Assembly (NCBI GenBank): GCA_016875335.1 | Contig: VGRO01000004.1 | Span: forward strand, 32,158 to 96,157 | Direction of reading: 5' to 3' | Source of the DNA: Deltaproteobacteria bacterium | GTDB taxonomy: Bacteria; Myxococcota_A; UBA9042 | DNA: 64,000 nt | Program-made: the position numbers and the translations under genes | Shown here: positions 1-64,000 of the stretch, in pieces | How positions within the stretch are numbered: position 1 is the first letter of the stretch | Layout of the letters: the number at the start of each line of letters is the position of its first letter | Notes under the pieces: model-generated | Told to the model about the DNA's origin: nothing | Databases searched by the model: none | The model's input: the letters and a program-made list of their open reading frames with translations, nothing else

Positions 1-1177
1 GTACGTCGAGTTCGTTGCATACCGTCTTGGTGACCACGCCGTCGGCGTCCAGTTGGTGGCGGGCCTGGAACAGCTTGACAGCGGCCTCCAGCGCGTCGTC
101 GAAGCGCTCGCCGTCGGGTCCCGGGTCGTAGCCTTCGGCGCGCAGCCGGGCGCGCAGCGCCGCAACCATCGGGCTGGACTCGCCCTTCTTGAGTTGCTTG
201 GCCGCCAGCTTGGGCAGGGGTGTCCAGCCTCCGGCGTCGACCAAGCGCCGGTAGGTGTCGAACGCGCCGAGCAGCAGCGGGTATTGGGTGTGGGTCGGCT
301 GTCGGCCGCGCAGCGCATCACCCAGCCGGCCCTTGCCGCCGTCGATCAGGCGCACCAGTTCGTCGGCGTGCTTGTCGGCCATGCGTTTGATCTCGGTCGG
401 CGCGGTGTACTTCTGCGGGTGGGCCGGCATGCCCAGCGTCGCGTCAATGGCGTAGCGCAGGGTCGCGCGCAGCAGTTCGACCTCGGCGCGCACCAGGGCC
501 AGACGACTGGCGTTTGCCGCGCGCACCAGCGCCGGCAGGGCGCGGTCCAAGGCCATCAAGCCGGCTTTGCCCAGTTGATCGCCACCCTTGCGCGCCAATT
601 CCACGGCACTGCCCTCGCCGCCGCGCAGCCATTGGCTTGCCGCCGCGGCCACCAACGCCGCCTGCGGCTGGCGCTCCAGCGACAACCACACCGCGCGCTC
701 GGCGTGCAACGCAGCCGTCACCGCCGCGGTCGCTTCGTCGATGGCCTTGATGCGGTAAGCGGATTTGTCGATGCCGTGGCGGTCGAGCTGTTGCAGTTCG
801 TCCAGCAGTTCCAGGCCGTCCGCGGTGATCGCGCCGCCGCGATCGACCAGCCGCATCGTGCCCGCACCGACCAGGGCCTTGAGCGGCTTGGCGTCGGCAC
901 CGGCCGCCTTGAACTCTTTTTGCAGCGCCGCAGCTTCGGCGGCGTGCGCCAGCTTGACCTCGGCGGCGACGCGCGCGGTCCATTCCGCCCACGTCGGCAC
1001 GGGGGGCGGCGCTGGCGTCGTCGGCGCAGGGGCGGCCTCTGCCGGCGCGGCTTGGGGTGTCGCGGGCTTGGGCTTGGGCTCCGGGGTGCCATCGCAGGCG
1101 GCCAGTGCCAAAGTTGCGCCGAGCGGCAAGCAGGAGCGCCGCCAGCGAGCGGCGGTCAGGAAGGTGCGTTGGTTCAT
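1..1177 (-). CDS. L,D-transpeptidase (YcbB/LdtD-like) lipoprotein, N-terminal part; the gene continues past the window start (3' end off-window)
   Basis: My own translation of the minus strand from the ATG at 1177: MNQRTFLTAARWRRSCLPLGATLALAAC, a lipobox signal. It is followed by a PG_binding_1-like motif (...RLRAEGYDPGPDGERFDDALEAAVKLFQARHQLDADGVVTKTVCNEL). The ORF is missing from the track because no stop falls in the window. The listed plus ORF 53..1525 is its antisense shadow. Confidence 0.6.
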   Translation of the reverse strand, partial: MNQRTFLTAARWRRSCLPLGATLALAACDGTPEPKPKPATPQAAPAEAAPAPTTPAPPPVPTWAEWTARVAAEVKLAHAAEAAALQKEFKAAGADAKPLKALVGAGTMRLVDRGGAITADGLELLDELQQLDRHGIDKSAYRIKAIDEATAAVTAALHAERAVWLSLERQPQAALVAAAASQWLRGGEGSAVELARKGGDQLGKAGLMALDRALPALVRAANASRLALVRAEVELLRATLRYAIDATLGMPAHPQKYTAPTEIKRMADKHADELVRLIDGGKGRLGDALRGRQPTHTQYPLLLGAFDTYRRLVDAGGWTPLPKLAAKQLKKGESSPMVAALRARLRAEGYDPGPDGERFDDALEAAVKLFQARHQLDADGVVTKTVCNELDV

Positions 1178-1330
1178 GGCGGCTGGATCGTCCGCCGTGC
1201 GGGGTGGGGCGGCGTTGGGACGATAATCGACGCGCGAGACGCGTCAAATCTTCGAGGTGGCTCGATGGTGCTGTCCGTTGGCTCCAGAATCATCGCGTCG
1301 CCAGCGGGGGCATGCCCCGGCCATCGCCGA

Positions 1331-2476
1331 TCACAGGGCCGCCAGCAACGCCCGCCGCAGCGCCACCGCGTCGTTGTCGTCCTCGAAATCGGGGACGTAC
1401 CACACCTGGGCGTGCGCGGGCAGGCCAGCCGGCACCGCGGGGCGCCGCGCATCGTTGGCCAGGGCCAAACTGCGCGCGGCCCCGGACCAGCGCCGGCACA
1501 GCGGCTCCACCGACCACGCCGCTGACAATTGCGCCGTGCGCTCGGCCAGCTCGATGTCGGCGCCAAGCTGCGGGCCGATGGCGTGGACGGTCAACCCGTC
1601 GGGCGCGGTGTGCGCGGCGATCGGCGCCGCCAGGGCGGACTGCCACGCTGCCGGCAGGCGCTCGCCCAGGCCGTGCAACGCCGACAGGGCGTCATTGACC
1701 GGGAACAACAACCGCAGATCGCCGGTCACCGGCGCCAACTGCAGGGCTGCGGTGGGCTGAGGGGGCGCCGAGGCGCGCAGCACCGCCGACACCGCGCCAA
1801 CGTCGCTGGCGGCCACCTTGAGGTCATGCAGCGTCCAGGCCGCGCCGGGGCCGAGCCCGGCGATGACTTCGCGGATGGCCGGCAGCGCGCCACCAAACGG
1901 CACCTTGCCCGAAAGGGCCACGGTGTGGTCGCAGGTCGGAAAGCGCCAGATGTTGCGCGGTCGCTGCAGCTCCACCCGCACCAGGTCGAGATCGGCGGCC
2001 GTGCCTGTGGCCACCGATTGCAGCAGCGCGAGGTGGGTCGCGCCGAGATCGACGCAGAGCGCCGACAGGAATTCGGCGGCGCCCATCGCCGGCGATCGCA
2101 CCCACACCAGCTCCCAGGGTTGCTGCCGGCCCGATCCCACCAGCGCGTGCAAGGCCGTCGCCCAAGCCGCCGCCGCGGCGGGTCCGCCCAAATGGGCGTG
2201 CTCCGCGGGCCAGCGCCCGGTCGGGTCGGCGCCATCGGCCCCCGGCAGCTCGAGGTCCAGCACCATCAGCACCAGGCGCGGCCCGTCGCCCGGCGCCGGC
2301 GGCCCGGCCGAGCGCAGGCACAAGGCGTCGCCCCACGGCAAGGCGACGGCCTGCTCGCGCACGCCACTGCCGACCGCAAACAGCAGGTCGAGCATTGCGA
2401 ACCGCAGCCCCAGCGGGTCGCCGTGGCGCTGGCGCAGTTTGGCCAGCGATCGGGGCAGGTCGAACGGCATCGGCAC
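1331..2476 (-). CDS. hypothetical protein
   Basis: 381-aa ORF with more varied composition (W, F, H, D, E present) than the overlapping alternative frames. No recognisable domain; it sits upstream of the Ldt gene on the same strand. Confidence 0.35.
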   Translation of the reverse strand: MPMPFDLPRSLAKLRQRHGDPLGLRFAMLDLLFAVGSGVREQAVALPWGDALCLRSAGPPAPGDGPRLVLMVLDLELPGADGADPTGRWPAEHAHLGGPAAAAAWATALHALVGSGRQQPWELVWVRSPAMGAAEFLSALCVDLGATHLALLQSVATGTAADLDLVRVELQRPRNIWRFPTCDHTVALSGKVPFGGALPAIREVIAGLGPGAAWTLHDLKVAASDVGAVSAVLRASAPPQPTAALQLAPVTGDLRLLFPVNDALSALHGLGERLPAAWQSALAAPIAAHTAPDGLTVHAIGPQLGADIELAERTAQLSAAWSVEPLCRRWSGAARSLALANDARRPAVPAGLPAHAQVWYVPDFEDDNDAVALRRALLAAL

Positions 2477-2719
2477 GCTCTATGGCGCGCGGCGGCGCGC
2501 GGACCCCAAGGCTTCCAGGGTTTGCGGCTTTTGGCAACGGCGGCCGCCCGGAGAAATGTACCCCGCGCGCGTTGACCAAATTGCCCTTGGCTGCTACATT
2601 TCCGCGTCCTTGCGCCGGGTTGCGGTCCGCGCGTCGTGGATTTATCGAGTAGTTCCGAGAAGTTGCCGCGCGCAGTCGTGATCACTTCTGCCGGCGAATC
2701 CCCTCCCTGCGCACCCTGG

Positions 2720-3169
2720 ATGTCGATGCTGCCTGTCCTCGCGTCTGCGTTGAACCTTGCCCTGCACGCACAGGTCGCCCTGCTGCCGATCGTGGCCCAG
2801 GCCGATCCCTTGGCCGGCGGCGGCGCGCCCGTCGCGGCCGGCGAGCCCGTCGCGGCAGCCCCGGCGCAAGCCGCAAACGGCGGCGCGTGGATTTCGTGGG
2901 TGATGATGCTCGGCGTCTTCGCGATCTTCTATTTTCTGGTGCTGCGGCCCCAGCAGAAGAAGGCCAACCTGCACAAGACGTTCTTGGACGCCCTGCAACC
3001 CGACGCCTCGGTCGTCACCTCGGGCGGCATCTACGGCAAGGTGGTGTCGATCCAGGATCAGATCGTGACCGTCGAGATTGCCGACCGCGTGCGCATCCGC
3101 GTCCACAAGAGCCATGTCGCCGGATCGGCCGCCAACGCCGCTGACGCCCTGGCCGCCCAACAGCGCTGA
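2720..3169 (+). CDS. yajC: preprotein translocase subunit YajC (with an Ala/Pro-rich N-terminal extension)
   Basis: C-terminal half matches the YajC signature: TM helix WISWVMMLGVFAIFYFLVLRPQQKK, then ...SGGIYGKVVSIQDQIVTVEIADRVRIRV. Lies immediately upstream of secD-secF. Start chosen at the internal ATG 2720 (MSMLPVL...); the listed ATG 2636 is also possible. Confidence 0.8.
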   Translation: MSMLPVLASALNLALHAQVALLPIVAQADPLAGGGAPVAAGEPVAAAPAQAANGGAWISWVMMLGVFAIFYFLVLRPQQKKANLHKTFLDALQPDASVVTSGGIYGKVVSIQDQIVTVEIADRVRIRVHKSHVAGSAANAADALAAQQR

Positions 3170-3216
3170 ATTGGACGGCTCGCGACGGCCGAACTGTCCT
3201 GCAACCCCGGAGTCCC

Positions 3217-5034
3217 ATGGAATCGAAACGCAATTGGAAGGCCTGGTGGGTGTTCGGCCTTCTGGCGCTTGCCGTGCTGCAACTGCTGCCGACCTTCCTG
3301 GGCGACGCGCTGCCGTCGTTCTACACCGACGTGTTCGAGAAGCGGCTGAGCTACGGCCTGGACCTCAAGGGCGGCCTGGAGCTGCGCTACGCCGTGGACT
3401 ACAAGAAGGCAATCGGCGACAACACCAATCGCCTGCGCGACTCGCTGGCCGACCGGCTCGGTGACGCCTATGCCAAGAAGCAAGGCAAGGACTGGAATAC
3501 GCTGGGCGAAGGCGAGCGCAAGGCCATCAGCGAGCGCTGGACCACCACCCGAACGGCGTTCAACACCCTCAAGATCGAATCCAAGACCCCTGCAGACATG
3601 GAGTTGTTGACCGGCGACTTGGTCAACACCGTCGATTCGCGGTTCGGCCTGCACGGCCAGGGCGACAATGCCAAGATCCTGGTCATGCCCGACAAGGCGG
3701 TCCAGGAACTGAAGAAGGACATCGTCGAGCAGACGCTCACGGTCATCCGCAAGCGCGTGGACGCCTTTGGCCTGGTCGAACCCGACGTGCGCCAATCGGG
3801 CGAGGCCGACATCGACTTGCAGCTGCCGGGTCTGGCCGACCGCCAGATGCGCATGGTGCGCGAACGCATCGGCCAGGCGGCGCAGTTGACGTTCCGGCCG
3901 GTCAAGAACGATGCGCGCCTGTTCGACGACAAGGCCGACGCCGTCACAGCCTTCAAGGCCGTCGCCGACAACAAGGCGCCGACGCTGCAGCACGTGCCGG
4001 CTGGCAACGGTGCCTACCTGCGCGCCGACCAGAAGTCCGAACTCATCCGGTTCGTCAAGACAGTGACCGTGCCCGACGACGTGCTCATCGGCTACGAGCA
4101 GGTCCAGGAGCGCGACCCGATGACCGCCAAGGTCAAATCGAGCTACTGGCGCACCTACAACCTGGAGAGCAAGACCGAGCTCACCGGCGACGACCTGACC
4201 CACGCCAACGTCGGCTACGAGAGCCAGGGGCGGTCCGACCCGGTGGTGTTCCTGGAGTTCAACGCCCGCGGCGCCAAGATTTTTGGCAACATGACCGAAA
4301 AGCACGTCAAGAACCAGGTGGCAATCCTGCTCGACGACGACGTCAACTCGGCGCCGGTCATCAACGAGAAGATCCCCAACGGCCGCGCGCGCATCACGCT
4401 TGGCCGCGGCAGCTCTCCGCAACTGATGATGGAAGAAGCCAAGAGCCTGGTGACCGTGCTCAACAACGGCGCCTACAAGGCCCCGGTCATCAAGGTCCAC
4501 GACATCGAGGTCGGCCCGTCGCTCGGCGCCGACGCGGTGCAGGGCGGCCTGCTGTCGATGGCGGTCGGCGTGCTGCTCGTGGTCGTTTTCATGGTCGTCT
4601 ACTACCGGCAAGGGGGCTGGATCGCCGACGCGGCCCTGGTGCTCAACCTGATCCTGCAGTTGGCGTGCCTGGTCTGGTTCAACGCCGCGCTCACGCTGCC
4701 GGGCATGGCCGGGCTGACGCTGACGACGGCGATGGCCGTGGATGCCAACATCTTGATTTTCGAGCGCATCCGCGAAGAGCTGCGCGCCGGGCGCAGCGTG
4801 CGCAACGCGCTCGACCTGGGGTACGGTCGCGCCTTCTGGACCATCTTTGACTCGCACATCACCGCCGGAATGGCGGGCGCGGTGCTGATGGTCTACTCGT
4901 CCGGCCCGATCTACGGGTTTGCGGTGACGCTGCTCATCGGCATCGGCACCTCGATGTTCACGTCGATTGTCGCCACGCGCCTGGTCTACGACTGGATGGG
5001 CGAGCGCGGCAAACTCGAAGAACTGTCGGTGTAG
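3217..5034 (+). CDS. secD: protein translocase subunit SecD
   Basis: 605 aa. N-terminal TM (WKAWWVFGLLALAVLQLL), a large periplasmic domain, and C-terminal TM bundle motifs (LTLPGMAGLTLTTAMAVDANILIFERIREE). Conserved yajC-secD-secF order. Confidence 0.95.
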   Translation: MESKRNWKAWWVFGLLALAVLQLLPTFLGDALPSFYTDVFEKRLSYGLDLKGGLELRYAVDYKKAIGDNTNRLRDSLADRLGDAYAKKQGKDWNTLGEGERKAISERWTTTRTAFNTLKIESKTPADMELLTGDLVNTVDSRFGLHGQGDNAKILVMPDKAVQELKKDIVEQTLTVIRKRVDAFGLVEPDVRQSGEADIDLQLPGLADRQMRMVRERIGQAAQLTFRPVKNDARLFDDKADAVTAFKAVADNKAPTLQHVPAGNGAYLRADQKSELIRFVKTVTVPDDVLIGYEQVQERDPMTAKVKSSYWRTYNLESKTELTGDDLTHANVGYESQGRSDPVVFLEFNARGAKIFGNMTEKHVKNQVAILLDDDVNSAPVINEKIPNGRARITLGRGSSPQLMMEEAKSLVTVLNNGAYKAPVIKVHDIEVGPSLGADAVQGGLLSMAVGVLLVVVFMVVYYRQGGWIADAALVLNLILQLACLVWFNAALTLPGMAGLTLTTAMAVDANILIFERIREELRAGRSVRNALDLGYGRAFWTIFDSHITAGMAGAVLMVYSSGPIYGFAVTLLIGIGTSMFTSIVATRLVYDWMGERGKLEELSV

Positions 5035-5076
5035 GTCCCCAACGCCCCGCTCCGCGCATCCGCACGCAAGGTCCTC

Positions 5077-6456
5077 ATGAGCACCGAACACAAACATTTC
5101 TCGCTTTTCAACCCCGACGCCAACTACGACTTCGTCGGCCGCCGGCAGTTGTACTACGCGCTGACCGGCGTCGGCATCCTGGCGTCCGTCATCGCCCTGG
5201 CCACGCTTGGTTTCAACAAGGGCATCGACTTCAAGGGCGGCAGCAAGCTCATCGTCGCGTTCGAGGGATCGTCCAACGTCGACCGCCATGCCGTGCACGA
5301 CGCGGTGGCGGGCACGCTGCAGCAAGCGACCGGCAAGAAGGACGTCGGCCAGGTCGAAGTGCAGGATTTTTCGACCGGCGGCACGGGTTCGGCCAAGAAA
5401 CACTTCAGCGTGGTGACCGAACTGACGTCGATGGTCACCGCCGAGAAGCGCACCGCGCTCACGGCCAAGATCAAAGACAAGTTTCCCAAGGCCGACGTGC
5501 AGTGGGCGGCCGAGGGCGAGGACCGTGTGTTCGTCACGCTCGTCGATCCCGTCAAAGTGACGCCGACCTACGACACCCTGCGCCAGGTGTTCGGCGAGGC
5601 CGGCTTCCCCAAGGTCGGCACCGGATCGGACGCCGAAAGCCAGTTGGACGTCAACCTTTTCCGCACGCTGCAGATGTTGCAGTCCGAGAACAAGAAGGAA
5701 GACGAGGTCAAGGCCGAAGAGCAGAAGTTGCGCGACCAGAAGGCCAAGGATCTCGCCGACCGCGCCGACAGCCGCTTTACCGTCGTGGTCGAGGAGTTCA
5801 AGGGCAAGATCGAGACGGGCCTGCAGGTCAAGTTCTCCAAGTCGTTCGCGGGCGTCGAGTCCAGCACAGCCATCTCGCCGTCGGTCGCCGACGACCTGAT
5901 GAGCCAGGGCCTGGTCGCAATCCTATACGCCATCGTCGGCATCATCCTGTACATCGTGTTGCGCTTCGACGTGCGCTACGCACCGGGCGCGCTCATCGCA
6001 TTGGTGCACGACGTGGTGCTGGTCATCGGCGCCTTCAGCGTGGCGCAGGTCAAGTTCTCGATGCCGGTCATCGCCGCCGTGCTCACGGTCGCCGGCTATT
6101 CGATCACCGACACCATCGTGGTGTTCGACCGAATCCGCGAAATGCAGGAGCGCCACGAGGGCGCGCCCATCGACGTCGTCATCAACTCGGCCATCAATAC
6201 GACCATGAGCCGGACCGTGTTGACCTCGTTGACGACGTTCATCACTTCGATCTCGATCTTCCTGTTTGGTGGCGGGCTTATCCGCGATTTCGCGTTCGCC
6301 ATGTGCATCGGCGTGGTCGTCGGCACGTTCAGCTCGATCTTCGTGGCGAGCCCGGTATTCCTGTGGCTGCACGAGCGCTTTGAGGCCCGCAAGGCGGCAA
6401 TGGCCAAGCAGGGCGGCGACCGCGCGCCCATCCAGATCGCGCCCGCCCAGGGGTGA
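5077..6456 (+). CDS. secF: protein translocase subunit SecF (unusually long, about 140-aa charged periplasmic insertion)
   Basis: N-terminal FSLFNPDANYDFVGRRQLYYALTGVGIL... and C-terminal SecF TM bundle (VLRFDVRYAPGALIALVHDVVLVIGAFS...IVVFDRIREM). At 459 aa it exceeds the typical ~310 aa. Confidence 0.9.
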   Translation: MSTEHKHFSLFNPDANYDFVGRRQLYYALTGVGILASVIALATLGFNKGIDFKGGSKLIVAFEGSSNVDRHAVHDAVAGTLQQATGKKDVGQVEVQDFSTGGTGSAKKHFSVVTELTSMVTAEKRTALTAKIKDKFPKADVQWAAEGEDRVFVTLVDPVKVTPTYDTLRQVFGEAGFPKVGTGSDAESQLDVNLFRTLQMLQSENKKEDEVKAEEQKLRDQKAKDLADRADSRFTVVVEEFKGKIETGLQVKFSKSFAGVESSTAISPSVADDLMSQGLVAILYAIVGIILYIVLRFDVRYAPGALIALVHDVVLVIGAFSVAQVKFSMPVIAAVLTVAGYSITDTIVVFDRIREMQERHEGAPIDVVINSAINTTMSRTVLTSLTTFITSISIFLFGGGLIRDFAFAMCIGVVVGTFSSIFVASPVFLWLHERFEARKAAMAKQGGDRAPIQIAPAQG

Positions 6457-6528
6457 CCGGGCGCCCGCTGCCGCGGGACTGGTGCGACCCCATCGACAGG
6501 CGACCGCGGCCGTGGTGCAATTGGCGCC

Positions 6529-8262
6529 ATGTTCGCCTCCTGGATCGTTCGACAGCCTGACCCCGCGCAATTCGATGACCTGTGCGCTGCGGGCCACGAC
6601 CCCTTGATCGCTCGGCTGTTGGCGCTGCGCGGCTTGGGCGACCCGGGCAGTGCCCAGCAGTTCCTGACTCCGCAACTGCGCGACCTGCCGGACCCGCACC
6701 GCATGGCCGATTGCGAGGCTGCCGCCGCCTTGCTGGTCCAGGCCGTACATGACGGCTGGTCCATCTGCATCTACGGCGACTACGACGTCGATGGCATCTC
6801 GGCGGCCGCGCTCTTGCACGACGTGTTGTCGATGGCGGGCGCGCGACCGCAGGTGTTCCTGCCCGACCGCATGCGCGACGGCTACGGCTTGCGCATGGAG
6901 CGCCTGCATGAACTCGCCGACGCAGGCGCGCAGCTTTTCATCTCGGCCGATTGCGGCAGCACCGCGGTCGCCGAGGTTGCGGCGATGCGCGACCGCGACC
7001 GTGCGTTCATCATCTGCGACCACCATGCGCTGGGACCAGAGCTGCCGCCAGCGACCTGCCACCTCAACCCGCGCCGGCCGCAGTGCCAGTACCCAGACAA
7101 GAACTTGTGCGCGGTCGGCGTGGCGTTCGTCCTGGCGCAGGCGTTCCGCCGCGCAGCGGTCCTGGCTGGACTGTGCCCAGTGGAGGCCATCGACTTGCGG
7201 GGCGTGATGGAGCTGGCGGCGCTCGGCACGATTGCCGACGTGGTCGAACTCAAGCACGTCAACCGCACCTTGGCCTGGCATGGGCTGCGGGCGCTCGGCG
7301 CCTCGACCCGTCCGGGGCTGCGGGCGCTGGTCCGGCACCTTCCGGTCGGCGGCATCGACGCCCAACGCATCGGGTTCGTGGTCGGTCCCAAGATCAATGC
7401 CGCCGGCCGGGTCGCCGAACCGCGCACAGCGTTCGACGTGCTGACCGTGCGCGATGCCGATACCGCCGAACTGCTGGCCTTGCAGCTGGACGTCGAGAAC
7501 AACCGGCGCAAGGCCCTGACCGAGACCATGGTTGCCGAGGCGCTGGTGCTCGCCCAGGAGAGCCCGATGGCCGGCGCGGTGGTGGTCGGCCAGCACGGCT
7601 GGCACCCGGGCGTGGTCGGCATCGTCGCCGCTCGGCTGGTCGAGGCGTTCCACATGCCGGCGTTTGCCTTGGCCGTCGACGACACCGGCACGGCGCGGGG
7701 GTCGGGCCGATCGGTGCCGGGCTATGACTTGGTCGGTGCGCTGCGCGACGCCGGCGCGGATCTGTTGCAGCGCTTTGGCGGCCACGCCTTTGCCGCCGGC
7801 ATCACGCTGCCGGGCGACGCCATCGACGCGCTGCGCCAGCGCCTCAGCGACCACGCGGCCGAACGGCTTGGCGCCAACCCGGCGCCGCGCACCTTGGAGG
7901 TCGACGCCGAACTGTCGCCGGCCGAGTGCGACCTCACGCTGCTCGACCGCCTGGAAAAGTTGGAACCCTTCGGTCGCGGCAACGAGGCGCCGCGGTTCCT
8001 GTTGCGCAACGTCGAGATCCGCGACCTGCGCGAGGTCGGCAAGTCAGGCGGTTGGGGCCAGGCCAGCCTGCACGTGCGCGGCGCCGGCAACGCTTGGTGG
8101 GCGCGGCCGTCGGTCAAGGCATTCGGTGCCTGGCGGCTGTGGCAGGGTCGCGGCAACGGCGACCCCGTGGACGTGGTATGCAAGCTGCAACGCAACAGCC
8201 ACAGGGGCGCCGTGTCTGTGCAGGCGGCCGTGGACCTGGTCGCGCCGGCGACATGCCAGTGA
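6529..8262 (+). CDS. recJ: single-stranded-DNA-specific exonuclease RecJ
   Basis: DHH phosphoesterase motifs (IYGDYDVDGISAAALL; IICDHHALGP) and a DHHA1 region (GGHAFAAGITL); 577 aa. Confidence 0.9.
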   Translation: MFASWIVRQPDPAQFDDLCAAGHDPLIARLLALRGLGDPGSAQQFLTPQLRDLPDPHRMADCEAAAALLVQAVHDGWSICIYGDYDVDGISAAALLHDVLSMAGARPQVFLPDRMRDGYGLRMERLHELADAGAQLFISADCGSTAVAEVAAMRDRDRAFIICDHHALGPELPPATCHLNPRRPQCQYPDKNLCAVGVAFVLAQAFRRAAVLAGLCPVEAIDLRGVMELAALGTIADVVELKHVNRTLAWHGLRALGASTRPGLRALVRHLPVGGIDAQRIGFVVGPKINAAGRVAEPRTAFDVLTVRDADTAELLALQLDVENNRRKALTETMVAEALVLAQESPMAGAVVVGQHGWHPGVVGIVAARLVEAFHMPAFALAVDDTGTARGSGRSVPGYDLVGALRDAGADLLQRFGGHAFAAGITLPGDAIDALRQRLSDHAAERLGANPAPRTLEVDAELSPAECDLTLLDRLEKLEPFGRGNEAPRFLLRNVEIRDLREVGKSGGWGQASLHVRGAGNAWWARPSVKAFGAWRLWQGRGNGDPVDVVCKLQRNSHRGAVSVQAAVDLVAPATCQ

Positions 8263-8359
8263 CACGGATCACCGGGAGGTTTGCTGGACAATGCACAGCG
8301 GCGGGCTACCTTGGCGCGCTCCGGCCCCTCCCCCACAACCGCCGGTTCCTGAGGATCTG

Positions 8360-8779
8360 ATGAAAACCCTTCTGTCCTTCGTCATCGCGACCCTTGGCTG
8401 CGCCGTCCTGGGCTGCGGCGGCGCCCAGTCCAAGCCGGCGGCCGACCCTGCGCCGACCCCAGCCGCGGCGGCGGCCGCACCCGCACCTGCCCCAGCCCCC
8501 GCGGTCACGCCGCCGGCCGGCGAAGTCAAGTGCCCGGTTTCGGGCGAGGGCTTTACCCCCTCGGCCACCTCGCCGTCGTCGGAATACAACGGCAAGACCT
8601 ACTACTTCTGCTGTCCCGGCTGCAAAAAGAAGTTCGACGCCGACCCGGCGAAGTTCGCCGCCAATCCGGCGCCAGCCAAGGCCGCGGACGCCAAGCCGTG
8701 CGGCGGCGATTGCGCCACGGGCAAGCCGTGCGCGGACTGCGCCGACAAAGAAGGCGCCAAGAAAGCCGAAACGAAGTAG
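8360..8779 (+). CDS. YHS-domain (putative metal-binding) lipoprotein
   Basis: Lipobox MKTLLSFVIATLGCAVLGC. YHS motif CPVSGEGFTP...YNGKTYYFCCPGCKKKFDADPAKF. C-terminal Cys-rich tail CGGDCATGKPCADCADKEG. Confidence 0.7.
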   Translation: MKTLLSFVIATLGCAVLGCGGAQSKPAADPAPTPAAAAAAPAPAPAPAVTPPAGEVKCPVSGEGFTPSATSPSSEYNGKTYYFCCPGCKKKFDADPAKFAANPAPAKAADAKPCGGDCATGKPCADCADKEGAKKAETK

Positions 8780-8791
8780 CGTGCGGCCGGG

Positions 8792-10360
8792 CTACTTGGC
8801 CGACAGCGCCGACTGCTTGGGTGAGCAGGCCTCGGCGTCTTGCTGCTGGTTGGTGCAGACGGTGCTGCGCACCGTGAGGTTGCCGGCGTTGTCGATGGCG
8901 GTCTTGACGGCGCTGAACTTGTTGTCGCCCTTGAGCCCGCCCGCGTCCGGCAGCTTGGCCAGCCCGGCCTTGTTGACGACGATGCCGAACTGACCGCCCT
9001 CAAACTCGCTGCCGGCCACGGCGATGTCGATGCCCAGTGCGCCGCTCGCGGCCTTGGGCTGGTGCGCCACCACTCCGGCGCGGGCGTTGTTGGCGAAGCG
9101 CGCGCCCTGGACCTTCAAGCTCGAACCGTGGAATGCCCCGAGGCCGTCGCCCACGTCTTCGAGCATGCCGCCCGCCGGTTCGGCGAATTTGCGGGCCTGC
9201 GTGCCCTCGATGCGCGCGCCGCTGACCTCGATGCGCCCGCCCTTGGCGGCGCCGGCGCCCAACAGGCCGTTGTTGCGCAGTCGCGCCTTGGCGCCCAACT
9301 GCAGCACGGCACCCGTGCCCTGGATCCAGGCGCCGCCGGTCTCGTTGCCCGACAGTTCGCCCTCGATGCTGACTTGCGCCTGCGTGGCGGCAATCAAGCC
9401 GGCCCGTCCGTTGCCAGTCACCGCGCTCTGGGCGTCGACCACCAGGGCGCCGGCCTTGGTCTTGGTGCTGGCGGCCACCACCACGCCGTCGGCAAAGTCG
9501 CCGGTCGCGGTCTTGGCGGTGTCACGGATGGCGCTGCGCGAAATCGAGGCGCCGCCTCCGAACAGCGCAAGGCCGAAATTGCTGTTCTTGCGGATGTCGG
9601 TGGCGGCAATCTGCACGGGCAGCTTGGGCGCATCGTTGCTGCCGGGCGCAAACGCCGGGTCGACGATGGCCACGCCGCCGCCCTGGTTGTTGGCGATGAC
9701 GCTGGCCGGTGCAAACGCCGGATCGACGATCGCCGCGCCGCCATCGGAGGCGCCGGGCTTGAACGCCGGGTCGACGATCGACACCGCCGCCACGCCGACC
9801 GCCAGCACGCCCGTGCCAATGTTGTTTTGGATTCTCGCGCTCTCCAGCACCAATTCGGCGCCACCCTCGGCCTGCACACCGTGACCGCCGGCGCCGTCCT
9901 TGGTCGGCTGGGTGCCGCTCACCGCCACATCGGAGAGCACCAGCGACGCCCCTGCTGCCGCAATGCCGTAGCCAGTCGCGCCCTTGACCGCCACGCCGCG
10001 GATGGTGGACTTGCCGCTGCCTTTGACCGTGATGCCGCTGGCGCCGCCGGCATCCAAGAACACCTGGGTCGCGCCCGGCCCCACCACGTGGACCCCGGCC
10101 GGCAAAGTGAAACTGCCGCCGTAGCTGCCCCCCGCCAGCACGACGGTATCGCCCGCCTTGGCGGCGGCCGCGGCCTGGGCTGGCGTGGCGTAGGGCGCCG
10201 CCTGGGTGCCGTCGCCGGAAGCGGAGCCGCAGGCGCTGGACACGTACTTGGCCGAACCGCTAGCGGCGGGCCAACTCTCCGTGCACGAGTCGGCACACCC
10301 CGCGAGGTGGCAAAGAGTGGAAATCGGAAAGCAAACGGCGAAAAGGCGGGCGATCTTCAT
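8792..10360 (-). CDS. secreted lipoprotein with right-handed parallel beta-helix (pectin-lyase-like) repeats
   Basis: Start MKIARLFAVCFPISTLCHLAGC (lipobox) at 10360. Repetitive G/A/V-rich beta-helix-like repeats (IVDPAFAPGS..., NNIGTGVLAVG...). The N-terminal 477 codons of listed ORF 8792..11794 are run-on upstream sequence; the plus ORF 8840..10369 is an antisense shadow. Confidence 0.65.
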   Translation of the reverse strand: MKIARLFAVCFPISTLCHLAGCADSCTESWPAASGSAKYVSSACGSASGDGTQAAPYATPAQAAAAAKAGDTVVLAGGSYGGSFTLPAGVHVVGPGATQVFLDAGGASGITVKGSGKSTIRGVAVKGATGYGIAAAGASLVLSDVAVSGTQPTKDGAGGHGVQAEGGAELVLESARIQNNIGTGVLAVGVAAVSIVDPAFKPGASDGGAAIVDPAFAPASVIANNQGGGVAIVDPAFAPGSNDAPKLPVQIAATDIRKNSNFGLALFGGGASISRSAIRDTAKTATGDFADGVVVAASTKTKAGALVVDAQSAVTGNGRAGLIAATQAQVSIEGELSGNETGGAWIQGTGAVLQLGAKARLRNNGLLGAGAAKGGRIEVSGARIEGTQARKFAEPAGGMLEDVGDGLGAFHGSSLKVQGARFANNARAGVVAHQPKAASGALGIDIAVAGSEFEGGQFGIVVNKAGLAKLPDAGGLKGDNKFSAVKTAIDNAGNLTVRSTVCTNQQQDAEACSPKQSALSAK

Positions 10361-10434
10361 GGTCGCTAGCCTAGCAAGCGGGACGCGTTGGGTGCAAGGC
10401 GCGGGTCCCTGTGAGAGTGCTGCGGCGCTGCCTG

Positions 10435-13400
10435 CTACTTGGGACCGCAGAAGAACTGGCCCGTGGCCGAAAAAGCCCGCGCGATGATCGACCGCTCGCC
10501 CGCGGCGCTGTGATCGCCAAAGCCGATCCAGCCACCGGCCGGCCGCGGAAACACCGTGCGCAGCACCGCACTGGACGGCACCACCAGCGCGCTCGTCCAC
10601 CCCAGTTTGCCGTCGCCGCCGACCCCCAGCGCCAGGGTCGCCAGTGCGCTCGCGACACCGGCCGCCTGTGCCACCACCACAGCACCTTGGCCGGCCGCGT
10701 GGCCCCCGAGCGGCAGTTGGCTGCCGTCGATGGCCAAGGTGTGATCGACCGCGAGCTTGCCGTCGCCGCTGAACCGCACGACGCGCACGTCGTTTTGCCC
10801 GGCGATTGCTTGCCGCGCGACCACCAGCAAGTCGCCGCTCGACAGGGCCAACACCCTGACCACCTCGACGTTGGACGGCGAGGCGACGGTCGCGGACCAC
10901 ACTGGGACCCCTGCTGTCGACAGCCGGATCACGAGCACGATGTTCTTGACCTCCTCGGCGCCAGCCACCACCCAGCCGTCGGCCAGGGCGGCGATGTCGG
11001 TCAATTGGCCGGGCTGCATCGGGTGCGTGAACGACCACAGGGACTTGCCGCCGAGATCGCGTGCCTCGGCGGCCGGCCGCCGCGTGGTCGCACCCGAAGC
11101 CACGTGACCGACGGCGACAAAGGTGCCCTTGCCGTCGGTGGCCACGCCGAACCAGGCCTGGGGACCGGTCTCGTCGGGGCTGTCGACCACCAGCAGCTTG
11201 CCCGCCGCATCGGCGCGGGCCCAGACGCTGTTGCGCTGCAGGGCGTTGCCGCCCTTGGGCTGACTCCAACCGACCAACCACGCGCCGCCATCGGCGGTGG
11301 CGGCGACGCCCTGCAGCGCTTCCTGGCCGCCAGGCACGACATCGTGGTACTGCACGGCGACCGGGGCCCCTGCCGAGTCGACGCGGGCGACCAGGCTGCC
11401 GGCGGCGTCGGACGGCACAGCGCTGACATTGTGGAACCCGGCCAGCCACCAGCCGGCCTGAGCTGCGGGCGCGCCGCCCAGCACGAATTCGGCGACCTTG
11501 GCGTCGCCAAAAAGTTGCTGCGTCCACGGACACGGACCGCAGTGGCCGGCCGCGCAGCTGTGGTCGCCCGAGCAGGCGGCGGTGGTCGCAGCAGCGGCTG
11601 CGAGGCAGCCGGCCGAAGGCGAACAGGTGTCGGTCGTGCACGGGTTGCCGTCGGTGCAGTCGTGGACGACCGAGCCGATGCAGGCCCCGTCCAGGCAGCG
11701 GTCGAGGTCGAGGCAGGCGTCGCCGTCGTCGCAGTCGCCGGTCTGGCGCACCGGCCGCGGACCGGCCCACAAGTCGCACTGCTGGCGCAGGCAAGGCGGA
11801 TCGTAGCCGACTGGACTCGGGTCGAGCTGGCTTTCGCCGGTGGCCACTTCCAGTCGTGCGACGGCGCCGTGGCGCGCGCCTTCCGCAGTCTCTCGCGTGC
11901 CGGTCACGACCACCTGGTGGCCGGCGAGGCGAACTCCGCCTTGCAGACGCACATTTCCGAAATCACTGCCAAATCCAACGCGATTCCACACGACGGTGTC
12001 CTTGGCCGATATCCGCACGGTCCACGACGAGCCAAAGGTGTCAGGCCCGCCGTAGTTGGCCGTGCCAAAGCCCACCACCGCGCCGTCGTGCAGGGGCACG
12101 GCACCAAACAGGATCGCACCATTGGGCAATGGGCCGCCGCCATTGGCCTTGTCGATGGCCACCGCGCTCAGGCGCTCGCCCTGGGCGTCGAAGCGCGTGA
12201 CCAGGATCTGCGAGAGGACGCCGCTGGTGGCCCGGCCGACGGCGACCGCTCCACCGTCCGGCGTGCGGGCGATGCCCTGCAGTTCGTCGAAGGCCGCGTT
12301 GGCGCCGTTCTTGCCATTGGTCCGGTCGAAGTAGTAGAGCAGCGGCTTGCCGTCCTTGCCGAGCGCGACGCTGCCGTCTTGATGCAGCACGCAGATCATC
12401 TCGTCTTGCTGGGCTGCGCCAGCCACCGCCGGCACGGTGCGGTAGCCGGCCGCGAGGATCCGCGCCGCCGCGCCCCAGCCGACCACCGCCACGCCGCTGA
12501 ACTGGTCGTGTTTGCTGTCGCCGTGGCGCAGTTCCCACTTCAAGCCGAGGTTGGCGTCCATCCCCGCGATCCAGCCGTCCGCCAGCCCTTTGGACGCGGA
12601 AAAGGAGTAGCCGACCGCGACCCAATCGCCCGACGGCAGCGCCGCGGCGCGCAAGAGCACGTCGTCTTCGCCGGCGCCCACGGTCTTGTCAGCGAGCACC
12701 TTGCCGGCGGCGCCGACCAGCAGCAGCCACCCGTCGGATTTGCCGGCCCCGGAAGACGTGCTGTCGCCGACCGCCAGCCAGGCGGCAGCCGGTCCACGCG
12801 CGAGGCCGCGCAGGCGGTCGATGCCGGGTTTTTCGAAGACCTTGTCCCACAGCACTTGGCCCTCGGCGCTGACCGCATGCAGCCAGCCGTCGGCCGCACC
12901 GTTGCTGCCAACGGTATGCCCGGCCGCCAACACCGCGTTGCCGTCAAGCGTGGCCGCGCCGGGCAGGTCGGCGGCGGTCGACGGCGCCGGCAGGTCCACA
13001 AACAGGTGGCAATCGCAACCGTCCTGACCGGTGGCAGCGTCGATGCGCAGCAGGAGCCCATCGGGCATGTCGGGGCTCTGGGTCGACGTCGCCTTGTCGG
13101 GCCGCGTGGCGCCGGCCAGGACCACGTCGCCGTCCGGCAACGCGCAACCGCCGCGGCCCTCTTCAGCGCCGTACTGGTCGTATTCGCGCTGCCAGAGGGT
13201 CTTGCCGGTGGCGTCGACGGCTGCCGCCCAGGCGTTGGCCTTGTCGTAGTTGGCGGCGACCACGGCCTTGTCGCCCGCGAGATTGCGGGTGCGGGTGCCC
13301 ATCGCCGTCCACCCGCCGCCGGGCCGCGGCGCCAAGGCCCGGACCACCTCGCCTCCGTCGTCGGGCAGCAGCCATTGGGCCAGTTCGGACCCATCGCCGG

Positions 13401-16400
13401 CCACCCGCACCAACCAACCGTCGCCGGGAGCCAGCAGATTGGCGGCGTTGCGCACGCCCCCCAAGGTCCAGGTGCCGTCGGCATTGGCGACAAGTGCGTG
13501 GAACGCCTCGTGCTGGGTGGTGCCGAACGACTTGGACCACACCGCGTTGCCGGCGAGGTCGAGGCGGACGACCCAGGCGTCCTGCTGTTGGCTCGGCGCC
13601 TTGGGGTTGCCGCGCTGGCCGACCGCCCACGCACCCTGGCCGTCGGGTTGCAGCGCCACCGCCCACAGGTGCTCGGACACGGCGGTCTGCGACCCTGTCT
13701 GCTGGCCGATGAGCTTGCTCCACGCGAGCTTTCCGGCCAGATCGATGCGGGCAACGAGCGCGTCGGTGGCGCCGCCCTTGGCGTTGTCGATGCGGCCGAC
13801 CGCCAGCGCGCCGCCGTCGGTCAGGGTTGCCACCCCGTCGAAGCGGCCGAGGTCGGTGGCCCCGCTGCCTGCGGGAGGCGGCAACACCAGTTGGGCCTGC
13901 ACATCGCCATTGGCGTCGACGCGCACCAGCCACGGCCGCTGGGCCGGCGCCTTGCCTTGGCCGACGCCAGCGAACCACGCGCCGCCATCGGGCCGCGGCG
14001 ATACCGCCAAGAGGCGATCGGCGCCCGAGGCAGGCGAAGGGCTGTCGGCGACATAGGTGCGCTCGAAAAGCCAGGCGCCCTGCGCGTCGTGCCACACCGC
14101 CCAGCCGCGGGTGGCCTGGGTGCCATCAACCGAGGCCGCGCCCACGGCGACGAGGCCGGCGCCCGGCAAGGCGGCGACTTCTTCCTGCTCTTCGCGCTGG
14201 GCCTTGCTGGCATATTTGCAGGCAGCGGGCCAGGTGCCCGGCGCCGACGCCAGCAGCGACACTTCGGCGCAGCCGCCGCGCTCGATCCTGCGCCACGCGC
14301 CGCACCCGCCGCACTGGCCTTGATGGCACAGGCGCCCCAGGCTGCACGGAGCCTGGTTGGCCGCGTGCACGCAGGTCTTGCCGTCACCGGCGCACGCGTC
14401 GTCAGTGCACGGGTTGGCGTCGTCGCAGCCGGTCGCGGTGACGCCCTGGCACAGACCGGCGGCGCACCCATCGCTGCCCGTACACGGGTTGTGATCGTCG
14501 CACGGCCCGCTAGCTACGGGTGCGTGGGCGCAGCCGCCTGGGCCGCAGCCGTCGGTGGTGCATGCGTTGTCGTCGTCGCATGCCGCGGCTGGGTTGGCCT
14601 CGTGCAGGCAGCCATCGACCACGTCGCAGCTGTCGAACGTGCAGGGGTCCTGGTCGTCGCAGTTGACCTTCTTGCCAGCGCAACCTCCGTCCAAGCACGC
14701 GTCGCCGCCGGTGCAGGCATTGCCGTCGTTGCAGGGGCCGCCGGGCGGGATGGCAGACTGCGTGCACTGGCCGGTCTTGGGGTTGCACTGCGCCTTGGTG
14801 CACGCTGTGTCCTGGTCCAGTGGGCAGACGACCACGGTCGATGGTTTGATCTTGCACTGGAACGGCAACTGGGCTTTGTCGCAGTACAGCGTGCCATTGC
14901 ACAGGTTGCCGTCTTCGTTCTTTGCGCAGTCCAGGTCGGCGTAGCAACCGCACAGGTCGCTGCCGGGAATGCACTTGCCGCCCAGGCACGTGTCGCCAAA
15001 GGTGCACAGCGAGCCGTCTTCACACGGGCTCTGGTTGGGTTGCGGCAGGTTGGCGCACTTGCCAGCCTTCGGGTCACAGGCATAGGTGTGGCATGGCGGC
15101 GGGGCGCCGCTGCCGCAGGTGACCACGGTCGCCGGGTTGACCGCGCACTGAAAGGGCACCTTCTGCTTGTTGCAGTACAGTGCGCCATTGCATGCGTTGC
15201 CGTCTTCGAACGGGGCGCACTGGCTGTCGGCCGTGCAACTGCAGGTGTTGGCGCCGGCCACGCACTGGCCCGCATCGCAAGCGTCGGTCTCGGTACACGG
15301 GTTGCCGTCGGCATCGCAGGCTTGGCCCTGGTTGCGCTGGGTCATCGCGCACTTGCCGGTTTGCGGGCTGCACAGATTGGCGAGGCAGAAGGTGTCGGCC
15401 GCCGGACTGCACGCCACCACGGTGTTGGGGTTGACCTTGCACGATCCCGTGGGTTTGTCGCAGTACAGGCTGCCGTTGCACGGGTTGCCATCCTCCTGTT
15501 GGGCGCAGTCCGCGTCCGCCTGGCAGACGCACACGTTGGGTCCGGCCTTGCAGCCGCCGGCTTTGCAGGCGTCGCCGGTCGTGCAAGGCGAGCCGTCGGC
15601 GTCGCACGCCGTTCCGTCCGCGAGCGCGGTCATCGCGCACTGGCCGCTGGCTTTCTGACAGACGTTGAGCGTACAAGCGGAGTCGCCGCCACCCGGACAC
15701 GTGACCACCGTCGCCGGGTTGACGGCGCACACGTAGGGCAGTTTGGCCTTGTCGCAGTACAGGGTCCCGTTGCACAGGTCTCCGTCGTCCTTGCCCTTGC
15801 AGTCGTCGGTGGCGGTGCAGGCGCACAGGTTGGTCGCGGCCTTGCACGCGCCGGCCAGGCAGGCGTCGTCGGGGGTGCACGGGTTGGCGTCGTCGCAGGC
15901 GGTTCCGTCCTTGGCCAGGACCACCGCGCACTTGCCGGTCTTGGGGTTGCACTGGTTCTTGCTGCACGCGGTGTCGGCGGCGCTCGGGCAACTGACCACC
16001 GTGGCCGGATTGATCTGGCACAGGTGCGGCGCCAGGGTCTTGTTGCAGAACAGCGTGCCATTGCACAGGTCGTTGTCTTCGACGGCCTTGCAGTCGCTGT
16101 CGCTCTGGCAACCACATGCGCTCGGACCCGACGCGCACGCTCCCGCCTTGCAGGTGTCGGCGACCGTACAGACCTGGCCGTCTTCGCACGGGCCGCCGTC
16201 GTTGACAGCTGCGTAGGCGCAGGCGCCGGTCGTGGGCGCGCAGGTGTTCTTGCTGCATGGCGTGTCGGAGGCCGGCGAGCAGGCGACGACCGTGCCCGGG
16301 TTGGTCTTGCACGACCAGGGCAGCGCCGACTTGTCGCAATAGGGCACGCCGTTGCACAGGTTGCCGTCGTCGGCACAGTCGGCGTTCTGCTTGCACAGGC

Positions 16401-17159
16401 ACAGGTCTGGGCCCGGCACACACGCGCCGGACAGGCAGTGGTCGCCGTCGGTGCAAATCTTGCCGTCTTCGCACGGCCCGGCCTGGTTGGTGGGCGTGGC
16501 TTCGCAGGCGCCGCTCAGCGGGTTGCACTGCTGGGCAAGGCACGGGCTTTCGGCGGGCGGGCACACGACTTGCGATCCGGGCTTGGCGGCGCACACGGCC
16601 GGGTTCTGTTTCTTGTCGCAAAAAAGATTCCGTTGCACAGGTTTGCGTCGTCCAGGGCCGCGCAGGCCGCGTCGCTGGTGCAGCCACAGCCGTTGGTGCC
16701 CGGCTGGCACAACCCGTCGGCGCAGTGGTCGGCGACGGTGCACGAATCGCCGTCGTCGCACGGGGCGTTGTCGAGCGACGGCACGACCGCGCAAGTCTTG
16801 GTGGCCACCAGGCAGCGCGCCTCGAGGCAGGGCAGATTGGGGTCGGGGCAATCGCCGTTCTTGGCGCATGGCGGGCCTGCGCGGGCTGCGGTGACGTCGC
16901 TCGCGGGCGGCACGTCGCTGGTGGAGCCGCTCTCGGTCGGCACGGCGTCGGCGCCGGTTTCGAGTTGCGCGTCGCCGGCACGCGCCTGGTCGGGCGCCGA
17001 CGCCAGGTCGCCCAGGGTCGCGTCCAAGGCGGCGACATCGGCAGCGGGTGCGGTACTGTCGGCCGCTGAGGTCGGCGCGTCACGACATGCGGCGAGCGCG
17101 ACCGAGAGGCCCAGGGCCATCGCCGACGATCGAACCCAGCGCGCAGCAAGCATCGCCAA
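10435..17159 (-). CDS. giant (about 2,240 aa) secreted lipoprotein: N- and C-terminal arrays of Cys-rich repeats (C-x-DG-x-C-T-x-D-x-C-x-x-G-x-C / LCNGxxxC) flanking beta-propeller-like repeats; frame interrupted by a 1-nt shift near 16620-16626
   Basis: ORF 16515..17159 has a lipobox N-terminus (MAMLAARWVRSSAMALGLSVALAAC) and then Cys repeats ending ...DDANLCNGIFF. ORF 10435..16869 resumes the same repeat (...NLFCDKKQNPAVC...) in another frame. The junction lies at an A6 run (plus strand gcaaaaaag, 16618-16626). The central region has about 20 repeats of DGG-W-AVG propeller type. The plus ORF 10411..17178 is an antisense shadow. Confidence 0.7.
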
Positions 17160-17297
17160 CCTCCGCGCGGCAGGCTAGCAGAGATCGGCTGGTGCGGGCA
17201 GGGGCGACGCAGGGATCGCGGTCGGCCGCCACGCTTGGCGTTTTGGCACGATGTGGCTATTTTGCGGTCAGGGCGTTTGTCCCTGGGAGGTTCGAGC

Positions 17298-17900
17298 ATG
17301 GCCGCGACCAGGGCGCAAGCCGACGCAGGGCAGGCACAACCGGCGCCTTCGGCCTTGGCGCCGTCGATGCTCATCGCGATGCCCGGCATGGAGGACGGCT
17401 TTTTTGCGCGTACGGTCATCTTGCTGGTCGAGCACGGCGCCGAGGGTGCGGGCGGCGTGGTGCTCAACCGGGTGGCCCCGCTCGACCTGGACACGCTGCT
17501 CAAGTCGACCGGGTTGGACAAGGCGCCGAGCGGGCCGCACCCGGTGTGGGTGGGCGGCCCGGTGTCGCCCCAGGCCGGGCTGGTGCTGTACTTGGACGAG
17601 GGCGGCAAGCGCTATGACCACGACATCGAAGTGCTGCCCGGTCTGCGGCTGTCGGCCTCGCTCAACGTGCTGCGCGACGTGGCGGCCGGCAAGGGCCCCA
17701 AGTCCTTCGGCCTCTACTTGGGCCGCGCCGGCTGGGGTCCCGGGCAACTGGAAGAGGAGTTGGCCAAGGGCGCGTGGCTGACCACCGAACCCGACCTGGC
17801 GTTGCTTTTCTGCACCGACGGCGACGCGGCGTGGCGGCGCGCGCTCAGCGGCCTTGGCACCGACGAACAGCACGTCGTGCGCGAAATCGCCAGTGCATAA
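17298..17900 (+). CDS. yqgE: YqgE/AlgH family protein (UPF0301)
   Basis: MLIAMPGMEDGFFARTVILLVEHGAEGAGGVVLNRV...WVGGPV... is typical of YqgE/AlgH. Start at ATG 17298 (MAATRAQ); the listed ATG 17235 is also possible. Confidence 0.8.
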   Translation: MAATRAQADAGQAQPAPSALAPSMLIAMPGMEDGFFARTVILLVEHGAEGAGGVVLNRVAPLDLDTLLKSTGLDKAPSGPHPVWVGGPVSPQAGLVLYLDEGGKRYDHDIEVLPGLRLSASLNVLRDVAAGKGPKSFGLYLGRAGWGPGQLEEELAKGAWLTTEPDLALLFCTDGDAAWRRALSGLGTDEQHVVREIASA

Positions 17901-18954
17901 CGCAGTTCTGGGCGCCCTTGCCGCTTTGCTCGCGGCGAGCGCGTGCGGCGAGGACGCGCCCGACCGCGCCGACGCCGCGACCGCGCCGACCGACACCGAC
18001 ACCGGCCGCGCCGCCAGCCCAGACACCGCCGGGCGCCTCGTCTTGGACGCCCCTGCCGCGGACCCGGGCAGCGCCGACGCACCGGCCGACCACGGCCCGC
18101 CCGTGTTGGACGTCGCGATCGATGGCGCAGCGCTGCCCGACGCGGCCGGTTGCACCCCGCTGTGCAAGGGCAAGGTCTGCGGTCCCAACGGCTGCGGGTC
18201 CGTGTGCGGGTTTTGCAAGTCGGGCGAGTTCTGCGCGGCCGACGGCAGCAAATGCCAGGGCTTTTGCGAAAAGAACTGCAAGGACAAGGTCTGCGGTTCC
18301 GACGGCTGCAACGGCCTGTGCGGCACCTGCGACAAGGGGTTTTCGTGCGGCGACGACTTCAAGTGCTACGCCGACGCCTGTCAGGGGTCGTGCACTGGCA
18401 AGGCGTGCGGCGACAACGGCTGCGGCAAGTCGTGTGGCGTCTGCGCCGGCAGCGACTACTGCGACGCTGGCCAGTGTATGGCCAACGCATGCAAGGGCCT
18501 CGATGTGCAAAAGGGCCAGTGCGACGGGGACCTGCTGCTGACCTGTTCGGGCACGGGCGCCGCTGCCAAGAAATTGGTCAAAGACTGCGCGGCCCCGCCC
18601 AACCTGCAGAACCTGACCTGCGGCTGGGACGCCGCCGCGAACAAGAACGGCTGCGTGCCCAAGACCTGCGACCCGAGCTGCACCACCGACGCCGGCGACA
18701 AGATGGTGTGCGGCAACAACGCCTGCGGGCAACCCTGCGGCACCTGCCCCGAGGGCTGGAAGTGCAATGTGACCTCGTGCGCGCCGGCCGAGGGCGCCTC
18801 GTGCACGCCCGGCAACTTTCCGCCCGAGGGCCAGTGCAGCGGCAGCACCTGGATCTACTGCAACACCGGCAAGCTCAAATTCGTCGATTGCAAGGCCGCT
18901 GGCATGGACAAGTGCGGCTGGAACGCGGCGGCCGGCAAGTTCGAGTGCCTATAG
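17854..18954 (+). CDS. Cys-rich secreted lipoprotein with repeated C-x-GK-x-CG-x-(N/D)GCG-x-x-CG-x-C modules
   Basis: Lipobox ...GALAALLAASAC; the GTG at 17892 overlapping the yqgE stop is a probable alternative start. At least five CGxxGCG modules (KVCGPNGCGSVCGFC; KVCGSDGCNGLCGTC; KACGDNGCGKSCGVC; MVCGNNACGQPCGTC). Confidence 0.6.
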   Translation: MAPTNSTSCAKSPVHNAVLGALAALLAASACGEDAPDRADAATAPTDTDTGRAASPDTAGRLVLDAPAADPGSADAPADHGPPVLDVAIDGAALPDAAGCTPLCKGKVCGPNGCGSVCGFCKSGEFCAADGSKCQGFCEKNCKDKVCGSDGCNGLCGTCDKGFSCGDDFKCYADACQGSCTGKACGDNGCGKSCGVCAGSDYCDAGQCMANACKGLDVQKGQCDGDLLLTCSGTGAAAKKLVKDCAAPPNLQNLTCGWDAAANKNGCVPKTCDPSCTTDAGDKMVCGNNACGQPCGTCPEGWKCNVTSCAPAEGASCTPGNFPPEGQCSGSTWIYCNTGKLKFVDCKAAGMDKCGWNAAAGKFECL

Positions 18955-19746
18955 GCCCGCTGCCATGTGCTGCTTGTAGCGCAGCCCCTCCCGGGCACCG
19001 TAGGGTCCGTAGAACACGTCGTCGAGCGTCAGGCCGTGGGCCGGCGCCGTCTGACCGGCCAGGGAGCGGTCGCCCGCCGACAACATGGCGTCCACGTCGG
19101 CAGGACGAAACCGGTGGCGACCGGCGCCGACCAGCGTCCCAGCGAGGATGCGCACCATGTTGTGCAAGAAGGCGTTGCCCTCGATGGTCAGTTCGACCAT
19201 TTCGCCGGCCAGGGCGACCTCGACCCGGTGCAGCGTCCGCAGTGTGGTGGCCGCCGTGCACTGCACCGATCGGAAGGCGGCAAAATCGTGCGCGCCGACG
19301 AACCGCTCTGCTGCCGCACGCATGGCGACCAGATCCAGTCGGCCTTTACAGTGCCAACTGTTGCGGCGCCACAGCGGCAACCGCACGGGCCCAGGCTGCA
19401 CGCGATAAATGTAGCGTTTGCCGATGGCGTCGGCGCGCACGTCGAACCCTTCGGGCAGGTCCTCGGCCGAAGTGACCTTGAGATCATCGCCCAGGTAGGC
19501 GTTCAGGCCCAGTTGCGCCCCTTTGGGCGGCATGGCCAGGCGCGTGCGCACCAGGACCGGCATGCGCCGCGCGTGGACCCCGGCGTCGGTGCGCGAGCTG
19601 GACCGCATCACCACCCTTTCGTCGAACTTGCGCTGCCAGGCGGCCTCGAGCTCACCGCCGACCGTGCGCAGGCCCTCGCCCTGGCGCTGGAAGCCACAGA
19701 ACCCGCCGCCGTCGAACTGCACCCACAGCAGCAGCGGGCGCATGCC
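18949..19746 (-). CDS. truA: tRNA pseudouridine(38-40) synthase TruA
   Basis: MRPLLLWVQFDGGGFCGFQRQ N-terminus and the catalytic RTDAGVHA motif. Start taken at the internal ATG 19746. Confidence 0.85.
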   Translation of the reverse strand, partial: GMRPLLLWVQFDGGGFCGFQRQGEGLRTVGGELEAAWQRKFDERVVMRSSSRTDAGVHARRMPVLVRTRLAMPPKGAQLGLNAYLGDDLKVTSAEDLPEGFDVRADAIGKRYIYRVQPGPVRLPLWRRNSWHCKGRLDLVAMRAAAERFVGAHDFAAFRSVQCTAATTLRTLHRVEVALAGEMVELTIEGNAFLHNMVRILAGTLVGAGRHRFRPADVDAMLSAGDRSLAGQTAPAHGLTLDDVFYGPYGAREGLRYKQHMAAGL

Positions 19747-19779
19747 GAAATCGACGGCAGCCGATTCGTCGCGCACGGC

Positions 19780-21532
19780 CTACAAGTCGAACGCGAGGCC
19801 GAACGTGAACACGCCGTCGCTGAGATCGATGCTCTTGGCGTTGCCGAAGTCGTTGAGCACGCGCCGATCGTATTCGATGTACAGGTAGCTGTGGTTGACG
19901 CCCATCTCGATGTCGAAACTGCGGGCGGCGCTCGGCTCCAACACGTCCATCAGAAAGCGCAGGCCGGCCACCGCGTGCCAGCCGCCGGTGCCGCCGAGCG
20001 CCTCCAGCTTGGTGCCGGCGGTGGTGGTGTAGGTCGCGTAGTCGCCGCTGCCGTTGAGCATCCACCAAAAGGCGTACATGGCGCCAATCTTGGCGTAGGG
20101 CACGAACGGGATGCCGGCCTTGTGGGCGAGCGGATCGAGGCGGTAGGTCAGGTCCAGGCTGAGCGGCACGATTTTCAAGGTGGTGGCGTCGGTGCTGGCC
20201 TTGCCGGTCGATTTCTCGAGGCCTTTGCCCTCCTTGGTGAACCAGCCGTAACCCAAGCCGACGGACAGCGAGCCAAAGCGGTCCCACAGACGCACGTCCG
20301 CGGCGCCGCCGATCTCCCAATCGGCGTTGCCGAAGATGTCGGCGTACGGCTTGGCCTTGCCGCCAAAAGGCGCGTCGATGCCGGGCAGGTAGCGGGTCGC
20401 GCGAAATTCGGCGCTGTTGTCGAGCGGCGAGTCGGCGTAAGCCGTCGCGGATCCCGTGCCCACTGCGGTCAGTACCAGCGCGGCCACCGCCAGGCCCCTG
20501 CGCCAGCGCCAGCCGCCGATGGCCAGAAGGGCCGCCAGCCCGGCCAGCCACCAGCCGCCGGCCGCCGGACGCGCGCCCGCGCTGCATGGGGCAAAGCCGC
20601 CCTCCTCGGTGCCGCCAGAGGTCTGGTAGTGCTGCCACGCGTCGATGACGTCGATGGGGGTGCCCTTGCCCAACTCTGAATAGCCCGACTCGTTGCCGTG
20701 ATCGTCCACGGCCGTGACCACCACGTAGTAGGGCGTACCGTTAGTCAAGTCCTTGATCTGGTAGTATTTTGTGGTCACCAGGGCGGACTTCTGCGGCTTG
20801 ATCGTCCCGGCGGCCACGCCGGTGGGATCGATCGGCAACGTCGCCCAATACACATGACTGCCCGCAACCTTGCTGCTGTCGCCGTGCTTCCAGGTAGCGG
20901 TCAGGTTGCCGCCACCGGGAGCAACGGACGACAGCGTGGGCGCGGGCGGGCCCGCCAGGTCGACGAGGATCTTGCTTTTGAACGCCACGACCTGCTGGTT
21001 GACGCCGGTCGACGCCTGGTCATTGACCAGGAAATACACGAAGGCGTCCTGTTCGCTGTTCTCGTCACAGGTCGTGTCCTTGCCGAGCAGCTGGTGCAGC
21101 TGGACCTCGACGCTGTAGGTCGCGCCGAGCTTGTAGGTCTGCTCGCTGTGCACGATGCACGAGGTGTTGGTGTCGTCCTTTTGCAGCGTGGTCTCGCCGC
21201 ACGCCTTGCCGCGCGGTGCGACCTTGACGACGCCGCTGTAGTTGCCGGGAAAGGACGGCGCCCAGGTCCAGTTGATTTTGACCACGGGGTTGGCCGCCGC
21301 CATGATCGCTTTGCAATCGGCGCGGTTGATGTAGTGCACGTCGTTGGCCTGGCCCGGCGTCGAGGCGCCCACGCCGAAATGGCTGGGCGGCGCCCAATCG
21401 GAACCCGAGGCGGTCTCAATGCTTTGGATGGCGACGACCGGCACCGCCCAGGCCGCGGTCGACCACACCGCCGCCGCACACGCCACCACAGCCGCGCCGA
21501 TGCCTTGGGTCCACGGGGTCCTACGGGTCATG
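19780..21532 (-). CDS. secreted protein: N-terminal FN3-like/Ig-like domains, an internal MYXO-CTERM-like motif, then an in-frame C-terminal ~200-aa domain with a signal-peptide-like start and an OMP-like terminus
   Basis: Signal peptide MTRRTPWTQGIGAAVVACAAAVWSTAAWA from ATG 21532. FN3-like segment (...TPYYVVVTAVDDHGNESGYSELG). Internal ...APCSAGARPAAGGWWLAGLAALLAIGGWRWRRG at 20497-20605, followed directly by LAVAALVLTAVGTGSATAYA↓DSP... and a C-terminus ...GVFTFGLAFDL. Confidence 0.6.
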
Positions 21533-21720
21533 CCTCTCCTGCGGGCAGCGACCGCAATCGGCGGTCCCGCACCGAACCGCCTTGCACGCGCCGTGCCAAG
21601 GTCGCGCCGTGCCAAAAGCCGTGCAGACGGGCATTTGTTCCCGTCGGCCGACGAGCGGGGTTGGCCATTTCGGTCACGCGAGGACCGCGCCACAGCGGTT
21701 GCGTGCCATTTTGGCAAGGG

Positions 21721-22749
21721 CTACGCCCCGTGCACCAGGCCGCCGGCAACCGCCAACTTGGCAATCTGCACGGCGTTGGTGGCGGCGCCCTTGCGCAGGT
21801 TGTCGGCGACGACCCACAGCGCCAGGCCATGGGGGACGGACGGATCCCGGCGGATGCGGCCGACGTACACCGGGTCGGTCTCGGCACAGTCCATCGGCAT
21901 CGGATAGCGCTTGTTGGCGAGGTCGTCGACCACCACCACGCCGTGGGCCGAAGCGAGCGCTTCGCGGGCCTGCGCGACCGTGATCGGCCGGTCGAACTCG
22001 GCGACCACCGACTCGCTGTGGCCGCAGGTCACGGGCACGCGCACGGCCGTCGGGCACACCGCCAGATCCGGCAACCCCATGATCTTGCGCGTTTCGTGCA
22101 CGAGCTTGAGCTCCTCTTCGGTGTAGCCACCTTCGGCCGGGCTGCCGATGTGCGGAATCACGTTGAAGGCAATGCGGGCGTTGTGCACCGCGATGTCAAA
22201 CGGTTTGCCGTTGAGCAGGGCCGCCGTCTGTTGCGCAAGCTCCTCGATGCCCTTCTGACCGGCGCCCGACACGCTCTGGTAGGTCGATACCACCACGCGA
22301 CGCAGTCCTGCCAGATCGTGCAAGGGCTTGAGCGCCACCACCATCTGGATCGTGCTGCAGTTGGGGTTGGCGACGATGCCCTTGTGGCCGATGAGCGCGG
22401 TGGGGTTGACCTCCGGGACCACCAGCGGCACGTCGGCGTGCATGCGAAAAGCACTGCTGTTGTCGATGCACAGGGCGCCGCGGCGGGCGGCCTCGGGGAG
22501 CAGGGCCTTGCTCACCGCCGATCCGGCGGACGCCAGCACGATGTCCACGCCGTCGAACGCCTTGGGCTCCGCGACCTGAACGTCCAACGACCGCGCGCCA
22601 AAGTCGACGGTCTCGCCGACCGATCGCGGCGACGCCAACGCCAGGACTTCAGTTGCGGGAAAGCGCAGCTCGTCGAGCACGCGCAGCATCTCGCGGCCGA
22701 CCGCGCCTGTCGCACCGAGGACCGCGACTGTGTAGCGTTTTTCTTGCAT
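21721..22749 (-). CDS. asd: aspartate-semialdehyde dehydrogenase
   Basis: VAVLGATGAVGREML Rossmann N-terminus; active-site region NPNCSTIQMVVAL; ...GAGQKGIEEL. Confidence 0.9.
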   Translation of the reverse strand: MQEKRYTVAVLGATGAVGREMLRVLDELRFPATEVLALASPRSVGETVDFGARSLDVQVAEPKAFDGVDIVLASAGSAVSKALLPEAARRGALCIDNSSAFRMHADVPLVVPEVNPTALIGHKGIVANPNCSTIQMVVALKPLHDLAGLRRVVVSTYQSVSGAGQKGIEELAQQTAALLNGKPFDIAVHNARIAFNVIPHIGSPAEGGYTEEELKLVHETRKIMGLPDLAVCPTAVRVPVTCGHSESVVAEFDRPITVAQAREALASAHGVVVVDDLANKRYPMPMDCAETDPVYVGRIRRDPSVPHGLALWVVADNLRKGAATNAVQIAKLAVAGGLVHGA

Positions 22750-23149
22750 GCGTGGCAACCGGGGATCGCTGGCGCGGCGACGGCGAAGTGGGCGGCACGC
22801 GCGCCGCCGAGGCGAGGGGAGGGGGCGAATCGCCGTTCACGCACAACAAGGCGTGCACCAACGGACTGCAGGTGGGGCGGGAACGACCGCCCCGCAAGCG
22901 AGCAACTGACCCCGCGCACGGTGGGCGCGGCCACGATTGGCTACCGTCTACTGTGGCGCGCCAGTCCTGTTGCACGCCGATCCTGTTTCACGCCGATCCT
23001 GTTGTGCGCCGTTAGGGACTGGAAAACAATAGGTCGATCACTCTCGCATCAGGACAGAGCCGCGAGTCGGACCTTTGGTCCGCGAGCTGGCGACCCACCG
23101 AGCAAGCAAACGGGCCCGAGAAATGATTGAGCAAATCATTTCCTGGCCC

Positions 23150-24229
23150 TTACTGAGGCGCCCGACCCGGCGGCGGCGGCGGGATGACCACGGGCGCGGC
23201 TCCGGGCGGCGGCGGTGGAATGTTGGGCGGGCCGCCCACGCCGGGCGGCGGCGGCGGCGGAATCATCGGCGCAGGGGGCGCCCAGTCAGGCCCGTGGATG
23301 CGCACGATGATGGTCGTGATGTTGTCGTGGCCGCCGCGTGCCTTGGCCAGGTCGGTCAATCTGTAGCACGCCGACTGGGCAGTCGGCGCGTTGCGCAGCA
23401 CCAGTTCGATCTCTTCGTCGCGCACCAGATCGGTCAAGCCGTCGCTGCACAGCAAGTAGTGGTCGCCGCGCCGCACGGTGTCGACGAAAAGGTCCACGAT
23501 CACCTGATCCTGCAATCCGAGCGCGCGAACGATCACGTTTTTGTACGGGAAGTTCTCGATCTCCTCGGGTTGCAGCAGGTTCATGCGGATGTACTCGTTG
23601 AGCAACGAGTGATCCTCGGTCAACTGCCGCAGCTTGCCGCCGCGCATCCGATACAGCCGGCTATCGCCCACGTTGGCGATGTGGATGCGGTTGCCCTGGA
23701 ACACGGCGCCGACGAGCGTGGTGCCCATGTCGCGCAATTGGTCGTGCTGCTGAGCCAGCCGATAGACGCTGATGTTGGCGCTTTCGACGGCCTTGCGCAG
23801 CCGCAGCGCGTGCGGGCTCGCTTCGGCCACCGTCATCTCGGCTTTGGCCCGCCGCGCGCGCAGATAAGCCGATCGCACGCGCTGGGTCAGGTCGGGGTTG
23901 CCGTAGAACGAGCGCAGCGCCTCGATCGTGAACGCGCTCGCCACCTCGCCGGCCGAGTGGCCGCCCATGCCGTCGGCGACCACGTACAACTGGTCCGCCT
24001 CCATTAGCAGGAGCGCATCCTCGTTGCCGTCGCGCACCAAGCCGACGTCGGTCAGGCCGTGGGTCTCGAATTTGAACCGCGACGGCTTGTGCGCTGGCGG
24101 CGGCGGGATCGCCGACGGTCCGGGGGCAGCGGCGGCGACCGCTGCGGGCGTGCTGGGTGCGCGGCGGGCGGCACCGCGCTTGGCCTTGGTCGCGGCGGGC
24201 GGTGGTGCGGCAGGTTTCGAATCGGCCAT
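23150..24229 (-). CDS. PP2C-family Ser/Thr protein phosphatase with a polyproline C-terminal tail
   Basis: PP2C motifs: LLLMEADQLYVVADGMGGHSAGEVAS; ...GTTLVGAVF...; ...LLCSDGLTDLV...; GGHDNITTIIV. C-terminus PPPPPPGVGGPPNIPPPPPGAAPVVIPPPPPGRAPQ. Start at internal ATG 24229 (MADSKPAA...). Confidence 0.8.
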   Translation of the reverse strand: MADSKPAAPPPAATKAKRGAARRAPSTPAAVAAAAPGPSAIPPPPAHKPSRFKFETHGLTDVGLVRDGNEDALLLMEADQLYVVADGMGGHSAGEVASAFTIEALRSFYGNPDLTQRVRSAYLRARRAKAEMTVAEASPHALRLRKAVESANISVYRLAQQHDQLRDMGTTLVGAVFQGNRIHIANVGDSRLYRMRGGKLRQLTEDHSLLNEYIRMNLLQPEEIENFPYKNVIVRALGLQDQVIVDLFVDTVRRGDHYLLCSDGLTDLVRDEEIELVLRNAPTAQSACYRLTDLAKARGGHDNITTIIVRIHGPDWAPPAPMIPPPPPPGVGGPPNIPPPPPGAAPVVIPPPPPGRAPQ

Positions 24230-24473
24230 GCGCGGTACCCATCGGCAAGCGGTCGAAGCGGAAGGGCGCCGTCTGCACGCGCCAGCAGCGCCGCGCGCGA
24301 CCAGGCGCGGCAGTGTATCGTCGCCGACCTCGGCGCAACCGACCGATTCACGACCGGCTGGGGATGCCGGCGGCGCACCGGGCGATGCGTGGCGGCGAAA
24401 GTACCTTGGCATCGGCAAGGTGTCAAACAAGGGGCGGCGGCGGTCGCATGTGCGCGCCGCCCGGACGCGGGAC

Positions 24474-25862
24474 CTACGGCCGCAAGCGGTCCATGAGGCG
24501 GGGAAATGCTATTGTTTCACGGACATGTGGAAGACCGCACACCCAGGCCACGGTGCGCTCCAGTCCCAGGCCGAAGCCGCCGTGCGGCACAGTGCCGTAC
24601 TTGCGCAGGTCGAGGTACCAGTCGAAGGCCGCCATCGGCAGCTTGTGATGCTCGATGGCGGCGCGCAACGTGTCGTGGTCGTCTTCGCGTTGGCCGCCGC
24701 CGATGACCTCGCCGTAGCCCTCAGGCGCGAGCATGTCCACGCTCAGGCTGCGCACCGGGTCGGCCGGGTCGCGCTTCATGTAGAAGGCCTTGACCTGGGC
24801 CGGGTAGCGCCGCACGAAGATGGGCCGGTCGTACTGCTGGGTCAGGATCGTCTCGTCGTCGCCGCCGAGGTCGTCGCCAAACGGGATGTCGCTGCCAAGC
24901 TCGTGCAGTTGATCAACCGCATCAGCATAGTCCAGTCGGATAAAAGGCTTGCGAATGGCCGCCAGAGCTTCGCGCCGCAGTTTGAGTTGACGGTGTTCTT
25001 CGGCTTCGCTGCGGATGCTGTCGATGAGGTCGAGTTCCGGGCCGCGGTCGCGCAGCACGTCCTGCGCGATCGTGCACACCAGGTCCTCGGCCAGGTCGAT
25101 GACACCGTCCAGGTCCAGGAACGCCGCCTCGGGCTCGACCATCCAGAACTCGGTCAGGTGACGGCGCGTCTTGCTCTTTTCGGCCCGGAAGGTCGGCCCG
25201 AAGGTGTATACGCGGCCAAGCGCCATCGCGGTCGCCTCGCTGTACAACTGGCCGGATTGGCTGAGGTACGCTTTCTGGTCGTGGTAGTCCGTCTCGAAAA
25301 GCGTGCTGGTGCCCTCACAGGCGTTGGGCGTAAAGATCGGGGTGTCGACCAGCACGTAGTCGTGGCTGTCGAAGAAGTCGCGGATCGATTTGACGATGCG
25401 GGCGCGCACCCGCAAGATGGCCGCCTGCCGCCGCGACCTCAGCCACAAATGGCGATGATCCATGAGGAACGCTACACCGTGCTCCTTGGGCGAAATCGGG
25501 TAGTCGGCGTGCGCTTCCGCTACCACCAACAGACCATCGGCTTGCAGTTCGAAACCGCTCGGCGCCCGCTCGTCTGCGCGCACCGTGCCGGCGACCACGA
25601 TCGAGGACTCTTGTTGCAGGTGATCGGCGCGCGCAAAGGTCGCCTCGTCGAAATCCCCTTTGAATAGAACTGCCTGTATGATGCCGCTGCCGTCGCGCAG
25701 TTGCAGAAAATGCAGCTTGCCCTTGCTGCGCCGGTTGTGCAGCCACCCGCGGATCTGCACGCGTTGGCCGGCGAACGCGGCGATCTCGGCGATTCGCGCG
25801 ACGGGCAAGTCGCCGATCGTGCAGGGCAGATGGTGGGGCGTGGGCAGGCTCGCGTCGGTCAT
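24474..25862 (-). CDS. asnS: asparagine--tRNA ligase
   Basis: 462 aa, class II aaRS. AsnRS-specific motif [24 protein letters not shown]; C-terminal [28 protein letters not shown]. Confidence 0.9.
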
Positions 25863-25989
25863 GGGATCCTGGCGGTCGGCAAGGGCGGGTGTTCGCAGGG
25901 GTCAAAAACACGGCGACCGCAGGCCGGCGGCCCGAGCGTGGGCGCGGGACCTCGACCTGCGGCCGCAGGCAGTGCGGGCGGGCGGCGGC

Positions 25990-26268
25990 CTACTTGCCGT
26001 CGACCTTGTTCTTCAGTTCGAGGCCCACCTTGAAGAACGGCATCTTCTTGGGGCCGACCTTGACCGCGGTGCCGGTCTTGGGGTTGCGGCCGGTGTACGC
26101 CGGGTAGTTGCGCACGGTGAAGTTGCCAAAATTGCGAATCTCGATGCGCTCGTCCTTCTTCATCGCGTCGACCATCAGGTCGAAGATGGAGTTCACGACG
26201 GTGGACGCCTTGTCCTTGGTCAGGTTGGCTTTGGACGCGACGGCTTCGATGAGGTCAGACTTGGTCAT
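25990..26268 (-). CDS. HU/IHF-family nucleoid DNA-binding protein
   Basis: 92 aa; MTKSDLIEAVASKANLTKDKASTVVNSIFDLMVDAMKKDERIEIRNFGNFTVRNYPAYTGRNPKTGTAV... Confidence 0.85.
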   Translation of the reverse strand: MTKSDLIEAVASKANLTKDKASTVVNSIFDLMVDAMKKDERIEIRNFGNFTVRNYPAYTGRNPKTGTAVKVGPKKMPFFKVGLELKNKVDGK

Positions 26269-26621
26269 GGCAGGGCCTCTGAGGGAACGGGTTGCGCGGC
26301 AATTGCGTCAACCGGGTGGATGGGTGGGCTGCGGAACCGTGGGAACAAAGGCAGACCGTCCGGCGGTGCGGCCCAACGCGCCAGTCCGGCGGACTGGGGG
26401 CGCCGCAGTCGGCGGCGGTCCCGAGACCGTGTTCCAGCCGGTCGGGGCACGGGCGTTGGACCCAACCCCTTGAACTGGCTGCAAGTTCCTCGCCAGCGCG
26501 ACCCCGCGCAGCAAGGGGATGCGGAGTGTAGGGCGGTTGCACCCAAGGTGCAAGGGGTCGCCATGTTTTTTCGGCAGGTTGCGGCCAACGGCGCCGCGCA
26601 CGCTCGCGATCGGCCCGCCTG

Positions 26622-28817
26622 CTATGGGCACTTGAGGTTCTTGTTGGGCTGCAGCGGGTACTTCTTCGTCCACAAATCTCCTTTGGAATCTGAGCCCTTG
26701 CAGGGCTTGAACGAGGCTGGCGACCACGTCGCGACGCCCGCGCACCACATGTCCTGCATGTCCATGGTCGGACCGGTCTTGGCGGTGTGCAGCTTGCCGT
26801 CGAGGTACACCTTGATCGTCGGCGTCGATTTGCCAAAGCCGTTGTTCGAGAAATAGTAGACCCCGACGAAGTACGGCAGGTTGGGCTGGGGCACGTGCAC
26901 GGCGATGATCTCCGGCCCCCACCCGTCCTTGTCGTCGCGGTCCAAGGCGGCGTCGTCGTCGAAATCGTCGCTTTTTCCCCACTTGCCGACCACGTTCCAC
27001 ACCGAGCAGTCCAGGCACGGCGCGTACCACGGGTCGGGCTCCCCGTTCTTGTCCAGGTCGGGTTGACCGGGTTCGTCGGGCGCGTCGGCGTGGGCAAGGT
27101 GGACATCCAGGTCCGATCCCGCCGGCTTGCTGCCGGTGGCCGGGTCGGTCTCGTCGGTCTTGTCGGGATCGGCCGGGGTATCCCAGGTCAGTTCGACGTA
27201 GAGCTTGTCGTCGCTGATGACGTTCAGCTCGTAGCTGGTCGGCCCGCAGCCGGGCGTGTCGAACGCATCCGCGATTTCAAGGGTCACCACGTATTTGCCG
27301 GCGATGTTCGGTTGCAGTTGCGGAGTCTTGACGTTGGCGGACGGCTGGAAGGTCGCGTACGACCCGGCCGGCTGCTGCAGGGTCCACTTGTACTTGGCGA
27401 TCGGCTGCCCGCTCGACCCCGGGACCGAGCAGCCGGCGTCGAACTTGAGCTTGCTTTGCGGCAGCACGTCGCCGCTGAGTGAACCGCCGGTCGCCAGCTT
27501 GACTGCCATGCACGCCTTGGGGCACTGCACCGTCGCCGCCGCCTTGCCTTGCAGCGCAAAGGCCGCGATTCCGGCGTTGCTGGTCACTGCGATCTTGCCC
27601 TTGCTGCTCGCACCCAACTGCGGTGCCGTGTAGCTCACGCCCAGGCTGCAGGTGGCGCCCTTGGGCACGACGACAGGGTGGGCGGCGCTCGGCGGCTTGC
27701 CGTTGAAACACGTGGACGCAAAGCTGACGGCAAAGCCCTGATCGACACCCTCGGCCACAGCGACGTCGGTGATGGCCAGATCTTCGGTGCCGCACGCCTG
27801 AATCTGCACTTCGCGCGGCTGCGGCACGCCGACGGGCACGACGCCGAAGTCGATGGGCCCTGGCGGCACGAATTTCACGCACGGCCCGGTGGTGTTGACG
27901 ACAAAGCTCAGGTCGACCTTTTCCTTGCCCGGCTCGTTGGTGGTGAGCCGCAGGATGGCCTGCGCCTTCTCCTCGCTGGCCAGATTCTTGAAAACGACCG
28001 GAATCTCCAGGGCGGTGCCGGCCGCGATTTCGACGGTCTTGCCTGCCGGCAGGTCGGCGCCTTTGGCAATGGTGTAGGGGCCGAGTTGGGCTTGCAAGGG
28101 CAGCGATCCGAGCATGGTGGCCGCGGAAAGGACCGCAGCCCCCTTGCCGTCGTTGGCGCAGAGCACGGTTGCCGTCGCCCCTTGGGCCAGACCGACCTTG
28201 CCGAAATCGGTGGTGGACGGCGTACAGTCCAGCTTGGGTGAGCCCAACCGCGTGGCAAACGTGGCCGTCCACGGCGTGTCGCCCTGCTTGACATCCCCTG
28301 AAAACGTGATCGCTACCTTGTACTTGCGCAGATCCGACCCCGCCGGCCGGGTGTAGCGCACGCTGAAGTTGACTTGGGTCAGCGCGCCAGCCGGCGCACA
28401 CTTGGGGTCGAATCCGGCTGGGATGACCGCCGGGAAGCCGGCCGGCGCACAGGGCTTGCCGTCGTGGGCGACACAGGCGAAGGCCGGCGCGGACACGGGC
28501 TTGCCGTCGCCGTCCGTTTCTTGCAGGGCGACGGCCTTGACGACCAGCGGCCGGCCCGACACCGCCTGCGCGTCGTTGCGGATGCGAAAGCTGAACTCGC
28601 GCGCGCCACCTGGCTGCAGGGCCACCACGTCGATGTCATAGGCGATGCCCGCAGCGTTGCCGGCCGCGTCCGAAACGCGCAGCACCGCGTTGTGGTCGAT
28701 GTTTTCGTTGGCGCATGCGCCGGACGTCGGCGCGTCGGTGCCGCAGCCGAGCACAGGGCCAGCGAGCACCGCGCCGGCAAGGCCGCAGGTTGTCCAGCTC
28801 CACATCCGACTGCGCAT
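26622..28817 (-). CDS. large secreted lipoprotein, paralog 1 of 3 (DUF1573/ASH-like Ig-fold repeats plus conserved acidic C-terminal domain)
   Basis: Lipobox start MRSRMWSWTTCGLAGAVLAGPVLGC at 28817. Repeats of PIDFGVVPVGVPQPREVQIQACGTEDLAITDV type. C-terminal domain ...ELTWDTPADPDKTD...DLDVHLAH...DLDKNGEPDPW...LDRDDKDGWGPE...VGVYYF... Confidence 0.7.
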   Translation of the reverse strand: MRSRMWSWTTCGLAGAVLAGPVLGCGTDAPTSGACANENIDHNAVLRVSDAAGNAAGIAYDIDVVALQPGGAREFSFRIRNDAQAVSGRPLVVKAVALQETDGDGKPVSAPAFACVAHDGKPCAPAGFPAVIPAGFDPKCAPAGALTQVNFSVRYTRPAGSDLRKYKVAITFSGDVKQGDTPWTATFATRLGSPKLDCTPSTTDFGKVGLAQGATATVLCANDGKGAAVLSAATMLGSLPLQAQLGPYTIAKGADLPAGKTVEIAAGTALEIPVVFKNLASEEKAQAILRLTTNEPGKEKVDLSFVVNTTGPCVKFVPPGPIDFGVVPVGVPQPREVQIQACGTEDLAITDVAVAEGVDQGFAVSFASTCFNGKPPSAAHPVVVPKGATCSLGVSYTAPQLGASSKGKIAVTSNAGIAAFALQGKAAATVQCPKACMAVKLATGGSLSGDVLPQSKLKFDAGCSVPGSSGQPIAKYKWTLQQPAGSYATFQPSANVKTPQLQPNIAGKYVVTLEIADAFDTPGCGPTSYELNVISDDKLYVELTWDTPADPDKTDETDPATGSKPAGSDLDVHLAHADAPDEPGQPDLDKNGEPDPWYAPCLDCSVWNVVGKWGKSDDFDDDAALDRDDKDGWGPEIIAVHVPQPNLPYFVGVYYFSNNGFGKSTPTIKVYLDGKLHTAKTGPTMDMQDMWCAGVATWSPASFKPCKGSDSKGDLWTKKYPLQPNKNLKCP

Positions 28818-28897
28818 CGACGCCACCACTGCCCGCGGCGCAAAACCGGGCCGCACGCCGCCAGTGTGCCACGCAGGCCGGCCGGGGTCCAAAACGC

Positions 28898-31231
28898 CTA
28901 CTTGGCGCAGGCTTTCAGCGTGATCGAGGTCAAACTCCAGTATTTCGGCACGATTTTGCCCGCCGACGGCGCCTTGAGGTTGGCGCCCCCGAAGTTGGCC
29001 AGGTCGCAGCTGGGCCATTTGACTTGGGTCACCCACCACATTTCACACTCGTTCATCGGCTGGTCGAACTTGGCCTTGAGCGCGCCCATGCAGTAGATGC
29101 GCACCGTCGCGGTGCTGGGCGAGCTGCTGTTGAAGCCGTGCGCGTCCCAGAAGTGCACGCCGACGCCGTAGTCCACGCCGTTCTCGGGCAGTTGCAGGTT
29201 CATGTTCTCGGGTCCCCAGCCGTTGGTGTCGTCGAGATCCAGGCTCGGGTCATCCGTCTGCAAGGCTGCGTTGCCCCACTTCGGGGCCGGGTTGATCCAG
29301 TACACGTCGTACACGCCATTGAACCACGGGTCGGTCTGGCCGTCCTTGTCCAGGTCGGGCTGGCAGTTCTTGGTGACCGTCGCGCTGCACTGTTGGGCTT
29401 GGTAGGCCTTGCTGTGCACCACGTGCAAGTCGAGGTCGGCGCCCTCGGCATTGGGCCCGTCGTCCTGCACGGTGTCCTCGGGGGTGTTCCACAGCAGCTC
29501 TACGTGGAAGGCCACGCTCGGCACCACCAGCACCGACAGGACCGCGGGCGCGCACGATTCGGTGCCACTGTCGTCCCACACCTGCAGCTTGACCTTGTAC
29601 TCGCCGGCTACCGTCAGCCACACGATCGGGCTGCCGTCGGGCTTGGTCCCCGGCACGCCCAACTGCACGTCGGCGGAGGTGTCGTTGGGGTGGAATTTGA
29701 CGCCGACCGCGCCGGCCGGGGCGTCGAGCAGCGTCCACTTGTACTTGACCACCTTTCCGGGCGGCGCGGCGTAGCTGGCAGACCCTTTGAGCTTGAGCGG
29801 CATCTGCGGTTCGATCTGCTCGCCCGGCTCGGGAACGATGACCGGCGTCGGGCACTTGGCCGCGTTACCGGTGCACGATAGCGTAATGGTCTTGTTGGGT
29901 TTCGCCGTCGAGTCGACCAGGTCCAGCTTTGCCGTGAACGGCTGGTTGACCCCGGCGCTGTCCTTGTTCTCGCTCGGTGGCGTACACGCGATGTCGAGCG
30001 TGGCCTTGCCGTTCTTGGCCAGGACCGTCGGCTGGTCCGGGGTCGGCAACTTCGCGTTCTTGAAAGCGTAAACGCCAGCGGTGTCGCCCGCGATCTTGGC
30101 CGAGTTGATCTGCACCTCGCCTTCGCCGCAGTTGGTCAGCGTCACGGTCTTGACCGACTCGGTGCCGACGTACACTAGGCCGTGATCCAAGGCTTTTTCT
30201 GGCTTGACCAAAAGGCACGGCACGTTGAGATTGCCGGCCAACTGCACGGTCGCCGCGCCGGCCGCGTTGCTGGTCAGCGTCAAGGTCGCCTTGCGTCCCT
30301 TGTCGTCGATGGGCGCGAAGACCACTTCGCCGTCCAGGCTCTTGCCCGGTTCAATCAGGATCGGCGGGGCGAAGGTGACGTCCTTGTCGCCCGTCGCGGT
30401 CTTGCCACCAAGCTTGACGGCAAAGGTCTTGTCCTGCAGGGGCCACTGGATGCCGGTGACCTCCAGCATCGCCTCGCCGGTATTCTGAACCGCCAGCGCT
30501 TGCACCGAAGGGGGAGCCCCCGGGGCGACCACGGCGAAATCGACGAACTGCGGCGCTACGTTGATTGCGGGCTTGCCCTGCTTGGTCTGCACGGCGAATT
30601 GCACGAAAGTCTGATCCGGGTCACCATCGGACTTGATCTGCACGTTCACGGACTTGGGCAGGTTGTCGGTCTTCTCGAAGCGGATGACGAAGCGGGCGGC
30701 GTCGATCGCCTCGCGGGTCGTACAGGCCGCCTCGAAGTCCTTGGGCACGATCGACCCCCATGTGTGGTCCTTGCACAGCACCGCGACGCCGTTCTTCTTG
30801 ACGATCTTGCCGTCCTTGTCGGCCGCGAGGCACGAAAACGCCGTCTCGCCGGCCGGCGCCACCACCTCGATCTTGCCGATGAGCAGTTCCAGCGCGGCGC
30901 TGGTCTGTGCCTCATTGGAGATCTGGAAGGCCGTGTCCACGGGCGGACCGCCGATCGTGGTCGCCGCGGCATTGACCACCACCGGGACCGTCGGGTTGAC
31001 GGCGGTCAGGCCCTGGCGCAGTTGCAGCTTGGCCTTGCGGTCCAGGCCCGTGGTGTTGTCCTTGTCGAAGCTGCATTTCTTGGCCACGACCGCGCCGCCG
31101 TCCGGACCCGTGCCCGCGCCGGTTCCCGACGACCCCTCCGACAAACAGGACGCCAAGGCGGCCAGGCACACCAAGGCCCCCGCGATCGCCGCGCTCGCGG
31201 CCGACCGCCCGTTGCAACGCATCTGCATCAT
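28898..31231 (-). CDS. large secreted lipoprotein, paralog 2 of 3
   Basis: Start MMQMRCNGRSAASAAIAGALVCLAALASC. DUF1573-like repeats (FVDFAVVAPGAPPSVQALAVQNTGEAMLEVTGI; LDHGLVYVGTESVKTVTLTNCGEGEVQINS). C-terminus ELLWNTPEDTVQDD...DLDLHVVH...DLDKDGQTDPW...LDLDDTNGWGPEN...VGVHFW... Confidence 0.7.
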   Translation of the reverse strand: MMQMRCNGRSAASAAIAGALVCLAALASCLSEGSSGTGAGTGPDGGAVVAKKCSFDKDNTTGLDRKAKLQLRQGLTAVNPTVPVVVNAAATTIGGPPVDTAFQISNEAQTSAALELLIGKIEVVAPAGETAFSCLAADKDGKIVKKNGVAVLCKDHTWGSIVPKDFEAACTTREAIDAARFVIRFEKTDNLPKSVNVQIKSDGDPDQTFVQFAVQTKQGKPAINVAPQFVDFAVVAPGAPPSVQALAVQNTGEAMLEVTGIQWPLQDKTFAVKLGGKTATGDKDVTFAPPILIEPGKSLDGEVVFAPIDDKGRKATLTLTSNAAGAATVQLAGNLNVPCLLVKPEKALDHGLVYVGTESVKTVTLTNCGEGEVQINSAKIAGDTAGVYAFKNAKLPTPDQPTVLAKNGKATLDIACTPPSENKDSAGVNQPFTAKLDLVDSTAKPNKTITLSCTGNAAKCPTPVIVPEPGEQIEPQMPLKLKGSASYAAPPGKVVKYKWTLLDAPAGAVGVKFHPNDTSADVQLGVPGTKPDGSPIVWLTVAGEYKVKLQVWDDSGTESCAPAVLSVLVVPSVAFHVELLWNTPEDTVQDDGPNAEGADLDLHVVHSKAYQAQQCSATVTKNCQPDLDKDGQTDPWFNGVYDVYWINPAPKWGNAALQTDDPSLDLDDTNGWGPENMNLQLPENGVDYGVGVHFWDAHGFNSSSPSTATVRIYCMGALKAKFDQPMNECEMWWVTQVKWPSCDLANFGGANLKAPSAGKIVPKYWSLTSITLKACAK

Positions 31232-31277
31232 GGTCCTTCTCTGGCGGCGGACGAGCGCGGTCCGCGCGCTGCGGCGG

Positions 31278-33656
31278 CTACTGGGTCTTGCACTGGGTGG
31301 CTGCGCCACCGACCGACCCGTTGAAGACCTTGTTGACGTAGCACTTGGTGATGCACCAGTCGCCCTTTGGCTGCCACATCAGGTTCTTCTTGGCCGGACA
31401 CGAGTAGCCCGATTGGTAGCAGGTGTCGAACACCTTCTTGCTGCCGCCCGATGCGGTGTTCGGCCAGTTGACGCGACCGACGAACCACATGTCGAGCGGG
31501 TCCATCTTGACCTTGGTGAACTGCAAGGCCAAACCGCCCTGGATATAGATGGACACGGTGGCGTAAGAGGTGCCGTAGCCGTGGTCGTTCCAGTAGTGGA
31601 CGCCGACGTGGTAGGCGACCGGGTCGTCGACCGTGCCCTCGGGATCGACCAGGTTCAGGTTCTCTGGACCGGCGCCGTCGGTGTCGTCCAGGTCCAGGGT
31701 CGGGTTGTCCTTGGTGTTGCCGGCGCCGCCCCACTCGGGCGCTGCGTTGAACCAGAACGTGTCCCACGGGTTGCTGAACCACGGATCGGCCTGGCCGTCG
31801 CAGTCCAGGTCGAGCGTCGAGGCCAGCGGGTGCGCAAAGTGCAGGTCGAGGTCGGCGCCGGCCGCGGGGCCGCTGTCGGTCTGGTCGGGGTCCGATGGCG
31901 TATCCCACAGCAGTTCGATGTGCAGGGCGTTGTTGGGGATGACCAGCACCTTCTGGCACGCCGGCACGCACGACTTGCTGTCGTTGGCGTCCCAGACCTC
32001 CAAGCAGAACTCGTATTCGCCGGACGCGTTGGCCAAAATCGACGGGTTGGCGAAGGACGCATTCGGCAACAACGGCTGGTTCGACCCCGCGGGCTGCTTG
32101 ACCGTCCACTTGTACTTCTTGATGGTGCCGCCGCCCGGGGCCTGTGACTTGTCGCCCTTGAGGTGGATGGTGGTCTGCGGCACCACCTGCTCGCCTTCGA
32201 CGACGATGACCTTGGCGATGGGGCAGGTGACCTTGACGCCCACGCCCTCGAGCTGCAACTTGGGCGAAACGAACGCATTGGACTTGACCGTGAGCACCGC
32301 GATGTCGGGCGGCTGACCGTCTTCGGTCAGGTCGCTCGGCGCGTAGGCGACCTTGAACGTGGCCTCGCCGTTGATGGGCAAGGTCATCGGGTTGTCGGCG
32401 CTGATGGGGCCGGTGCCGTTCTTGGTCTTGGAGAAAAGCGGCGTCTGGTCGATGGCGAATTCGTTGCTCTTGGTCTCCCCGGCGATGAAGTCGATGCTGG
32501 TGACCACCAGATCGACCGAACCGCAGTTCTTGATCTTGACCTCGGCGGTCCCGGGGGTGCTGCCCGGCACGGCGCCACCAAAGTTGTACTTGCCGGTCGG
32601 GGTCATGCACAGCGCCGGCACCGCGGTGTTGCCGTAGATGTCGAGCTTGCGGCTGGCGGTGTCGGGATCGGTGCTCTCGAACTTGACCGTGCCCGACTTC
32701 TTCTTGTCGTCCTTGGGCGCGAAGATGACCTCGAACTGCGCCGACTTGCCCACGTCGATTTCGAGCGGTTTGGCGAAGAGCCAGGGCTTGCCGCCCTGAT
32801 GGGCCTCGGTGTCGTGGTCGGCCGGGTCGACGAGCTTGATCGTGTACGCGGGATCGACCTCGGCCATCTTGATCGAGGTCAGCGTCAGCACGGCGTCGCC
32901 AGCGTTGACGGCCTGAAAGGTCTTGGGTTCGGTCTTGCCCGGTTGGGTATAGGGGAAGATCAGACCGTCGGCGGGCTGCAGCTCGAGCTTGGGCTTGCCC
33001 TGCTCGGTCTTGACGGTGAAGGAGAAGGTGCGATCGGACACCTCCTTCATGCCGCCAAGGTGCAGCGTGACCTTGGCCGTCCGGTCCTTGGCGTCAAAGC
33101 GCGTAAAGCGCACGTACAGGCTTTCCTTGTCCGCCTGCCCCGTCTTGGGCGTCAGGCCGACCGGGACGACCTCCTTCCAGGTGGTCTTGTCGCAACGGGT
33201 GGTCAGCGCGGCGTCGTGGAAGCACTCCAGGCTTTGTTTGTCAGGGGTTTCGTCTGGGCTGCCGGGGTTGTAGCCAAACTCGACCTTGGAGATCTTGAGC
33301 GAGGCGGCGTCGGACACGCTCTTGGTGTTGCGAATGAGCACCTGCAGCGCTTCGGTGCTCTTGCCCAGCTTGATCGAGCCCACCGACAACGCGATCGAAC
33401 CAGCGGGGGTCACGGTCTTGCCGAGCGAGGGCACCGTCAACTGGACGGCTGCGTTGCAGTCGATGGCCACGCCCGCGGCCGACACGCCGGTGCCCGACAA
33501 GCACGCGAATTCGCCGATTTTGTCGTTGCTGCCGGGTTTGTCGCCGCCGGGGCCGGAGCCGCCGCCCGGCAACCCGGAGTTACAGGCGGCGGCGAGCGCC
33601 AGGGCTGAGGCCAGCCACAGAGCGCGGGTCGTGCGGTCGGCAAGGCGGGTGTTCAT
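31278..33656 (-). CDS. large secreted lipoprotein, paralog 3 of 3
   Basis: Start MNTRLADRTTRALWLASALALAAAC at 33656, with a GGAG RBS. Same repeat/C-terminal architecture: ELLWDTPSDPDQTD...DLDLHFAH...LDCDGQADPW...LDLDDTDGAGPEN...VGVHYW... Confidence 0.7.
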   Translation of the reverse strand: MNTRLADRTTRALWLASALALAAACNSGLPGGGSGPGGDKPGSNDKIGEFACLSGTGVSAAGVAIDCNAAVQLTVPSLGKTVTPAGSIALSVGSIKLGKSTEALQVLIRNTKSVSDAASLKISKVEFGYNPGSPDETPDKQSLECFHDAALTTRCDKTTWKEVVPVGLTPKTGQADKESLYVRFTRFDAKDRTAKVTLHLGGMKEVSDRTFSFTVKTEQGKPKLELQPADGLIFPYTQPGKTEPKTFQAVNAGDAVLTLTSIKMAEVDPAYTIKLVDPADHDTEAHQGGKPWLFAKPLEIDVGKSAQFEVIFAPKDDKKKSGTVKFESTDPDTASRKLDIYGNTAVPALCMTPTGKYNFGGAVPGSTPGTAEVKIKNCGSVDLVVTSIDFIAGETKSNEFAIDQTPLFSKTKNGTGPISADNPMTLPINGEATFKVAYAPSDLTEDGQPPDIAVLTVKSNAFVSPKLQLEGVGVKVTCPIAKVIVVEGEQVVPQTTIHLKGDKSQAPGGGTIKKYKWTVKQPAGSNQPLLPNASFANPSILANASGEYEFCLEVWDANDSKSCVPACQKVLVIPNNALHIELLWDTPSDPDQTDSGPAAGADLDLHFAHPLASTLDLDCDGQADPWFSNPWDTFWFNAAPEWGGAGNTKDNPTLDLDDTDGAGPENLNLVDPEGTVDDPVAYHVGVHYWNDHGYGTSYATVSIYIQGGLALQFTKVKMDPLDMWFVGRVNWPNTASGGSKKVFDTCYQSGYSCPAKKNLMWQPKGDWCITKCYVNKVFNGSVGGAATQCKTQ

Positions 33657-33959
33657 GGTGCGGCTCCTGCGGAGTGCGGGTTGCGTTGTTTCGTTGGAAG
33701 CGAAGGAGTCAGAAGTTGGCCTGCGCTCGTCGTGGCGTTTGGCCGGTGGCCGTCGGGGTCTGTGGTCCCATCCAGGTCTGCGTTCCCATCCAGGTCTGCG
33801 TTTACTGGGCGCTTGCGGCGCGTACGGTGATGCCGCGGCGCCAACCGCAGGCACAACCTCCCGACTGTAACGGCGGGTCCGCGACCCGTCAACCACAAAA
33901 CGACGCCCAAAATCGGACCCGTGGGCGCGCTGGGGCCGACAGGCCCACGCTCGGCCCGT

Positions 33960-35531
33960 TCAGTCGCCGCCGGTCGGCACCTGATACCACTTGCGGGTCC
34001 ACTCGGTTAGCATGTTGTCGTCGGTGACAAAAGGCGTGTGCAACGTGCGCTCGACCAGTTTGGCGCAGGTTTCGGCCTGGCCGCCGTCGGGGCCGTAGGT
34101 GCTCTGGTCGGCGAGGCGCAAGATCTCGTCCAAGCGGCCGCGGTGCTGGGGATTGGCGAGATCGAAGATCTTGCGGCCGTCGACCACGATCTTTTCCAGT
34201 TCGGCGCGCCAGCGGTCGCGGTCGAGGGCGACCGGTTCGTCGCTCAAATACATGAAATTGATGATGCGCAGGCCGTGCTTGAAAGCGCCGCAGCCGGTCT
34301 TTTGCGCCGTCTCGCTCCAGGTAGTGTTGTAGACGAAAAGCCCGCCGGGGTTGAGGTGGTCCTTGACCAACTGCAGGTATTCCATGCTCAGCAGGTCGGT
34401 GATGTTGCCGCGCCAGTGCCAGGTGGTGTTCTGCAAGACCGTGTCGAACCTTTCTTTCGGGTGCGCGCGCAGCCAGCGGCGGCCGTCGTCGAACACCAGA
34501 TGGACTTTGGGGTTCTTGAGCAGCGACTGCACCTCGGGGAACTTGGCGACCAGCTCGGGGTAGCCGGGGTTGATCTCGACCACCGTCAGATCGGTCACGC
34601 CGGGCAGGTGCGCCACGACCTGCGCCCACGACCCGGACGACAAACCGATCATCAACACTTTCCCTGTATTGCGCGGCAAGCCCGCCAACGCATAGGCTCG
34701 CACGATCAGATTGCGATCGTGCACCACGTCGGTATTGAACACCCCGTCGTACATGCCGCCGCCATAGATCGCGCCGTCTTGGGACACGGTGATGACGCCT
34801 GAACGGTTCTCGACGACGTGGGCGAACTGCTGGCCCTGGTACTTCTTCTTCCACATCAGCCGTTCGTAGAGGCCCGCGTGCAAGCCGGGGCCGGCGAGCG
34901 CCCCGACCACGGCAAAGAGCGGCAACACCATCACGCCCACGGCCTTTTGCACGGGCTCGGTCGAACTCGCCCACCACAGGATCGACGTCAACACGACGCC
35001 CAGGACCATCAGCAGCGCGGAAATGTGTGGCAGCGGTAGCCATTGCATCAGCACAAAGCCGGTGAGCAGCGACCCAGTGACGCTGCCGGCGATGTTGGCG
35101 AGGTAGAGGTAGCTCAGTCTTTCGCCGACCTGCGCATCGGCGGCGATGCCGTAATGGGCGACCAGCGGCAAGATGGCGCCCATCAATCCAGCCGCAAGTG
35201 CGACGGCCGCGAGCGAAAACGCGTACGTGGCGAACGTCACCAATTGCGCCACCGCCGGCGCGAGGAGAAAGCTGACCGCAGTCGAGGCGAGCACCAGCCC
35301 CGCCGGCCAGCGCAGCCGCTTGGGGTCGCCGCCGACGCCGACCTCGTCGCAGACTTTGCGGGCGCCCAGGCTGCCCAACGCGATGCCGGCCAGATACGCA
35401 CCGAGCATGACGGCAAAACTGGACGGCGCGCCGCCGGTCAAGAAGCCATAGACGCGAAACCACACCATTTCGTAGGAAAGTGCGACGTATCCGGCGAGAC
35501 CGGTGACCAGCAGGGCCAGGCGAAATGACAT
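33960..35531 (-). CDS. membrane-anchored polyamine aminopropyltransferase (spermidine synthase-like with N-terminal ~7-TM domain)
   Basis: N-terminal 200 aa are hydrophobic helices. The C-terminal domain has spermidine-synthase motifs (VLMIGLSSGSWAQVV; TVVEINPGYPEL; VFDDGRRWL). This architecture is known from Mycobacterium SpeE. Confidence 0.8.
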   Translation of the reverse strand: MSFRLALLVTGLAGYVALSYEMVWFRVYGFLTGGAPSSFAVMLGAYLAGIALGSLGARKVCDEVGVGGDPKRLRWPAGLVLASTAVSFLLAPAVAQLVTFATYAFSLAAVALAAGLMGAILPLVAHYGIAADAQVGERLSYLYLANIAGSVTGSLLTGFVLMQWLPLPHISALLMVLGVVLTSILWWASSTEPVQKAVGVMVLPLFAVVGALAGPGLHAGLYERLMWKKKYQGQQFAHVVENRSGVITVSQDGAIYGGGMYDGVFNTDVVHDRNLIVRAYALAGLPRNTGKVLMIGLSSGSWAQVVAHLPGVTDLTVVEINPGYPELVAKFPEVQSLLKNPKVHLVFDDGRRWLRAHPKERFDTVLQNTTWHWRGNITDLLSMEYLQLVKDHLNPGGLFVYNTTWSETAQKTGCGAFKHGLRIINFMYLSDEPVALDRDRWRAELEKIVVDGRKIFDLANPQHRGRLDEILRLADQSTYGPDGGQAETCAKLVERTLHTPFVTDDNMLTEWTRKWYQVPTGGD

Positions 35532-35559
35532 GGGCGGCCTTGGGGCGAAGGTTGCGGGA

Positions 35560-35910
35560 TCAGTCCTCGCCGTCCAGGTCGGCCCACAGCAGGCGCGACA
35601 GGACGAGATCGTGCAGATCCTCGGGCACGGGGTGGGCGCTCAACAGCACCGGCGCCGCGGCGACAGCCCGTGCCAGTTGGCCGGGATCGGCGATGGCCCG
35701 CAGGCGCACCACGCCGTTTTCATTCTCCAGCAGTGCGCTCGGACCCGAGGTGCACGCCGACAGACAACTGGACCGTCCGACCTCTGCCGTCGCGCCCTGG
35801 GCCTTGGCCGCTTTCTTGGCGGCGGAGGTCATGCGGGCCAGCGACGCCGTCGGCGCAGGGCGCGGACAGCCGGAGCACAGGTGGATGCGCAGGTGGACGC
35901 CGTCGCTCAT
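35560..35910 (-). CDS. small Cys-motif protein (thioredoxin-like [2Fe-2S] ferredoxin-like / DUF1636-like); start overlaps the upstream stop (ATGA)
   Basis: MSDGVHLRIHLCSGCPRP...SSCLSACTSGPSALLENENGVVRLRAI (CxxC ... CxxxC-GP). Its ATG at 35910 overlaps the TGA of the LolA-like gene. Confidence 0.45.
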   Translation of the reverse strand: MSDGVHLRIHLCSGCPRPAPTASLARMTSAAKKAAKAQGATAEVGRSSCLSACTSGPSALLENENGVVRLRAIADPGQLARAVAAAPVLLSAHPVPEDLHDLVLSRLLWADLDGED

Positions 35911-36692
35911 TTGCCGAGCGCCTCGGGCACAAACATCGATTCGGGCAGCGGGGTCTTTTGGTCGACGTCGCGGGTCTCGACCGTGGTCACCGAGTTGCGC
36001 AGGTGGTTGATCATCCGAAACTTCTTCATCACCGTTCGGCCTGGCTCGCCGGCCTGTACCTGATCGACGACGAGCGTCTTGACGTGGGCGCCGGCCTTGT
36101 CGAAGAAGTTGATCTGCCGCGCCAGCCACAGCCGTTCGTCGATCCACAACTGCACTTTGCCGTAGGCATCTTGCCCGTCGACGATCGCCACGTCGATGCG
36201 GGTGCACGGCGCCCCGCCGATGGCCTCGCTGCCGGCCAGCTTGGCCTCGCCGGTCTGCAGCCCGCGGCCCTGCAGGTCACCGAAAGAGAAATCGGTGCCC
36301 ATGAAGGCTTCGTTGCGCTGCGAGCCGCTGATGCGCCGCAGCCGGCCGGTCTTGGGCAGCCACAGGTACTGGCTGGCCGCGCCGCCGCCCTCTTCGAGGA
36401 TGAGCAGTTCGGTGCCGACGGCGTCCGCAGGCTCCAGGAAGGTGACCCGCGACTTGAGGCGTCCGTCCTTGCCTCGCAATACCCGACTCAACGTCAGCCA
36501 CGTCTTGGACTTGCCGCTGGCCAGGGTCAGCGTGACCGACGTCTTGCTCTGGCCGGCCTGAAAGCCGCTGGCGTTGCGGTCGTTGGTCGCCTGCAACACT
36601 TTGCGTGCGGCGGGATCGTCGGCGCCCAGCGCGGGCAAGGACAGGGCCATCGACAAGATCGCCGCGGCGGCCAAGAAAAGATGCATGTCCAC
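35907..36692 (-). CDS. LolA-like outer-membrane lipoprotein-sorting family protein (periplasmic)
   Basis: Signal peptide MDMHLFLAAAAILSMALSLPALGA. Family-typical segments ...YLWLPKTGRLRRISGSQRNEAFMGTDFSFGDL... and ...KVQLWIDERLWLARQINFFDKAG... Confidence 0.65.
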   Translation of the reverse strand: MDMHLFLAAAAILSMALSLPALGADDPAARKVLQATNDRNASGFQAGQSKTSVTLTLASGKSKTWLTLSRVLRGKDGRLKSRVTFLEPADAVGTELLILEEGGGAASQYLWLPKTGRLRRISGSQRNEAFMGTDFSFGDLQGRGLQTGEAKLAGSEAIGGAPCTRIDVAIVDGQDAYGKVQLWIDERLWLARQINFFDKAGAHVKTLVVDQVQAGEPGRTVMKKFRMINHLRNSVTTVETRDVDQKTPLPESMFVPEALGK

Positions 36693-36707
36693 CTCGCGAC
36701 CGCGCGC

Positions 36708-37516
36708 CTACGCCGGCCGTGCGTGCAGCCACGCCTTGGTGCGGGCGTGTTCGGGGGCGCGCTCGGTGCGCTTGACCCGGTAGCCGCAGCCGCGCGAAAT
36801 CAACTGCACCGTGTGGGCGCGACCCGGGAAGGCCGCCTGGAGTGCGGCGAGCACCGCGTCTGTGTCGAAGAACTTGCAGGAAAAAATGTCGAAATACGCG
36901 CGCTGGCTGGCCAGGTCGATGTGCACGGCGATGTGCGATTCGGCGATCATGGTCATCGCCGACAGCCAACTGGCGCCGTCGGGCCCGGCGGCATCGGTCG
37001 ACCGCAGCACGTAGGGCCGCATGATCGGCGTCATGTCGATGCGCGGCGGCAGGTTGTCGAAGAGGTGGAAAAGGCCGTCCATGTCGCTCGGGCCGCAGTA
37101 GCCGTCGATGTTGAGCAACAGGTGCGGACCAAAGTCCTCGCTCGGGTGGACCGGCACCTCGTCGAACGGCCGCGGTCGCCGGGCGGTGTGAACCTCGACG
37201 GAGCGGACCGGCAGCGCGTTCTGGATGTAGGCGTTGGCCTCGTGGACGTCGAAGGCCCGCGGCGCGACCAGATCGACGAAGTAGCACTCGCGAAAGCTGA
37301 AGGTGTGCAAAGTCAGGTGGCCGCCCGGCAGCAATACGAACGCGCTGATGCCGCAGTCGTCGGGTTCGACACCGTTGTAGTACGGCAACAGCATCGGCGG
37401 CATCGCCGGCTGCAGCCCGAGGCGCGCCGGCAGCTCCTCGACCAACTCGTGGATCAACCGGATGTCGTCGAAGCGCGATCGGTGACCGCCAAAGCCATCG
37501 AGCGTATAGTGCAGCA
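36708..37516 (-). CDS. pyruvoyl-dependent AdoMetDC-family decarboxylase, tandem (pseudo-dimeric) fusion
   Basis: Real start MLHYTLDGFGG at 37516; the listed ORF 36708..39254 runs on upstream. The first half has a degenerate HLTLHTFSFRE motif with no Ser. The second half has the processing site AESHIAVHIDLASQRAYFDIFSCKFFD (ES↓H). Confidence 0.7.
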
Positions 37517-37583
37517 TGGTTCCAGGCGCGCGGCGATGGGGTTGTGGGCCGCGGGGCGCGCAATTGTGGCAGAGGTCGCGGTG

Positions 37584-39209
37584 GTGCAAAAGGGGTGCGG
37601 CGCGCAGTTCAGCCGGAGGCGTTCGGCAACGCGTGGGGCCTGCGCGGCGCTTGCGCTGGCGGCGTGGGCCTGTCCGGACCAGACGGCGGCCGATCCGATC
37701 GACGCATCGGAGGCAACGACCCCGACCGCGGACGACCCAGCGGACTTTGGAGGCGATGCGCCGACCGAGGCGCCACCGGCGGGCCCGACGCTTTTTTGGG
37801 GCGCGTGGGTGGGAGCGATCGGCGTCGACTTGGGCGCCGAGGATCCGGCTGAGGATGTGCTGACACTGCGCAACCGCCTGGAGTTGGACGTCCAGCATCC
37901 GCTGCCCGGCGGGCTGCAGACCCGGGTCAGCGCCAGGCTGCTGCACCGCGCCCAAGTCGGCCATGAGGGCGGCGTGCACAGACCGGCTTTTCGCGCAAGT
38001 CTGCCCGATCTGGGCATGCGCTACGACCTCGACAGCCAACTGCGCCACGCCCATGTGCAGTGGTCCGCCCCGTGGGGCCGGCTGACCGTCGGGCGCGACA
38101 CCGCCCAGTGGGGTGCGCTGGAGCTGCAGAGCGCGCTGCGCTTCTTGCAGCCGATGGATTTCAGCAACGGGCTGGTCGGCAGCCTCGCCAACCCGGACGA
38201 GTCCCCGCTCTTGCCCACGCTGATGGCGCGCCTGGAGCGTCCGGTCGGACCCGGCCAGCTCGACCTGGTGTTCCTGCCCTTCTTCGACCAGCACCGCTAT
38301 TCGCCGTTTGCCACCGACGCTGCGTTCGTGCGGCCTGGTCAGGGTCCAGAGCTTTCCGGGTCGATAGGGGCCGTGCTGCGGCGCCTCGACCTGCGGCTGG
38401 ACCGCCAGCTCTCGCAAGCCCTGATGATCGCACTGCAACCGCCGAGCGACACCCCGCTCGACGGCTCGCCGGCCGCGCGCTGGCGGGTGCCGATCGGTCG
38501 GTTCGACGTGGCCCTGGTCGCGGCCTGGACTTGGGATCGCCTGCCTGAGCTGCAATTGGACGCGGACCTGCTGCTGCTGCTGGCGCGCACCGCCGACGCC
38601 GGCTTCGACACAGCCCGGCTGGCGGCGATGTTCGCCGATCCGCAGGTGGCCGCCGCGGCCGACCGCGCCAAGGGCAAGTCGGTGCGCGATCTGGCCAAGG
38701 CGACCTGGCGCCGCCGTGGCATCGTCGGTCTGGAGGCCCAGGGTGAGGTGGCCGAGGGCTGGGTGGCGCGCGGCGAGCTGGCGTGGAGCCACCAGCGGGT
38801 CTTCATGGACACTGGGTTTCGGCCGCTGTTGTCGCCACTGGCCCAGGCCGGCGCCGGGCTGGAGCGCAGCTGGGGGGACCGCGTCGTCGCCCTGGTCGAG
38901 GTCGCAGGCCAGTGGGCCTACCGCGTGCCGGCGGACACGGAGCTGATGTTGGCGGCGGCGGTGCAATGGCAGGTGGGCGGCGGGGTCATCGTGCGGTGGG
39001 GTGAGGCCGACGCCTGGACCGGACAACTGGGCGGCACCTATGGCCTGACATTGCGCGACTGGGCCGTCGCGCCGCGGCTGAGCTGGCAAGCGGGTGATCG
39101 TTGGACTGCGGCGTTGGCCGCCGTGATCGCAGACGGACCGCCCAATTCCATCGGCGGCTGGTTCGGGGCGGACGATCAGGTGATCGTGGAACTGCGGCGC
39201 ACGTTCTAG
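37584..39209 (+). CDS. hypothetical lipoprotein, possibly an outer-membrane beta-barrel (C-terminal ...VELRRTF)
   Basis: Downstream part of listed ORF 35670..39209. Putative GTG start with ...RGACAALALAAWAC lipobox. Sequence is rich in W/Y/F and ends in Phe. The upstream part of that ORF is an antisense shadow. Confidence 0.45.
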   Translation: MQKGCGAQFSRRRSATRGACAALALAAWACPDQTAADPIDASEATTPTADDPADFGGDAPTEAPPAGPTLFWGAWVGAIGVDLGAEDPAEDVLTLRNRLELDVQHPLPGGLQTRVSARLLHRAQVGHEGGVHRPAFRASLPDLGMRYDLDSQLRHAHVQWSAPWGRLTVGRDTAQWGALELQSALRFLQPMDFSNGLVGSLANPDESPLLPTLMARLERPVGPGQLDLVFLPFFDQHRYSPFATDAAFVRPGQGPELSGSIGAVLRRLDLRLDRQLSQALMIALQPPSDTPLDGSPAARWRVPIGRFDVALVAAWTWDRLPELQLDADLLLLLARTADAGFDTARLAAMFADPQVAAAADRAKGKSVRDLAKATWRRRGIVGLEAQGEVAEGWVARGELAWSHQRVFMDTGFRPLLSPLAQAGAGLERSWGDRVVALVEVAGQWAYRVPADTELMLAAAVQWQVGGGVIVRWGEADAWTGQLGGTYGLTLRDWAVAPRLSWQAGDRWTAALAAVIADGPPNSIGGWFGADDQVIVELRRTF

Positions 39210-39401
39210 TTTCTTGCGGCCAGCCTCCGGCTGCTGCCGGCTGCCGCCGTCCAAAAAGTCAAACGCGCCCCCGGTCCAGGCCGCCGCCGCCTTTCTTTCG
39301 GAGGCGACGACGGTCGGATCGGTTGCGCGTTGATCGGCTGCGCCGCGAGTCCGGCCCTGCGGGGAGGCAGAGCCAGCCGTGGCCGTCGCGAGGTCGTGGG
39401 G

Positions 39402-39686
39402 CTACTTGATGTGCTCGACGCCCTGCTTCTCGACGGTGGCCTTCCACACCTTCTCTGGCAGCCACTTGGGGCGGTTCGCCGGAGCGGTGACTTCCTTGCG
39501 GCCGCCCTTGAACACGTGCACGCGCTTGGTGCCGCGCTCGCGCAGGCGGATTTCGGTGTAGCCGCGGGCGGCAGCCTTGAGCGCGGCGCCGCGCGGTTGC
39601 GCGTTGGAGAACACGATGTTGGTGTCCTTGCCGTTCTCCATCAGCACGAAGTTCTTCTTGTCCTTGGCGGGCTTGTCGTCGGCCAT
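39402..39686 (-). CDS. non-histone chromosomal protein MC1 family (archaeal-type) DNA-binding protein
   Basis: 95 aa from ATG 39686, with GGAGG 6 nt upstream. MADDKPAKDKKNFVLMENGKDTNIVFSNAQPRGAALKAAARGYTEIRLRERGTKRVHVFKGGRKEVTAPANRPKWLPEKVWKATVEKQGVEHIK aligns with Methanosarcina MC1 (KRNFALRD..G..HGVF.G.QPRQAALKAA.RG...IRLRERGTKKVHVF.G.R.EV..P.N.P.W.P). Confidence 0.7.
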   Translation of the reverse strand: MADDKPAKDKKNFVLMENGKDTNIVFSNAQPRGAALKAAARGYTEIRLRERGTKRVHVFKGGRKEVTAPANRPKWLPEKVWKATVEKQGVEHIK

Positions 39687-40314
39687 GTTGCCTCCAGTTG
39701 CTTTGGGACTGCATTGCGCGCAGTCAGTTGTGCGACGGCCGCGCGGGCGGCCTTCGGTCCAGATCACCTTGCCTGGGCGCACCGACGCCGGGGGAAAGGG
39801 CGCCCGTCGGGGGGCGACCCTGTCTTGGCGACAGTACGGCGACCCGCCGATCGCGCCTGGACGGACCGACTCCCGTCAGCCGGCCGCAGCGCTGGATCGC
39901 GGTCGCGGCGCGCATTGCGCCCTTGGCGCGCTGTATCGGCCGATTCGCGCAAGATTGCAAGGGGGCACGCGGCGCGGGGCGCAGATTCGCTCAAAAAAGC
40001 CGAGACCGGGTCTGGACGAGCGCAGTAGACGATAAGCGGCGCAACCTGCGATTCCATCGATATTACACGTATTTTAGAGTATCGTCTCCGGTGCGAGCGA
40101 CGCGAACAGGGCCGCTGTGGGGTTGTGATCACGATCCGTGCCACGTGATCACGGCCCGCGGCTCCGGCCTGCGCGGCATGGTCGAATCGCCAGCCGCCGT
40201 GCTACGGTCGCCCCATTGCGGCGCACCGCGCCCAGGGGATCGATCCTGCCCGTGTCCGCCGCCCGGCCCAGCGCGACGTGTTCCCCGAACCGGCTGCGGC
40301 GGTGGCTGGCCCGG

Positions 40315-42825
40315 GTGAGGTCGTGGCTGTCGCTCATCCTTGTGGCTGCGGTGGTCGGTTCGCTCGCGCCGCAGCGCACGGCCGAGGCCCGCCCGGGCCG
40401 GGTCAACCGCGCCAAGGACGAGGCCGCTTCACCGAGGCGCGGGAGCAAGGCTGCGCCGGCCGCGCGCGCCCGCTCGGCCGCCAAGCCCAAACCGAACCGC
40501 ACGGCCAAGGGCGCCGTCCACCGACGAGGCGAGCGCGGCCGCGACAAGCCGGGCAAGCTGCGCAAGGTGCGGCCGGCGCCTCCCGGCAAGCGAACCACGG
40601 CCAAGCCGGTGCCCGACCTGGAGCCGTCTGCAGCCGACGACCCTCACCCCGACCCCGCCGGCCTGCCAGTCGCGGCGACCTGGAGCGAGCTGCACCGGGT
40701 GGTCCAGTTGTGGCGCGTGGGCAAAACCGGGCGACTCGCCGAGGAGTTGCAGCACCTGCAGCGCGCCAAAGACAAGGACCTGGCGGCCGCCGCATCCCAC
40801 GTGTTGGCGCGGGTACTGGCGCGCCACGGCCAGGGTACGGCGGCGGCCAAGGCGCTGGCCCGGTCCCGGATCGTCGCCGACAGCCTTCCCGCCGCGCACC
40901 GCTGGGCGGGCATTGAGGTGGCACAGGCGCAGGGCAAGTCCAAGGTGGCCCTGGACAAGCTGCGGTCGTTCCGCGCCGATTTCGGCAGTTTTCGCTGGGC
41001 AGCCGCCGACCTGCTGTATTCGCGCCTGCACGAAAAGGTCGGCCCTGCCGAGGCGGCGGCGCAGACAGCGCTGGCCCTTTACGACAAGAGCGCCGAGCAC
41101 CTGCCGCGCGACGAGCTTTTGGCGCGCGCGGCGCGGGTGCTGCAGGCCGTCGACCGCGCACGCAGCGACCAACTGTGGAAAAAACTGATTCTGACGCACC
41201 CCGAATCGCAGTTCGTGGACGAGGCGGCCGAGCGCGTGGCGCTGGCCTCGCTCAGCGACGCCGAACAGTTTGACCGCATGGTGACGCTGTTTTCGCGGCG
41301 GGCCTACGAGCGCTGCCGGTCTGTGGGCGTGCAATTGTGGGTCAAAGGCTACCGACGCAACGAAGTCGGCTATTTTTTGGGCAAGATCGGCAGCGAACGG
41401 CTCAGGGACGACTACCCTGGGGCAGCGATGTACCTGGCCGAGGCGGCCACCCCCGACGCGCCGCTCTACCAGAACGCGCTGCCGTCGTACGCGCTGGTGC
41501 TCGGCAAGATCGGCAAGACCGACGAGGCAATCGCCCGCTACGATCAATGGCTTGCGCGCTTTGCCGGGGCCAAGAACGACCGCCGCATCGACCTGCACTA
41601 CGACCGCGCGCGCACCTTGCACATGGCCGGCCGCAGCCTACAAGCAGCCCGCGATTTGGGCGCGGCCCTGGACCAGGACGACAAGGACATCGACGTCGGC
41701 AAGTACCGGTGGTTCGTCGGCTTCTGGACCCTGCTGGGCGGCCGACCTGCCGAGGCAATTGACCTGCTCAAACCGCTGATGCCCAACACAAATCCGCTGG
41801 TGGGCGCCAAGGCGCGCTATTGGGTGGCCAAGGCACAAGACCGGCTTGGCGATCGCAAGGCCGCGACCGAAACGCTGCTGCAACTGGTCGACAAGTACCC
41901 GCTGACCTACTACAGCGGCCTGGCCGAGAACCTCTTGGAGGACTGGGGCCTCGGCGACAAGCTGCCGCCGCGGGAGGATTTTTCGAAGGTCCCGGTAGCC
42001 GTGACCGACCCCTTCGCAGGCATGCGGATGAACGACAACCTGCGGTCGCTGCGCATCGCCTGCGCGCTGGGCGAGCCAGACGTGGCACGGACGGCCTGGG
42101 ACACGCTGCAGGCGGGCTTGCGCATGGAGCTGGGAGCCGAGCGCCTGCGCAAGCTGCGGCTGGACCTCTCGGATGCGCTTGAGCTGTTCGCCGACGCCCG
42201 CAGCGACGCCCTGCGCAACCACCGCGACGTGCTGCAGCGGATGCCGACCCGCGACACCCTGGCGGCGTGGCGAGGCATCTATCCGCGGGCCTTTGCCACC
42301 CACGTCGTCGCCGCCGCCGAACGCTGGGGCGCGCCCGAATGGATGGTCTACGCCCACATGTTGCAGGAGTCAGCGTACCGACCGGAGCTCATCTCTGGAG
42401 CGCCGGCCTATGGCCTGCTGGAGCTGCTCGACCGCACCGCGCAGCGCCTGGCCAGCGAGGCCCGCGAGGACTACCAGTTGTGGATGCTGATGTGGCCCGC
42501 CCACAACGTGCGGTGGGGCACCCAGTACCTGGCGGCGCTGTACAAGAAGTTTCACCGCCAGTTGCCGTTTGCGATCGCGTCGTACAACGGCGGCCCGATG
42601 TTGCTGCAGTACCACATGCGGCAGCAGCACAAGCTCAGTCGCGGCTTCGACGAAATGATCGACGACCTCGGCCCGCACGAGTCGCGCAACTACGTGCGGA
42701 TGGTCATCGGTCACTTCTTGCGCTATCTGGCGATCTACGAGAAGCCCGACCGCGCCAAGGCGTACCGCAATCAGTTGCTGCCGCGGGCGTGGCAGGACGC
42801 CTACCTGGCCGACCCGGACTATTGA
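40315..42825 (+). CDS. soluble lytic murein transglycosylase (Slt family) with long N-terminal superhelical domain
   Basis: C-terminal SLT domain (VYAHMLQESAYRPELISGAPAYGLLELL; ASYNGGPMLL). Putative GTG start 40315 gives signal MRSWLSLILVAAVVGSLAPQRTAEA; the listed ATG 40138 gives an R-rich leader. Confidence 0.75.
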   Translation: MRSWLSLILVAAVVGSLAPQRTAEARPGRVNRAKDEAASPRRGSKAAPAARARSAAKPKPNRTAKGAVHRRGERGRDKPGKLRKVRPAPPGKRTTAKPVPDLEPSAADDPHPDPAGLPVAATWSELHRVVQLWRVGKTGRLAEELQHLQRAKDKDLAAAASHVLARVLARHGQGTAAAKALARSRIVADSLPAAHRWAGIEVAQAQGKSKVALDKLRSFRADFGSFRWAAADLLYSRLHEKVGPAEAAAQTALALYDKSAEHLPRDELLARAARVLQAVDRARSDQLWKKLILTHPESQFVDEAAERVALASLSDAEQFDRMVTLFSRRAYERCRSVGVQLWVKGYRRNEVGYFLGKIGSERLRDDYPGAAMYLAEAATPDAPLYQNALPSYALVLGKIGKTDEAIARYDQWLARFAGAKNDRRIDLHYDRARTLHMAGRSLQAARDLGAALDQDDKDIDVGKYRWFVGFWTLLGGRPAEAIDLLKPLMPNTNPLVGAKARYWVAKAQDRLGDRKAATETLLQLVDKYPLTYYSGLAENLLEDWGLGDKLPPREDFSKVPVAVTDPFAGMRMNDNLRSLRIACALGEPDVARTAWDTLQAGLRMELGAERLRKLRLDLSDALELFADARSDALRNHRDVLQRMPTRDTLAAWRGIYPRAFATHVVAAAERWGAPEWMVYAHMLQESAYRPELISGAPAYGLLELLDRTAQRLASEAREDYQLWMLMWPAHNVRWGTQYLAALYKKFHRQLPFAIASYNGGPMLLQYHMRQQHKLSRGFDEMIDDLGPHESRNYVRMVIGHFLRYLAIYEKPDRAKAYRNQLLPRAWQDAYLADPDY

Positions 42826-42835
42826 CGTTGGCCGG

Positions 42836-44131
42836 CTACCAGCGCAGGTCTGCGCCGACCGCCAGCCGCACCTCGAACTCGCTGTACAGGGGCGACGTCC
42901 CGGCCGGCACCGCGGGCCGCACCCGCCACTTGCGGCCGACGGCGAACTGCGCGTACCACGGCCCCTGCACCCACAGCCGTGCCGCCAGATTGCCGGTCCA
43001 GTCCACAGGATCGCCGGGGCCGTTGTCGAAAAACACCTTGGCGACCATGGCGTTGATTTGCAGTTTCTGGTTCGGGTCGGTGCCGAACCAGGCTGTGGCG
43101 TCCAGCCGGCGGTCGTGCAGCCAATCGACCACGCCGGCAAAGCGAAACTTGTGGGCCCGCGCCCACTCGACCGACGCGCGCACCCCGGCGGTGGCCTTGT
43201 CGGTGGCTTGGGCGTTGCCAGCGATGGGTCCGCGCAAGCTGCGGGTCTGCAGTTCGTACAGGGTGCCGAACCAGCCGGGCAAGTAGGGGCTACCAAACGG
43301 GGCCACCACGCGGCCTTCCAGGTTGATCACGGCCGCAAATTCGCCACGGCGGTGCCAGCTCAGGCCCAGGTGCACGGCCAAGGCGTCGGCCGCGTGGCCG
43401 GAAAGCGACAGGTAGGTGGTCAGTGCCCGTCGATCGTCGCCCCAGGCGAGCAGCGACAGGTCCATCGCCAACGCCGGGGCGTCGGGGCGCCATGGGCCGT
43501 CGTCGCGTGCGGTGGGCGCCTCCAGGCCGTCGCTGCCCGTCAGCTCGCGGTCCCAGGCGGCCTGCAACCCGAAGCGCAGCTTGCGCCAAAAGCCCTCGCC
43601 GACCGGCCGGCCCCAGGCGCGCAACGCCAACAGATCCCAGCGCAGGACGTCGTTGGTCAAGAGCGAAAACCCGAAATCGGGCTTCTGCACGTCGACCAGC
43701 GCGCCCGCGTGCCAGGTGTCGTATTGCCAGTTGTTGTAGTAGCGGTAGACCAACTCGCCGTGGCCGAGCGAGACGCCGGTCAGGTCGCCCAGGTGGACGC
43801 TGACGTCGCCCGACCAGCCGCCATAGTCGAAAAAGCGCAGGATGCGGCCAAAGTCGCTGACCTCGTCCCAGTCCTGGCAGCGCAGACCGGGGGTCTTGCA
43901 GCCGTCGGCCGGCTCGCCGTCGAGCACCCGGTAGCGCACGGGGGCGCCCAGGCCCAACTGCCACGCGCCGGACTGCAACCACAGCTGCGGGCTGACATCG
44001 ACGAAACCGTCGGTGCCGAGAAAGCCCGTGCCGATTTCGGTGCCGGCCCCGACGCGGGTGTCGCTGGCCCAGGCCGGCGGGCCGCAGAACAGGGTCGCTA
44101 CAGCCAACAGGGCGGTACCGGACAGTTTCAT
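42836..44131 (-). CDS. hypothetical outer-membrane beta-barrel protein
   Basis: Signal peptide MKLSGTALLAVATLFCGPPAWASD from ATG 44131. Aromatic-rich beta-strand-like pattern and C-terminal ...LAVGADLRW. Its start overlaps the xerC/D stop (ATGA). Confidence 0.5.
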   Translation of the reverse strand: MKLSGTALLAVATLFCGPPAWASDTRVGAGTEIGTGFLGTDGFVDVSPQLWLQSGAWQLGLGAPVRYRVLDGEPADGCKTPGLRCQDWDEVSDFGRILRFFDYGGWSGDVSVHLGDLTGVSLGHGELVYRYYNNWQYDTWHAGALVDVQKPDFGFSLLTNDVLRWDLLALRAWGRPVGEGFWRKLRFGLQAAWDRELTGSDGLEAPTARDDGPWRPDAPALAMDLSLLAWGDDRRALTTYLSLSGHAADALAVHLGLSWHRRGEFAAVINLEGRVVAPFGSPYLPGWFGTLYELQTRSLRGPIAGNAQATDKATAGVRASVEWARAHKFRFAGVVDWLHDRRLDATAWFGTDPNQKLQINAMVAKVFFDNGPGDPVDWTGNLAARLWVQGPWYAQFAVGRKWRVRPAVPAGTSPLYSEFEVRLAVGADLRW

Positions 44132-45144
44132 ATTTTGGCTTGCGGCGGCCGGTGGGCGTGCGGGTGGGCGCGGTCGTACACGCGCATCAGGTGCGCGGTG
44201 CTGGCGTGGGTGTAGCGCTGGGTGGTCGACAACCGGGCGTGGCCCAGCAGTTCCTGCACCTCGCGCACATCGCTGCCGGCGTCGATCAGGTGGGTGGCAA
44301 ACGAGTGGCGCAGGGCGTGCGGGTTGATGGTCTTGTGCAGGCCCGCCATCAGGCAGCGCTTGTCGAGCATGCGCGCGACCGAGCGCGTCGACAGCCGCGA
44401 CCCGCGCCAGTTCAGGAAAAGCGCCCGCTCCGCATCGGGCCGCTGCGCCAGGGTCAGCGACCCCGACAACACGCCGCGCTGCAACAGCTCGCGCCGCGCC
44501 GGCAGCCATGCCTGCAGCGCCGTTTGCGCCTTGGTGCCGTAGGGCACGATGCGGGTCTTCTTGCCCTTGCCGCGCACCCGCAGCAGCCGCTCGTCGTCGC
44601 GGGCGTGCACGACGTCCAAGCCCACCAGCTCCGACACCCGCAGGCCCGCGCCGTACATCAGCTCCAAGATGGCGACGTCGCGCAGTTGCAACAGCGGATC
44701 GCCGTCGTCGCCATCGAGCGGCCGCGACAAGAGCGCAATCACCTCGTCGATGCTGAGCATCCGGGGCAGGGACTTGCGCTGGCGCGGGCCGCGCAGCCCG
44801 TCGAGCGGGTTGCTGGCGGTCCAGCCCAACTGCGTCAAGAACCGATAGAACGTGCGCAGAGCGCTCAGCCGCCGCGCCACCGACGCCGGCGCCAGGGCGT
44901 CGTGCAGCGCCTCGGCGTAGTCATGCAGGTCGTCGCGGCTGGCCGCCTCGGGAGCGACCTGGCGCTGGCGCAGGAACTCGGCGAAGTGTTGCAGGTCGAT
45001 GCGGTAGGCGCGCACCGAATGCGCCGACAGGTGCCGCTCGACCACCAGGGCGTCCAGGAATGCGGCGACAACGTCGCGATCGGTGGCTTTGCGCGCAGCG
45101 GGCTCGGGTGCGCGGTGGCCAAAGGGTGGGGTCGAACCGTCCAT
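44128..45144 (-). CDS. site-specific tyrosine recombinase XerC/XerD
   Basis: Start MDGSTPPFGH at 45144. Catalytic residues in ...LRHSFATHLIDAGSDVREVQELLGHARLSTTQRYTH... (R...HxxR...Y). Confidence 0.85.
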   Translation of the reverse strand: MDGSTPPFGHRAPEPAARKATDRDVVAAFLDALVVERHLSAHSVRAYRIDLQHFAEFLRQRQVAPEAASRDDLHDYAEALHDALAPASVARRLSALRTFYRFLTQLGWTASNPLDGLRGPRQRKSLPRMLSIDEVIALLSRPLDGDDGDPLLQLRDVAILELMYGAGLRVSELVGLDVVHARDDERLLRVRGKGKKTRIVPYGTKAQTALQAWLPARRELLQRGVLSGSLTLAQRPDAERALFLNWRGSRLSTRSVARMLDKRCLMAGLHKTINPHALRHSFATHLIDAGSDVREVQELLGHARLSTTQRYTHASTAHLMRVYDRAHPHAHRPPQAKI

Positions 45145-45214
45145 GGGGCGATTGTGCCGCGCGGGCGACGGGTGTCGATTTTTTTCCTGGGCGTCGCCCG
45201 GGCTCGCGCCCCTA

Positions 45215-45392
45215 GGAGCCTGTCGGACTATCGTCCGACAGGCTCCGTGGTGGTTGCGATCGGGGCAGCGACCAAGAACTGCCTGAAGTAAATTCAGGCA
45301 GTTTCGGTCGCTGGCAGGCCGCAGCCGCGGCCTGCCTAGGAGCCTGTCGGCCAGAAACTGCCGATTCTGGCATTTCGCCGACAGGCTCCTAG
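45215..45392. repeat. cluster of four perfect hairpins/palindromes in the xerC-yaeQ divergent intergenic region
   Basis: GGAGCCTGTCGGAC-TATC-GTCCGACAGGCTCC (45215-45246). AACTGCCTGAA-GTAAA-TTCAGGCAGTT (45276-45302). GGCAGGCCGC-AGCC-GCGGCCTGCC (45312-45335). CTAGGAGCCTGTCGGC...25 nt...GCCGACAGGCTCCTAG (45336-45392). Confidence 0.7.
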
Positions 45393-45434
45393 TGTACACT
45401 GCCGCCGCCCGCCGCCGCGGGGCCAGTCTGGGCC

Positions 45435-45983
45435 GTGTCCACGCCGTTTCGCTGCCAAATCCGCCTCGTCCTTTCGGACCTCGACCGCAACGTGTTCGCA
45501 CAGCGCACGGTGGCGATGGCGCAGTTTCCCGACGAGCCCGATCAGCACGTGCTGTTGCGGTTCCTGGCGTGGGTGTGGTTCTACGACGAGGCGCTGCAGG
45601 ACGGCCAGGGTTTCCTCGACCAGACCCAGGCCGACCTGTGGGCCCAGGATCTGACCGGTGCACTGACGCTGTGGATCGAGTGCGGGCCGCCGCCGCTCAA
45701 GCGCCTGTGCAAGGCGCTGGGCCGATCGCGGACCGCCCGGTTCATTGCGCTGTGCGGCACCGAAAGCGAGGCCCGGGACCTGCGCAAGGCCTTGCGCGCC
45801 GAACGGCCGCGGCACCTCGATCGCGTCGAACTGTATTTCGTCGACAGCGAATTCCTGGATTGGTTGGAGAGCCACGGCCGCCGCAACATGGACTGGACCG
45901 CCACCTTGAGCGACGGCACGCTGTACCTGGACTGCGACGGCCACACCCACCAGTGCCTTTTGCACGCGGTCGCGGTTGCATGA
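45435..45983 (+). CDS. yaeQ: YaeQ family protein
   Basis: N-terminus ...RCQIRLVLSDLDRNVF...HVLLRFLAWVWFYDE... matches the YaeQ pattern (ATIYKAxLxLSDxDRxxY...RLLAWAxxxDE); 182 aa. Confidence 0.8.
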   Translation: MSTPFRCQIRLVLSDLDRNVFAQRTVAMAQFPDEPDQHVLLRFLAWVWFYDEALQDGQGFLDQTQADLWAQDLTGALTLWIECGPPPLKRLCKALGRSRTARFIALCGTESEARDLRKALRAERPRHLDRVELYFVDSEFLDWLESHGRRNMDWTATLSDGTLYLDCDGHTHQCLLHAVAVA

Positions 45984-46002
45984 ACCTCGCAACGGAACCC
46001 GT

Positions 46003-47187
46003 ATGAACGAGATCGTGTTCTTCCTCGAACGCCGCGAGGCCACCTACCTGGCGCGCCTGCGGGCGCTGGTCGACATCAACAGCGGCCTGGACAATCCGGC
46101 GGGCCGCGACCGCGTGCTCGACCACCTGGAAATCGGCTACAAGACCCTGGGGTTTTCCTGCGAGCGCGTGCAGCGCCCGGGCGACATGACCCACCTGGTG
46201 GCGCGCCGCCCGTCGACCAAGCCGGGGGCGACCAAGGTGTTGATCCTCGGCCACTTCGACACCGTGTACGATTCGACCAGTCCGTTTCAGACCTTCACCG
46301 AACAGGGCCCGTGGCTGGCCGGCCCCGGTGTCGGCGACATGAAAGGCGGACTGGTGGTGACGCAGGCGGCGTTGGACGCGCTGTACCATGTCGGCCACCT
46401 CGGCGATTTCGACTGGGTGTGCTGCCACAACGCCGACGAGGAGATCCAGTCGCCGACGTCGCGCGACCTCATCGAGCAGTGCGCCGCCGACCGCGACCTG
46501 TGCCTGGACTTCGAGATCGGCCGCAAGACCGGCGCTGTGGTGCGATCGCGATCGGGCGTCGGTCGGTTCTTCGTAACCGTGCACGGCAGGAGCGCGCACG
46601 CCGGCATGGACCACAGCGTCGGCGTCAACGCCATTGTCGGCCTGTCCAGGATCATCGTGGAGCTGGCGGAACTGACCGACCCGGCGCGCGGTACCACCGT
46701 CAACGTCGGCGTCGTCAAGGGCGGCACCAAGCGCAACGTCGTTCCCGACGAAGCCAAGGCTGAAGTGGACGTGCGCGTCCAGTCGATCGAAGAGGGCGAG
46801 CGGGTCGAGCGCCGGATCCGCGAACTGTGCGGCGGCGAGCCGGTGCCGGGGGCTCGCGTGGAGCTGCTGGGCGGCATCGGCCGGCCGCCGTGGCAACGCA
46901 ACCCGCTGTGCGACAGGTTGATTGCCCACTTCCAGCGCGTCGCCGACGAGCATGGCCTCGCGCTCGGCGCCGAAGACACCGGCGGCGGGTCGGATGCCAA
47001 CTTCACGGCGGCGCTCGGCATCCCGACCATCGACGGCCTGGGGCCGGTCGGCGAGAAACCGCACACCTTCGACGAGCGCATCCAGCGCCATTCGGTGGTC
47101 GAGCGCGCCAAGCTGGTAGCGCTGGCACTGCTGGCCTACAAGCCCGACCGCGACGGCACGCCGGTGGATCCCGGCGAGGTCAACTGA
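46003..47187 (+). CDS. M20-family metallopeptidase (carboxypeptidase G2/ArgE/DapE-like)
   Basis: Metal-binding motifs: ILGHFDTVY; GPGVGDMKGG; HNADEEIQS; HGRSAHAGMDHSVGVNAI. Confidence 0.8.
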   Translation: MNEIVFFLERREATYLARLRALVDINSGLDNPAGRDRVLDHLEIGYKTLGFSCERVQRPGDMTHLVARRPSTKPGATKVLILGHFDTVYDSTSPFQTFTEQGPWLAGPGVGDMKGGLVVTQAALDALYHVGHLGDFDWVCCHNADEEIQSPTSRDLIEQCAADRDLCLDFEIGRKTGAVVRSRSGVGRFFVTVHGRSAHAGMDHSVGVNAIVGLSRIIVELAELTDPARGTTVNVGVVKGGTKRNVVPDEAKAEVDVRVQSIEEGERVERRIRELCGGEPVPGARVELLGGIGRPPWQRNPLCDRLIAHFQRVADEHGLALGAEDTGGGSDANFTAALGIPTIDGLGPVGEKPHTFDERIQRHSVVERAKLVALALLAYKPDRDGTPVDPGEVN

Positions 47188-47205
47188 CAACCCCGCACCG
47201 CGCCT

Positions 47206-49590
47206 TTGGTTTGTGACGGTCCGTTTGCGCGCGCGGTCGCAGCCGCCAATACTGCCCGAGGACCCGCGCCGCCCCCGCCGGGAACCGCCAAGGAACGCGT
47301 GGCCACGGTCCTCTTGCTGCAACCGCCGATTGTGCTGCACGGCGCGTTCATCGACTACCCGTACTTTGCGAGCCTGGGCCTGTGGCAAGCGGCGGCGGCG
47401 CTGCGCGCGGCGGGCCACGCGGTGCAGGTGCTGGACGCGTTGTGCCAGCCGTCGTCGGGCCTGATCGCCGAAACCAAGGATTTGATTCGCCTGGGCATTC
47501 CGTTTTCAGGGTTCGTCGCAAAGCTGCCGCAGCCGGCTCCCGATGTGGTGGTGGTGGGCCACAGCCCATGGCTGCGCTCGCGGCCCGCAGCGGCGGAACT
47601 GCGCAAGCTCGCCCTGCACCTGCATCAGAAGTGGCCGGGCTCGCACCTGGTGCTCGCCGATTGCGACGTCGGCGGCATGCACTACATCGAGTGGGGAGAG
47701 GCCGAACTCGACGACCTCGGCTTTTCGTGGGGCTGCAAGTACGAGGCGGATGTGGCGTTGCCGGCGCTGGTGGCGCAGTTGGCGGCTGGCCAGGTGCCCG
47801 CGTCCCGCGTGGTGGTCGGCCCGCCGGGCGACGAGGCCTTGGACGGCCTGCCGCTGCCAGCCTACGACCTCGTGGACGTCGACGCCTTTGAGCGGTTCGC
47901 GGGCCGCGTCGCCAACGCCCGCCACAAGCAGGAGATTTTCGACCTGACCCCGCCGCTCATGGCGGTCAAGACCAGCCGCGGCTGCGTGTACCAGTGCAAC
48001 TTCTGCACGAGCAACCCTTGGCAGCGCGCGGGGTTGGCGGGCAAGGCCTACCGGCGCCACAGCCCAGCACAGCTCGACGAGCACGCGCGCTTGCTGGCGG
48101 AACGCTACGGTGTGCGGCGCTGGGTGGTGCTCGACGAACTGGTCAACGTCCATCCGGGCCACTTCGACGCGCTGCTCGACGTCGCCGAACGCCACGGCTT
48201 GCGCCTCGATTTCCCCAACGGCATGCGCGCCGACCGGCTGACCGAGGCCCAGGTGGCGCGGCTGGCCCGGTTGTGCCCGCTGCTGTCGATCTCGGCGGAA
48301 TCGGCCAACGCCCGCGTGGCCAACGAGGTCATCGGCAAGCGCTTCGACCTGTCGGCGACCGAGCGGGTGGCTGGCTGGTGTCGCAGCCACGGCCTGCGCC
48401 TGGTGGTGCACTGGATGATCGGCCAGCCGAGCGAGACCAAGGCCGAGATCAAGCGCACGCTGCAGACCGCGTGGGACCTCTACGAGGGGTTCGGGGCGGA
48501 GCCGCTGGTGCAATTCGCCACGCCGATCCTCGGCACGGTCCTGCACAAGACGGCGACCGACCGGCAACTGTGGACGACGCGCGAGGATCGCGACATCGGG
48601 CCGCTTTTCCAAGGCCGGCCAGTGCTGCGCGGACCCGATTGGGGCCCGGCAGACCTATGGGCCTACAAGCGCGTGTTCGAGACCCGCCTGGCCATGCACC
48701 GGCCGCGCAAGGTCATCGTCAACACGACGTATGTGTGCAACAACCACTGCGTGTTTTGCGCGACCGGCAACCGCAGCGACTGGCACGGCGACACCGACAA
48801 GCAGATCGCCTTTTTGGCCGAACGACGCGCCCAGGGGTTCGACCTGTGCGACTTCGACGGCGGCGAGCCCACCACCAACCCGCGGCTTTTCGAGCTCATC
48901 CGCGCCGCGCGGGGCCTGGGCTATCAGCAGGTCAACCTGACCACCAATGGCCGGATGATGGCGCTGCCGCGCAATGCGGAAAAGGTGGTGCGATCCGGCA
49001 TCACCTCGCTCTTGGTGTCGCTGCACGGCCCCAACGAAGCCGTGCACGAAGAAAACGTGCAGGCCAAGGGCGCGTTCGCCCAGACGATCTCGGGCATCCG
49101 CAATGCCCGGCCGCTGTGCGACGCGACAGGCGTCGAGTTCGGCGTCAACGTCACCTTGACCAAGGTCAATACACCGGTGCTCTTGGAGTACGGCCAGCTT
49201 CTGGTCGACCTCGGCGTCCGGCTGTGCAATGTGCAGTTCTTGACGCCGTTTGGCCGGGCGAGCGCCGAGTGCCAGCCGGACCCGGCGGTCGCCGCGCAGT
49301 TGGTCATGCGGCTCATCGACCAGTTCGGCGACAAGATCCGGTTTCAGGTCATCAATCTTCCGCTCTGCTACCTGCCCGGCTACGAGGAATTCGGGCTGAG
49401 CGACATCGGCAAGCTGCAGCGCCATATGATTTTTGTGTCGATGGACGACGTCAACCTGTTCGACTACCTGCAGAGCCGCCGCCGCCACGAGAAAGCGTGC
49501 GAGAGCTGCCCGATGGCGGTCGCGTGCGAGGGCTTCTACTACTGGCCCGACCAATGGAAGGACGAGGCGCGCGCGCGTTGGGGCGACTGA
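47206..49590 (+). CDS. fused double radical-SAM enzyme: N-terminal B12-binding-like domain plus radical-SAM core 1 (CVYQCNFC), then radical-SAM core 2 (CNNHCVFC) with C-terminal Cys cluster (SPASM/twitch-like)
   Basis: Two CX3CX2C motifs: SRGCVYQCNFCTS (about aa 262) and VNTTYVCNNHCVFCATG (about aa 515). The N-terminal VATVLLLQPPIVLHGAFIDYPYFASLGLWQAAAALRAAGH resembles a class-B rSAM B12 domain. C-terminus ...KACESCPMAVACEGFYYW. Confidence 0.75.
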   Translation: MVCDGPFARAVAAANTARGPAPPPPGTAKERVATVLLLQPPIVLHGAFIDYPYFASLGLWQAAAALRAAGHAVQVLDALCQPSSGLIAETKDLIRLGIPFSGFVAKLPQPAPDVVVVGHSPWLRSRPAAAELRKLALHLHQKWPGSHLVLADCDVGGMHYIEWGEAELDDLGFSWGCKYEADVALPALVAQLAAGQVPASRVVVGPPGDEALDGLPLPAYDLVDVDAFERFAGRVANARHKQEIFDLTPPLMAVKTSRGCVYQCNFCTSNPWQRAGLAGKAYRRHSPAQLDEHARLLAERYGVRRWVVLDELVNVHPGHFDALLDVAERHGLRLDFPNGMRADRLTEAQVARLARLCPLLSISAESANARVANEVIGKRFDLSATERVAGWCRSHGLRLVVHWMIGQPSETKAEIKRTLQTAWDLYEGFGAEPLVQFATPILGTVLHKTATDRQLWTTREDRDIGPLFQGRPVLRGPDWGPADLWAYKRVFETRLAMHRPRKVIVNTTYVCNNHCVFCATGNRSDWHGDTDKQIAFLAERRAQGFDLCDFDGGEPTTNPRLFELIRAARGLGYQQVNLTTNGRMMALPRNAEKVVRSGITSLLVSLHGPNEAVHEENVQAKGAFAQTISGIRNARPLCDATGVEFGVNVTLTKVNTPVLLEYGQLLVDLGVRLCNVQFLTPFGRASAECQPDPAVAAQLVMRLIDQFGDKIRFQVINLPLCYLPGYEEFGLSDIGKLQRHMIFVSMDDVNLFDYLQSRRRHEKACESCPMAVACEGFYYWPDQWKDEARARWGD

Positions 49591-49612
49591 CCGCGCGGAC
49601 CGGTCGACCCGA

Positions 49613-52009
49613 TCACGGCGCCTGGTACGCTGCGGCCGCGGGCAGCACCTTGGCGGCCTGGGCGCGCAAGACGAAAAACGACAGCTTGCGGCGGTCGTGC
49701 CAGGCCGGCGGCTGGTCCCATTTGTCCCAGGTGTAGTGCAGGACACCCTGCGCTGGGATGCGCCATGCCTTGCCCTTGCCATCGGCCGCCACCGCGGGCT
49801 GGGCCAGGGGCAGCGTGTCGCTCGGGTCGATCTCGGCCTCGCCGGTGCCGCCCAGGCTGGCGGCGACGATGCCGATGCCCTGCACGGTCGAGGTGTCGAC
49901 GGTGGCCGTGCTCTGGTTGGCGTGGTCGATGGCGCGCAGCGCGCTCGGGTCCGAGAACTGCAAAAGCGCCCAAGGAATCCGCAGTTCCATGACGCCAGTC
50001 TTGCGGTCGTACCAGAAGTGGCTGGCCGAGTTCTGCGCTTGGGACCCGGTGCGAAGCCGACCGGTTTGCTGGCCGAGCGAGGTGGCGAGCAGGTGAAACG
50101 CCGCCTTGCCGTCGGGCAACTTTTCGTGCCACGCGTAGTCGCCGTTGGTGCGGGTCTGGGCCAACAGCCACTGGCCCTTGTCGTTGGCGACGGTGCGGTA
50201 CGCCTGCCAAATCTGCTGGGTGCCCTGGCCGATGCCGAAAAGGTCGTAGGGTTGGTCCACCCACAGTTGCACGTCGCTGTCGCTGTGGATGCGCACCTGA
50301 AACTCGATGCGCCGCTCGGTTTGCAGCACGCCGACGGGGTCGAAGCGACTGTCGCCGCGCAGCGGATCGACGGTGTCCAGACCGATCACGTAGTCCACGC
50401 GATCCCACTGCACCTGGCCATCGCCGTCGGGGTCGAGGCTCTCGACACGCAGACGCAGGTGCAGGTAGCCGGCATCGTGGTCGACCGTGACGTCCTTGAG
50501 CGTGCGCATGGCGTCGAAGCCGTCGCCACGCGGCGACAACAGCGGAAACGTCTTGACCAACTGCGGCGCCTTGCCCGACCAGTCGTCCTGTTGTCCATCG
50601 ATCCGGTGGGCGCGCGTCGCCGCTTCTGGCAAGAGCGCCACGACACCAAAATGCTGATTCGGGTTCTGGGGGTTGTACCAAAGGCGTTGGCGATGTGCCG
50701 GCAACACCACCGGGCCCGTCAGCCACGATTCGCGGTACCACTGGTCCACCACGTCGCCAATCATCGCGCCGTGCAGGCCGGCCTGCGCCACCGTGCGCAA
50801 CGCGCGCAAGCTGGCCCAACCTTGCTCCAATTCGTTGTAGCCGCCATGGTTCAGGCCGCTGGGTGAGAAGTGCGCGCACCCGGGACTGGACGGGTGGCCG
50901 GTCTCCGCGACCAGAACGGCGAACTTGCCGTGGGCCGCGCGCAAGGCTTTCAGGTAGCCGAGCCACGGGTTGGGACCGTCGGCGTCGCTGGTCGCCGCGT
51001 ACTCGGGCTGGTGCATCACGAAATCGGGGTAATACGGAAAACTCTGGTAGGCCATGAACACGCCCGCCGAAAAACTGCCGCGGTACTCGACCGCGTTCAG
51101 GTCCAGTGTCTCGTACTCTTCGGCGCTGGCCGGGAACGGCTGCTCGGTGTAGTGCTTGATCGGATCGGTGGTCGGCCAATTGAGCCAGCCGACCGGCCGC
51201 TGCTGCCCGTAGCGCGCCTTTTCGGTGGCGACGACGAGGTCCATCAGTTCGACGATGAAGCCCTCGATGGCGCGGCCCGCAGGCAGGGCCACGAACTGGC
51301 CCCCAGGATGACCTTTTGGCGGGTGGCTGAGCGCCGTCTCGTGCAGAATCAGCGGATCCAACTCGCGGCCGATGAGCCACCCGAGCGTCCACGGCGAGAC
51401 GTCGGCGGTGTAGGTGCCAAACGCCCGGCCCCAGTTGCCGGGGTTGTCCTTCGATCCCGGTAAAATGGTTCGCCGGCCGTGGACGACATCGACCGCCTTG
51501 TCGATCTCGTCCTTGATCGCGGCGACCAGATTGGGGTGCAGATAGTCCTTGGCCAGGGCGGCCTGGGCGTCGTCGGCCGGGTCCTTGAGCCACGCACCCT
51601 GCAACAGGAACAACGGCCGCTTGGGGTGGTGCAGGTTCCATCGCCGCAGTTCCTGATAGAACTCAGGGCTTTGGATGGTCTTGACCCGCAGCGTATTGAC
51701 GCCCATTTCGCCCGCGGTCTCCAGCCAGCGGCGGATCTGCGCGCGGTCGGCGTCGTATTCGCCCGGGCTGCGGCCTGGCAGGGCGGTCGCGAAGTTCAAG
51801 CCATAAGGCCACAGCGGCTGCCAACTGCCGCCGTTTGCCGAGGCGTAGAACCCGTACTGGTCGGTGCGGAACTGGTAGCGGACGCTCACCGTCGCCGCCG
51901 AAAGGGCAGCGAGGTCGCCCAATTGCGGTGCCGCGTCGTCGTTGCAGCCGAGCACGCCCATCCACGCTGCCAGGACCACCGCCGTCGCCTTGCTTGCCCG
52001 CGTCGCCAT
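49613..52009 (-). CDS. putative glycoside-hydrolase-like (TIM-barrel) secreted lipoprotein
   Basis: Lipobox MATRASKATAVVLAAWMGVLGC. Central region with GH-like acid/aromatic patterns (GWLNWPTTDP; LVAETGHPSSPGCAH; NELEQGWASL). 798 aa; family assignment is uncertain. Confidence 0.5.
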   Translation of the reverse strand: MATRASKATAVVLAAWMGVLGCNDDAAPQLGDLAALSAATVSVRYQFRTDQYGFYASANGGSWQPLWPYGLNFATALPGRSPGEYDADRAQIRRWLETAGEMGVNTLRVKTIQSPEFYQELRRWNLHHPKRPLFLLQGAWLKDPADDAQAALAKDYLHPNLVAAIKDEIDKAVDVVHGRRTILPGSKDNPGNWGRAFGTYTADVSPWTLGWLIGRELDPLILHETALSHPPKGHPGGQFVALPAGRAIEGFIVELMDLVVATEKARYGQQRPVGWLNWPTTDPIKHYTEQPFPASAEEYETLDLNAVEYRGSFSAGVFMAYQSFPYYPDFVMHQPEYAATSDADGPNPWLGYLKALRAAHGKFAVLVAETGHPSSPGCAHFSPSGLNHGGYNELEQGWASLRALRTVAQAGLHGAMIGDVVDQWYRESWLTGPVVLPAHRQRLWYNPQNPNQHFGVVALLPEAATRAHRIDGQQDDWSGKAPQLVKTFPLLSPRGDGFDAMRTLKDVTVDHDAGYLHLRLRVESLDPDGDGQVQWDRVDYVIGLDTVDPLRGDSRFDPVGVLQTERRIEFQVRIHSDSDVQLWVDQPYDLFGIGQGTQQIWQAYRTVANDKGQWLLAQTRTNGDYAWHEKLPDGKAAFHLLATSLGQQTGRLRTGSQAQNSASHFWYDRKTGVMELRIPWALLQFSDPSALRAIDHANQSTATVDTSTVQGIGIVAASLGGTGEAEIDPSDTLPLAQPAVAADGKGKAWRIPAQGVLHYTWDKWDQPPAWHDRRKLSFFVLRAQAAKVLPAAAAYQAP

Positions 52010-52097
52010 CGGATGCCACCTCCTGCGGCCCGGACGCTACCACAAGGCGCGCCAACCGGCGATTGGAGCCCGCGGTCCGCCGTGGCAGACTGCGGGC

Positions 52098-53678
52098 ATG
52101 GCCGACCCGCCCCCCGACCTGACCGCCCGACCCCAGCGCCTCGACGCCGCACTGCCGTGGCTGGCGGGCGTGCCGTTGTGCGCGCTGGCCTTGCAACCGA
52201 TCTCCGATTCCGACGTGCCGATGCATGCGGCGGTGGGCCGGTGGATGCTGCGGCAGGGCGCGATCCTGCCCACGCCGGACCCGCTGGTGTGGACCGACCG
52301 CGGCGGCGATGCCCCGCACGAGTGGCTGGCGCAGGGGGTGCTGGGCGCCGTGGCCGATGCTGCAGGCCTTGGTGCGCTGCGCATGGTGTTGCTGGCGCTG
52401 GCGGTCGGCTGCCTGTTGCTGCTGGCGCGATCGCTGCGCCGGGCGGGCGCGGGACCGGCCGCGACGGCCGCACTGCTCGTCGGCTGGACTGCCGCCGTCG
52501 CCCCGCACCTGGCGATGCGCCCGCACGTGTTCGGCTGGTGGGCGGCGCTGGCGGTCCTGGGACTCGGGCTGGCCGACCCGCGGCCGTGGTCGCTGCGCTG
52601 CGCGGTCGGCTGGGGCGTGGCCACGGCACTGTGGGCCAACCTGCACAGCAGCGCGGTCGCGGCGCCGTTGTATGCCGCGCTGGCCTGGGTGGACGCCGCC
52701 TGGCATGCCCGCGCCGACCTGCGGGGCGCCTGGTGGCGGCAGCCGACCCTGCGCTGGATCGCGGTCGCGGCGGGCGCCCTGTGTCAGCCGCTGGGGCCGG
52801 GCATCGTCCCCTACGTGTTGCGCTCTCAGGCGATCAACGGCCCGTTGAGCGACGAATGGCAGGGGCTGTTGCGCGCCGACGTGTTGCGCGATCACCCGCA
52901 GGTCGTCGCCGTATGGGCCGCGGCGGCCGTCGCCGTGGCGATGGCGCTGCGGACACCGCGACTGTCGTTTCCGGGGGTGGTTGCTGCCGCATTCGCCCTG
53001 GCACACGCAGCGTGGACCCGGCGCATGACCGTGTTCCTGTTCGTGCCGGCGTTGCTGGCCGGCCGGCGCTGGGGCCAGTGGCTGGGCTGGCGGCCGCTCG
53101 CTTGGGTCGCAGTCGCCATGGCGTGGGCGGCGTGGGTGCCAGACGCGGTCCAGCGGGCATGGTCGCTCCCGGCGATCGACGGCCGGGTGTTCCCGGTCAA
53201 GGCGGCGGCGTTCCTGCACCAGACTGGGCTGCGCGGCCGCCTTTTCAACCCCGACCCCTGGGGCGGCTACCTCAGCTGGCAACTTGCACCGCAGTACCAG
53301 GTGTTCCTGGACGGCCGATGGCTGCTGGCCGGCGAGCAGGTGGTGCGCGACGGCCTGGCGATGCAGATCCGGCGGCCAGGTGTGGACGCGTTGTTCGAGC
53401 GCTACGGCATTGAGGTGTTCTTGCAGCGCACGGCCGACTACGTGCAGGTGCCGCCGCCCGACCCGACCCGCTTTGCCCTGGCGTGGCGCGACGGCCAGGC
53501 CGTGGTCCTTGTGCGCAAAGGTCCGAACTGGATGGACAATGTCGCCAAGGTCTGTGCGTTCTATCGCAGTTTTGCGTGGCTGGCGCCGCACGGGCGATGG
53601 GCGGGGTCGCTGCGCGGCGCTGCGGGCCAGCCCAGCCCGACCGACGTGCCCGAGGTCATGGCCGGCTGCGGGCCATAG
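52098..53678 (+). CDS. polytopic integral membrane protein, GT-C-like (putative polyprenyl-phosphate-sugar-dependent glycosyltransferase)
   Basis: Start MADPPPDLTARP at 52098. At least 10 hydrophobic helices. An acidic first-loop motif (PISDSDVPMH) resembles GT-C DD/DE loops. Convergent with the DprE1-like gene. Confidence 0.45.
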   Translation: MADPPPDLTARPQRLDAALPWLAGVPLCALALQPISDSDVPMHAAVGRWMLRQGAILPTPDPLVWTDRGGDAPHEWLAQGVLGAVADAAGLGALRMVLLALAVGCLLLLARSLRRAGAGPAATAALLVGWTAAVAPHLAMRPHVFGWWAALAVLGLGLADPRPWSLRCAVGWGVATALWANLHSSAVAAPLYAALAWVDAAWHARADLRGAWWRQPTLRWIAVAAGALCQPLGPGIVPYVLRSQAINGPLSDEWQGLLRADVLRDHPQVVAVWAAAAVAVAMALRTPRLSFPGVVAAAFALAHAAWTRRMTVFLFVPALLAGRRWGQWLGWRPLAWVAVAMAWAAWVPDAVQRAWSLPAIDGRVFPVKAAAFLHQTGLRGRLFNPDPWGGYLSWQLAPQYQVFLDGRWLLAGEQVVRDGLAMQIRRPGVDALFERYGIEVFLQRTADYVQVPPPDPTRFALAWRDGQAVVLVRKGPNWMDNVAKVCAFYRSFAWLAPHGRWAGSLRGAAGQPSPTDVPEVMAGCGP

Positions 53679-55149
53679 CCACCGCTGGCGCCACGGCCCG
53701 CCGCCACTGCGCCGATTGCAGCACGCCCGCGGGGTCGCAGTGCTGCTGCCAAGTGGCCCATTGCAGCAGCCGGTCGGGCCCGAACATCGCCAGCACGGAC
53801 TCGGGTCGCACGGTCGCGTCCTTGGCGAAATAGACCCGGCCGCCCGCCGCAGCCACCAGATCATCCATGTCGTGGCACAGTTGCCACAGCGCGGCCCGGT
53901 TGGCGGTCGTCACCGCGAAATCCTGGGCCAGCGAGTAGCCGTCCAGGCCGTGGCTGAGCAGAAAGCGGTCGGCGCGGTGGCGCTTGACCACCGACAGCCA
54001 GTTGACCAAACCGCGGCGTTGCTGCATTTCCAGCAGCGCCTGAAATACCGCGCGGGCGCGATCGGCCGGCACGAAAGCCTGGTGCTGGATGAGGCCGCCC
54101 GGGCTGTACACCTTCTTCCAATCCGGCACGTAGTCGAGCAGGAAATGGAAGGCGCCATGGGTTTGGCGATAGCGCTTGTCGCGCGCCAGCAACACGCCCG
54201 ACCACCAGCGTCCGAGGTTGACAAGACGCATCCCCCTTGGGTTCGAGAACGGCTTGAGAAACCGCCACATCCACGCCTTGGGTACGACGCCGAACAAGCG
54301 GGTCGGAAGTTGCTGGCTGTGGACTTGGAGAGCCTGGCCGGTGTCTGCCTCGTCGCCGGCGTGCAGATGGTAGGCGGCATGAATCAGGCTGCGGCCCAGG
54401 CCCTTGCCGGTCGCGAAGGCGTCCAGCCACGCGACCAGGTAGTCGGCGCTGGCGGCGTGCCGTTCGAAAAACCCAAACAGTCCATCGAGGTCGGGCGCGG
54501 TGGTCGCCCACACGTCCAGACGCGCGGCCTCGACGCGCTTGAGTTGCAATTCGACCTCGGTGATGACCCCGAGCGTGCCGGCCCCCGACACCACCGCAAA
54601 GAAAAGCGGGTCGGCCGGCGTCAGTTCCCGGTGCTCGCCGGACGGAAAGACGACTTTGATCGCAAGCAGATGGTCGCCGATGGGCCCCACGCGAAACGCG
54701 TTTTTGCCGTGGATGTTCATCGCTGCGGCGCCGCCCAGCGTCGGCGCCATGGTCCCCGAGACCACCGGCGGCCACCAACCGTGCGGCACCGCCGCCTGCC
54801 AGATCTGTTGCAACGTCGCGCCAGCCTGCGCCCGCACCACGCCGGTCGCGGGGTCGAAGCGCAAGATGTGGTCCATCCCCGACAGGTCGATCACCACATC
54901 GCCGTACGCCGCGTCGCCGTACGAACAACCCCCGCCGCGCAAGGCCACGGTGCGGCCGTGGTGCCGCGCCCAGTCGAGAACGGCCGCCGCGGACTGCGGG
55001 TCGTACAGCCGCACCACATCGGCCGGCCCGCCGACCGCCATGCCCCAACCCAGCACGGTCTGGCGCGCGGAAACGATGGCGTGCACGGTCAGATCGCCAG
55101 CCGGCGGAACACGATCGACGGGATGCACCGCACGATGGCCATGATCCAC
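53656..55149 (-). CDS. FAD-dependent oxidoreductase, DprE1 (decaprenylphosphoryl-beta-D-ribose 2'-oxidase) homolog
   Basis: ...QTVLGWGMAVGG...ALRGGGCSYGDAAYGDVVIDLSGMD...GWWPPVVSGTMAPTLGGAAAMNIHGKN... aligns with M. tuberculosis DprE1 (LTGWGRTAPS...ARGLGRSYGDNA...GLVIDMT...VTVGGAIACDIHGKN). The start may be the GTG at 55086, which avoids overlapping the SDR gene. Confidence 0.75.
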   Translation of the reverse strand: MDHGHRAVHPVDRVPPAGDLTVHAIVSARQTVLGWGMAVGGPADVVRLYDPQSAAAVLDWARHHGRTVALRGGGCSYGDAAYGDVVIDLSGMDHILRFDPATGVVRAQAGATLQQIWQAAVPHGWWPPVVSGTMAPTLGGAAAMNIHGKNAFRVGPIGDHLLAIKVVFPSGEHRELTPADPLFFAVVSGAGTLGVITEVELQLKRVEAARLDVWATTAPDLDGLFGFFERHAASADYLVAWLDAFATGKGLGRSLIHAAYHLHAGDEADTGQALQVHSQQLPTRLFGVVPKAWMWRFLKPFSNPRGMRLVNLGRWWSGVLLARDKRYRQTHGAFHFLLDYVPDWKKVYSPGGLIQHQAFVPADRARAVFQALLEMQQRRGLVNWLSVVKRHRADRFLLSHGLDGYSLAQDFAVTTANRAALWQLCHDMDDLVAAAGGRVYFAKDATVRPESVLAMFGPDRLLQWATWQQHCDPAGVLQSAQWRRAVAPAVAMARSRP

Positions 55150-55826
55150 CGATAGCCCCAGTGCACGTACACGGTGTGTTCGCCGCGCGCGATCGCCCGC
55201 GAAATGCGCCGGGCTGCAACCTCCGCCGACACCGTGAGCGGCAACTTGCGTGCACCGAGCATCGGCGTTCGCACCGGCCCCGGCTTGACGGTGACCACCT
55301 GCACGCCGAGCACGGAAAGGCGATTTCTTAGCGATTCAAGATAGGTATGCAGCGCCGCCTTGCTCGCGCCATACGCCGGGGCCTGGCGGCGGCCGCGGTC
55401 GCCGGCGACCGATCCGATGCCACACAGCACGCCCCGGCCCTGGTCTGCCATGTGTGCGGCGCCGAGGTTGAGCCACGCCATGGCGCCGATGACGTTGACT
55501 TCGATGATGTGCCGGTCCTTGGCGATGGCGAATTCGCGCGGTCCTACCTCGGTCATCACGCCTGAACTGTAGACCAGCGCGTCGCAGCCGCCGAGTTCGC
55601 CGAGCAACGTGTGCCAGCATTCCGCCACCGCAGCTTCATCGACCGCGTCGCAGGTGCGCACGACGGCTTTTGCGCCGCGTGCGGTGACCGCGGTAGCGAT
55701 GTCGTGCAATTCGGTTGCGCGGCGGGCGACCAGGCCCAAGCTGCGCCCTGGCCGGGCCATCTCGACGGCCAAGGCGGCGCCGATCCCCGACGAGGCGCCC
55801 ACGATGACGATGCGCTGTAGTTCCAT
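55089..55826 (-). CDS. short-chain dehydrogenase/reductase, DprE2 (decaprenylphospho-2'-keto-ribose reductase) homolog
   Basis: VIVGASSGIGAAL Rossmann motif; YGASKAAL catalytic Y-x3-K. The C-terminus ...VYVHWGYRWIMAIVRCIPSIVFRRLAI matches the DprE2 C-terminus (...[27 protein letters not shown]). Confidence 0.75.
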   Translation of the reverse strand: MELQRIVIVGASSGIGAALAVEMARPGRSLGLVARRATELHDIATAVTARGAKAVVRTCDAVDEAAVAECWHTLLGELGGCDALVYSSGVMTEVGPREFAIAKDRHIIEVNVIGAMAWLNLGAAHMADQGRGVLCGIGSVAGDRGRRQAPAYGASKAALHTYLESLRNRLSVLGVQVVTVKPGPVRTPMLGARKLPLTVSAEVAARRISRAIARGEHTVYVHWGYRWIMAIVRCIPSIVFRRLAI

Positions 55827-55889
55827 GGAGGTCCCGGGCCGCCGCAGCGGCTGCTGGGCGCGGATTGCACGCCGGTCCCTGCCTCCGTG

Positions 55890-56648
55890 TCAATGGCCCG
55901 AGACGGCCATGGCCTTGCGCACCAACAGCGACAGCGCCGCGCCGAGCAGCAGCCAGTGCAACAGGCGCCGAAATGGCTCGGGCGCGATGCGCTGGTGGGC
56001 GCTGTGTCCGATCCACTTGCCGAGAACCAGACAAGGCAGCAACGCGGCGCTGCCGCGCAAGGTCCGCCCGTCCAACTGGCCGAGCGAGGCGTACTGCGCC
56101 ACCAGCACCGTGCCGAGCACCAGCCACAGGGCCGACAGCGTGGCGCGAAGGGCCGATTTGTCTTGCAGTTGCCGGCTGGTCGCCCACACGATGAGCGGTC
56201 CACCCGACCCGTACAGGCCGTGCACCACACCGCCGCCCACCAGGCCCGCCCAATGCGCAACAGGCGACGGCGCCTTGGCGGAGCTGCCCCGCACCAGTTC
56301 GAGGGCCGCCAGGACCGCCACCAGAACGGCATAGGCGAGCACCAGCCACGGCCCTGGCGGCGCGACCCGGTACACGACGAGGCCGACCACCATGCCGGCG
56401 CCGATGGCCGGCAGCATCGTTCGTGTCAGCAACGCCTGCGAGACGTGGCCGCGGTCGCGCACGGAAATCCAAAGTGACAGCAACAGGTTGACCGGAACGT
56501 ACAGCGGCAGCAGCGCGTCGAGCGGCAAGAACTGTGCGCCCAACGTCACCGTGATGACCGTGCCGCCAAACCCGGTCAGCGCCTCGGCCGCGAACGCCAG
56601 GGCCACCACCGCAAACAGCGGCGCCGGCAATTCGAAAGGCGCGGGCAT
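55890..56648 (-). CDS. TauE/SafE (DUF81) family anion-exporter membrane protein
   Basis: Two-repeat 4-TM architecture with glycine-rich motifs (EALTGFGGTVITV; GLVGGGVVHGLYGSGGPLIV). Confidence 0.7.
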   Translation of the reverse strand: MPAPFELPAPLFAVVALAFAAEALTGFGGTVITVTLGAQFLPLDALLPLYVPVNLLLSLWISVRDRGHVSQALLTRTMLPAIGAGMVVGLVVYRVAPPGPWLVLAYAVLVAVLAALELVRGSSAKAPSPVAHWAGLVGGGVVHGLYGSGGPLIVWATSRQLQDKSALRATLSALWLVLGTVLVAQYASLGQLDGRTLRGSAALLPCLVLGKWIGHSAHQRIAPEPFRRLLHWLLLGAALSLLVRKAMAVSGH

Positions 56649-56651
56649 GGA

Positions 56652-57989
56652 TCAGCGCGCGCCGGGATCGTCCAGCGCATCGAGGAACCCGACGATGAGT
56701 TCGGCGGCCATGCCGCGATCGGGCAGGCTGCCCATCATGCCGTACATGGCCGCCTGGCCGTCGTCGGCTGCGGGCATGCCGCGCACCTCGTCGGCGCTCC
56801 GGCGCAGATCGGCGAGGAAGGCCTGGACGTGCGGCGCATGGGCGGCGGTGATCATGGCGTGCAGCGCTGGCGGCAGTTGCTGGCGGTCGAGATGCCAGCC
56901 TCGCGCCTGCATGGCGTCGCCCAATCGATAGACATCGCCGTCGTCCATGGTGAAGGCGAACACAGTGGCGTCCGGTGCGCCGAGCACCCGCAGGCCAGCA
57001 ATCGCCGCGATACCGTCCATCATGGCCCGGGCAGCGGCGAGGCTCCCGCGTGCCAGGCCGAGGTAACCGTCCTGGCCCAGGTGGTGCAGGACCGCCCATG
57101 CGGCCGCGATGGGGCCGCCGGGCCGGGTGCCCGCTGCCGACGGTGACCCCCACAGACCGCCCGGCCAATCCGCGTGGCCCATGAACTGATGCTTGCGCAA
57201 CTCGCGATCGCGGTACAGCACCAGCGACGCCCCCTTGGCAGCGTAGCCGTACTTGTGCAGATCGCACGAGATCGAGGTGACGCCGGGCACAGCGAGGTTC
57301 CACGGCGGCAGGGTCCGACCGTGCTCGGCATCCAGCACCCCGACGAACGGCAGGATCATGCCACCCAGGCATGCATCGACGTGGCACAGGGTTCCGTGGG
57401 CGCGGGCCAGCGACGCCAGTTCCGGGATGGGATCGATGACGCCGTGCGGATACGCAACGGAGCTGCCAACCACCAGCACGGTGCGGTCGGTGATGAGTTC
57501 GGCCGCCGCCGCGGGGTCGGCGCGAAAGTCGGCCCGCAGCGGCACCCAAATGGGCTCCATGTCGAAGTAGTGCGCGGCCTTGACGAAGGCAGGATGCGCG
57601 GTCGTCGGCAAGAGCAACTGGGGATGGCGAATGCCCTTTTCTGCGCGCCCCCAGTCGCGGGCGGTCTTGCACGCCATCAACACCGATTCGGTGCCGCCCG
57701 AGGTCAATGTGCCGACAGCATTGGGGTCGCCGAGCAGACCCGCGGCGATGCCCAAAACCTCGGTCTCCATCTGGCGGAGACTCGGAAAGGCCATGGGATT
57801 CAAGGCGTTTTCAGAGAAGCACCGCAAGAAAGCCGCTTCGAGGACCGCCTTGACGTCGTCACCCGCATGGTAGACCAAGCTGAAGGTGCGACCGTCGCGC
57901 CAGTTGGCGTCGCCGGATCGGTAGCGATCGATGGTGGCGAGCACACGGTCGGCCGGCCACCCCGCGGCGGGCAAGGCGTCGATGGACAT
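56652..57989 (-). CDS. PLP-dependent group II decarboxylase / sphingosine-1-phosphate-lyase-like enzyme
   Basis: Fold-type I PLP motifs (TSGGTESVLMA; SISCDLHKYGYAAKGAS with the PLP Lys); 445 aa. Confidence 0.7.
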   Translation of the reverse strand: MSIDALPAAGWPADRVLATIDRYRSGDANWRDGRTFSLVYHAGDDVKAVLEAAFLRCFSENALNPMAFPSLRQMETEVLGIAAGLLGDPNAVGTLTSGGTESVLMACKTARDWGRAEKGIRHPQLLLPTTAHPAFVKAAHYFDMEPIWVPLRADFRADPAAAAELITDRTVLVVGSSVAYPHGVIDPIPELASLARAHGTLCHVDACLGGMILPFVGVLDAEHGRTLPPWNLAVPGVTSISCDLHKYGYAAKGASLVLYRDRELRKHQFMGHADWPGGLWGSPSAAGTRPGGPIAAAWAVLHHLGQDGYLGLARGSLAAARAMMDGIAAIAGLRVLGAPDATVFAFTMDDGDVYRLGDAMQARGWHLDRQQLPPALHAMITAAHAPHVQAFLADLRRSADEVRGMPAADDGQAAMYGMMGSLPDRGMAAELIVGFLDALDDPGAR

Positions 57990-58168
57990 GGCGTTCCTTG
58001 ATGAATCGGGTCGTTGCAGCAGCCCGGCGAACTGCCGACGGCAAGGGCTGAAGGCGGGGCCATGCTGCGTTCAGAGAACCAAGCGCGGCCTGCACGCCGC
58101 GTTCGGCCGCACCGTCCGCGACCGGGCGATTGTACACACCCACCTGGTCGGCGCAAACGTTCTTATTT

Positions 58169-59562
58169 TCAAGGCTTGTTCTGCAGTCTGCCGGCCGCCA
58201 CCTGGGACATCGCGCTCGCGCACAAGGCGAGCAACAGCGGGTCGAGGTAGGCGCGGAATCGATAGTTCTCTCCATGTTCCAAAGTGTTGCCGACTGCAGC
58301 GACCCACAGCGTGGTCCATGCCGCGACGGCGAGCACCGCCAACTCTGGTCGGTGCGGTCCGGCGCGCAGGGCACGTGACAAGCGGGCGGCCAGGATCGCC
58401 AGCGCCACAAGCACACCAAAGGCCAGCACCACTGGCGCCCCGTCGAGTTCGACCAGGGCAAAGCGGGTCCAAGCCACGTGCAGGTCGTCGATCGGCTGTC
58501 GCGCCGGTCGCAAGAAGGGATAGACCCCCACAGGCCGCAGCCACGCAAGCCACGAACCCAAAAGCGCCCGCGCCCAGGCCGCCGGTTCGGCCGCGTAGAT
58601 CGCGATGGCATCCGCAGCCATCTGCCGCGATACATCGATGTAGGCGACGTGGTTGAAGTTGGGCGCGCCCGAGCGCTTGTGCACCGCGCACAGGGCGGGG
58701 TGCGGATCCCGGCACGGCAGCGGCGGCGCCACATAGGCTGTCAACTCACGGAAAGGGCCGATGGCGCCAAACCGCGAAATACGCCCCTGGTCGGCCAGTG
58801 CGCTGCGGACCTGCGGCGAACTGTGGGCGTGCGCGGTGCGCAAAAGACTCATCCCCGCCCATGAGCTGGCGTTGGGGCTGCCAAACTGCGCCAGGTTCTT
58901 GGCGTATGGCAGGACCATCAGGCCGATCGCGACGCTGGCTGCCGCCCAGATGCGGCGGCGATCGGTCGGGTGGCACCAAGCCGCGAGCGCGAACAGGCCC
59001 ACCGCCCACAGCGGATGGAACAGGCTGCGCAGCCAGCCCAAGGCGACGACGACGCCTGCGACGGCCATCCAACGGCGCAGCGACGTCTGCACTGCGGTCG
59101 GCACGAGCCAAATCAGCGCGGTCACCAGCAAGGTCACCGGCAGGTCGTAGAAAAGCCAGTGCGCAAGGAGCCAATAGCCAGGACTGGCCATCAGCAGCGC
59201 CCCGGCCAGCCAGGCCGTGCGCGGTCCAGCGCCCAAGCGCAACGCCAATCTCCAGGTCAGCAGTCCTCCGACCGCGCCCATGGCGTCCAGGCCGAGGTGA
59301 ACGACCCAACCCTGCGGGTCGATGCCGCCGGCCAACAGGGCAGCCACAGTCGCGTTGTACAGCGGCGGCTGGGCGTGCAGGCGCCACAGCGTTCCCAGCG
59401 GGTCGGCGCGGAGCCATGCAACGTCGACGAGTTGCCAGGTGCGGTCGAGCGGTGCAAAAACGCCGACACCGCGGTGATGGACGAAGGCACAGAGGGCGAC
59501 CCACAAGGCGACCAGGCCGAGCGCAGGAAGCCAGGTTGTTCGAACACGTTCGCTGGGCGTCA
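58169..59562 (-). CDS. polytopic integral membrane protein (GT-C/DUF2029-like; putative glycosyltransferase)
   Basis: Start MTPSERVRTTWLPALGLVALWVALCAF at 59562, with GAGGGGG upstream. At least 10 TM helices. It lies in the same minus-strand gene string as the DprE2/DprE1 homologs. Confidence 0.45.
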
Positions 59563-60123
59563 TCACCCCCTCGCGGGACCCGGCAGCATAGCGCGCGCGC
59601 CCGACCGAGCGCATCCGTCGCTGGACCGACTGGTCGATGGTGTCTTTTTTCGAACTCACAAAAAAGGACGGTGACGGTGGGCCTGTGGACTGCGGGGACG
59701 ACGTCGAAAATACCCGTTGATAGAGGGGGTTGCAGGCGATCTGCCTGTGGACTGGGTCGTGAAGAACGGCGTATTCGTCCCCAGGGCGGAGCGGACCTGT
59801 ATGCGTCATCCCCAGGCCTGGGGATGGTCGGCGACGGATGCACAGGCTTTTTCACAGGGCGCCATTCAAGAATGTGAAGATCTACCTTGAACACTTGAAA
59901 CATACACGGTTTATTTCAAGAACGCCATGTGGAAGACACCCGTTGCTCGTGCGGAGCAGCCCACGACTGCCGCGCCGCTGCCTTGGTTCCAGGGCTCCGG
60001 GGACATTGGGAGGTTGACACTGCTGGTTCGGTGGCGTACACTTTCGGCCCCGCTGGCCTTTGCGCCAGCCCGCCACCCTCGCGCAGGGGGGCATCGGGTT
60101 GTCAAAGGGTTGCCATCTTGCTT

Positions 60124-60195
60124 GGGCGAATAGCTCAGCGGTAGAGCGGCGCCTTTACACGGCGTTGGCCGCAGGTTCGATCCCTGCTTCGCCCA
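60124..60195 (+). tRNA. tRNA-Val (anticodon UAC)
   Basis: Cloverleaf folded by hand: acceptor GGGCGAA/TTCGCCC; D-arm GCTC-AGCGGTA-GAGC; anticodon arm GCGCC-TTTACAC-GGCGT; T-arm GCAGG-TTCGATC-CCTGC; discriminator A; no encoded CCA. Confidence 0.85.
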
Positions 60196-60221
60196 CTGCC
60201 GCAACCGTGGTCTTCAAAAAC

Positions 60222-60295
60222 GGAGTGGTAGTTCAGTCGGTTAGAACGCTGGCCTGTCAAGCCAGAGGCCGCGGGTTCAAGTCCCGTCCGCTCCG
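60222..60295 (+). tRNA. tRNA-Asp (anticodon GUC)
   Basis: GGAGTGGTAGTTCAGTCGGTTAGAACGCTGGCCTGTCAAGCCAGAGGCCGCGGGTTCAAGTCCCGTCCGCTCCG closely resembles canonical bacterial tRNA-Asp. Anticodon loop CTGTCAA. Confidence 0.85.
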
Positions 60296-60301
60296 CCCCA
60301 A

Positions 60302-60420
60302 ATTCAGTCGCACAGCCGCCCCAGATTCAGTCGCGCAGCAGTCCTCAGGCTCAGTCACGCAGCGGGCCTTGGATTCAGTCGCGTAGCGGGCCCCAGATTC
60401 AGTCGCGCAGGCGGCAGGGG
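60302..60420. repeat. five tandem degenerate 23-25-bp direct repeats (consensus ATTCAGTCGCGCAGCGGGCCCCAG) immediately 3' of tRNA-Asp
   Basis: Units start at 60302, 60325, 60348, 60373 and 60397, are contiguous with no spacers, and share the core TCAGTC(G/A)CGCAG. Confidence 0.8.
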
Positions 60421-60474
60421 CGCCCGCGGCGGCGCGGCTGTGGTCGTTTTCTGCTGTTTCGTCCGCCCGGGGAG

Positions 60475-61158
60475 GTGGTCGTGTTGCAGTTGCCCGGGAT
60501 GGCGCTGGCTTTCGCATCCCCCCTGCCGCCGGCCTTGACGCGGGTCCTCGACCGCGAAGTCCTCGTATCGCTTGGACAGTTTGGCCGGTGGGGACGCTTC
60601 GTGCGACCGGTGCACCTCAAGATCGCCGCCGATCCTGCCATGCTGCGCGGGGCAGCGTTGTTGCCGACAGCGCTCGATTTGCGCGGCCTGTGCCGCGGCG
60701 ACGACGTCTGGGTGCTCGACCCTGCCGCATGGCCCGACCCACCGACCGACCGCGAGTTGGCGGACCTCTTGCTGCACGAACTGGCCCATGCGATGTGGAA
60801 CCAGAGTACGGCCCCGGCTGCCGGTGTGGCGCCTGTGACGCCGCCCACTTGGTTTCGAGAGGGTTTTGCGGTGGTCGTCGCCGAAGGAGCGCCCCCAGCC
60901 GCAGCCCGGCGCGCGATCGACGGCGCCACCTTGGCGCATGCCGCGTACGCCGACGATGCCGCTATCGTCAACCTGGGGCCGGTGGCCTACACGGCCGCGG
61001 CGGTGGCGTTCGACGCCTGGATCGCACGCTTCGGTCGCCGCGGTCTGGCCGCGTTGCAGCGCGGACTGCGGGCCGGCAAGTCGTTCGGACGCGCGTTCGA
61101 GTCGTCATGCGCCACCACCGACCGGGCGTTCATTGACGACCTGTGCAAGAGGGTGTAG
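60475..61158 (+). CDS. hypothetical protein with HEXXH zinc-metallopeptidase-like motif
   Basis: ...DRELADLLLHELAHAMWNQ... (HELAH). No signal peptide seen; the start is uncertain (GTG upstream possible). Confidence 0.45.
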   Translation: MVVLQLPGMALAFASPLPPALTRVLDREVLVSLGQFGRWGRFVRPVHLKIAADPAMLRGAALLPTALDLRGLCRGDDVWVLDPAAWPDPPTDRELADLLLHELAHAMWNQSTAPAAGVAPVTPPTWFREGFAVVVAEGAPPAAARRAIDGATLAHAAYADDAAIVNLGPVAYTAAAVAFDAWIARFGRRGLAALQRGLRAGKSFGRAFESSCATTDRAFIDDLCKRV

Positions 61159-61407
61159 CCGAATCACGTTCGTCGCGCGATCGAAGCGCCTGCAGGCGGA
61201 TCGCGAGCGCGCCCGGAGCGACCGAGCCAGCAGCACACCTTTGCGGACGGGGAGGACGCAAGCAGCGAGATGCCAAGGATCTTCGGCCGCAGCAGGACGG
61301 GGTTTCGGCTGCACCCTCCAGGATGTTGTCATTGAACTGACGCGCGCCGCCGCGGTTTGCCCAGGATCTCTTTTGCGCTACGGTAGCCGCCTGCGCAGGG
61401 GGCGACC

Positions 61408-64000
61408 ATGGCCAACGACGACGACAAGACCGACCCATCCGCGGCACCGCCAACCATCTCACCAGCCGGTCAACGCCGCCGCGACAAGTACTCATCCACG
61501 CTAATGTTGACTCCGGGCATGGTCGATTTGCCGCCCGAGATGATCGCGCGCATGGCCATCGCCCAAGCCAGCGTGCCGCAAGCGACTGCGCAGGTCGACG
61601 CGGCAGCGCGGGTAGCGCGCGAACGGGAACGCCTGGAACTGGCGAGCAAGCGCAAAGTGCACTGGCGGCGCTGGGGACCCTACGTGTCCGAGCGTCAGTG
61701 GGGGACGGTGCGCGAAGACTACTCGGCCGACGGCAATGCGTGGTCGTATTTGCCTTTCGATCATGCCCATTTGCGTGCGTACCGCTGGGGCGAGGACGGC
61801 ATCGGTGGTCTGTGCGACAACCGCCAGCGGCTGTGCTGGGCCCTGGCGCTGTGGAATGGCAAGGACCCGATCCTCAAGGAACGCCTTTTCGGCCTCGCCG
61901 GACCCGAAGGCAACCACGGCGAGGACCCCAAGGAACTGTACTGGTACACCGATGCCCTGCCCAGCCACTGCTACGGCAAGATGGTGTACAAGTACCCGTG
62001 CGAACGTTTTCCGTACGAGGCGCTGCGGGCCGAGAACCGCCGCCGCGGCAAACTGGACCCCGAGTTCGAGCTGCAGGACACGGGCGTTCTGGACCATGGC
62101 TACTTCGACGTGGTCATCGAGCACGCCAAAGCCGACGTCGACGACGTGTTGCTGCGGGTGACCGCGACCAACCGGTCGAACGAACCGCGCACGCTGCACT
62201 TGCTGCCGACGGTCTGGTTCCGCAACACCTGGTCGTGGGACCACGGTGCGGCCAAGCCGGTCCTGGCCAAAGGGCCCACGGACGCCGCGGTCGGTCGCCT
62301 GGACCTGGACCACCCGACGCTGGGCAAGCGCTGGTACTACGTGCAAGCACCAGGGTCGTGGTTGCTGACCGAAAACGAGAGCAACGGTGAACGCCTCGGC
62401 TGGTGGCCCGCGCTGCAGCCGCGCGCCCACTACAAGGATGCCTTTGCCGACGCGGTGTTGCACGACGACTTGGACGCCTGTCACCCACACAGCGGCACCA
62501 AGGCCGCCTCCTGGCATGTGCTGCACCTGGCGCCAGGGCAGACCCAAGTGGTGCGCTGCCGGCTGTGCGATCAGCCAACCGAGGCGCCTTTTGCCGAGTT
62601 CGAGGCGGTCTTCGCCGAGCGCACGGCCGACCTCGACGCCTACTACGCCGCCGTCGGATCGACTGGCATGACCGAGGACGAGACGCGGGTGTTCCGCCAA
62701 GCGTTGGCCGGGTTGCTGTTCACCAAGCAGTATTACGGTTTCGACCTGCGGCGCTGGTTCGACGGCGATCCCGCCCAGCCCAAGCCGCCAGAACGCCGCA
62801 AGCAGGGCCGCAATGCCCACTGGCTGCACCTGCACCACGACGATGTGCTGTCGATGCCTGACAAATGGGAGTACCCGTGGTACGCGGCATGGGACCTGGC
62901 GTTCCATTGCGTGGCGTTCGCGCTGGTCGACGCCGACTACGCCAAGCGCCAACTGCGCCTGATGCTGCGCGAATGGTACATGCACCCCAATGGCCAGATC
63001 CCGGCCTACGAGTGGAACTTCGGCGACGTCAATCCGCCGGTCCACGCCTGGGCGGCGTGGCGCGTGTACAAGATCGAGCAGCGCGCCACCGGCAAGGGCG
63101 ACACCGACTTTTTGGAGAAGATTTTTCACAAGCTGCTCATCAACTTCACCTGGTGGGTCAACCGCAAGGATGCCGAGGGCAACAACGTCTTCGAAGGCGG
63201 TTTCTTGGGGCTGGACAACATCGGCGTCTTCGACCGTTCGGCGCCGCTGCCCAACGGCGGACGCATCGAGCAGAGCGACGCCACCAGTTGGATGGCGATG
63301 TACTCGTTGAACCTGCTGGCCATTGCCCTGGAACTGGCGCGCACCAACAAGGCCTACGAGGACGTGGCCAGCAAGTTCTTTGAACATTTCATGTACATCG
63401 CCGACGCGATGCGCACGACCCACCTGTGGGACGACCAGGACGGGTTCTTCTACGACGTGTTGGCGCTGCCCGGCCACCAGAAGATGCCGATGCGCGTGCG
63501 CAGCATGGTCGGCCTCATCCCGCTCTTCGCCGTCGAGACGATCAGTGACGGCGTGCTGGAGAAGTTGCCGCGTTTTCGGACGCGCCTGCAGTGGTTCCTC
63601 GACAATCGCCGCGACCTGCACCAGACCGTCAGCCAGATCGCGCAGGTCAACGACAAGGGGCTGCGCCTGCTCAGCGTGCTCGACGAGACGCGCCTGCGGC
63701 GTATCGCCCAGGTCATGCTCGACGAAGCGGAATTCCTCAGCGATTACGGGGTGCGCAGCTTGTCGCGCGCCCACAGCGACCGGCCCTATGTGCTGGTGCT
63801 CGACGGATCGCGCCACGAAGTGCGCTACGACCCGGCCGAGTCGTCCACCGGCATGTTCGGCGGAAACAGCAATTGGCGCGGGCCGATCTGGTTCCCGGTC
63901 AACTTTCTGGTCATCGAGGCGTTGCAGCGCTTCCACTACTACTTTGGCGATCGCGTCCTGGTCGAGATGCCGAGCGGATCGGGCCATCGCGTCAACCTCG
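61408..64000 (+). CDS. MGH1-like glycoside hydrolase (GH63 / six-hairpin glucosidase family), 3'-partial; runs off the window end
   Basis: My own translation from ATG 61408 (AGGGGG RBS 7 nt upstream) stays open for >860 codons to the window end: MANDDDKTD...[55 protein letters not shown]...[67 protein letters not shown]... These are typical GH63/MGH1 motifs. It is not in the ORF track because it has no stop. The listed minus ORF 61501..63987 is its antisense shadow. Confidence 0.65.

Follow-up and report, generated by a model that had tools for sequence, protein, structure and literature searches.

An intact gene of the archaeal-type MC1 chromatin protein family in a Myxococcota chromosome

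The window, by which we mean the whole 64-kb stretch of DNA analysed here, carries a single copy of mc1, as judged by a search over its full length. The coding sequence (39402..39686, minus strand) begins with an ATG at 39686 and specifies 94 amino acids followed by a stop codon, MADDKPAKDKKNFVLMENGKDTNIVFSNAQPRGAALKAAARGYTEIRLRERGTKRVHVFKGGRKEVTAPANRPKWLPEKVWKATVEKQGVEHIK; its assignment to the MC1 family is based on the translation, the profile PF05854, the structure PDB 1T23, and an AF2 model. A Shine-Dalgarno sequence, GGAGG (39691..39695, minus strand), is read from the sequence 4 nt 5' of the ATG. It is kept in the aligned relatives L001-L003, and motifs of the GGAG/GAGG type precede the mc1 start in most other loci. 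The first-pass annotation of this DNA had described a 95-aa ORF with a good GGAGG ribosome-binding site; the ORF and the site are real, with the length corrected to 94 aa plus stop. A longer ORF of 126 aa that opens at an in-frame GTG (39782) was rejected because its upstream part lacks protein conservation. The relatives use the same ATG and the same GGAGG and have indels in the upstream stretch, which leaves the GTG start unsupported. An exact-sequence lookup of the mc1 protein returned no identical record.

A Pfam profile search matched the product to PF05854 (MC1) with E=5.2e-29 and 100.8 bits, well over the cutoff of 23, and aligned protein residues 9-93 with profile positions 1-95 of 96. 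With phmmer against the Methanosarcina thermophila MC1 entries PDB 1T23/2KHL/2NBJ, the match spans residues 10-93 (E=2.2e-20), and BLASTP against the same protein gives 48.9% identity over 92 columns (E=4e-27). The profile search that had been named as the check on an MC1 homolog aligned over its whole length thus bears that proposal out, and the similarity extends far beyond a short basic stretch. The two proteins are also alike in composition: the window protein has a pI of 10.28 with K+R=22 and D+E=11, and M. thermophila MC1 has 93 residues, a pI of 10.32, and K+R=22. The product matches PF05854 alone and not the HU/IHF profile PF00216 (Bac_DNA_binding), and the NCBIfam models yielded no match to it. 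ORF 39402..39686 is an intact MC1-family gene in a bacterial chromosome.

The AF2 model of the protein, computed with 48 homologues as input, has a pLDDT of 88.2 and the element order b1-b2-a-b3-b4-b5. The tip of its long b4-b5 arm comprises residues 68-78 and includes P69, P73, and W75. NMR analysis of the Methanosarcina MC1-DNA complex had identified 14 contact residues, Arg4, Gln23, Arg25, Gln26, Lys54, His56, Arg71, Pro72, Trp74, and Met75 along with Lys81, Lys86, Ile89, and Lys91 (PMC6776556), and we transferred this list to the window protein via sequence alignments. Eight of the 14 are identical: Q30, R32, H57, R72, P73, W75, K82, and K87 correspond to Q23, R25, H56, R71, P72, W74, K81, and K86 in Methanosarcina numbering. 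This set includes the Trp that intercalates, the Pro that is inserted, and the Arg that neutralises the groove, and P73 and W75 are invariant in an alignment of 48 homologous sequences. Four further contacts are replaced conservatively (R4 by K11, K54 by R55, M75 by L76, and I89 by V90) and two are changed (Q26 to G33 and K91 to H92). A six-residue TKANPD loop of the Methanosarcina protein is absent from the window protein and from all bacterial and Marine Group II (MGII) homologues; the missing loop, together with Gly in place of Gln26, suggests that the binding geometry could differ from that of the Methanosarcina complex.

The chromosome that bears mc1 is bacterial (Myxococcota). On the opposite strand lies a gene for a lytic transglycosylase with TPR and SLT domains (40138..42825, plus strand; PF01464, E=7e-17), so the divergent arrangement with an Slt gene that had been noted at first is confirmed. 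The true slt start is probably near 40273, since an orthologue is called at 850 aa, and the mc1-slt intergenic region measures ~450-590 nt depending on which slt start is chosen. Convergent with mc1 is a gene for an unannotated 557-aa protein that has no Pfam match. Other neighbours encode an AdoMet decarboxylase, a LolA-like lipoprotein carrier, a spermine-synthase-like protein, a XerC/D recombinase, YaeQ, and SecD, and genes for tRNA-Val and tRNA-Asp are also found in the window. The recombinase gene, 4.5 kb from mc1, is of the housekeeping XerC/D type (297 bits, above the subfamily cutoff of 279 bits), and it keeps its syntenic position in L003 and L050. An IHF/HU-family gene (25993-26307, minus strand; PF00216, 103.6 bits) is located 13 kb from mc1; its product is closest to IHF-beta models, under their cutoffs. 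Its presence indicates that a classical bacterial DNA bender has been retained beside MC1.

Two groups of nearby genes deserve separate mention. Adjoining mc1 is a polyamine-related cluster (33960-37517, minus strand) with genes for spermine/spermidine-synthase-like, LolA-like, and AdoMet decarboxylase proteins, which is syntenic in L001-L003 and L050 and absent in more distant relatives. Polyamines condense DNA too; the proximity of mc1 and this cluster may be a coincidence. The second group consists of large ORFs. ORF 10435-17079 (minus strand) encodes ~2214 aa with a weak Dictyostelium CTDC repeat as its sole Pfam match, and three more large ORFs nearby (26622-33959) are unannotated or have a PKD-like annotation only. 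All of these large ORFs may encode surface or secreted proteins.

The intergenic region contains a conserved block (39866..39998, minus strand) that takes in a T6 tract, a promoter-like motif, and the leader's initial ~60 nt. In a comparison of the window with L001, L003, and L002, the last of which is more distant, this is the best-conserved intergenic part, and it holds the perfect palindrome ATCGGCCGAT. The candidate mc1 promoter (39932..39960, minus strand) consists of a -35 element TTGCAA (39955-39960), a 17-nt spacer, and a -10-like GATACA (39932-39937); the T6 tract (39993-39998) lies ~33 nt upstream of this -35. The generalised motif TTGCNN-N17-NATAYN occurs upstream of mc1 in 19/25 bacterial loci, compared with 1.4% of shuffled upstream regions, and has 2 matches in the whole 64-kb window. 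The comparison upstream of mc1 includes the window, L001-L017, L053, L056, and L059; the spacer is 17 nt at every motif-bearing locus, with an extra N16 match in L010. GATACA is a poor match to a sigma-70 -10 element, and a scan of 39150-40250 with standard sigma-70 promoter and terminator consensus sequences found nothing; the promoter-like motif, as well as the hairpin described below, came from comparative alignment. A sigma-54 reading of the conserved block was rejected, as inspection by eye showed that the -24 GG is not kept among relatives.

From the predicted transcription start, the mc1 5' leader would extend over ~238 nt (39687..39925, minus strand). The distance from the -10-like element to the ATG, 245 nt here and 96-283 nt in relatives, implies a long leader elsewhere too (roughly 95-285 nt). 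Its sequence is kept in the closest relatives only, as seen in the alignment and with a leader profile that finds just those. The leader has no Rfam match, and its predicted folding is not better than that of shuffled sequences (z=-1.59). RNAalifold reports 13 pairs with compensatory changes, drawn from only four sequences of which three are near-identical. Downstream of the gene, a terminator-like element (39251..39333, minus strand) is made up of a long G+C-rich hairpin (39259-39333), seen in the centroid fold, followed by CUUUUUGG (39251-39258). Hairpin and T-run are kept in L001 and L003 and suggest that mc1 is a monocistronic unit.

The first-pass annotation had pointed instead to an AT-rich patch with a CGATA-N19-TATCG palindrome. 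The patch exists and is modest, with a GC content of 0.54-0.56 at 40000-40149 against 0.68 for the window. The palindrome is in fact CGATA-N17-TATCG (40058..40084); it is ~100-125 nt upstream of the conserved mc1 -35, probably in the slt upstream region. It has a single match in the window, where 0.04 would be expected, and 4/100 shuffles give one. We rejected it as an operator: its arms are just 5 bp long and have not been kept in the closest relative, L001 (97% identity in MC1), and its spacing had been misstated. The palindrome is probably irrelevant to mc1, and the candidate signal is the conserved promoter-like motif at 39932-39960.

Relatives of mc1 are numerous. A protein database search returned 310 homologues, the best at 95% identity, and 95%-identical proteins already bear the title "chromosomal protein MC1 [Myxococcales bacterium]" in NCBI. 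Among GTDB species representatives we found 46 loci with mc1 relatives; L001-L017, L020, and L025 are on Myxococcota-type contigs with a GC content of 0.62-0.70. The divergent SLT-mc1 pair is present in 15/17 loci of the L001-L017 series and also in L050-L059, contigs found by exact-protein lookup. The gene for LepA (bacterial EF4) is downstream of mc1 in 9/14 loci (L004-L017), a bacterial flagellin gene adjoins mc1 upstream in L016, and on the L019 contig a MopE-motif protein is encoded upstream of mc1, at a distance of a few genes. The bacterial MC1 clade comprises at least 20 species-level genomes, and giant viruses encode MC1-like proteins as well; contrary to the first-pass annotation, which had called the family largely confined to Euryarchaeota, it is not confined to them. 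The contig-level linkage in many independent assemblies excludes a binning or chimera artefact for this clade.

Across the L001-L017 series, identity to the window protein is 75-97% for MC1 and 51-86% for SLT; in the most diverged members SLT falls to 51-60% and MC1 remains at 75-87%. The dN/dS of mc1 is 0.02-0.25. That SLT diverges while MC1 stays, together with these low ratios, argues that mc1 has long resided in this Myxococcota clade, passed on vertically and under strong constraint.

Several public records with mc1 relatives carry doubtful labels. The flanking gene families of L018 ("Salinimicrobium") and L040 ("Yoonia") are common to MGII loci, the shared families being that of a giant protein with PA14/LamG domains, encoded upstream of mc1, and, in L018, a Macro-domain gene; L031 ("Verrucomicrobiales") matches the Poseidonia loci L027/L028. 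L018, L031, and L040, and also L021, appear to be archaeal contigs placed in the wrong bins. For L009, L015, L017, L019, and L022, the labels "Enterobacteriaceae" and "Rickettsiales" seem to be placeholders. L020 and L025 represent a bacterial MC1 subgroup that has diverged further (65-66% identity), with the changes P31 to A and K54 to D and a C-terminal RKK extension; their context contains a VKOR/DsbA fusion and two-component genes, without the SLT neighbour and without the promoter-like motif. At the MGII loci (within L023-L046), mc1 is almost always directly 3' of a gene for a ~1750-aa PA14 and LamG protein, and genes for succinate dehydrogenase/fumarate reductase flavoproteins often follow it, a stable archaeal synteny unlike the bacterial one.

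The codon usage of mc1 is that of its host. Its GC3 is 0.937, and its CAI, referenced to the window, is 0.867, the highest in the window (mean 0.686, sd 0.04, for the other 29 genes) and above that of all 3000 random 95-codon segments drawn from other window genes. CAI and GC3 that equal or exceed those of the neighbours argue that mc1 is not a recent foreign gene. The GC3 and codon comparison proposed with the first-pass annotation therefore contradicts a recent import, as mc1 is fully host-adapted. With codon bias as a proxy, mc1 is probably highly expressed.

The closest archaeal relatives, which make up the remaining GTDB loci, are the MC1 proteins of Marine Group II (Poseidoniales), which share 60-72% identity with the window protein, compared with ~49% for Methanosarcina. 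The original comparison with Methanosarcina holds over the full length; the phylogeny check places the nearest archaeal kin elsewhere. In a neighbour-joining tree (85 columns, 500 bootstraps), bacteria and MGII are separated from Methanosarcina and haloarchaea with 98% bootstrap support; MGII forms a clade at 96%, and the bacteria form one at 23%. This grouping suggests one ancient exchange between the MGII lineage and bacteria, in either direction. Within our sample, identity ranges over 64-99% in the bacterial clade and 72-100% in the MGII clade. As diversity among the bacterial proteins is no lower than among those of MGII, and as bacterial monophyly is unsupported, MGII may have received MC1 from these bacteria. 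MGII MC1 has already been regarded as probably derived by horizontal transfer (Hocher et al. 2022, PMC7613761), and a passing mention states that MC1 may accompany HU in bacteria (Burroughs et al. 2017, PMC5499826). Of the horizontal acquisition originally proposed, an inter-domain exchange remains likely; a recent or sporadic acquisition is at odds with the host codon usage and with synteny in at least 15 Myxococcota species-level genomes.

These observations support a model, which we consider likely, in which mc1 encodes an abundant MC1-type DNA bender and nucleoid protein, is expressed as a monocistronic unit, and has been inherited vertically since one ancient transfer. In this uncultured Myxococcota bacterium, the product would bind DNA as a monomer, acting as a small and basic architectural protein, and, by analogy with the solved Methanosarcina MC1-DNA complex, would sit on ~15 bp of DNA. 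Arg32 (the counterpart of Arg25) is expected to neutralise the compressed major groove, and Arg55, His57, Arg72, Lys82, and Lys87 to contact phosphates. The long b4-b5 arm would insert Pro73 and Trp75, which it carries at its tip, into the minor groove and so produce a sharp bend or V-turn. Transcription as a single-gene unit would proceed from the promoter-like element ~245 nt upstream and end at the hairpin and U-run, and the protein would accumulate as an abundant nucleoid-associated protein beside the IHF/HU-family protein encoded in the window. High transcription has been reported for the MC1 gene of MGIIa archaea (PMC9723583). A single ancient crossing of the boundary between archaea and bacteria, in either direction, would have linked the MGII lineage with an ancestor of the Myxococcota clade, and vertical descent under strong purifying selection would have followed.

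The unusual stability of the divergent SLT-mc1 pairing in the clade could point to a different role, that of a local sequence-specific regulator, for example of the lytic transglycosylase gene, rather than a genome-wide architectural protein. The two genes are separated by a long intergenic stretch (~450-590 nt) in which palindromes occur, and Methanosarcina MC1 has a sequence preference in SELEX (PMC6776556). Yet the pairing is lost in L016, L019, L020, and L022, where the MC1 protein is still conserved; the arms of the palindrome are unconserved; the set of DNA contacts is that of a non-specific bender; and a codon bias stronger than that of any other gene in the window points to a product considerably more abundant than a typical dedicated regulator. 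We regard a local regulator as unlikely.

Slightly less probable still is a conditional function, in which the protein is made mainly under UV, radiation, starvation, or low temperature and serves DNA protection or stasis. Such a role would fit the planktonic habitats of the carriers (lake, groundwater, and ocean), which resemble those of MGII archaea, and the long 5' leader, which could permit post-transcriptional control. It would also agree with a protective effect of MC1 on DNA against radiation, as cited in PMC7613761, and with M. acetivorans mutants in DNA-binding proteins, whose differences show chiefly after stress or stasis (bioRxiv 10.1101/2025.11.24.690127). However, high codon adaptation fits constitutively abundant proteins better, and the leader shows neither significant structure nor an Rfam match. 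Protection of DNA moreover overlaps with, and does not exclude, an abundant nucleoid protein.

An artefact or a recent import, be it an archaeal contaminant, a chimeric assembly, or a new genomic island, is suggested by the facts that all relatives are on MAG contigs, that several public MAGs (L018, L040, and L031) are mis-binned, and that a tyrosine recombinase gene is close by, but is effectively refuted by the bacterial genes on the same contig, a gene order that repeats in more than 15 independently assembled and diverged genomes, GC3 and CAI at or above those of the neighbours, the housekeeping type and synteny of the recombinase, and searches for vectors in which phage records and IMG/VR contigs contained no mc1 and plasmid matches were restricted to haloarchaeal megaplasmids (37-41% identity), with no bacterial plasmid carrier.

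To our knowledge, MC1 is regarded as an archaeal chromatin protein, and all its biochemistry comes from Methanosarcina. A long-kept and constrained bacterial mc1 offers a natural test of whether an architectural protein can be integrated across domains into chromatin beside IHF/HU, and the origin of MGII MC1 gains a specific bacterial partner clade. The small size, monomeric state, and ease of expression of the protein make the case amenable to testing. An abundant bacterial MC1 would be a second case, after the Bdellovibrio histones, in which "non-bacterial" chromatin has been fixed in bacteria. More tentatively, and with odds that we place somewhat below even, the planktonic Myxococcota clade may build its nucleoid partly with MC1, which would rank among its most abundant chromatin proteins beside IHF/HU, with MGII MC1 possibly derived from bacteria. 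The system itself is of an established kind: the MC1 family has been described, NCBI already labels close homologues as MC1, and its occurrence in some bacteria has been mentioned (PMC5499826). A literature search of sources outside subscription journals brought up no study in which a bacterial MC1 is characterised.

Among known systems, one of the closest is MC1 of Methanosarcina thermophila CHTI55 (PDB 1T23, 2KHL, 2NBJ), which belongs to the same family over its full length and resembles the window protein in identity, size, and pI. Both possess the Pro/Trp wedge, the groove Arg, and most of the Lys, Arg, and His residues that contact phosphates. They differ in host domain, in a loop of 6 residues that follows the helix and precedes b3 and is absent from the window protein, and in the exchanges of Gln26 for Gly and Lys91 for His; the window protein coexists with an IHF/HU-family protein, whereas Methanosarcina MC1 coexists with archaeal histones. 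MGII MC1 is more similar in sequence and has the loop deletion and the RGAALKAA and KRVHVFKG motifs in common with the bacterial proteins, but reads IKKA where bacterial MC1 reads VWKA. Its context is archaeal: the gene for the giant PA14/LamG protein lies upstream, and genes for Macro-domain proteins and succinate dehydrogenase are close by. Giant-virus MC1-like proteins (mimivirus gp275, bioRxiv 10.1101/2024.02.22.580433; Faunusvirus, Pandoravirus, and others) likewise place MC1 outside archaea, and the AF2 model matches predicted giant-virus MC1-domain proteins with TM values of 0.6-0.74, a probability of 1.0, and 16-34% identity. Unlike the window protein, they are often parts of larger proteins with a role in virion packaging, and the bacterial clade is not closely related to them. 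HBb of Bdellovibrio bacteriovorus (PMC10627809, PMC11317129) is a parallel by analogy only, as a chromatin protein of archaeal/eukaryotic type that became fixed in bacteria; it is reported to compact DNA by bending. HBb has a histone fold rather than an MC1 fold, and is an experimentally supported major constituent of chromatin, whereas bacterial MC1 is known from its genes.

Follow-up and report, generated by a model that had tools for sequence, protein, structure and literature searches.

The 64-kb stretch of DNA analyzed here (the window) encodes a single polypeptide with two full radical-SAM (rSAM) cores. This had been claimed in an earlier sequence-only reading and holds up, as both CX3CX2C motifs are invariant among homologs and both folds are predicted. 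Judged by sequence, the protein belongs to a conserved, uncharacterized family in which a B12-type rSAM module is fused to an HxsC-like rSAM module. Among the deep branches of this family, including those in Acidobacteriota and Polyangia, the fused gene lies in or near clusters that also encode HxsD, HxsB, several HxsC-like rSAM proteins, and a (His-Gly-Ser)n-Trp precursor. With a slight lean only, we read the fused protein as a maturase that acts in trans and performs two steps within an extended Hxs-type system. The family ties the four-gene HXS antiphage system to these much larger, unstudied multi-rSAM clusters, and may provide a handle on HxsC-type chemistry (a +8 Da modification) and on what may be a new class of extensively modified repeat proteins. 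The window itself is of less significance: the copy there is an orphan, the partners of which are to be sought elsewhere in the genome.

Architecture and Authenticity of the Fused Gene

The two CX3CX2C motifs do not vary across 53 homologs, nor do four Cys residues toward the C-terminus. A confident single-chain AlphaFold model (pLDDT 93, pTM 0.90) is composed of four parts, namely a cobalamin-binding-type Rossmann domain, rSAM core 1, rSAM core 2, and a four-Cys auxiliary domain (Table 1). The gene is under purifying selection (dN/dS 0.12), and full-length homologs occur in at least 80 species. An uninterrupted architecture was found at 80 genome loci and in over 115 clusters of full-length homologs; about 60 clusters at 50% identity are full length. 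Split forms also exist among distant representatives, comprising either the N half only (~470 aa) or the C half only (~300–330 aa). Such half-proteins are what could be expected if the open reading frame were an artifact, either because a stop codon or frameshift between neighboring genes had been overlooked or because the gene were a pseudogene in decay, one of its cores being inactive. However, the number of clusters and loci sharing the same unbroken architecture, the invariance of the Cys triads in both cores, the dN/dS value, and the confidence of the single-chain model all argue against this explanation, which is effectively refuted and to which we assign practically no probability.

The coding sequence is shorter than first described. 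The sequence-only reading began a 794-aa protein at TTG 47206, but the N-termini of homologs and in-frame stop codons upstream in relatives set the start at the GTG codon at 47299, giving a protein of 763 aa. The gap to the preceding M20 peptidase gene is therefore 111 nt, not 18 nt, and positions 47206–47298, previously counted as coding, are non-coding. A Shine-Dalgarno-like AAGGAA is located within this spacer at 47290–47295; inverted repeats, promoter-like sites, and terminator-like sites were sought in it and none were found. A promoter and terminator scan likewise returned nothing informative.

Table 1. Features of the fused gene and its upstream neighbors (positions in the window; residues in the 763-aa numbering).
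Feature	Position	Strand	Details
yaeQ	45435–45983	+	Pfam YaeQ match; context, not part of the system
M20 peptidase gene	about 46003–47187	+	Pfam M20 match; context, not part of the system
Intergenic spacer, M20 gene to rSAM gene	47188–47298	+	111 nt
Fused double radical-SAM CDS	47299–49590	+	GTG start, 763 aa plus stop; from the ORF listing
Rossmann-like cobalamin-binding-type domain	47299–47823	+	residues 1–175; invariant D19-Y20-P21, G126/H128
rSAM core 1	47824–48639	+	residues 176–447; CX3CX2C C229/C233/C236 at nt 47983–48006
Inter-core linker helix	48640–48699	+	residues 448–467; AF2 helix 450–466, high pLDDT
rSAM core 2	48700–49365	+	residues 468–689; CX3CX2C C480/C484/C487 at nt 48736–48759
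Auxiliary-cluster domain (predicted)	49366–49536	+	residues 690–746; C690 ... C734-X2-C737-X5-C743-x-G-F

The N-Terminal B12-Type Module

At the level of the fold, a B12-binding-type Rossmann domain is present and precedes core 1, as originally supposed. No match to PF02310 was obtained for the fused protein in Pfam at E ≤ 0.01, and this family is recorded for a minority of the homologs. The best scores against class-B NCBIfam models are 53–56 bits, compared with cut-offs of 360–500, and no cut-off of a curated class-B family was reached. Core 1 belongs to the radical SAM superfamily (PF04055) by virtue of its Cys triad and partial TIM barrel. It accounts for the second PF04055 stretch in Pfam, for NCBIfam matches to B12-rSAM families, and for a PDB profile match to AprD4 (2.4e-23); C229, C233, and C236 are invariant in 53 sequences, and the predicted fold fits AprD4, TsrM, and CysS.

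The class B enzymes AprD4, TsrM, MgmA, CysS, TokK, and OxsB are the known relatives in kind of the N half, and none of them is known to have a second rSAM core. AprD4, the closest structure, has the same architecture as the N half of the fused protein and is a diol dehydratase that is not known to use cobalamin; cobalamin use by the fused enzyme is putative. An Rfam scan of the window returned no cobalamin riboswitch, only two tRNAs (60.1–60.3 kb).

The C-Terminal HxsC-Like Module

Core 2 also belongs to the radical SAM superfamily (PF04055), having the CX3CX2C motif, a SAM-binding GGE motif, and a partial TIM barrel. It contains an invariant GGEPT sequence (nt 48859–48873) and the best PF04055 stretch of the protein in Pfam (505–636 in the 794-aa numbering). 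PDB profiles matched BlsE (1.3e-16) and PqqE (7e-14), and the predicted fold is BlsE/SuiB/viperin-like; BlsE and the SPASM/twitch peptide maturases SuiB, SkfB, anSME, and PqqE were the kin used for comparison. PADLOC returned just generic viperin-like rSAM matches.

The top NCBIfam match of the C half is HxsC4 (NF038332; 112.2 bits, cut-off 500), with HxsC fourth (TIGR03977; 71.4 bits, cut-off 267.9), both scores being far below the curated cut-offs. In a BLASTP alignment, the C half is collinear with the canonical HxsC of Aeromonas salmonicida over its full length (22% identity over 284 residues, E 6e-10). Here, PLCYLP pairs with PHCHLP and CESCPMAVACEGFY pairs with CDDCASKAVCCGFF, such that the four-Cys motif NxPxC(Y/H)LP ... 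CxxCxxxxxCxGF is common to both proteins. Unlike HxsC and HxsC4, the fused protein bears an extra 450-residue B12-type rSAM module at its N-terminus.

The C-terminal Cys cluster had been assigned to the SPASM/twitch type. The cluster itself stands, with four invariant Cys residues, and judging by its sequence it probably holds an auxiliary Fe-S cluster; the SPASM label does not, given only four Cys and the absence of a PF13186 match in Pfam. The spacing is C-X43-C-X2-C-X5-C, just C690, C734, C737, and C743 are conserved, and no Cys occurs at +4 after C743 (sequence CEGFY). The SPASM signature comprises seven Cys (CX9-15GX4C ... CX2CX5CX3C ... C) and two auxiliary clusters, whereas the four Cys of the fused protein suffice for one cluster. 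In the model, the domain consists of a β-hairpin (708–719) and a helix (720–725), which, with the four Cys, would fit a single-cluster, twitch-type layout.

Hxs-Type Clusters Around Distant Family Members

The HXS antiphage system comprises four genes in the order D-B-C-A, in which HxsB, HxsC, and HxsD mature HxsA, a protein with a peptidoglycan-binding domain (PMC13128918). The clusters around distant members of the fused family differ from this four-gene arrangement in containing 5–8 rSAM genes and a leader-(HGS)n-W precursor. At loci L083, L085, L086, and L088, the order is rSAM616-rSAM627-rSAM345-FUSED-rSAM321-HxsD(PF27806)-80aa-HxsB, in tight operons with 3-nt gaps or overlaps, and a similar order is found at L084. 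In Polyangia, genes for HxsB (473–547 bits, cut-off 370) and HxsD (58.9 bits, cut-off 50) adjoin the fused gene (L077, with a 12-nt gap, L069, L070, and L039). Precursors of the (HGS)n-W type were found at 14 loci and reach more than 70 repeats.

Among the 49 members below 50% identity, HxsA, HxsB, or HxsD is encoded within 10 kb in 17; when HxsC-like paralogs are also counted, the number is 34, and 15 have neither Hxs genes nor paralogs within that distance. In a neighbor-joining tree, Hxs-linked members occur in every deep branch, and the solitary clade to which the window belongs (clade A) is derived. A literature search found no paper on the fused enzyme or on (HGS)n precursors. The link of the family to His-Xaa-Ser (Hxs) maturation clusters had not been part of the sequence-only reading.

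A Solitary Gene in Clade A

At 34 of 36 clade-A loci, no Hxs gene lies within 10 kb of the fused gene; at L018 and L019, HxsB is 9 kb away. Most clade-A genomes carry the fused gene as a solitary, monocistronic unit, oriented away from a TPR/HEAT gene and toward its downstream neighbor, with which it converges. Blind all-against-all clustering of the flanking ORFs yielded TPR/HEAT, MopE-repeat, OmpA, and DUF4398 proteins, which give no functional clue. The window contains no HxsA, HxsB, or HxsD gene and no rSAM gene besides the fused one; thus, for this genome the Hxs link is indirect. An ORF search of the window revealed no HxS-repeat or His-rich precursor, in line with the earlier remark that no precursor-peptide ORF was to be seen nearby, and neither the 111-nt nor the 23-nt spacer is long enough for one.

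An arrangement in trans is found in the MAG CANMNA01, a single case that rests on MAG binning. This genome carries a solitary fused gene on contig 16 (L032), 79% identical to that of the window, and on contig 2 (L089) an Hxs-like cluster whose genes are orthologs of those in the acidobacterial operon, the fused gene excepted. Between these orthologs, identity is 70–72% for HxsB, 50% for HxsD, 52% for the 80-aa protein, 49–51% for r432/r345, and 34% for r656/r627. In total, at least three clade-A-related genomes keep an Hxs-like cluster, located either 9 kb away in cis or on a different contig. The clade-A protein P0024 was also considered as a case on an Hxs contig and rejected, the fused gene at L088 being of the acidobacterial type and 39–40% identical.

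Alternative Explanations

The sequence-only reading offered different partners, placing yaeQ, the M20 gene, and the rSAM gene in one probable operon; on such a model, the double rSAM protein and the M20 peptidase would process a common peptide-like substrate. The three genes share a strand and are separated by short gaps (19 nt and 111 nt), a terminator-like site was sought between them and none was found, and the arrangement is retained in the four closest genomes (L001/L003, L004, and L017). However, when the window neighbors were searched by tblastn against 82 loci, the co-location proved to be kept solely in genomes with an ortholog at least 81% identical and was absent at every locus at or below 79% identity (about 80 loci). 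An arrangement confined to close relatives reflects recent synteny, not conserved linkage, and the functional operon must be abandoned on this co-occurrence check. The monocistronic state of the gene in most clade-A genomes and the absence of a precursor ORF further argue against this model, which we regard as very improbable; the place of the fused gene behind yaeQ and the M20 gene would then be a lineage-specific accident.

The same monocistronic, solitary state, together with the 34 of 36 clade-A loci that have no Hxs genes within 10 kb, could instead indicate a neofunctionalized stand-alone enzyme, with the clade-A fusion modifying an unrelated substrate (a lipid, cofactor, or other protein) encoded elsewhere. 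Consistent with such a change, there is a weak resemblance of the N half to B12-rSAM families associated with lipids (TIGR04072, HpnJ) and of the C half to GDGT-MAS/Tes. Yet all invariant residues and the architecture are common to clade A and the Hxs-embedded members, and an Hxs-like cluster is retained in at least three clade-A-related genomes. Moreover, the lipid-family scores are far under the cut-offs (55.7 versus 360), and no lipid-synthesis genes are conserved nearby. We consider neofunctionalization unlikely. A lipid-synthase assignment in particular (Tes/GDGT-MAS or ladderane B12-rSAM) was down-weighted in view of scores far below cut-off and the absence of a lipid context.

Proposed Function

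The domain layout, its persistence among homologs, the selection acting on the gene, and its genomic associations are direct observations. For the reading that we prefer, that of a two-step maturase acting in trans, we infer the cluster content, cofactor use, substrate, and chemistry of the fused enzyme as follows. Three clusters are predicted: one in each core and an auxiliary [4Fe-4S] cluster in the four-Cys domain. With SAM bound to its own cluster, each core is expected to yield a 5'-deoxyadenosyl radical. A single polypeptide could thus catalyze two distinct radical reactions, which are most naturally read as successive steps on the same substrate. The ancestral home of the family would be an extended Hxs-type cluster with HxsD, HxsB, several HxsC-like rSAM proteins, and a leader-(His-Gly-Ser)n-Trp precursor, which makes a His/Ser-repeat protein or peptide the most likely substrate. 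On such a substrate, the HxsC-like core 2 would perform an HxsC-type modification, and core 1 would be responsible for a further one, be it a C-methylation that depends on cobalamin or a cobalamin-independent hydrogen abstraction of the AprD4 kind. In the lineage of the window (freshwater Myxococcota), the fused gene would have left the cluster and presumably acts in trans on a cluster elsewhere in the genome.

A more specific version, which we put forward tentatively as possible but doubtful, takes the protein to be a trans-acting, bifunctional enzyme of an undescribed "extended Hxs" pathway, shared by Myxococcota, Acidobacteriota, and further phyla, in which 5–8 rSAM enzymes would remodel a collagen-like leader-(Gly-Ser-His)n-Trp protein. 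Within the one fused polypeptide, a cobalamin-type step (e.g., C-methylation of His or Ser) would be coupled to an HxsC-type step. If true, the protein would be the first double-radical catalyst of the class-B::HxsC type, and by analogy with HXS it might belong to a new antiphage or metal-binding polymer system located in the envelope.

Comparison With Other Two-Core Enzymes

It is rare for one polypeptide to contain two complete radical-SAM cores. The textbook case is FbiC, the FO synthase, a CofG-CofH fusion that acts on small molecules (tyrosine plus pyrimidine). Unlike the fused protein, FbiC is not known to have a cobalamin-type domain or an auxiliary-cluster domain, and no specific sequence relationship between the two is apparent; no CofG or CofH family appears among the 25 best NCBIfam matches of the fused protein, and the likeness is architectural. 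No description of a B12-type module joined to an HxsC-type module was found in the literature. FbiC and the family described here are alike in being known in both fused and split forms.

Architecture and conservation of the fused protein

The open reading frame proposed at 47206..49590 (+) is present without interruption, and the three Cys motifs quoted in the sequence-only reading were all located (Table). The proposed start was not upheld. The homologues, all of approximately 763–770 aa, start at the position corresponding to GTG 47299, and stops block the upstream frame in relatives; therefore, the fused protein comprises 763 aa, and its gene is separated from the M20 peptidase gene by 111 nt rather than by a narrow gap. 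Two complete radical-SAM (rSAM) cores on a single polypeptide were borne out by two separate Pfam Radical_SAM stretches (100.7 bits, cut-off 29.5), by fold matches, and by a 53-sequence alignment in which both Cys triads are invariant, as are GGEPT of core 2, C690/C734/C737/C743, and the N-terminal D19-Y20-P21.

NCBIfam matches form two non-overlapping blocks, neither half reaching a curated cut-off. The N half resembles B12-binding/rSAM families (a ladderane-cluster lipid protein, BzaD, AprD4, and HpnJ), and the C half HxsC4, NirJ2, AhbD, HxsC, MoaA, and PqqE. In the AlphaFold model, residues ~1–450 match AprD4 (score 26.6), TsrM (25.4), MgmA (25.3), and CysS (24.9), as well as TokK and OxsB, while residues ~468–750 match viperin, SuiB, SkfB, GDGT-MAS, BlsE, anSME, and MoaA (19–23). 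Profile searching against PDB sequences gave concordant matches (AprD4, 2.4e-23; BlsE, 1.3e-16; PqqE, 7e-14). These matches place a cobalamin-type Rossmann domain first in the modelled chain, followed by rSAM core 1, a linker helix, then rSAM core 2 and finally a four-Cys domain.

The N-terminal B12-binding-type domain claimed earlier holds at the fold level, as the first ~175 residues alone match stand-alone cobalamin-binding domains (10–11.5). PF02310 gave no match to the protein in the Pfam search, and Rfam detected no cobalamin riboswitch within the window. AprD4, the nearest structure, shares the architecture of the N-terminal part and is not known to require cobalamin. The fused protein may bind cobalamin or may do without it.

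The supposed SPASM-type tail contains four conserved Cys only, is unmatched by PF13186 in the Pfam search, and is thus not canonical SPASM; it should hold one auxiliary cluster. HxsC from the reference His-Xaa-Ser (Hxs) operon, on an Aeromonas salmonicida plasmid, aligns with the C half over 284 residues (22% identity, E 6e-10), pairing PLCYLP in the window with PHCHLP and CESCPMAVACEGFY with CDDCASKAVCCGFF. Judged by this shared C-terminal motif, the "SPASM-like" tail is an HxsC hallmark at the sequence level.

The fusion is widespread. A word-indexed search returned 254 homologues, the best 120 almost all full length, and a scan of one genome per species yielded 376 candidate loci, the best 80 of which nearly all span the whole protein (three are cut by a contig end or matched partially). 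When 1.84 billion representatives were searched exhaustively with HMMER, 233 proteins reached E<=1e-30, including ~60 full-length fusions (27–44% identity) as well as N-half-only (~470 aa) and C-half-only (~300–330 aa) proteins. The gene is under purifying selection (dN/dS 0.12 versus the nearest relative); together with the full-length homologues and invariant motifs, this excludes a frameshift or misassembly. The window feature is thus a widespread, uncharacterised B12-type::HxsC-type double rSAM fusion. FbiC is a precedent for two rSAM domains on one chain (PMC11917521), with no sequence relationship to the fused protein. A literature search found no paper on this fusion or on extended Hxs clusters.

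Some genomes carry two adjacent full-length paralogues, and long forms of 1031–1102 aa gain HAD (PF00702) or SAM-methyltransferase domains on the double-rSAM body (L081, P0046, P0047, P0049, P0053, and P0066).

Association with Hxs-type clusters

HXS, a four-gene system (HxsD-HxsB-HxsC-HxsA), was recently shown to act in antiphage defence; 99.7% of HXS systems occur in Pseudomonadota (PMC13128918). Periplasmic HxsA is matured by HxsB, HxsC, and HxsD in a process that includes a mass shift of +8 Da at an SHRSS motif, and HxsC binds HxsD (PMC13128918).

Blind clustering of flanking ORFs near distant family members revealed a recurrent second rSAM gene and a recurrent small ORF, which NCBIfam assigns above cut-off to HxsB (473.6 and 547.5 bits, cut-off 370) and HxsD (58.9 bits, cut-off 50), respectively. 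Up to six additional rSAM genes accompany them, with best matches to HxsC4 and HxsC below cut-off. Acidobacterial-type contigs carry a tight same-strand operon, rSAM616-rSAM627-rSAM345-FUSED-rSAM321-HxsD-80aa-HxsB, with 3-nt gaps or overlaps. A regex scan identified, at 14 loci, precursor-like ORFs with a ~60-aa leader, 10 to >70 His-Gly-Ser repeats, and a terminal Trp, (HGS)n-W, one of them 6 kb from its operon (L083). They are unlike canonical A. salmonicida HxsA (HRSHRSHSSHRSH... plus a C-terminal domain), and no description of them was found in the searchable literature. Another locus, L084, combines a similar cluster with B12-rSAM, methyltransferase, glycosyltransferase, and carbamoyltransferase genes and an HxS peptide ending in HGSHNSW.

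Among members below 50% identity, HxsA, HxsB, or HxsD lies within 10 kb at 17 of 49 loci, rising to 34 when HxsC-like paralogues are counted. In the window's own lineage, clade A (at least 58% identity, window included), the figures are two of 36 (HxsB, ~9 kb away) and three of 36. In a neighbour-joining tree, every deep branch includes Hxs-linked members, and clade A emerges as a derived, solitary lineage.

Several side observations concern these clusters. Read as Gly-X-Y triplets, the His-Gly-Ser repeats match Pfam Collagen (39 bits). The largest same-strand clusters hold six to nine rSAM genes plus HxsB, with tandem HxsD-like small proteins (~150 and ~80 aa) that both bear an EFxN(E/F)(L/A)L motif. 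Close to the clusters at L085 and L086 there is a gene for a cobalamin adenosyltransferase.

Coordinates of features in the window and in loci of related genomes (L numbers)
Locus	Feature	Position	Strand
Window	CVYQCNFC, core 1	47983-48006	
Window	CNNHCVFC, core 2	48736-48759	
Window	CESCPMAVAC, C-terminal	49498-49527	
Window	798-aa ORF	49613-52009	-
Window	Hairpins	45215-45246; 45336-45392	
Window	tRNA genes	60124-60195; 60222-60295	+
L081	Fused paralogues	4691-7696; 9100-11541	
L083	Precursor-like ORF	3775-4164	-
L069	Precursor-like ORF	12392-12865	-
L051	Precursor-like ORF	171-863	
L064	Precursor-like ORF	2-544	
L070	Precursor-like ORF	5099-5929	-
L076	Precursor-like ORF	3-350	
L083	Large cluster	5222-15627	
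L085	Large cluster	1831-16970	
L084	Large cluster	2025-22322	
L088	Large cluster	126-11533	
L019	...YSW proteins	19731-21125	-
L090	...YSW proteins	11569-12928	

Proposed function of the solitary enzyme

The window carries the orphan enzyme only, with no HxsA, HxsB, HxsD, or HxsC-like paralogue within its 64 kb; the striking multi-rSAM clusters with (HGS)n-W precursors are in related genomes. We propose that the protein would hold three [4Fe-4S] clusters and cleave SAM at each core. The HxsC-like core would modify His/Ser repeat units, probably aided by HxsD, and the N-terminal core would add a second modification, either a cobalamin-dependent methylation or an AprD4-like cobalamin-independent reaction. 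In the window's genome, the enzyme would act in trans. As a whole, from double-core architecture and Hxs link to clusters, modifications, and in-trans action, this account is somewhat favoured. Its main rival, that the solitary clade-A enzyme has gained another substrate, appears unlikely, though worth weighing given the scarcity of Hxs genes beside clade-A copies.

HxsB homologues 80–95% identical to the copy at L019 are common among Myxococcales MAGs. In MAG CANMNA01 (GCA_947499075.1), the fused gene, which shares 79% identity with the window's copy, is solitary on contig 16 (L032), and contig 2 (L089) carries rSAM658-rSAM422-HxsD-81aa-HxsB, a case that depends on MAG binning, which may have joined contigs of different organisms. 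The L089 genes are orthologous to those of the acidobacterial operon, less the fused gene (HxsB, 70–72% identity; HxsD, 50%; 80-aa protein, 52%), with rSAM pairs r432/r345 at 49–51% and r656/r627 at 34%. The same cluster at L090 has a PseudoU_synth_2 gene ~10 kb away, and at L087 such a gene is found upstream of the fused gene at a distance of 9 kb, which suggests loose synteny at 10–20 kb. The parsimonious reading is that the fused gene left the cluster yet still serves it in trans.

Directly after HxsB in the clade-A-type Hxs-like cluster lie two paralogous signal-peptide proteins (~210–250 aa) ending in ...YSW, which look like outer-membrane beta-barrels. Their terminal Ser-Trp recurs in the (HGS)n-W and HGSHNSW peptides.

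Immediate neighbourhood in the window

The sequence-only reading, sound on the double core and B12-type domain, had also placed the gene in a probable yaeQ-M20-rSAM operon. This reading found no support on comparison with 82 related loci: only the four closest genomes (>=81% identity) keep the fused gene together with the genes for YaeQ, the M20 peptidase, and an XerC/D-like recombinase and with the downstream 798-aa ORF, and these neighbours are absent from every other locus. Clade A consists of freshwater Myxococcota MAGs (60–88% identity), in most of which the gene is monocistronic, with a TPR/HEAT gene diverging from it and the downstream gene converging on it.

The N terminus of the 798-aa ORF resembles that of a lipoprotein (…VLGC…); the ORF matches nothing in Pfam or NCBIfam and is conserved at 65–86% identity across the closest relatives. 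At L001, a VanW-domain gene missing from the window separates it from the rSAM gene. The divergent intergenic region between the recombinase gene and yaeQ contains two perfect hairpins built on the same 12-mer, GGAGCCTGTCGG, whose four copies all lie there, with none elsewhere in the 64 kb (chance expectation 0.67); they may serve as an operator or constitute a small palindromic element. Two neighbouring tRNA genes are the sole Rfam matches in the window.

Follow-up and report, generated by a model that had tools for sequence, protein, structure and literature searches.

The locus described here raises two questions: whether a myxobacterium-like bacterium has an enzyme pair known from mycobacteria, and whether the membrane proteins encoded beside it belong to the same pathway. 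In mycobacteria DprE1 and DprE2 (Rv3790 and Rv3791) form the decaprenyl-phospho-ribose 2'-epimerase, which serves to provide the lipid-linked arabinose donor. The window, by which we mean the whole stretch of 64 kb analysed, has a real but distant copy of this pair. Together with two neighbouring membrane proteins of predicted GT-C fold, it plausibly adds one more case to a type of surface-sugar pathway that is already known. All the genes named in a preliminary description of this DNA are supported by GC3 analysis.

The DprE1-like FAD-dependent oxidase is encoded on the minus strand, in positions 53656–55086. It has 476 amino acids when it starts at the likely GTG in 55086; the longest open reading frame reaches 55149. 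A database protein (P0001) is 100% identical to it. Pfam finds FAD_binding_4 (E 3.4e-31). The NCBIfam model of DprE1 (NF053785) covers the full length with 265.8 bits, which is below its curated cutoff of 500, and the runner-up family reaches 45.6 bits. The closest solved structure is DprE1 of M. smegmatis (4aut, E 1.3e-51, 31% identity, residues 27–484 aligned). Lactone and alditol oxidases match over the FAD domain only; judged by sequence, DprE1 is the sole characterised family with similarity throughout. The motifs LGWG, RGxGxSYGD and HGKN, named in the preliminary description, are all present in the alignment, and the QxQ and catalytic Lys motifs are also kept. The equivalents of H132, K134, Q334, Q336 and K418 of M. 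tuberculosis, which line the active site of DprE1 according to structural work, are retained and are invariant in 33 members of the clade. The positions of N385 and C387 are occupied throughout the clade by invariant Ser and Ala. Covalent inhibition of the benzothiazinone type would thus not be expected for this protein, given the pharmacology of DprE1.

The second member of the pair is a DprE2-type short-chain dehydrogenase/reductase (SDR) of 245 amino acids, in positions 55089–55826 of the minus strand. Its stop codon lies 2 nt ahead of the GTG of the oxidase, as read at the junction. It belongs to adh_short (Pfam, E 5e-36) and retains GxxxGxG and S...YxxxK. Among NCBIfam models PRK07102 gives 192 bits and DprE2 (NF053786) 126 bits, each under its own cutoff; two generic SDR models outscore that of DprE2, and the top PDB match is clavaldehyde dehydrogenase. 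DprE2 of M. tuberculosis (21gq_C) aligns end to end, residues 4–245 against 10–254. It alone aligns to the last residue and includes the family-specific C-terminal tail, which reads IVRCIPSIVFRRLAI in the window and VLRHIPRSIFRKLPI in M. tuberculosis. This tail, which the preliminary description had also named, is shared by mycobacterial DprE2 and by alphaproteobacterial SDRs from UbiA-GtrA-FAD-SDR clusters; it is kept in all three SDR clades that we compared. Neither protein of the pair has a signal peptide.

The likeness to the mycobacterial enzymes therefore comprises homology over the whole length of either protein, the motifs kept in the oxidase (HGKN, QxQ and the catalytic Lys), the tail of the SDR, adjacent coupled genes and the lack of signal peptides. 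The differences are also clear. Identity is 31% for the oxidase and 31–36% for the SDR, neither score reaches its NCBIfam equivalog cutoff, N385 and C387 have given way to Ser and Ala, and there are no equivalents of Rv3806c, Rv3807c or Rv3789 near the pair. The pair belongs to a separate clade, with 27–37% identity to the actinobacterial and alphaproteobacterial clades, in which the SDR precedes the oxidase, the reverse of DprE1/DprE2. To call these proteins close homologs, as was done at first, was an overstatement.

The clade is widespread. Among 8000 candidates scored, more than 5500 are homologs with E ≤ 1e-10. At least 579 relatives are found in species-representative genomes of Myxococcota, Leptospira, Armatimonadota, Chloroflexota, Kapaibacteriota, Sumerlaeota, Planctomycetota and others; the homologs of the clade amount to thousands, in at least eight phyla. 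The SDR lies directly upstream of the oxidase in 56 of 76 clade loci, across phyla. Since such pairs are common across bacteria, the one in the window is no rarity, and the view that these modules are rare is not supported. Pentofuranose systems of this sort were already reported as widespread in 2024 (PMC11127046).

Across most phyla the two genes of the pair stand by themselves amid housekeeping genes, as an orphan unit. Elsewhere the functional partners that the pair meets repeatedly are limited to a phosphoribosyltransferase, GT-Cs and genes for polysaccharides. In Myxococcales relatives (about 56% identity) it is found inside a GT4/Bac_transf/Wzx/Wzy polysaccharide locus, and in Leptospira and Kapaibacteriota it directly adjoins GT-Cs of the PMT_2 type. 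Large polytopic membrane proteins make up 37 of 465 genes at up to five genes from the pair, against 1 of 396 farther out.

A UbiA-type phosphoribosyltransferase is absent from the 64 kb, as the preliminary description had stated: none appeared in Pfam searches of all GC3-supported genes or in six-frame BLAST and HMM searches. The same stretch has no phosphatase and no flippase of the GtrA, SMR or MATE type. A nearby UbiA is missing from 79 of 81 clade loci. Two Armatimonadota genomes have the pair in one operon with a UbiA of the decaprenyl-phosphate phosphoribosyltransferase type, in two different arrangements. In one of them (L060) the UbiA reaches 260 bits with NF008977, whose cutoff is 234, and its gene overlaps the stop codon of the oxidase; in the other (L080) the order is UbiA-SDR-FAD. 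Because the pair shares an operon with such a UbiA in these two genomes, a role in lipid-linked D-arabinofuranose formation is the best hypothesis.

Clusters with the order UbiA-GtrA-FAD-SDR-GT-C are found on alphaproteobacterial plasmids (Paracoccus sp. AK26 pAK3, Rhodobacteraceae SC52 pSC52_3). Their layout is presumably that of the Azorhizobium noe and P. aeruginosa PA7/Pa5196 D-Araf loci; arabinosylation in both genera had been cited in the preliminary description. Like the window, these Gram-negative clusters combine a DprE1-like oxidase and an SDR with the DprE2 tail with GT-C-sized membrane proteins. They differ by carrying in cis a GtrA flippase and a synthase, the latter a UbiA with an additional domain fused to its N-terminus, neither of which the window has; by the order FAD then SDR; and by a protein identity to the window of only 31–35%. 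A further parallel is given by the three-component pentofuranose systems of Citrobacter youngae O1/O2, which consist of a PPPRS, a flippase and a GT136 GT-C, with auxiliary epimerases (PMC11127046). These share with the window the idea of a pentofuranose donor on a lipid, of an epimerase, not always present, which changes the identity of the sugar, and of a GT-C transferase that works in the periplasm. The C. youngae epimerase, one GalE-like SDR, makes Xylf, and the synthase and a MATE flippase are encoded in the same locus (PMC11127046), whereas the window holds a DprE1/E2-type pair and only the epimerase and GT-C components.

From homology, conserved catalytic residues, predicted fold and gene linkage we infer a substrate, a product, a coupling of donor to transferase and an acceptor. 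The translationally coupled SDR and oxidase would form a two-step epimerase of the DprE2/DprE1 type. The flavoenzyme would oxidise the 2'-hydroxyl of polyprenyl-phospho-beta-D-ribofuranose to a 2'-keto intermediate, which the SDR would then reduce from the other face; the product, polyprenyl-phospho-beta-D-arabinofuranose, would arise on the cytoplasmic side. The ribosyl-lipid would come from a UbiA-type phosphoribosyltransferase and a phosphatase, and a transporter would do the flipping; the genes for all of these would have to lie in other parts of the genome. Two membrane proteins, GT-C1 and GT-C2, with acidic residues in the first extracytoplasmic loop, would be the best candidates for periplasm-facing D-Araf transferases, and the acceptor may be some envelope glycan or protein. 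Such an arrangement agrees with a published model in which epimerases are optional additions to a synthase, a flippase and a GT-C (PMC11127046). We give this whole reading, an epimerase which possibly feeds two GT-Cs, a probability of about one half. That the pair makes lipid-linked arabinofuranose is the firmer part and appears probable; that GT-C1 or GT-C2 uses it is a more tentative proposal. The N385/C387 substitutions, the NCBIfam scores under cutoff, the 27–37% identity to the clades of canonical context, the absence of a phosphoribosyltransferase, phosphatase and flippase from the 64 kb and the loose ties of the two GT-Cs, described below, weigh against the whole reading.

GT-C2 is encoded on the plus strand (52098–53678, 526 aa) and converges on the oxidase gene, with a 23 nt overlap of the 3' ends which we read at the junction. 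It has no match in Pfam or NCBIfam and belongs to a small unannotated family with 33 homologs. Its AF2 model has pLDDT 90.8 and pTM 0.90, and the top 25 Foldseek matches in the PDB are all GT-C enzymes (AglB 8.5e-5, ArnT 8.9e-5, AftA, PglB, EmbB, AftB). All 27 sequences compared keep D39, just past TM1; R141-P142-H143, W179, N181, H183, R308, D405 and R407 are invariant. GT-C1 (464 aa, also of a small unannotated family) lies on the minus strand in 58169–59563; the gene had been recognised correctly, but its earlier end at 59562 was out of frame. It is distantly PMT_2-like, a broad mannosyl/ArnT-like family which is its sole family signal. The assignment of both proteins to GT-C agrees with their predicted structures, with pLDDT about 90 and GT-C enzymes as all the top fold matches, and both have a conserved carboxylate in the first loop. 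A GH63-like enzyme is also found nearby, which gives the neighbourhood a glycan theme.

The linkage of the GT-Cs with the pair was proposed from the window. It holds there and in the closest relative (83%), but it is lost in a 69% relative (L012), where an aldehyde dehydrogenase occupies the place of the GT-C. GT-C2 homologs with 33–49% identity have unrelated contexts, none of the GT-C1 and GT-C2 homolog loci elsewhere adjoins an SDR/FAD pair, and GCA_016218865.1 has the GT-C1 homolog and the pair on separate contigs. By sequence, GT-C1 and GT-C2 show no relation to the GT-C-sized proteins encoded in the canonical plasmid clusters or to the membrane proteins that adjoin the pair in other phyla. 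The narrow linkage, the unrelated contexts of GT-C2 homologs, the separate contigs, the frequent orphan state of the pair and the breadth of PMT_2 would all suit a true ribose-to-arabinose lipid epimerase with GT-C1 and GT-C2 as mere neighbours. The latter would use other polyprenyl-phosphate donors (mannose, glucose, an aminoarabinose-type sugar), and the real arabinosyltransferase, synthase and flippase would be encoded elsewhere. We regard this as unlikely, although it is the most serious competitor: chance alone would hardly place both GT-C genes less than 5 kb from the pair, GT-Cs recur directly beside it in Leptospira and Kapaibacteriota, and the neighbourhood has a glycan theme.

Two more genes precede the pair on the minus strand. 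The first, in 56652–57989 (445 aa), had been called a PLP-dependent lyase or decarboxylase. The PLP protein is confirmed; more exactly it is a homolog of sphingosine-1-phosphate lyase (SPL). It matches S. thermophilum SPL (3mad, E 2.7e-108) over residues 5–439, with the HKYGY lysine motif among them, and human SGPL1 (E 1.8e-107), from which it differs by the absence of the N-terminal (membrane) segment of about 70 residues and by its coupling to a permease. The latter, in 55890–56648 (252 aa), is of the TauE/SafE (TSUP) family, as proposed (Pfam TauE E 7.9e-19, 68.7 bits). It starts 3 nt past the SPL stop codon and is 63 nt from the SDR. GT-C1 lies 180 bp upstream of SPL on the same strand; a terminator-like hairpin in between is weak evidence against the main reading. 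The SPL homolog is probably in the same operon as the pair. A TauE-family gene follows SPL homologs directly in 14 of 65 metagenomic loci, a recurrent pairing for which we found no described function. It adjoins a DprE1-like gene in this lineage only and is found without the pair in every other sampled locus, while the pair lacks SPL in 78 of 81 genome loci (80 scan loci and L004). This separate occurrence points to two autonomous modules; SPL-TauE is distinct from the SDR-FAD pair despite the common strand, and its genes are not parts of the arabinose module, as they had been taken to be.

The same-strand string SPL-TauE-SDR-FAD, with short spacers, is present in three genomes with oxidases 69–100% identical. 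In L012 its last gene is the aldehyde dehydrogenase and a class I/II aminotransferase lies upstream, which would fit the breakdown of long-chain bases to fatty aldehyde and acid. With the very strong SPL homology, and with the room for an altered pocket left by the N385/C387 substitutions, the pair might act here in lipid metabolism, by oxidising and re-reducing a secondary alcohol on another amphiphile such as a long-chain base or a sphingolipid-related intermediate. We find this improbable, given how often the two modules are apart and the partners that the pair has elsewhere; we know of no DprE1-family enzyme which acts on sphingoid substrates.

An alditol- or lactone-type oxidase beside a generic FabG-like SDR by chance, which the scores under cutoff, the better generic SDR models and the clavaldehyde dehydrogenase match might suggest, is effectively refuted by a DprE1 score more than 200 bits above every other FAD-oxidase family over the full length, by the end-to-end alignment of DprE2 with its tail and by the conserved adjacency, so that the original assignment to the DprE1/DprE2 type stands.

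The genes of this region were selected by third-position GC (GC3), since the window has about 69% GC. The following genes are all supported in this way: the membrane protein GT-C2 (52098–53678, plus strand) and, on the minus strand, the FAD oxidase (53656–55086), the SDR (55089–55826), a TauE/SafE permease (TauE, 55890–56648), a PLP enzyme homologous to sphingosine-1-phosphate lyase (SPL, 56652–57989) and the membrane protein GT-C1 (58169–59563). The end of GT-C1 had previously been placed at 59562, out of frame by one base. Only 2 nt separate the SDR stop codon from the GTG at which a 476 aa FAD protein starts; the 3' ends of the convergent FAD and GT-C2 genes overlap by 23 nt. The longest open reading frame of the FAD gene reaches 55149. 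An exact-sequence database look-up with this 497 aa form gave no match: the database copy, assigned to a MAG of a 'Deltaproteobacteria bacterium', is identical to the 476 aa form, and NCBI names it only 'FAD-binding oxidoreductase'. GT-C2 is adjoined by a 798 aa protein (49613–52009, minus strand), whose N-terminus ...AAWMGVLGC was read as a lipoprotein signal. This putative lipoprotein has no sequence match in Pfam, NCBIfam or PDB; it is 86% identical to its counterpart in a relative (L011). The relative with 83% identity (L002) has two additional genes: one of 304 aa without Pfam domain, inserted between GT-C1 and SPL, and one with a VanW domain, which follows the gene of the 798 aa protein. 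These two genes, found at 5977–6891 and 15543–16415 of that locus, are both absent from the window, the former from positions 57990–58168.

The FAD protein is similar to DprE1 over its full length: it has a FAD_binding_4 domain and a DprE1-type substrate domain. In the NCBIfam profile search it matches the DprE1 model NF053785 with 265.8 bits (protein 29–484, model 2–446 of 449), below the curated equivalog cutoff of 500, and the second-best family reaches 45.6 bits. Its best solved structures are mycobacterial DprE1 (4aut, E 1.3e-51, residues 27–484). The motifs LGWG, RGxGxSYGD and HGKN, given in the preliminary description, are all found. The equivalents of M. tuberculosis H132, K134, Q334, Q336 and K418, which we take from published structures to be active-site residues of DprE1, are identical in the FAD protein and invariant in 33 members of its clade. 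The positions of N385 and C387 are occupied throughout these 33 members by Ser and Ala, so that the clade offers natural DprE1 variants at both sites. The mycobacterial cell wall is the best-known site of D-arabinofuranose glycans, and in mycobacteria DprE1 is a leading drug target.

The SDR is a classical one, with the nucleotide motif GASSGIG (GxxxGxG) and the catalytic set S...YGASK (S...YxxxK); it matches Pfam adh_short with E 5e-36. The DprE2 model NF053786 gives 126.4 bits, under its curated cutoff of 250, and is outranked by the generic models PRK07102 (192 bits) and PRK07024 (167 bits). DprE2 is the only protein which aligns with it from first to last residue. The alignment includes the C-terminal tail and reaches the last residue of M. 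tuberculosis DprE2, so the DprE2-type C-terminus noted in the preliminary description is indeed present. The clade members share this tail, ...R-x-[IL]-P-x-x-[IL]-F-[RK]-[RK]-L-x-[ILF], and so do the SDRs encoded in UbiA-containing plasmid clusters of Alphaproteobacteria (UbiA-GtrA-FAD-SDR-GT-C).

Pairwise comparison separates three clades: the actinobacterial, the alphaproteobacterial and that of the window. They are 27–37% identical to each other, compared with 44–57% within the window's clade. The two proteins are therefore of the DprE1/DprE2 type, as had been proposed, but they are not close homologs: both fall under the curated equivalog thresholds. Nor is the earlier claim supported that such modules are rare, given more than 5500 homologs (E <= 1e-10) among 8000 candidates scored and at least 579 confirmed relatives in species-representative genomes. 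The best 80 of these at least 579 loci belong to Myxococcales, Leptospira, Armatimonadota, Chloroflexota, Kapaibacteriota, Sumerlaeota, Planctomycetota and others. The literature searched yielded nothing on the SDR-FAD clade, which is uncharacterised yet very common. One locus is titled 'MAG: Klebsiella pneumoniae' (L018, contig CAMDBH010000011.1). It has 59% GC and a Myxococcales-type SDR/FAD pair with a Wzx/Wzy locus; its FAD protein is 54% identical to that of the window. The bin is probably contaminated or carries a wrong label.

In 56 of 76 loci the SDR lies directly upstream of the FAD gene, the reverse of the order found in M. tuberculosis and in the alphaproteobacterial plasmid clusters. 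No other conserved neighbour appeared in the clustering of these 76 loci or in the 80 genome loci inspected. When representatives of the neighbours were surveyed in bulk with Pfam, UbiA, GtrA and GT-C families were absent among the matches listed (25 of 100 families), and only GT4-type glycosyltransferases, Wzy_C, Amidohydro_2 and TPR repeats were matched by more than one representative. Large polytopic membrane proteins are enriched near the pair (37 of 465 genes at a distance of up to five genes, versus 1 of 396 further out). PMT_2-type GT-Cs immediately adjoin it in Leptospira and in one Kapaibacteriota genome (77.8 bits in the latter), and in Myxococcales relatives about 56% identical it lies within a GT4/Bac_transf/Wzx/Wzy polysaccharide locus. 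With BLAST and a purpose-built profile we found UbiA beside the pair in only 2 of 81 clade loci, both from Armatimonadota and in the same operon as the pair. In one of them (L060) the stop codon of the FAD gene is overlapped by a gene which reaches 260 bits on NF008977, the model for decaprenyl-phosphate phosphoribosyltransferase (cutoff 234); in the other (L080) UbiA precedes the pair (UbiA-SDR-FAD). That the two loci are arranged differently argues for a functional coupling of the pair with a phosphoribosyltransferase-type UbiA, rather than for inherited synteny.

The two membrane proteins which flank the pair belong to small, unannotated families, with 33 homologs for GT-C2 and 22 for GT-C1. 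Their AlphaFold models are confident (pLDDT 90.8 and 90.2, respectively), and both are predicted to be polytopic membrane proteins with a GT-C fold. The top 25 Foldseek matches of GT-C2 are all GT-C enzymes: AglB, ArnT, STT3, AftA, PglB, EmbB and AftB. GT-C2 has a carboxylate, D39, conserved in 27 of 27 sequences, as well as D61 and E75; in GT-C1 the equivalent feature is D/E47, found in 21 of 22. The placement of these carboxylates in the first extracytoplasmic loop is based on predicted secondary structure, not on model coordinates. GT-C2 has no match in Pfam or NCBIfam, and GT-C1 reaches 21.3 bits on PMT_2, under the cutoff of 26.1. As judged by these two collections, neither belongs to a defined family, be it PMT_2/GT39/GT83 or the arabinosyltransferase families GT53, GT85, GT87, GT89 and GT136. 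Profile comparison detects no relation between them (hhalign probability 0.7%), nor with the families which neighbour the pair in Leptospira, Kapaibacteriota and Myxococcales (below 10%). A 567 aa Pfam-less neighbour in a Myxococcales locus (L004) was also compared and rejected as a relative. The GT-C-like proteins of the plasmid clusters gave nothing in the A1/A2 HMM searches and do not resemble GT-C1 or GT-C2. Linkage of GT-C1 and GT-C2 to the pair is kept only in the 83% relative. It is gone in a relative with 69% identity (L012), and at all more distant loci of GT-C1 and GT-C2 homologs examined there is no link to an SDR/FAD pair.

The scheme published for pentofuranose systems, and called widespread, combines a synthase with a flippase and a GT-C, while epimerases are optional (PMC11127046). 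Such three-component loci contain a GT-C transferase, and the window has two GT-C-fold proteins flanking the pair. They also contain a UbiA-type polyprenyl-phosphoribose synthase and a dedicated MATE, SMR or GtrA flippase, whereas the window has neither and its sole transporter in the string is TauE. No UbiA, phosphatase or GtrA/SMR/MATE gene was found in the whole 64 kb; the lack of an Rv3806c-type polyprenyl-phosphate phosphoribosyltransferase had been correctly recognised. The 304 aa extra gene of the 83% relative was considered as the missing UbiA and rejected: it matches neither Pfam nor the PPPRS profile. On present evidence this pathway type, already described as widespread, is incompletely represented in the locus, by the epimerase and candidate transferases only.

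We interpret the pair as a DprE2/DprE1-type epimerase which would produce polyprenyl-phospho-D-arabinofuranose from a ribose precursor, with a probability of about 0.65. Judging from its sequence, the FAD oxidase would oxidize polyprenyl-phospho-ribose at C2'. The polyprenyl-phospho-D-arabinofuranose formed could be the donor for GT-C1 and GT-C2 as putative transferases, and both synthase and flippase, as well as the acceptor, would be placed outside the window. That one or both GT-C proteins are such transferases is a tentative suggestion, to which we give somewhat less than an even chance; with it two small unannotated families would acquire a testable function. If the clade makes a lipid-linked arabinofuranose donor, D-arabinofuranose would be a common envelope decoration of environmental bacteria and of Leptospira. 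A wider proposal seems to us rather unlikely: that the clade is an unrecognised lineage of lipid-linked D-arabinofuranose synthesis, spread over many phyla and mostly unlinked to its synthase, with GT-C1 and GT-C2 as two new arabinofuranosyltransferase families. If true, D-arabinofuranose glycans would be widespread beyond Actinobacteria, in Leptospira, Armatimonadota, Chloroflexota, Kapaibacteriota, Planctomycetota and Myxococcota.

A minority reading links the pair to lipid catabolism. SPL is a strong homolog of sphingosine-1-phosphate lyase (E 2.7e-108). Myxococcales bacterium Baikal-deep-G136, the relative with 69% identity (L012, 3991–13012), has SPL, TauE, a 288 aa protein of no known type, SDR and FAD one after the other on one strand, and the string terminates in an aldehyde dehydrogenase, with a divergent class I/II aminotransferase upstream. 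This context resembles lipid catabolism rather than glycosylation. Apart from the window, only L011 and L012 have SPL-TauE joined to SDR-FAD. We examined 80 metagenomic SPL-like loci, of which 65 were informative: in 14 of these SPL is immediately followed downstream by a TauE-family gene, and a DprE1-like gene is near SPL only in the window's own lineage. The two-gene unit of the window (55890–57989, minus strand) recurs in L094, L103, L105, L107, L111, L118, L122, L124, L131, L133, L147, L152 and L156; we found no described function for it. Since SPL-TauE recurs without a DprE1-like gene outside this lineage, SPL-TauE and SDR-FAD are two autonomous two-gene modules. A bolder version of the wider, rather unlikely arabinofuranose proposal would have their fusion in one operon, sometimes with the aldehyde dehydrogenase, tie arabinosylation to sphingolipid turnover in the window's lineage. 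TauE as the flippase of a glycosylation module was rejected as unsupported, because it tracks SPL.

Several other genes of the window deserve mention. A 126 aa protein (39402–39782, minus strand) matches Pfam MC1 (PF05854, non-histone chromosomal protein) with E 1.3e-28. Methanosarcina-type archaea are the best-known carriers of this family; the contig is otherwise bacterial-looking (Myxococcota-like). Dictyostelium-type CTDC repeats occur in a 2144 aa protein (10435–16869), also on the minus strand. On the same strand an AdoMet-decarboxylase domain is part of an 848 aa protein (36708–39254), and close to it lies a 523 aa protein which has a spermidine-synthase domain (33960–35531). On the plus strand a protein at 47206–49590, 763 aa long in relatives, has two radical-SAM regions: its N-terminal half is like B12-binding radical-SAM proteins and its C-terminal half like HxsC/NirJ. 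Beside it are an M20 peptidase (45976–47187) and a YaeQ protein (45435–45983), both on the plus strand; the three genes together are syntenic in the 83% relative. At the end of the window GC3 favours a GH63/MGH1-like glycoside hydrolase (61387–63999, plus strand), which continues past the window end; the 828 aa open reading frame on the opposite strand (61501–63987) is probably spurious.

What the first reader, a model, noticed from the sequence alone, without database searches (positions are those of the whole stretch)
60302..60420. Five tandem ~24-bp direct repeats immediately downstream of the tRNA-Val/tRNA-Asp pair
Contiguous units begin at 60302, 60325, 60348, 60373 and 60397 with consensus ATTCAGTCGCGCAGCGGGCCCCAG, each with 2-5 substitutions. 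They start 7 nt after the tRNA-Asp 3' end and stop 55 nt before an HEXXH-protein gene. They are not CRISPR-like, since they have no spacers, and the unit length of 23-25 bp is iteron-like. tRNA 3' flanks are classic integration sites for mobile elements. Such arrays can be binding sites for a regulator or initiator, remnants of repeated att duplications, or a promoter-tuning minisatellite.
Basis: seen in the sequence. Interest (0 to 1): 0.5.

Follow-up and report, generated by a model that had tools for sequence, protein, structure and literature searches.

The report
Decaying tandem repeat in tRNA trailer
Five imperfect 24-bp copies sit directly after a tRNA-Asp gene in an uncultured myxobacterium-like genome; close relatives lack them, so they look like an ordinary, slowly decaying DNA stutter rather than a regulatory or mobile-element site.

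Summary
A 24-bp unit is repeated 4.9 times at 60295-60410 (TRF score 127, the highest in the window; the best of 40 surrogate sequences scored 71). An independent assembly reproduces it base for base.

The array starts in the last 1-3 nt of tRNA-Asp. It lies between that tRNA and a terminator-like hairpin (60424-60443 plus a T-tract), downstream of a conserved sigma-70-like promoter (60014-60042). It is therefore most likely part of the transcribed 3' trailer of a tRNA-Val/tRNA-Asp operon.

Only two related lineages share this gene order (about 90% amino-acid identity in conserved neighbours), and both have identical tRNAs. One has a unique 98-nt trailer with no repeat. The other has two unrelated arrays, 17 bp x3.2 in the Val-Asp spacer and 21 bp x2.7 in the trailer.

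The W units differ from each other by about 20%, almost all transitions. No core is conserved beyond chance. The array shows no dyad symmetry, no excess RNA structure and no other copy in the 64 kb window. It has no match in phage, plasmid or viral collections, and no integrase or island lies next to it.

Best reading: a lineage-specific, decaying minisatellite made by slipped-strand duplication of the tRNA's immediate 3' flank. The closest known analogue is the repeat array after E. coli tyrT/tyrV. The iteron and att-scar readings are not supported. Interest is low.

The parts
60014..60042 (+). Sigma-70-like promoter of the tRNA operon (TTGACA-17-TACACT)
   Evidence: 10 of 12 consensus matches and the only promoter-like site in 59700-60700 (shuffle mean 0.1). 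It is conserved as TTGACA-17-TACTAT at the aligned position in L001 and L004.
60124..60196 (+). tRNA-Val(TAC)
   Evidence: ARAGORN; Rfam RF00005, 71.9 bits. Identical in the relatives.
60222..60295 (+). tRNA-Asp(GTC); no CCA is encoded (discriminator G60295 is followed by CCCCAAA)
   Evidence: Rfam RF00005, 74.5 bits, 60222-60295; ARAGORN 60221-60298; sequence read.
60295..60413 (+). Tandem array of five degenerate 23-24-bp units, consensus GCCCCAGATTCAGTCGCGCAGCGG. U1 60295-60317, U2 60318-60341, U3 60342-60365, U4 60366-60389, U5 60390-60413. The 23-bp register of U1/U2 begins at 60293, inside the acceptor stem.
   Evidence: Pairwise unit differences are 0-7 of 21, mean p=0.20. Ten of 11 substitutions are transitions. 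Identical in the independent assembly L268.
60424..60458 (+). Terminator-like G+C-rich hairpin (60424-60443) followed by the interrupted T-tract TCGTTTTCTGCTGTT
   Evidence: three nested terminator-like hits against 1.1 expected; local fold -28.1 kcal/mol, z=-1.86. No counterpart was found in L001 or L004, so termination is inferred, not shown.
60475..61158 (+). Downstream gene: 227-aa HEXXH protein (weak Peptidase_MA_2 match), with a GGAGG ribosome-binding site at 60462-60466
   Evidence: Its start is conserved in the alignment with L001 and L004. The NCBI twin is MBM4342104.1, hypothetical protein, Deltaproteobacteria bacterium.

Best explanation
The array is a lineage-specific, mutationally decaying minisatellite in the transcribed 3' trailer of a tRNA-Val/tRNA-Asp operon.

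Proposed mechanism (inferred): replication slippage or unequal exchange duplicated the 23-24 bp that directly follow tRNA-Asp, and the first copy includes the tRNA's last 1-3 nt. Further rounds gave five copies. U2 and U5 are still identical over 21 nt. Since then the copies have drifted by point mutation, mostly transitions.

The array is probably transcribed from the conserved promoter at 60014-60042 as part of the tRNA precursor. It would then be cut off during 3' maturation. Because no CCA is encoded, that means an endonucleolytic cut, trimming, and CCA addition.

It has no sequence-specific role. At most it adds about 118 nt of poorly structured spacer between tRNA-Asp and the terminator-like hairpin and the downstream HEXXH gene.

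Shown: the position, the repeat anatomy, its absence from relatives, and the lack of matches elsewhere. Inferred: transcription, processing, the slippage origin and neutrality.
For: Position: the array lies between tRNA-Asp and a terminator-like hairpin, downstream of the only promoter-like site, which is conserved in relatives.

Not conserved: lineage A (L001-L003) has identical tRNAs and the same flanking genes but a unique 98-nt trailer with no TRF array. Lineage B (L004-L007) has different arrays, 17 bp x3.2 in the Val-Asp spacer and 21 bp x2.7 in the trailer. The W and B units and the three trailers show no similarity beyond shuffles (p=0.3-0.8).

Age: mean inter-unit divergence is p=0.20. 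Four-fold-site divergence between the lineages is p=0.35-0.47. The array therefore arose after the lineages split and is neither new nor homogenised.

No sign of constraint: 10 of 11 substitutions are transitions, and the longest invariant run (TCAGTC) has p=0.09. The array RNA is no more stable than shuffles (z=+0.89).

No other copies: none in the 64 kb window. No Rfam family matches even at E<=10.

Not mobile: flanking genes are collinear with relatives on both sides. Viral contigs, phages and plasmids hold no match.

Known precedent, tested here: E. coli K-12 has a 178-bp x3.1 array that starts 19 nt inside the 3' end of tyrV.
Against: All three arrays with at least 2.5 copies and TRF score of at least 80 in the roughly 83 kb of this clade that I examined fall in the roughly 0.67 kb of spacer and trailer of this one operon. 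That is more than a uniform neutral process predicts. It could reflect a local mutational hotspot or selection for repeated RNA motifs.

The array has persisted long enough for about 20% divergence without being deleted.

Each unit carries an A/U-rich patch (AGAUUC) in an otherwise 68% G+C genome, which could serve as an RNase E-type site.

Transcription, processing and neutrality were not measured. Population-level copy-number data for this lineage do not exist in the databases searched.
Confidence: 0.65

Rival explanations
1. The repeats work at the RNA level in the trailer. They would be a multi-site platform in the tRNA precursor or in the 5' UTR of the HEXXH gene. Examples: repeated single-stranded A/U-rich entry or cleavage sites for RNase E that speed release of tRNA-Asp, or a multivalent decoy for an sRNA or RNA-binding protein, like the 3'ETS-leuZ sponge.
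For: The array lies inside the inferred transcript and is unstructured (z=+0.89). Four of the five units carry R-N-A-U-U (AAAUU, AGAUU, GGAUU, AGAUU; read). That matches the RNase E preference RN|WUU, which I recall from the literature. A related lineage independently gained arrays in the spacer and trailer of the same operon, so arrays are enriched in this operon's transcribed non-coding parts. No terminator-like site separates tRNA-Asp from the HEXXH gene in relatives, so co-transcription is plausible.
Against: Lineage A manages with no repeat at all. The repeat units of W and B share no motif. No unit core is conserved beyond chance. No complementary target lies in the window (searched both strands). 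The RNWUU pattern is short and was noticed after the fact.
Confidence: 0.13
2. The repeats are DNA binding sites, iteron-like or operator-like, for a regulator or initiator that controls the HEXXH gene or a replication function.
For: Five direct repeats of iteron-like length lie 60-180 bp upstream of a start codon. A conserved cluster of short motifs and an A+T-richer patch lie 300-600 bp upstream.
Against: No rep or initiator gene is present. The locus is chromosomal and syntenic with relatives, and there is no GC-skew switch. Relatives with an orthologous HEXXH gene, promoter and upstream motif cluster lack the array. The units have no dyad symmetry, and their 24-bp spacing is off helical phase. 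No promoter-like site lies downstream of the array, but a terminator-like site does. There is no plasmid match, and unit decay shows no protected core.
Confidence: 0.06
3. The repeats are scars of repeated integration and excision of a mobile element at the tRNA-Asp 3' end (serial att duplications).
For: tRNA 3' ends are classic att sites, and from memory Myxococcus phage Mx8 uses a tRNA-Asp locus; the review I read only states that two neighbouring attB sites exist. The organism is labelled Deltaproteobacteria, and a gene neighbour's 84% homologue is labelled Myxococcales. The first unit overlaps the tRNA end by 1-3 nt.
Against: att duplications copy tens of nt of the tRNA 3' part. These units contain none of the T-arm or acceptor sequence. 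Similarity of the unit to either tRNA is not significant (best p=0.03 before correcting for 12 tests). No integrase or foreign DNA is present, and both flanks are collinear with relatives. The unit and the tRNA end each gave 0 hits in viral contigs. Phage searches returned only generic tRNA hits.
Confidence: 0.03
4. Assembly or read-through artefact.
For: Repeats can be mis-assembled in metagenomes.
Against: A second, independent assembly (L268) is identical. All units are distinguishable and the whole array is shorter than one read. The substitutions are transition-biased.
Confidence: 0.02

Closest known systems
E. coli tyrT/tyrV trailer repeats (source of rtT/RttR RNA and the Tpr ORF)
   Same: A tandem array begins inside the 3' end of the last tRNA gene of a tRNA operon and fills the transcribed trailer. 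I verified this on NC_000913: 178 bp x3.1, overlapping tyrV by 19 nt, with rttR annotated inside it. The literature describes rttR as encoded by one repeat unit of the tyrT operon (PMC3318445).
   Different: The E. coli unit is 178 bp at 95% identity and copies 19 nt of the tRNA. It yields a discrete annotated RNA and a small ORF. Here the unit is 24 bp at 77% identity and copies at most 3 nt of the tRNA. No Rfam match was found, rtT included. There is no credible ORF and no evidence of a stable product.
Bacterial intergenic minisatellites / VNTRs (for example mycobacterial MIRU-type loci)
   Same: Unit length of tens of bp, a few imperfect head-to-tail copies, a non-coding position within or between transcription units, lineage-specific presence, and a slippage origin.
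   Different: VNTR status needs copy-number polymorphism among strains, which could not be tested for W. MIRUs are a dispersed family, whereas this unit is single-locus in the 64 kb window. Lineage B arrays showed no length change among six near-identical contigs.
Plasmid/phage iterons
   Same: Direct repeats of about 20 bp in a short array.
   Different: No rep gene, no origin context, not conserved, no plasmid match, and located inside a tRNA transcription unit.
tRNA 3' external transcribed spacer acting as an sRNA sponge (3'ETS-leuZ, E. coli; from memory)
   Same: A tRNA operon trailer that could act in trans after processing.
   Different: 3'ETS-leuZ is a single conserved sequence with a defined sRNA partner. 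Here the sequence is repeated, not conserved, and has no known partner.

Membership tests
Tandem repeat / minisatellite | At least 3 head-to-tail copies of a 10-100 bp unit, beyond chance | tested here: met
   TRF: 4.9 copies, period 24, score 127, against a surrogate maximum of 71.
VNTR (variable-number tandem repeat) | Copy number differs among strains of the same species | not testable with these tools
   Only one population of W is in the databases. The second assembly, L268, is identical.
tRNA-operon trailer repeat of the tyrT type | The array starts within the 3' end of the tRNA gene and lies in the transcribed trailer | tested here: met
   The first copy starts at 60293-60295, and the tRNA ends at 60295. 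Promoter upstream and terminator-like site downstream. The overlap is only 1-3 nt, against 19 nt in E. coli.
tRNA-operon trailer repeat of the tyrT type | Sequence or structure homology to rtT RNA (Rfam) | tested here: not met
   No Rfam hit other than the tRNAs in 59000-61500 at E<=10, and none in the whole window at gathering score.
Iterons | Adjacent initiator (rep) gene and origin features; the array conserved with its replicon | tested here: not met
   Neighbours are chromosomal core genes, syntenic in relatives. No skew switch, no plasmid match, and the array is absent in relatives.
att-site duplication at a tRNA gene | The repeat contains a substantial copy of the tRNA 3' segment, with an integrase or island adjacent | tested here: not met
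   At most 3 nt are shared with the tRNA end. The unit-versus-tRNA similarity is not significant. Synteny is intact. No viral or phage match.
CRISPR | Repeats separated by unique spacers of similar length | tested here: not met
   The units are contiguous, with spacings of 23-24 bp equal to the unit length.
Dispersed repeat family (REP/MITE-like) | Multiple copies elsewhere in the genome; inverted-repeat or hairpin structure | tested here: not met
   No other copy in the 64 kb window. No hairpin excess. Only 64 kb of the genome could be examined.
Structured or conserved non-coding RNA | Conservation or covariation in relatives, or folding stability above background | tested here: not met
   The trailers cannot be aligned between lineages. 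z=+0.89 for the array and -1.37 for the whole trailer.

The most novel reading that the evidence does not exclude
The transcribed spacers and trailers of this tRNA-Val/tRNA-Asp operon repeatedly and independently acquire short tandem arrays in related Myxococcota-like lineages. Lineage W has 24 bp x5. Lineage B has 17 bp x3 and 21 bp x3. The cause would be selection for multivalent, unstructured RNA, such as nuclease entry platforms or decoys released by tRNA processing. Alternatively, very high tRNA transcription could make these few hundred bp a tandem-duplication hotspot.
Probability: 0.12. Interest if true: 0.5.

Novelty: new member of a known kind. Interest (0 to 1): 0.17.

Why it matters
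It matters little on its own. It adds one more bacterial example of a tandem repeat that begins at the 3' end of a tRNA gene and fills the operon trailer, as at E. coli tyrT/tyrV.

The one point worth a second look is comparative. In the roughly 83 kb available from three related lineages, every well-developed array lies in the non-coding parts of this single tRNA operon, and the arrays are unrelated in sequence. If that held up across many genomes, it would suggest either a transcription-linked duplication hotspot at tRNA operons or selection for repeated RNA motifs in tRNA precursors.

For annotation, the practical message is that this array should not be labelled as iterons, an att site or a CRISPR-like locus.

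Tried and rejected
1. Genome and metagenome scans with TTCAGTCGCN{13,16}TTCAGTCGC. The pattern was too loose. BLAST of the array against all 257 loci fetched up to then found only L223.

2. L223 (delta proteobacterium MAG). It carries a 3 x 23 bp array of TTCAGTCGCGCAGCCGAGCCCGA. This turned out to be a triplicated 3' end, including the stop codon, of a minus-strand gene between convergent genes, with no tRNA nearby. Given that the search forced the 9-mer and the databases are very large, I treat the resemblance as coincidence. No other pattern hit lies next to a relevant tRNA.

3. The units as tRNA fragments. The shared TTCAGTCG with the tRNA-Asp D-arm has p=0.03 for one of 12 tests, which is not significant. 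The same holds for the B units against tRNA-Val.

4. Homology between the W and B arrays through shared ATTC/CGCAG/GCCC words: rejected (p=0.46).

5. A chromosomal origin next to the array. DnaA-box-like words upstream are not enriched window-wide, and there is no skew switch.

6. A sigma-54 promoter after the array. By eye, GG-N9-GC at about 60444-60457 is one base off the canonical spacing. A 3-mismatch scan was uninformative (727 hits against 752 expected).

7. Coding potential. The ORFs across the array on both strands run through the tRNAs and are absent in relatives.

8. More lineages. Distant HEXXH homologues and two GH63 homologues (84% and 74% identity) lie in other contexts without tRNAs.

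9. Two literature searches failed on syntax. The Bösl and Kersten 1991 paper is not held.

Full report
OBSERVATION

The sequence at 60290-60420 holds a head-to-tail array.
- TRF reports 60295-60410, period 24, 4.9 copies, 77% matches and score 127, the best of all 69 rows in the window. A second row covers 60293-60339 with a 23-bp unit.
- In 40 first-order Markov surrogates of the window the highest score was 71.
- The 13-nt core TTCAGTCGCGCAG occurs at 60303, 60326, 60350, 60374 and 60398 and nowhere else in the window beyond chance.
- In the register that starts at the tRNA discriminator base, the units are U1 60295-60317 (23 nt), U2 60318-60341, U3 60342-60365, U4 60366-60389 and U5 60390-60413.
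- The repeat finder shows that the U1/U2 duplication begins at 60293, so it includes the last two acceptor-stem bases and the discriminator.
- An independent Logan assembly of run SRR7985589 (L268), reached through the protein's NCBI twin, is identical through the array and its flanks. The array is therefore real DNA and not an assembler product.

ANATOMY OF THE LOCUS

- tRNA-Val(TAC) lies at 60124-60196 and tRNA-Asp(GTC) at 60222-60295.
- The only sigma-70-like promoter in 59700-60700 is TTGACA-17-TACACT at 60014-60042.
- The only terminator-like sites are nested hairpins at 60424-60447 followed by TCGTTTTCTGCTGTT (local fold -28.1 kcal/mol, z=-1.86).
- The array therefore lies between the last tRNA and the putative terminator, in the operon's 3' trailer.
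- Neither tRNA gene encodes CCA.
- The next gene, 60475-61158, encodes a 227-aa HEXXH protein with a weak Peptidase_MA_2 match.
- ORFs that cross the array on either strand also run through the tRNAs and are not credible.
- No Rfam family other than tRNA matches, even at E<=10.
- As RNA, the array is no more stable than shuffled sequence (z=+0.89). The whole trailer is not either (z=-1.37).

RELATIVES

The HEXXH protein has only 13 homologues among 5.8 billion proteins. Contigs that encode the two closest ones keep the gene order: PLP-decarboxylase, membrane glycosyltransferase-like gene, tRNA-Val, tRNA-Asp, HEXXH gene, GH63-like glucosidase.
- Conserved neighbours are about 90% identical in protein. 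Four-fold sites differ at p=0.35-0.47.
- The promoter, about 300 bp upstream of it, and both tRNAs align well (promoters). The Val-Asp spacer and the trailer do not align.
- Lineage A (L001-L003) has a 69-nt spacer and a unique 98-nt trailer with no array.
- Lineage B (L004-L007) has a 137-nt spacer with a 17-bp x3.2 array, and a 164-nt trailer with a 21-bp x2.7 array.
- Neither B unit resembles the W unit, and the three trailers are no more alike than shuffles (p=0.3-0.8).
- Six B contigs from different samples are at least 99.8% identical and show no length change. The A contigs behave the same way. Nothing can therefore be said about short-term instability.
- More distant HEXXH homologues and two GH63 homologues (84% and 74% identity) lie in other contexts without tRNAs. 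Only these three lineages are informative.
- Source names label the organism 'Deltaproteobacteria bacterium' and the 84% GH63 homologue 'Myxococcales bacterium'.

AGE AND CONSTRAINT

- Units differ pairwise at 0-7 of 21 ungapped columns, mean p=0.20. U2 and U5 are identical over these columns, and U3 and U4 are the most diverged.
- This divergence is roughly a third to a half of the between-lineage four-fold divergence. The array therefore arose after W split from A and B. It is not recent, and it is not being homogenised as a whole.
- Ten of the 11 changes from the consensus are transitions.
- The longest invariant run (TCAGTC, 6 columns) is not longer than expected (p=0.09).
- Nothing indicates a protected binding core.

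Iterons or regulator sites:
- The locus has no initiator gene, is chromosomal and syntenic with relatives, and shows no GC-skew switch.
- It has no plasmid match, no dyad symmetry, and no promoter downstream of the array.
- Orthologous loci do without the array.

att scars:
- The units contain none of the tRNA's T-arm or acceptor sequence.
- The 8-nt identity to the tRNA-Asp D-arm (TTCAGTCG) has p=0.03 in one of 12 tests.
- Both flanks are collinear with relatives, with no integrase.
- Viral contigs contain neither the unit nor this tRNA end. Phage records give only generic tRNA hits.

Minisatellite: this description fits. 'Promoter-tuning' has no support.

THE BROAD SCANS

My gapped two-core pattern was too permissive.
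- BLAST of the array against all loci fetched up to then found a single similar array, in L223.
- That array is a triplication of the last codons and stop codon of a minus-strand gene between convergent genes, with no tRNA nearby.
- The search forced the 9-mer and the databases are enormous, so I treat the resemblance as coincidence.
- None of the other hits lies beside a relevant tRNA.

MECHANISM I COMMIT TO (confidence about 0.65)

Slipped-strand mispairing or unequal exchange duplicated the 23-24 bp directly after tRNA-Asp. Later rounds expanded it to five copies, and the copies are now decaying by point mutation. The array is probably transcribed with the tRNAs and discarded during 3' maturation. 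It has no sequence-specific function and at most acts as an unstructured spacer.

The position, anatomy, lineage specificity and absence of matches are shown. Transcription, processing, origin and neutrality are inferred.

WHAT KEEPS A MORE INTERESTING READING ALIVE

Across the window, L001 and L004 (about 83 kb), all three arrays with at least 2.5 copies and score of at least 80 lie within the roughly 0.67 kb of spacer and trailer of this operon.
- Even if only about 10% of the DNA is non-coding, that concentration is unlikely under a uniform process. The estimate is my own arithmetic, made after seeing the data.
- Three explanations are possible. These transcribed spacers may be among the few intergenic stretches free of regulatory constraint. 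Heavy tRNA transcription may make them duplication-prone. Or repeated unstructured RNA may be useful there; four of the five W units carry an RNase E-like R-N-A-U-U patch.
- I give the functional or hotspot reading about 0.12.

COMPARISON WITH KNOWN SYSTEMS

The closest analogue is the E. coli tyrT/tyrV trailer.
- On NC_000913, TRF finds a 178-bp x3.1 array at 95% identity that overlaps the 3' end of tyrV by 19 nt and contains the annotated rttR and tpr features.
- Papers describe rttR as one repeat unit of the tyrT operon, with a proposed role in transcript processing and the stringent response (PMC3318445; bioRxiv 10.1101/2024.07.17.603846).
- The present array shares the position and the start at the tRNA end. 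It differs in unit length, in the extent of tRNA overlap, in sequence, and in having no evidence of a product.
- It also fits the general class of bacterial intergenic minisatellites, but VNTR status is untested.
- It is not an iteron set, an att duplication, a CRISPR array, a REP/MITE family member or a known RNA family.

VERDICT

This is a genuine but ordinary feature: a new member of a known kind, of low interest (0.17).

Noticed in passing
window 59682-59823 (and the wider conserved block of about 59700-60010): Five of the window's 30 CCMCAGG sites cluster in 142 bp, including the perfect palindrome CCCCAGGCCTGGGG at 59810-59823. The blocks GCGATC..CCTGTGGA, TCCCCAGG and CACAGGCTTTTNCACAGG are conserved in both related lineages. 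They lie in the divergent region between the membrane glycosyltransferase-like gene and the tRNA promoter. This is probably a binding-site cluster for an unknown regulator. Some words resemble DnaA boxes, but there is no skew switch.
   Followed up: partly
L004 4977-5031 and 5196-5251 (same in L005-L007): The related lineage B carries two tandem arrays of its own in the same tRNA operon: 17 bp x3.2 between tRNA-Val and tRNA-Asp, and 21 bp x2.7 after tRNA-Asp. Neither resembles the window's unit. In the roughly 83 kb examined, all well-developed arrays lie in this operon's non-coding parts.
   Followed up: partly
L223 4443-4510 and 1259-1348: An unrelated 'delta proteobacterium' MAG has a 23-bp x3 array, TTCAGTCGCGCAGCCGAGCCCGA, that looks like the window's unit. 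It is in fact a triplicated 3' end plus stop codon of a minus-strand gene. The same 8 kb holds another 24-bp x3.8 array.
   Followed up: partly
window 60424-60458, compared with L001 5903-6000 and L004 5170-5333: Only the window's lineage has a terminator-like hairpin and a strong GGAGG ribosome-binding site between tRNA-Asp and the HEXXH gene. The relatives show no terminator-like site there, so their HEXXH gene may be co-transcribed with the tRNAs.
   Followed up: partly
window 57990-58168, compared with L001 2723-3637 and L004 1928-2860: The window lacks a gene of about 304-310 aa with no Pfam match. Both relatives carry it between the PLP-decarboxylase gene and the membrane glycosyltransferase-like gene.
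   Followed up: no
window 60407-60420 and 60520-60533: A 14-nt stretch at the end of the array (GCAGGCGGCAGGGG) is 93% complementary to codons about 16-20 of the HEXXH gene, 99 nt away. This could be a 5'-UTR/coding-region pairing or chance in G+C-rich DNA.
   Followed up: no
window 60475-61158: The HEXXH protein family is very rare: 13 homologues among 5.8 billion proteins, with only a weak Peptidase_MA_2 match. Outside the three close lineages it sits next to pdxA, not tRNAs.
   Followed up: partly
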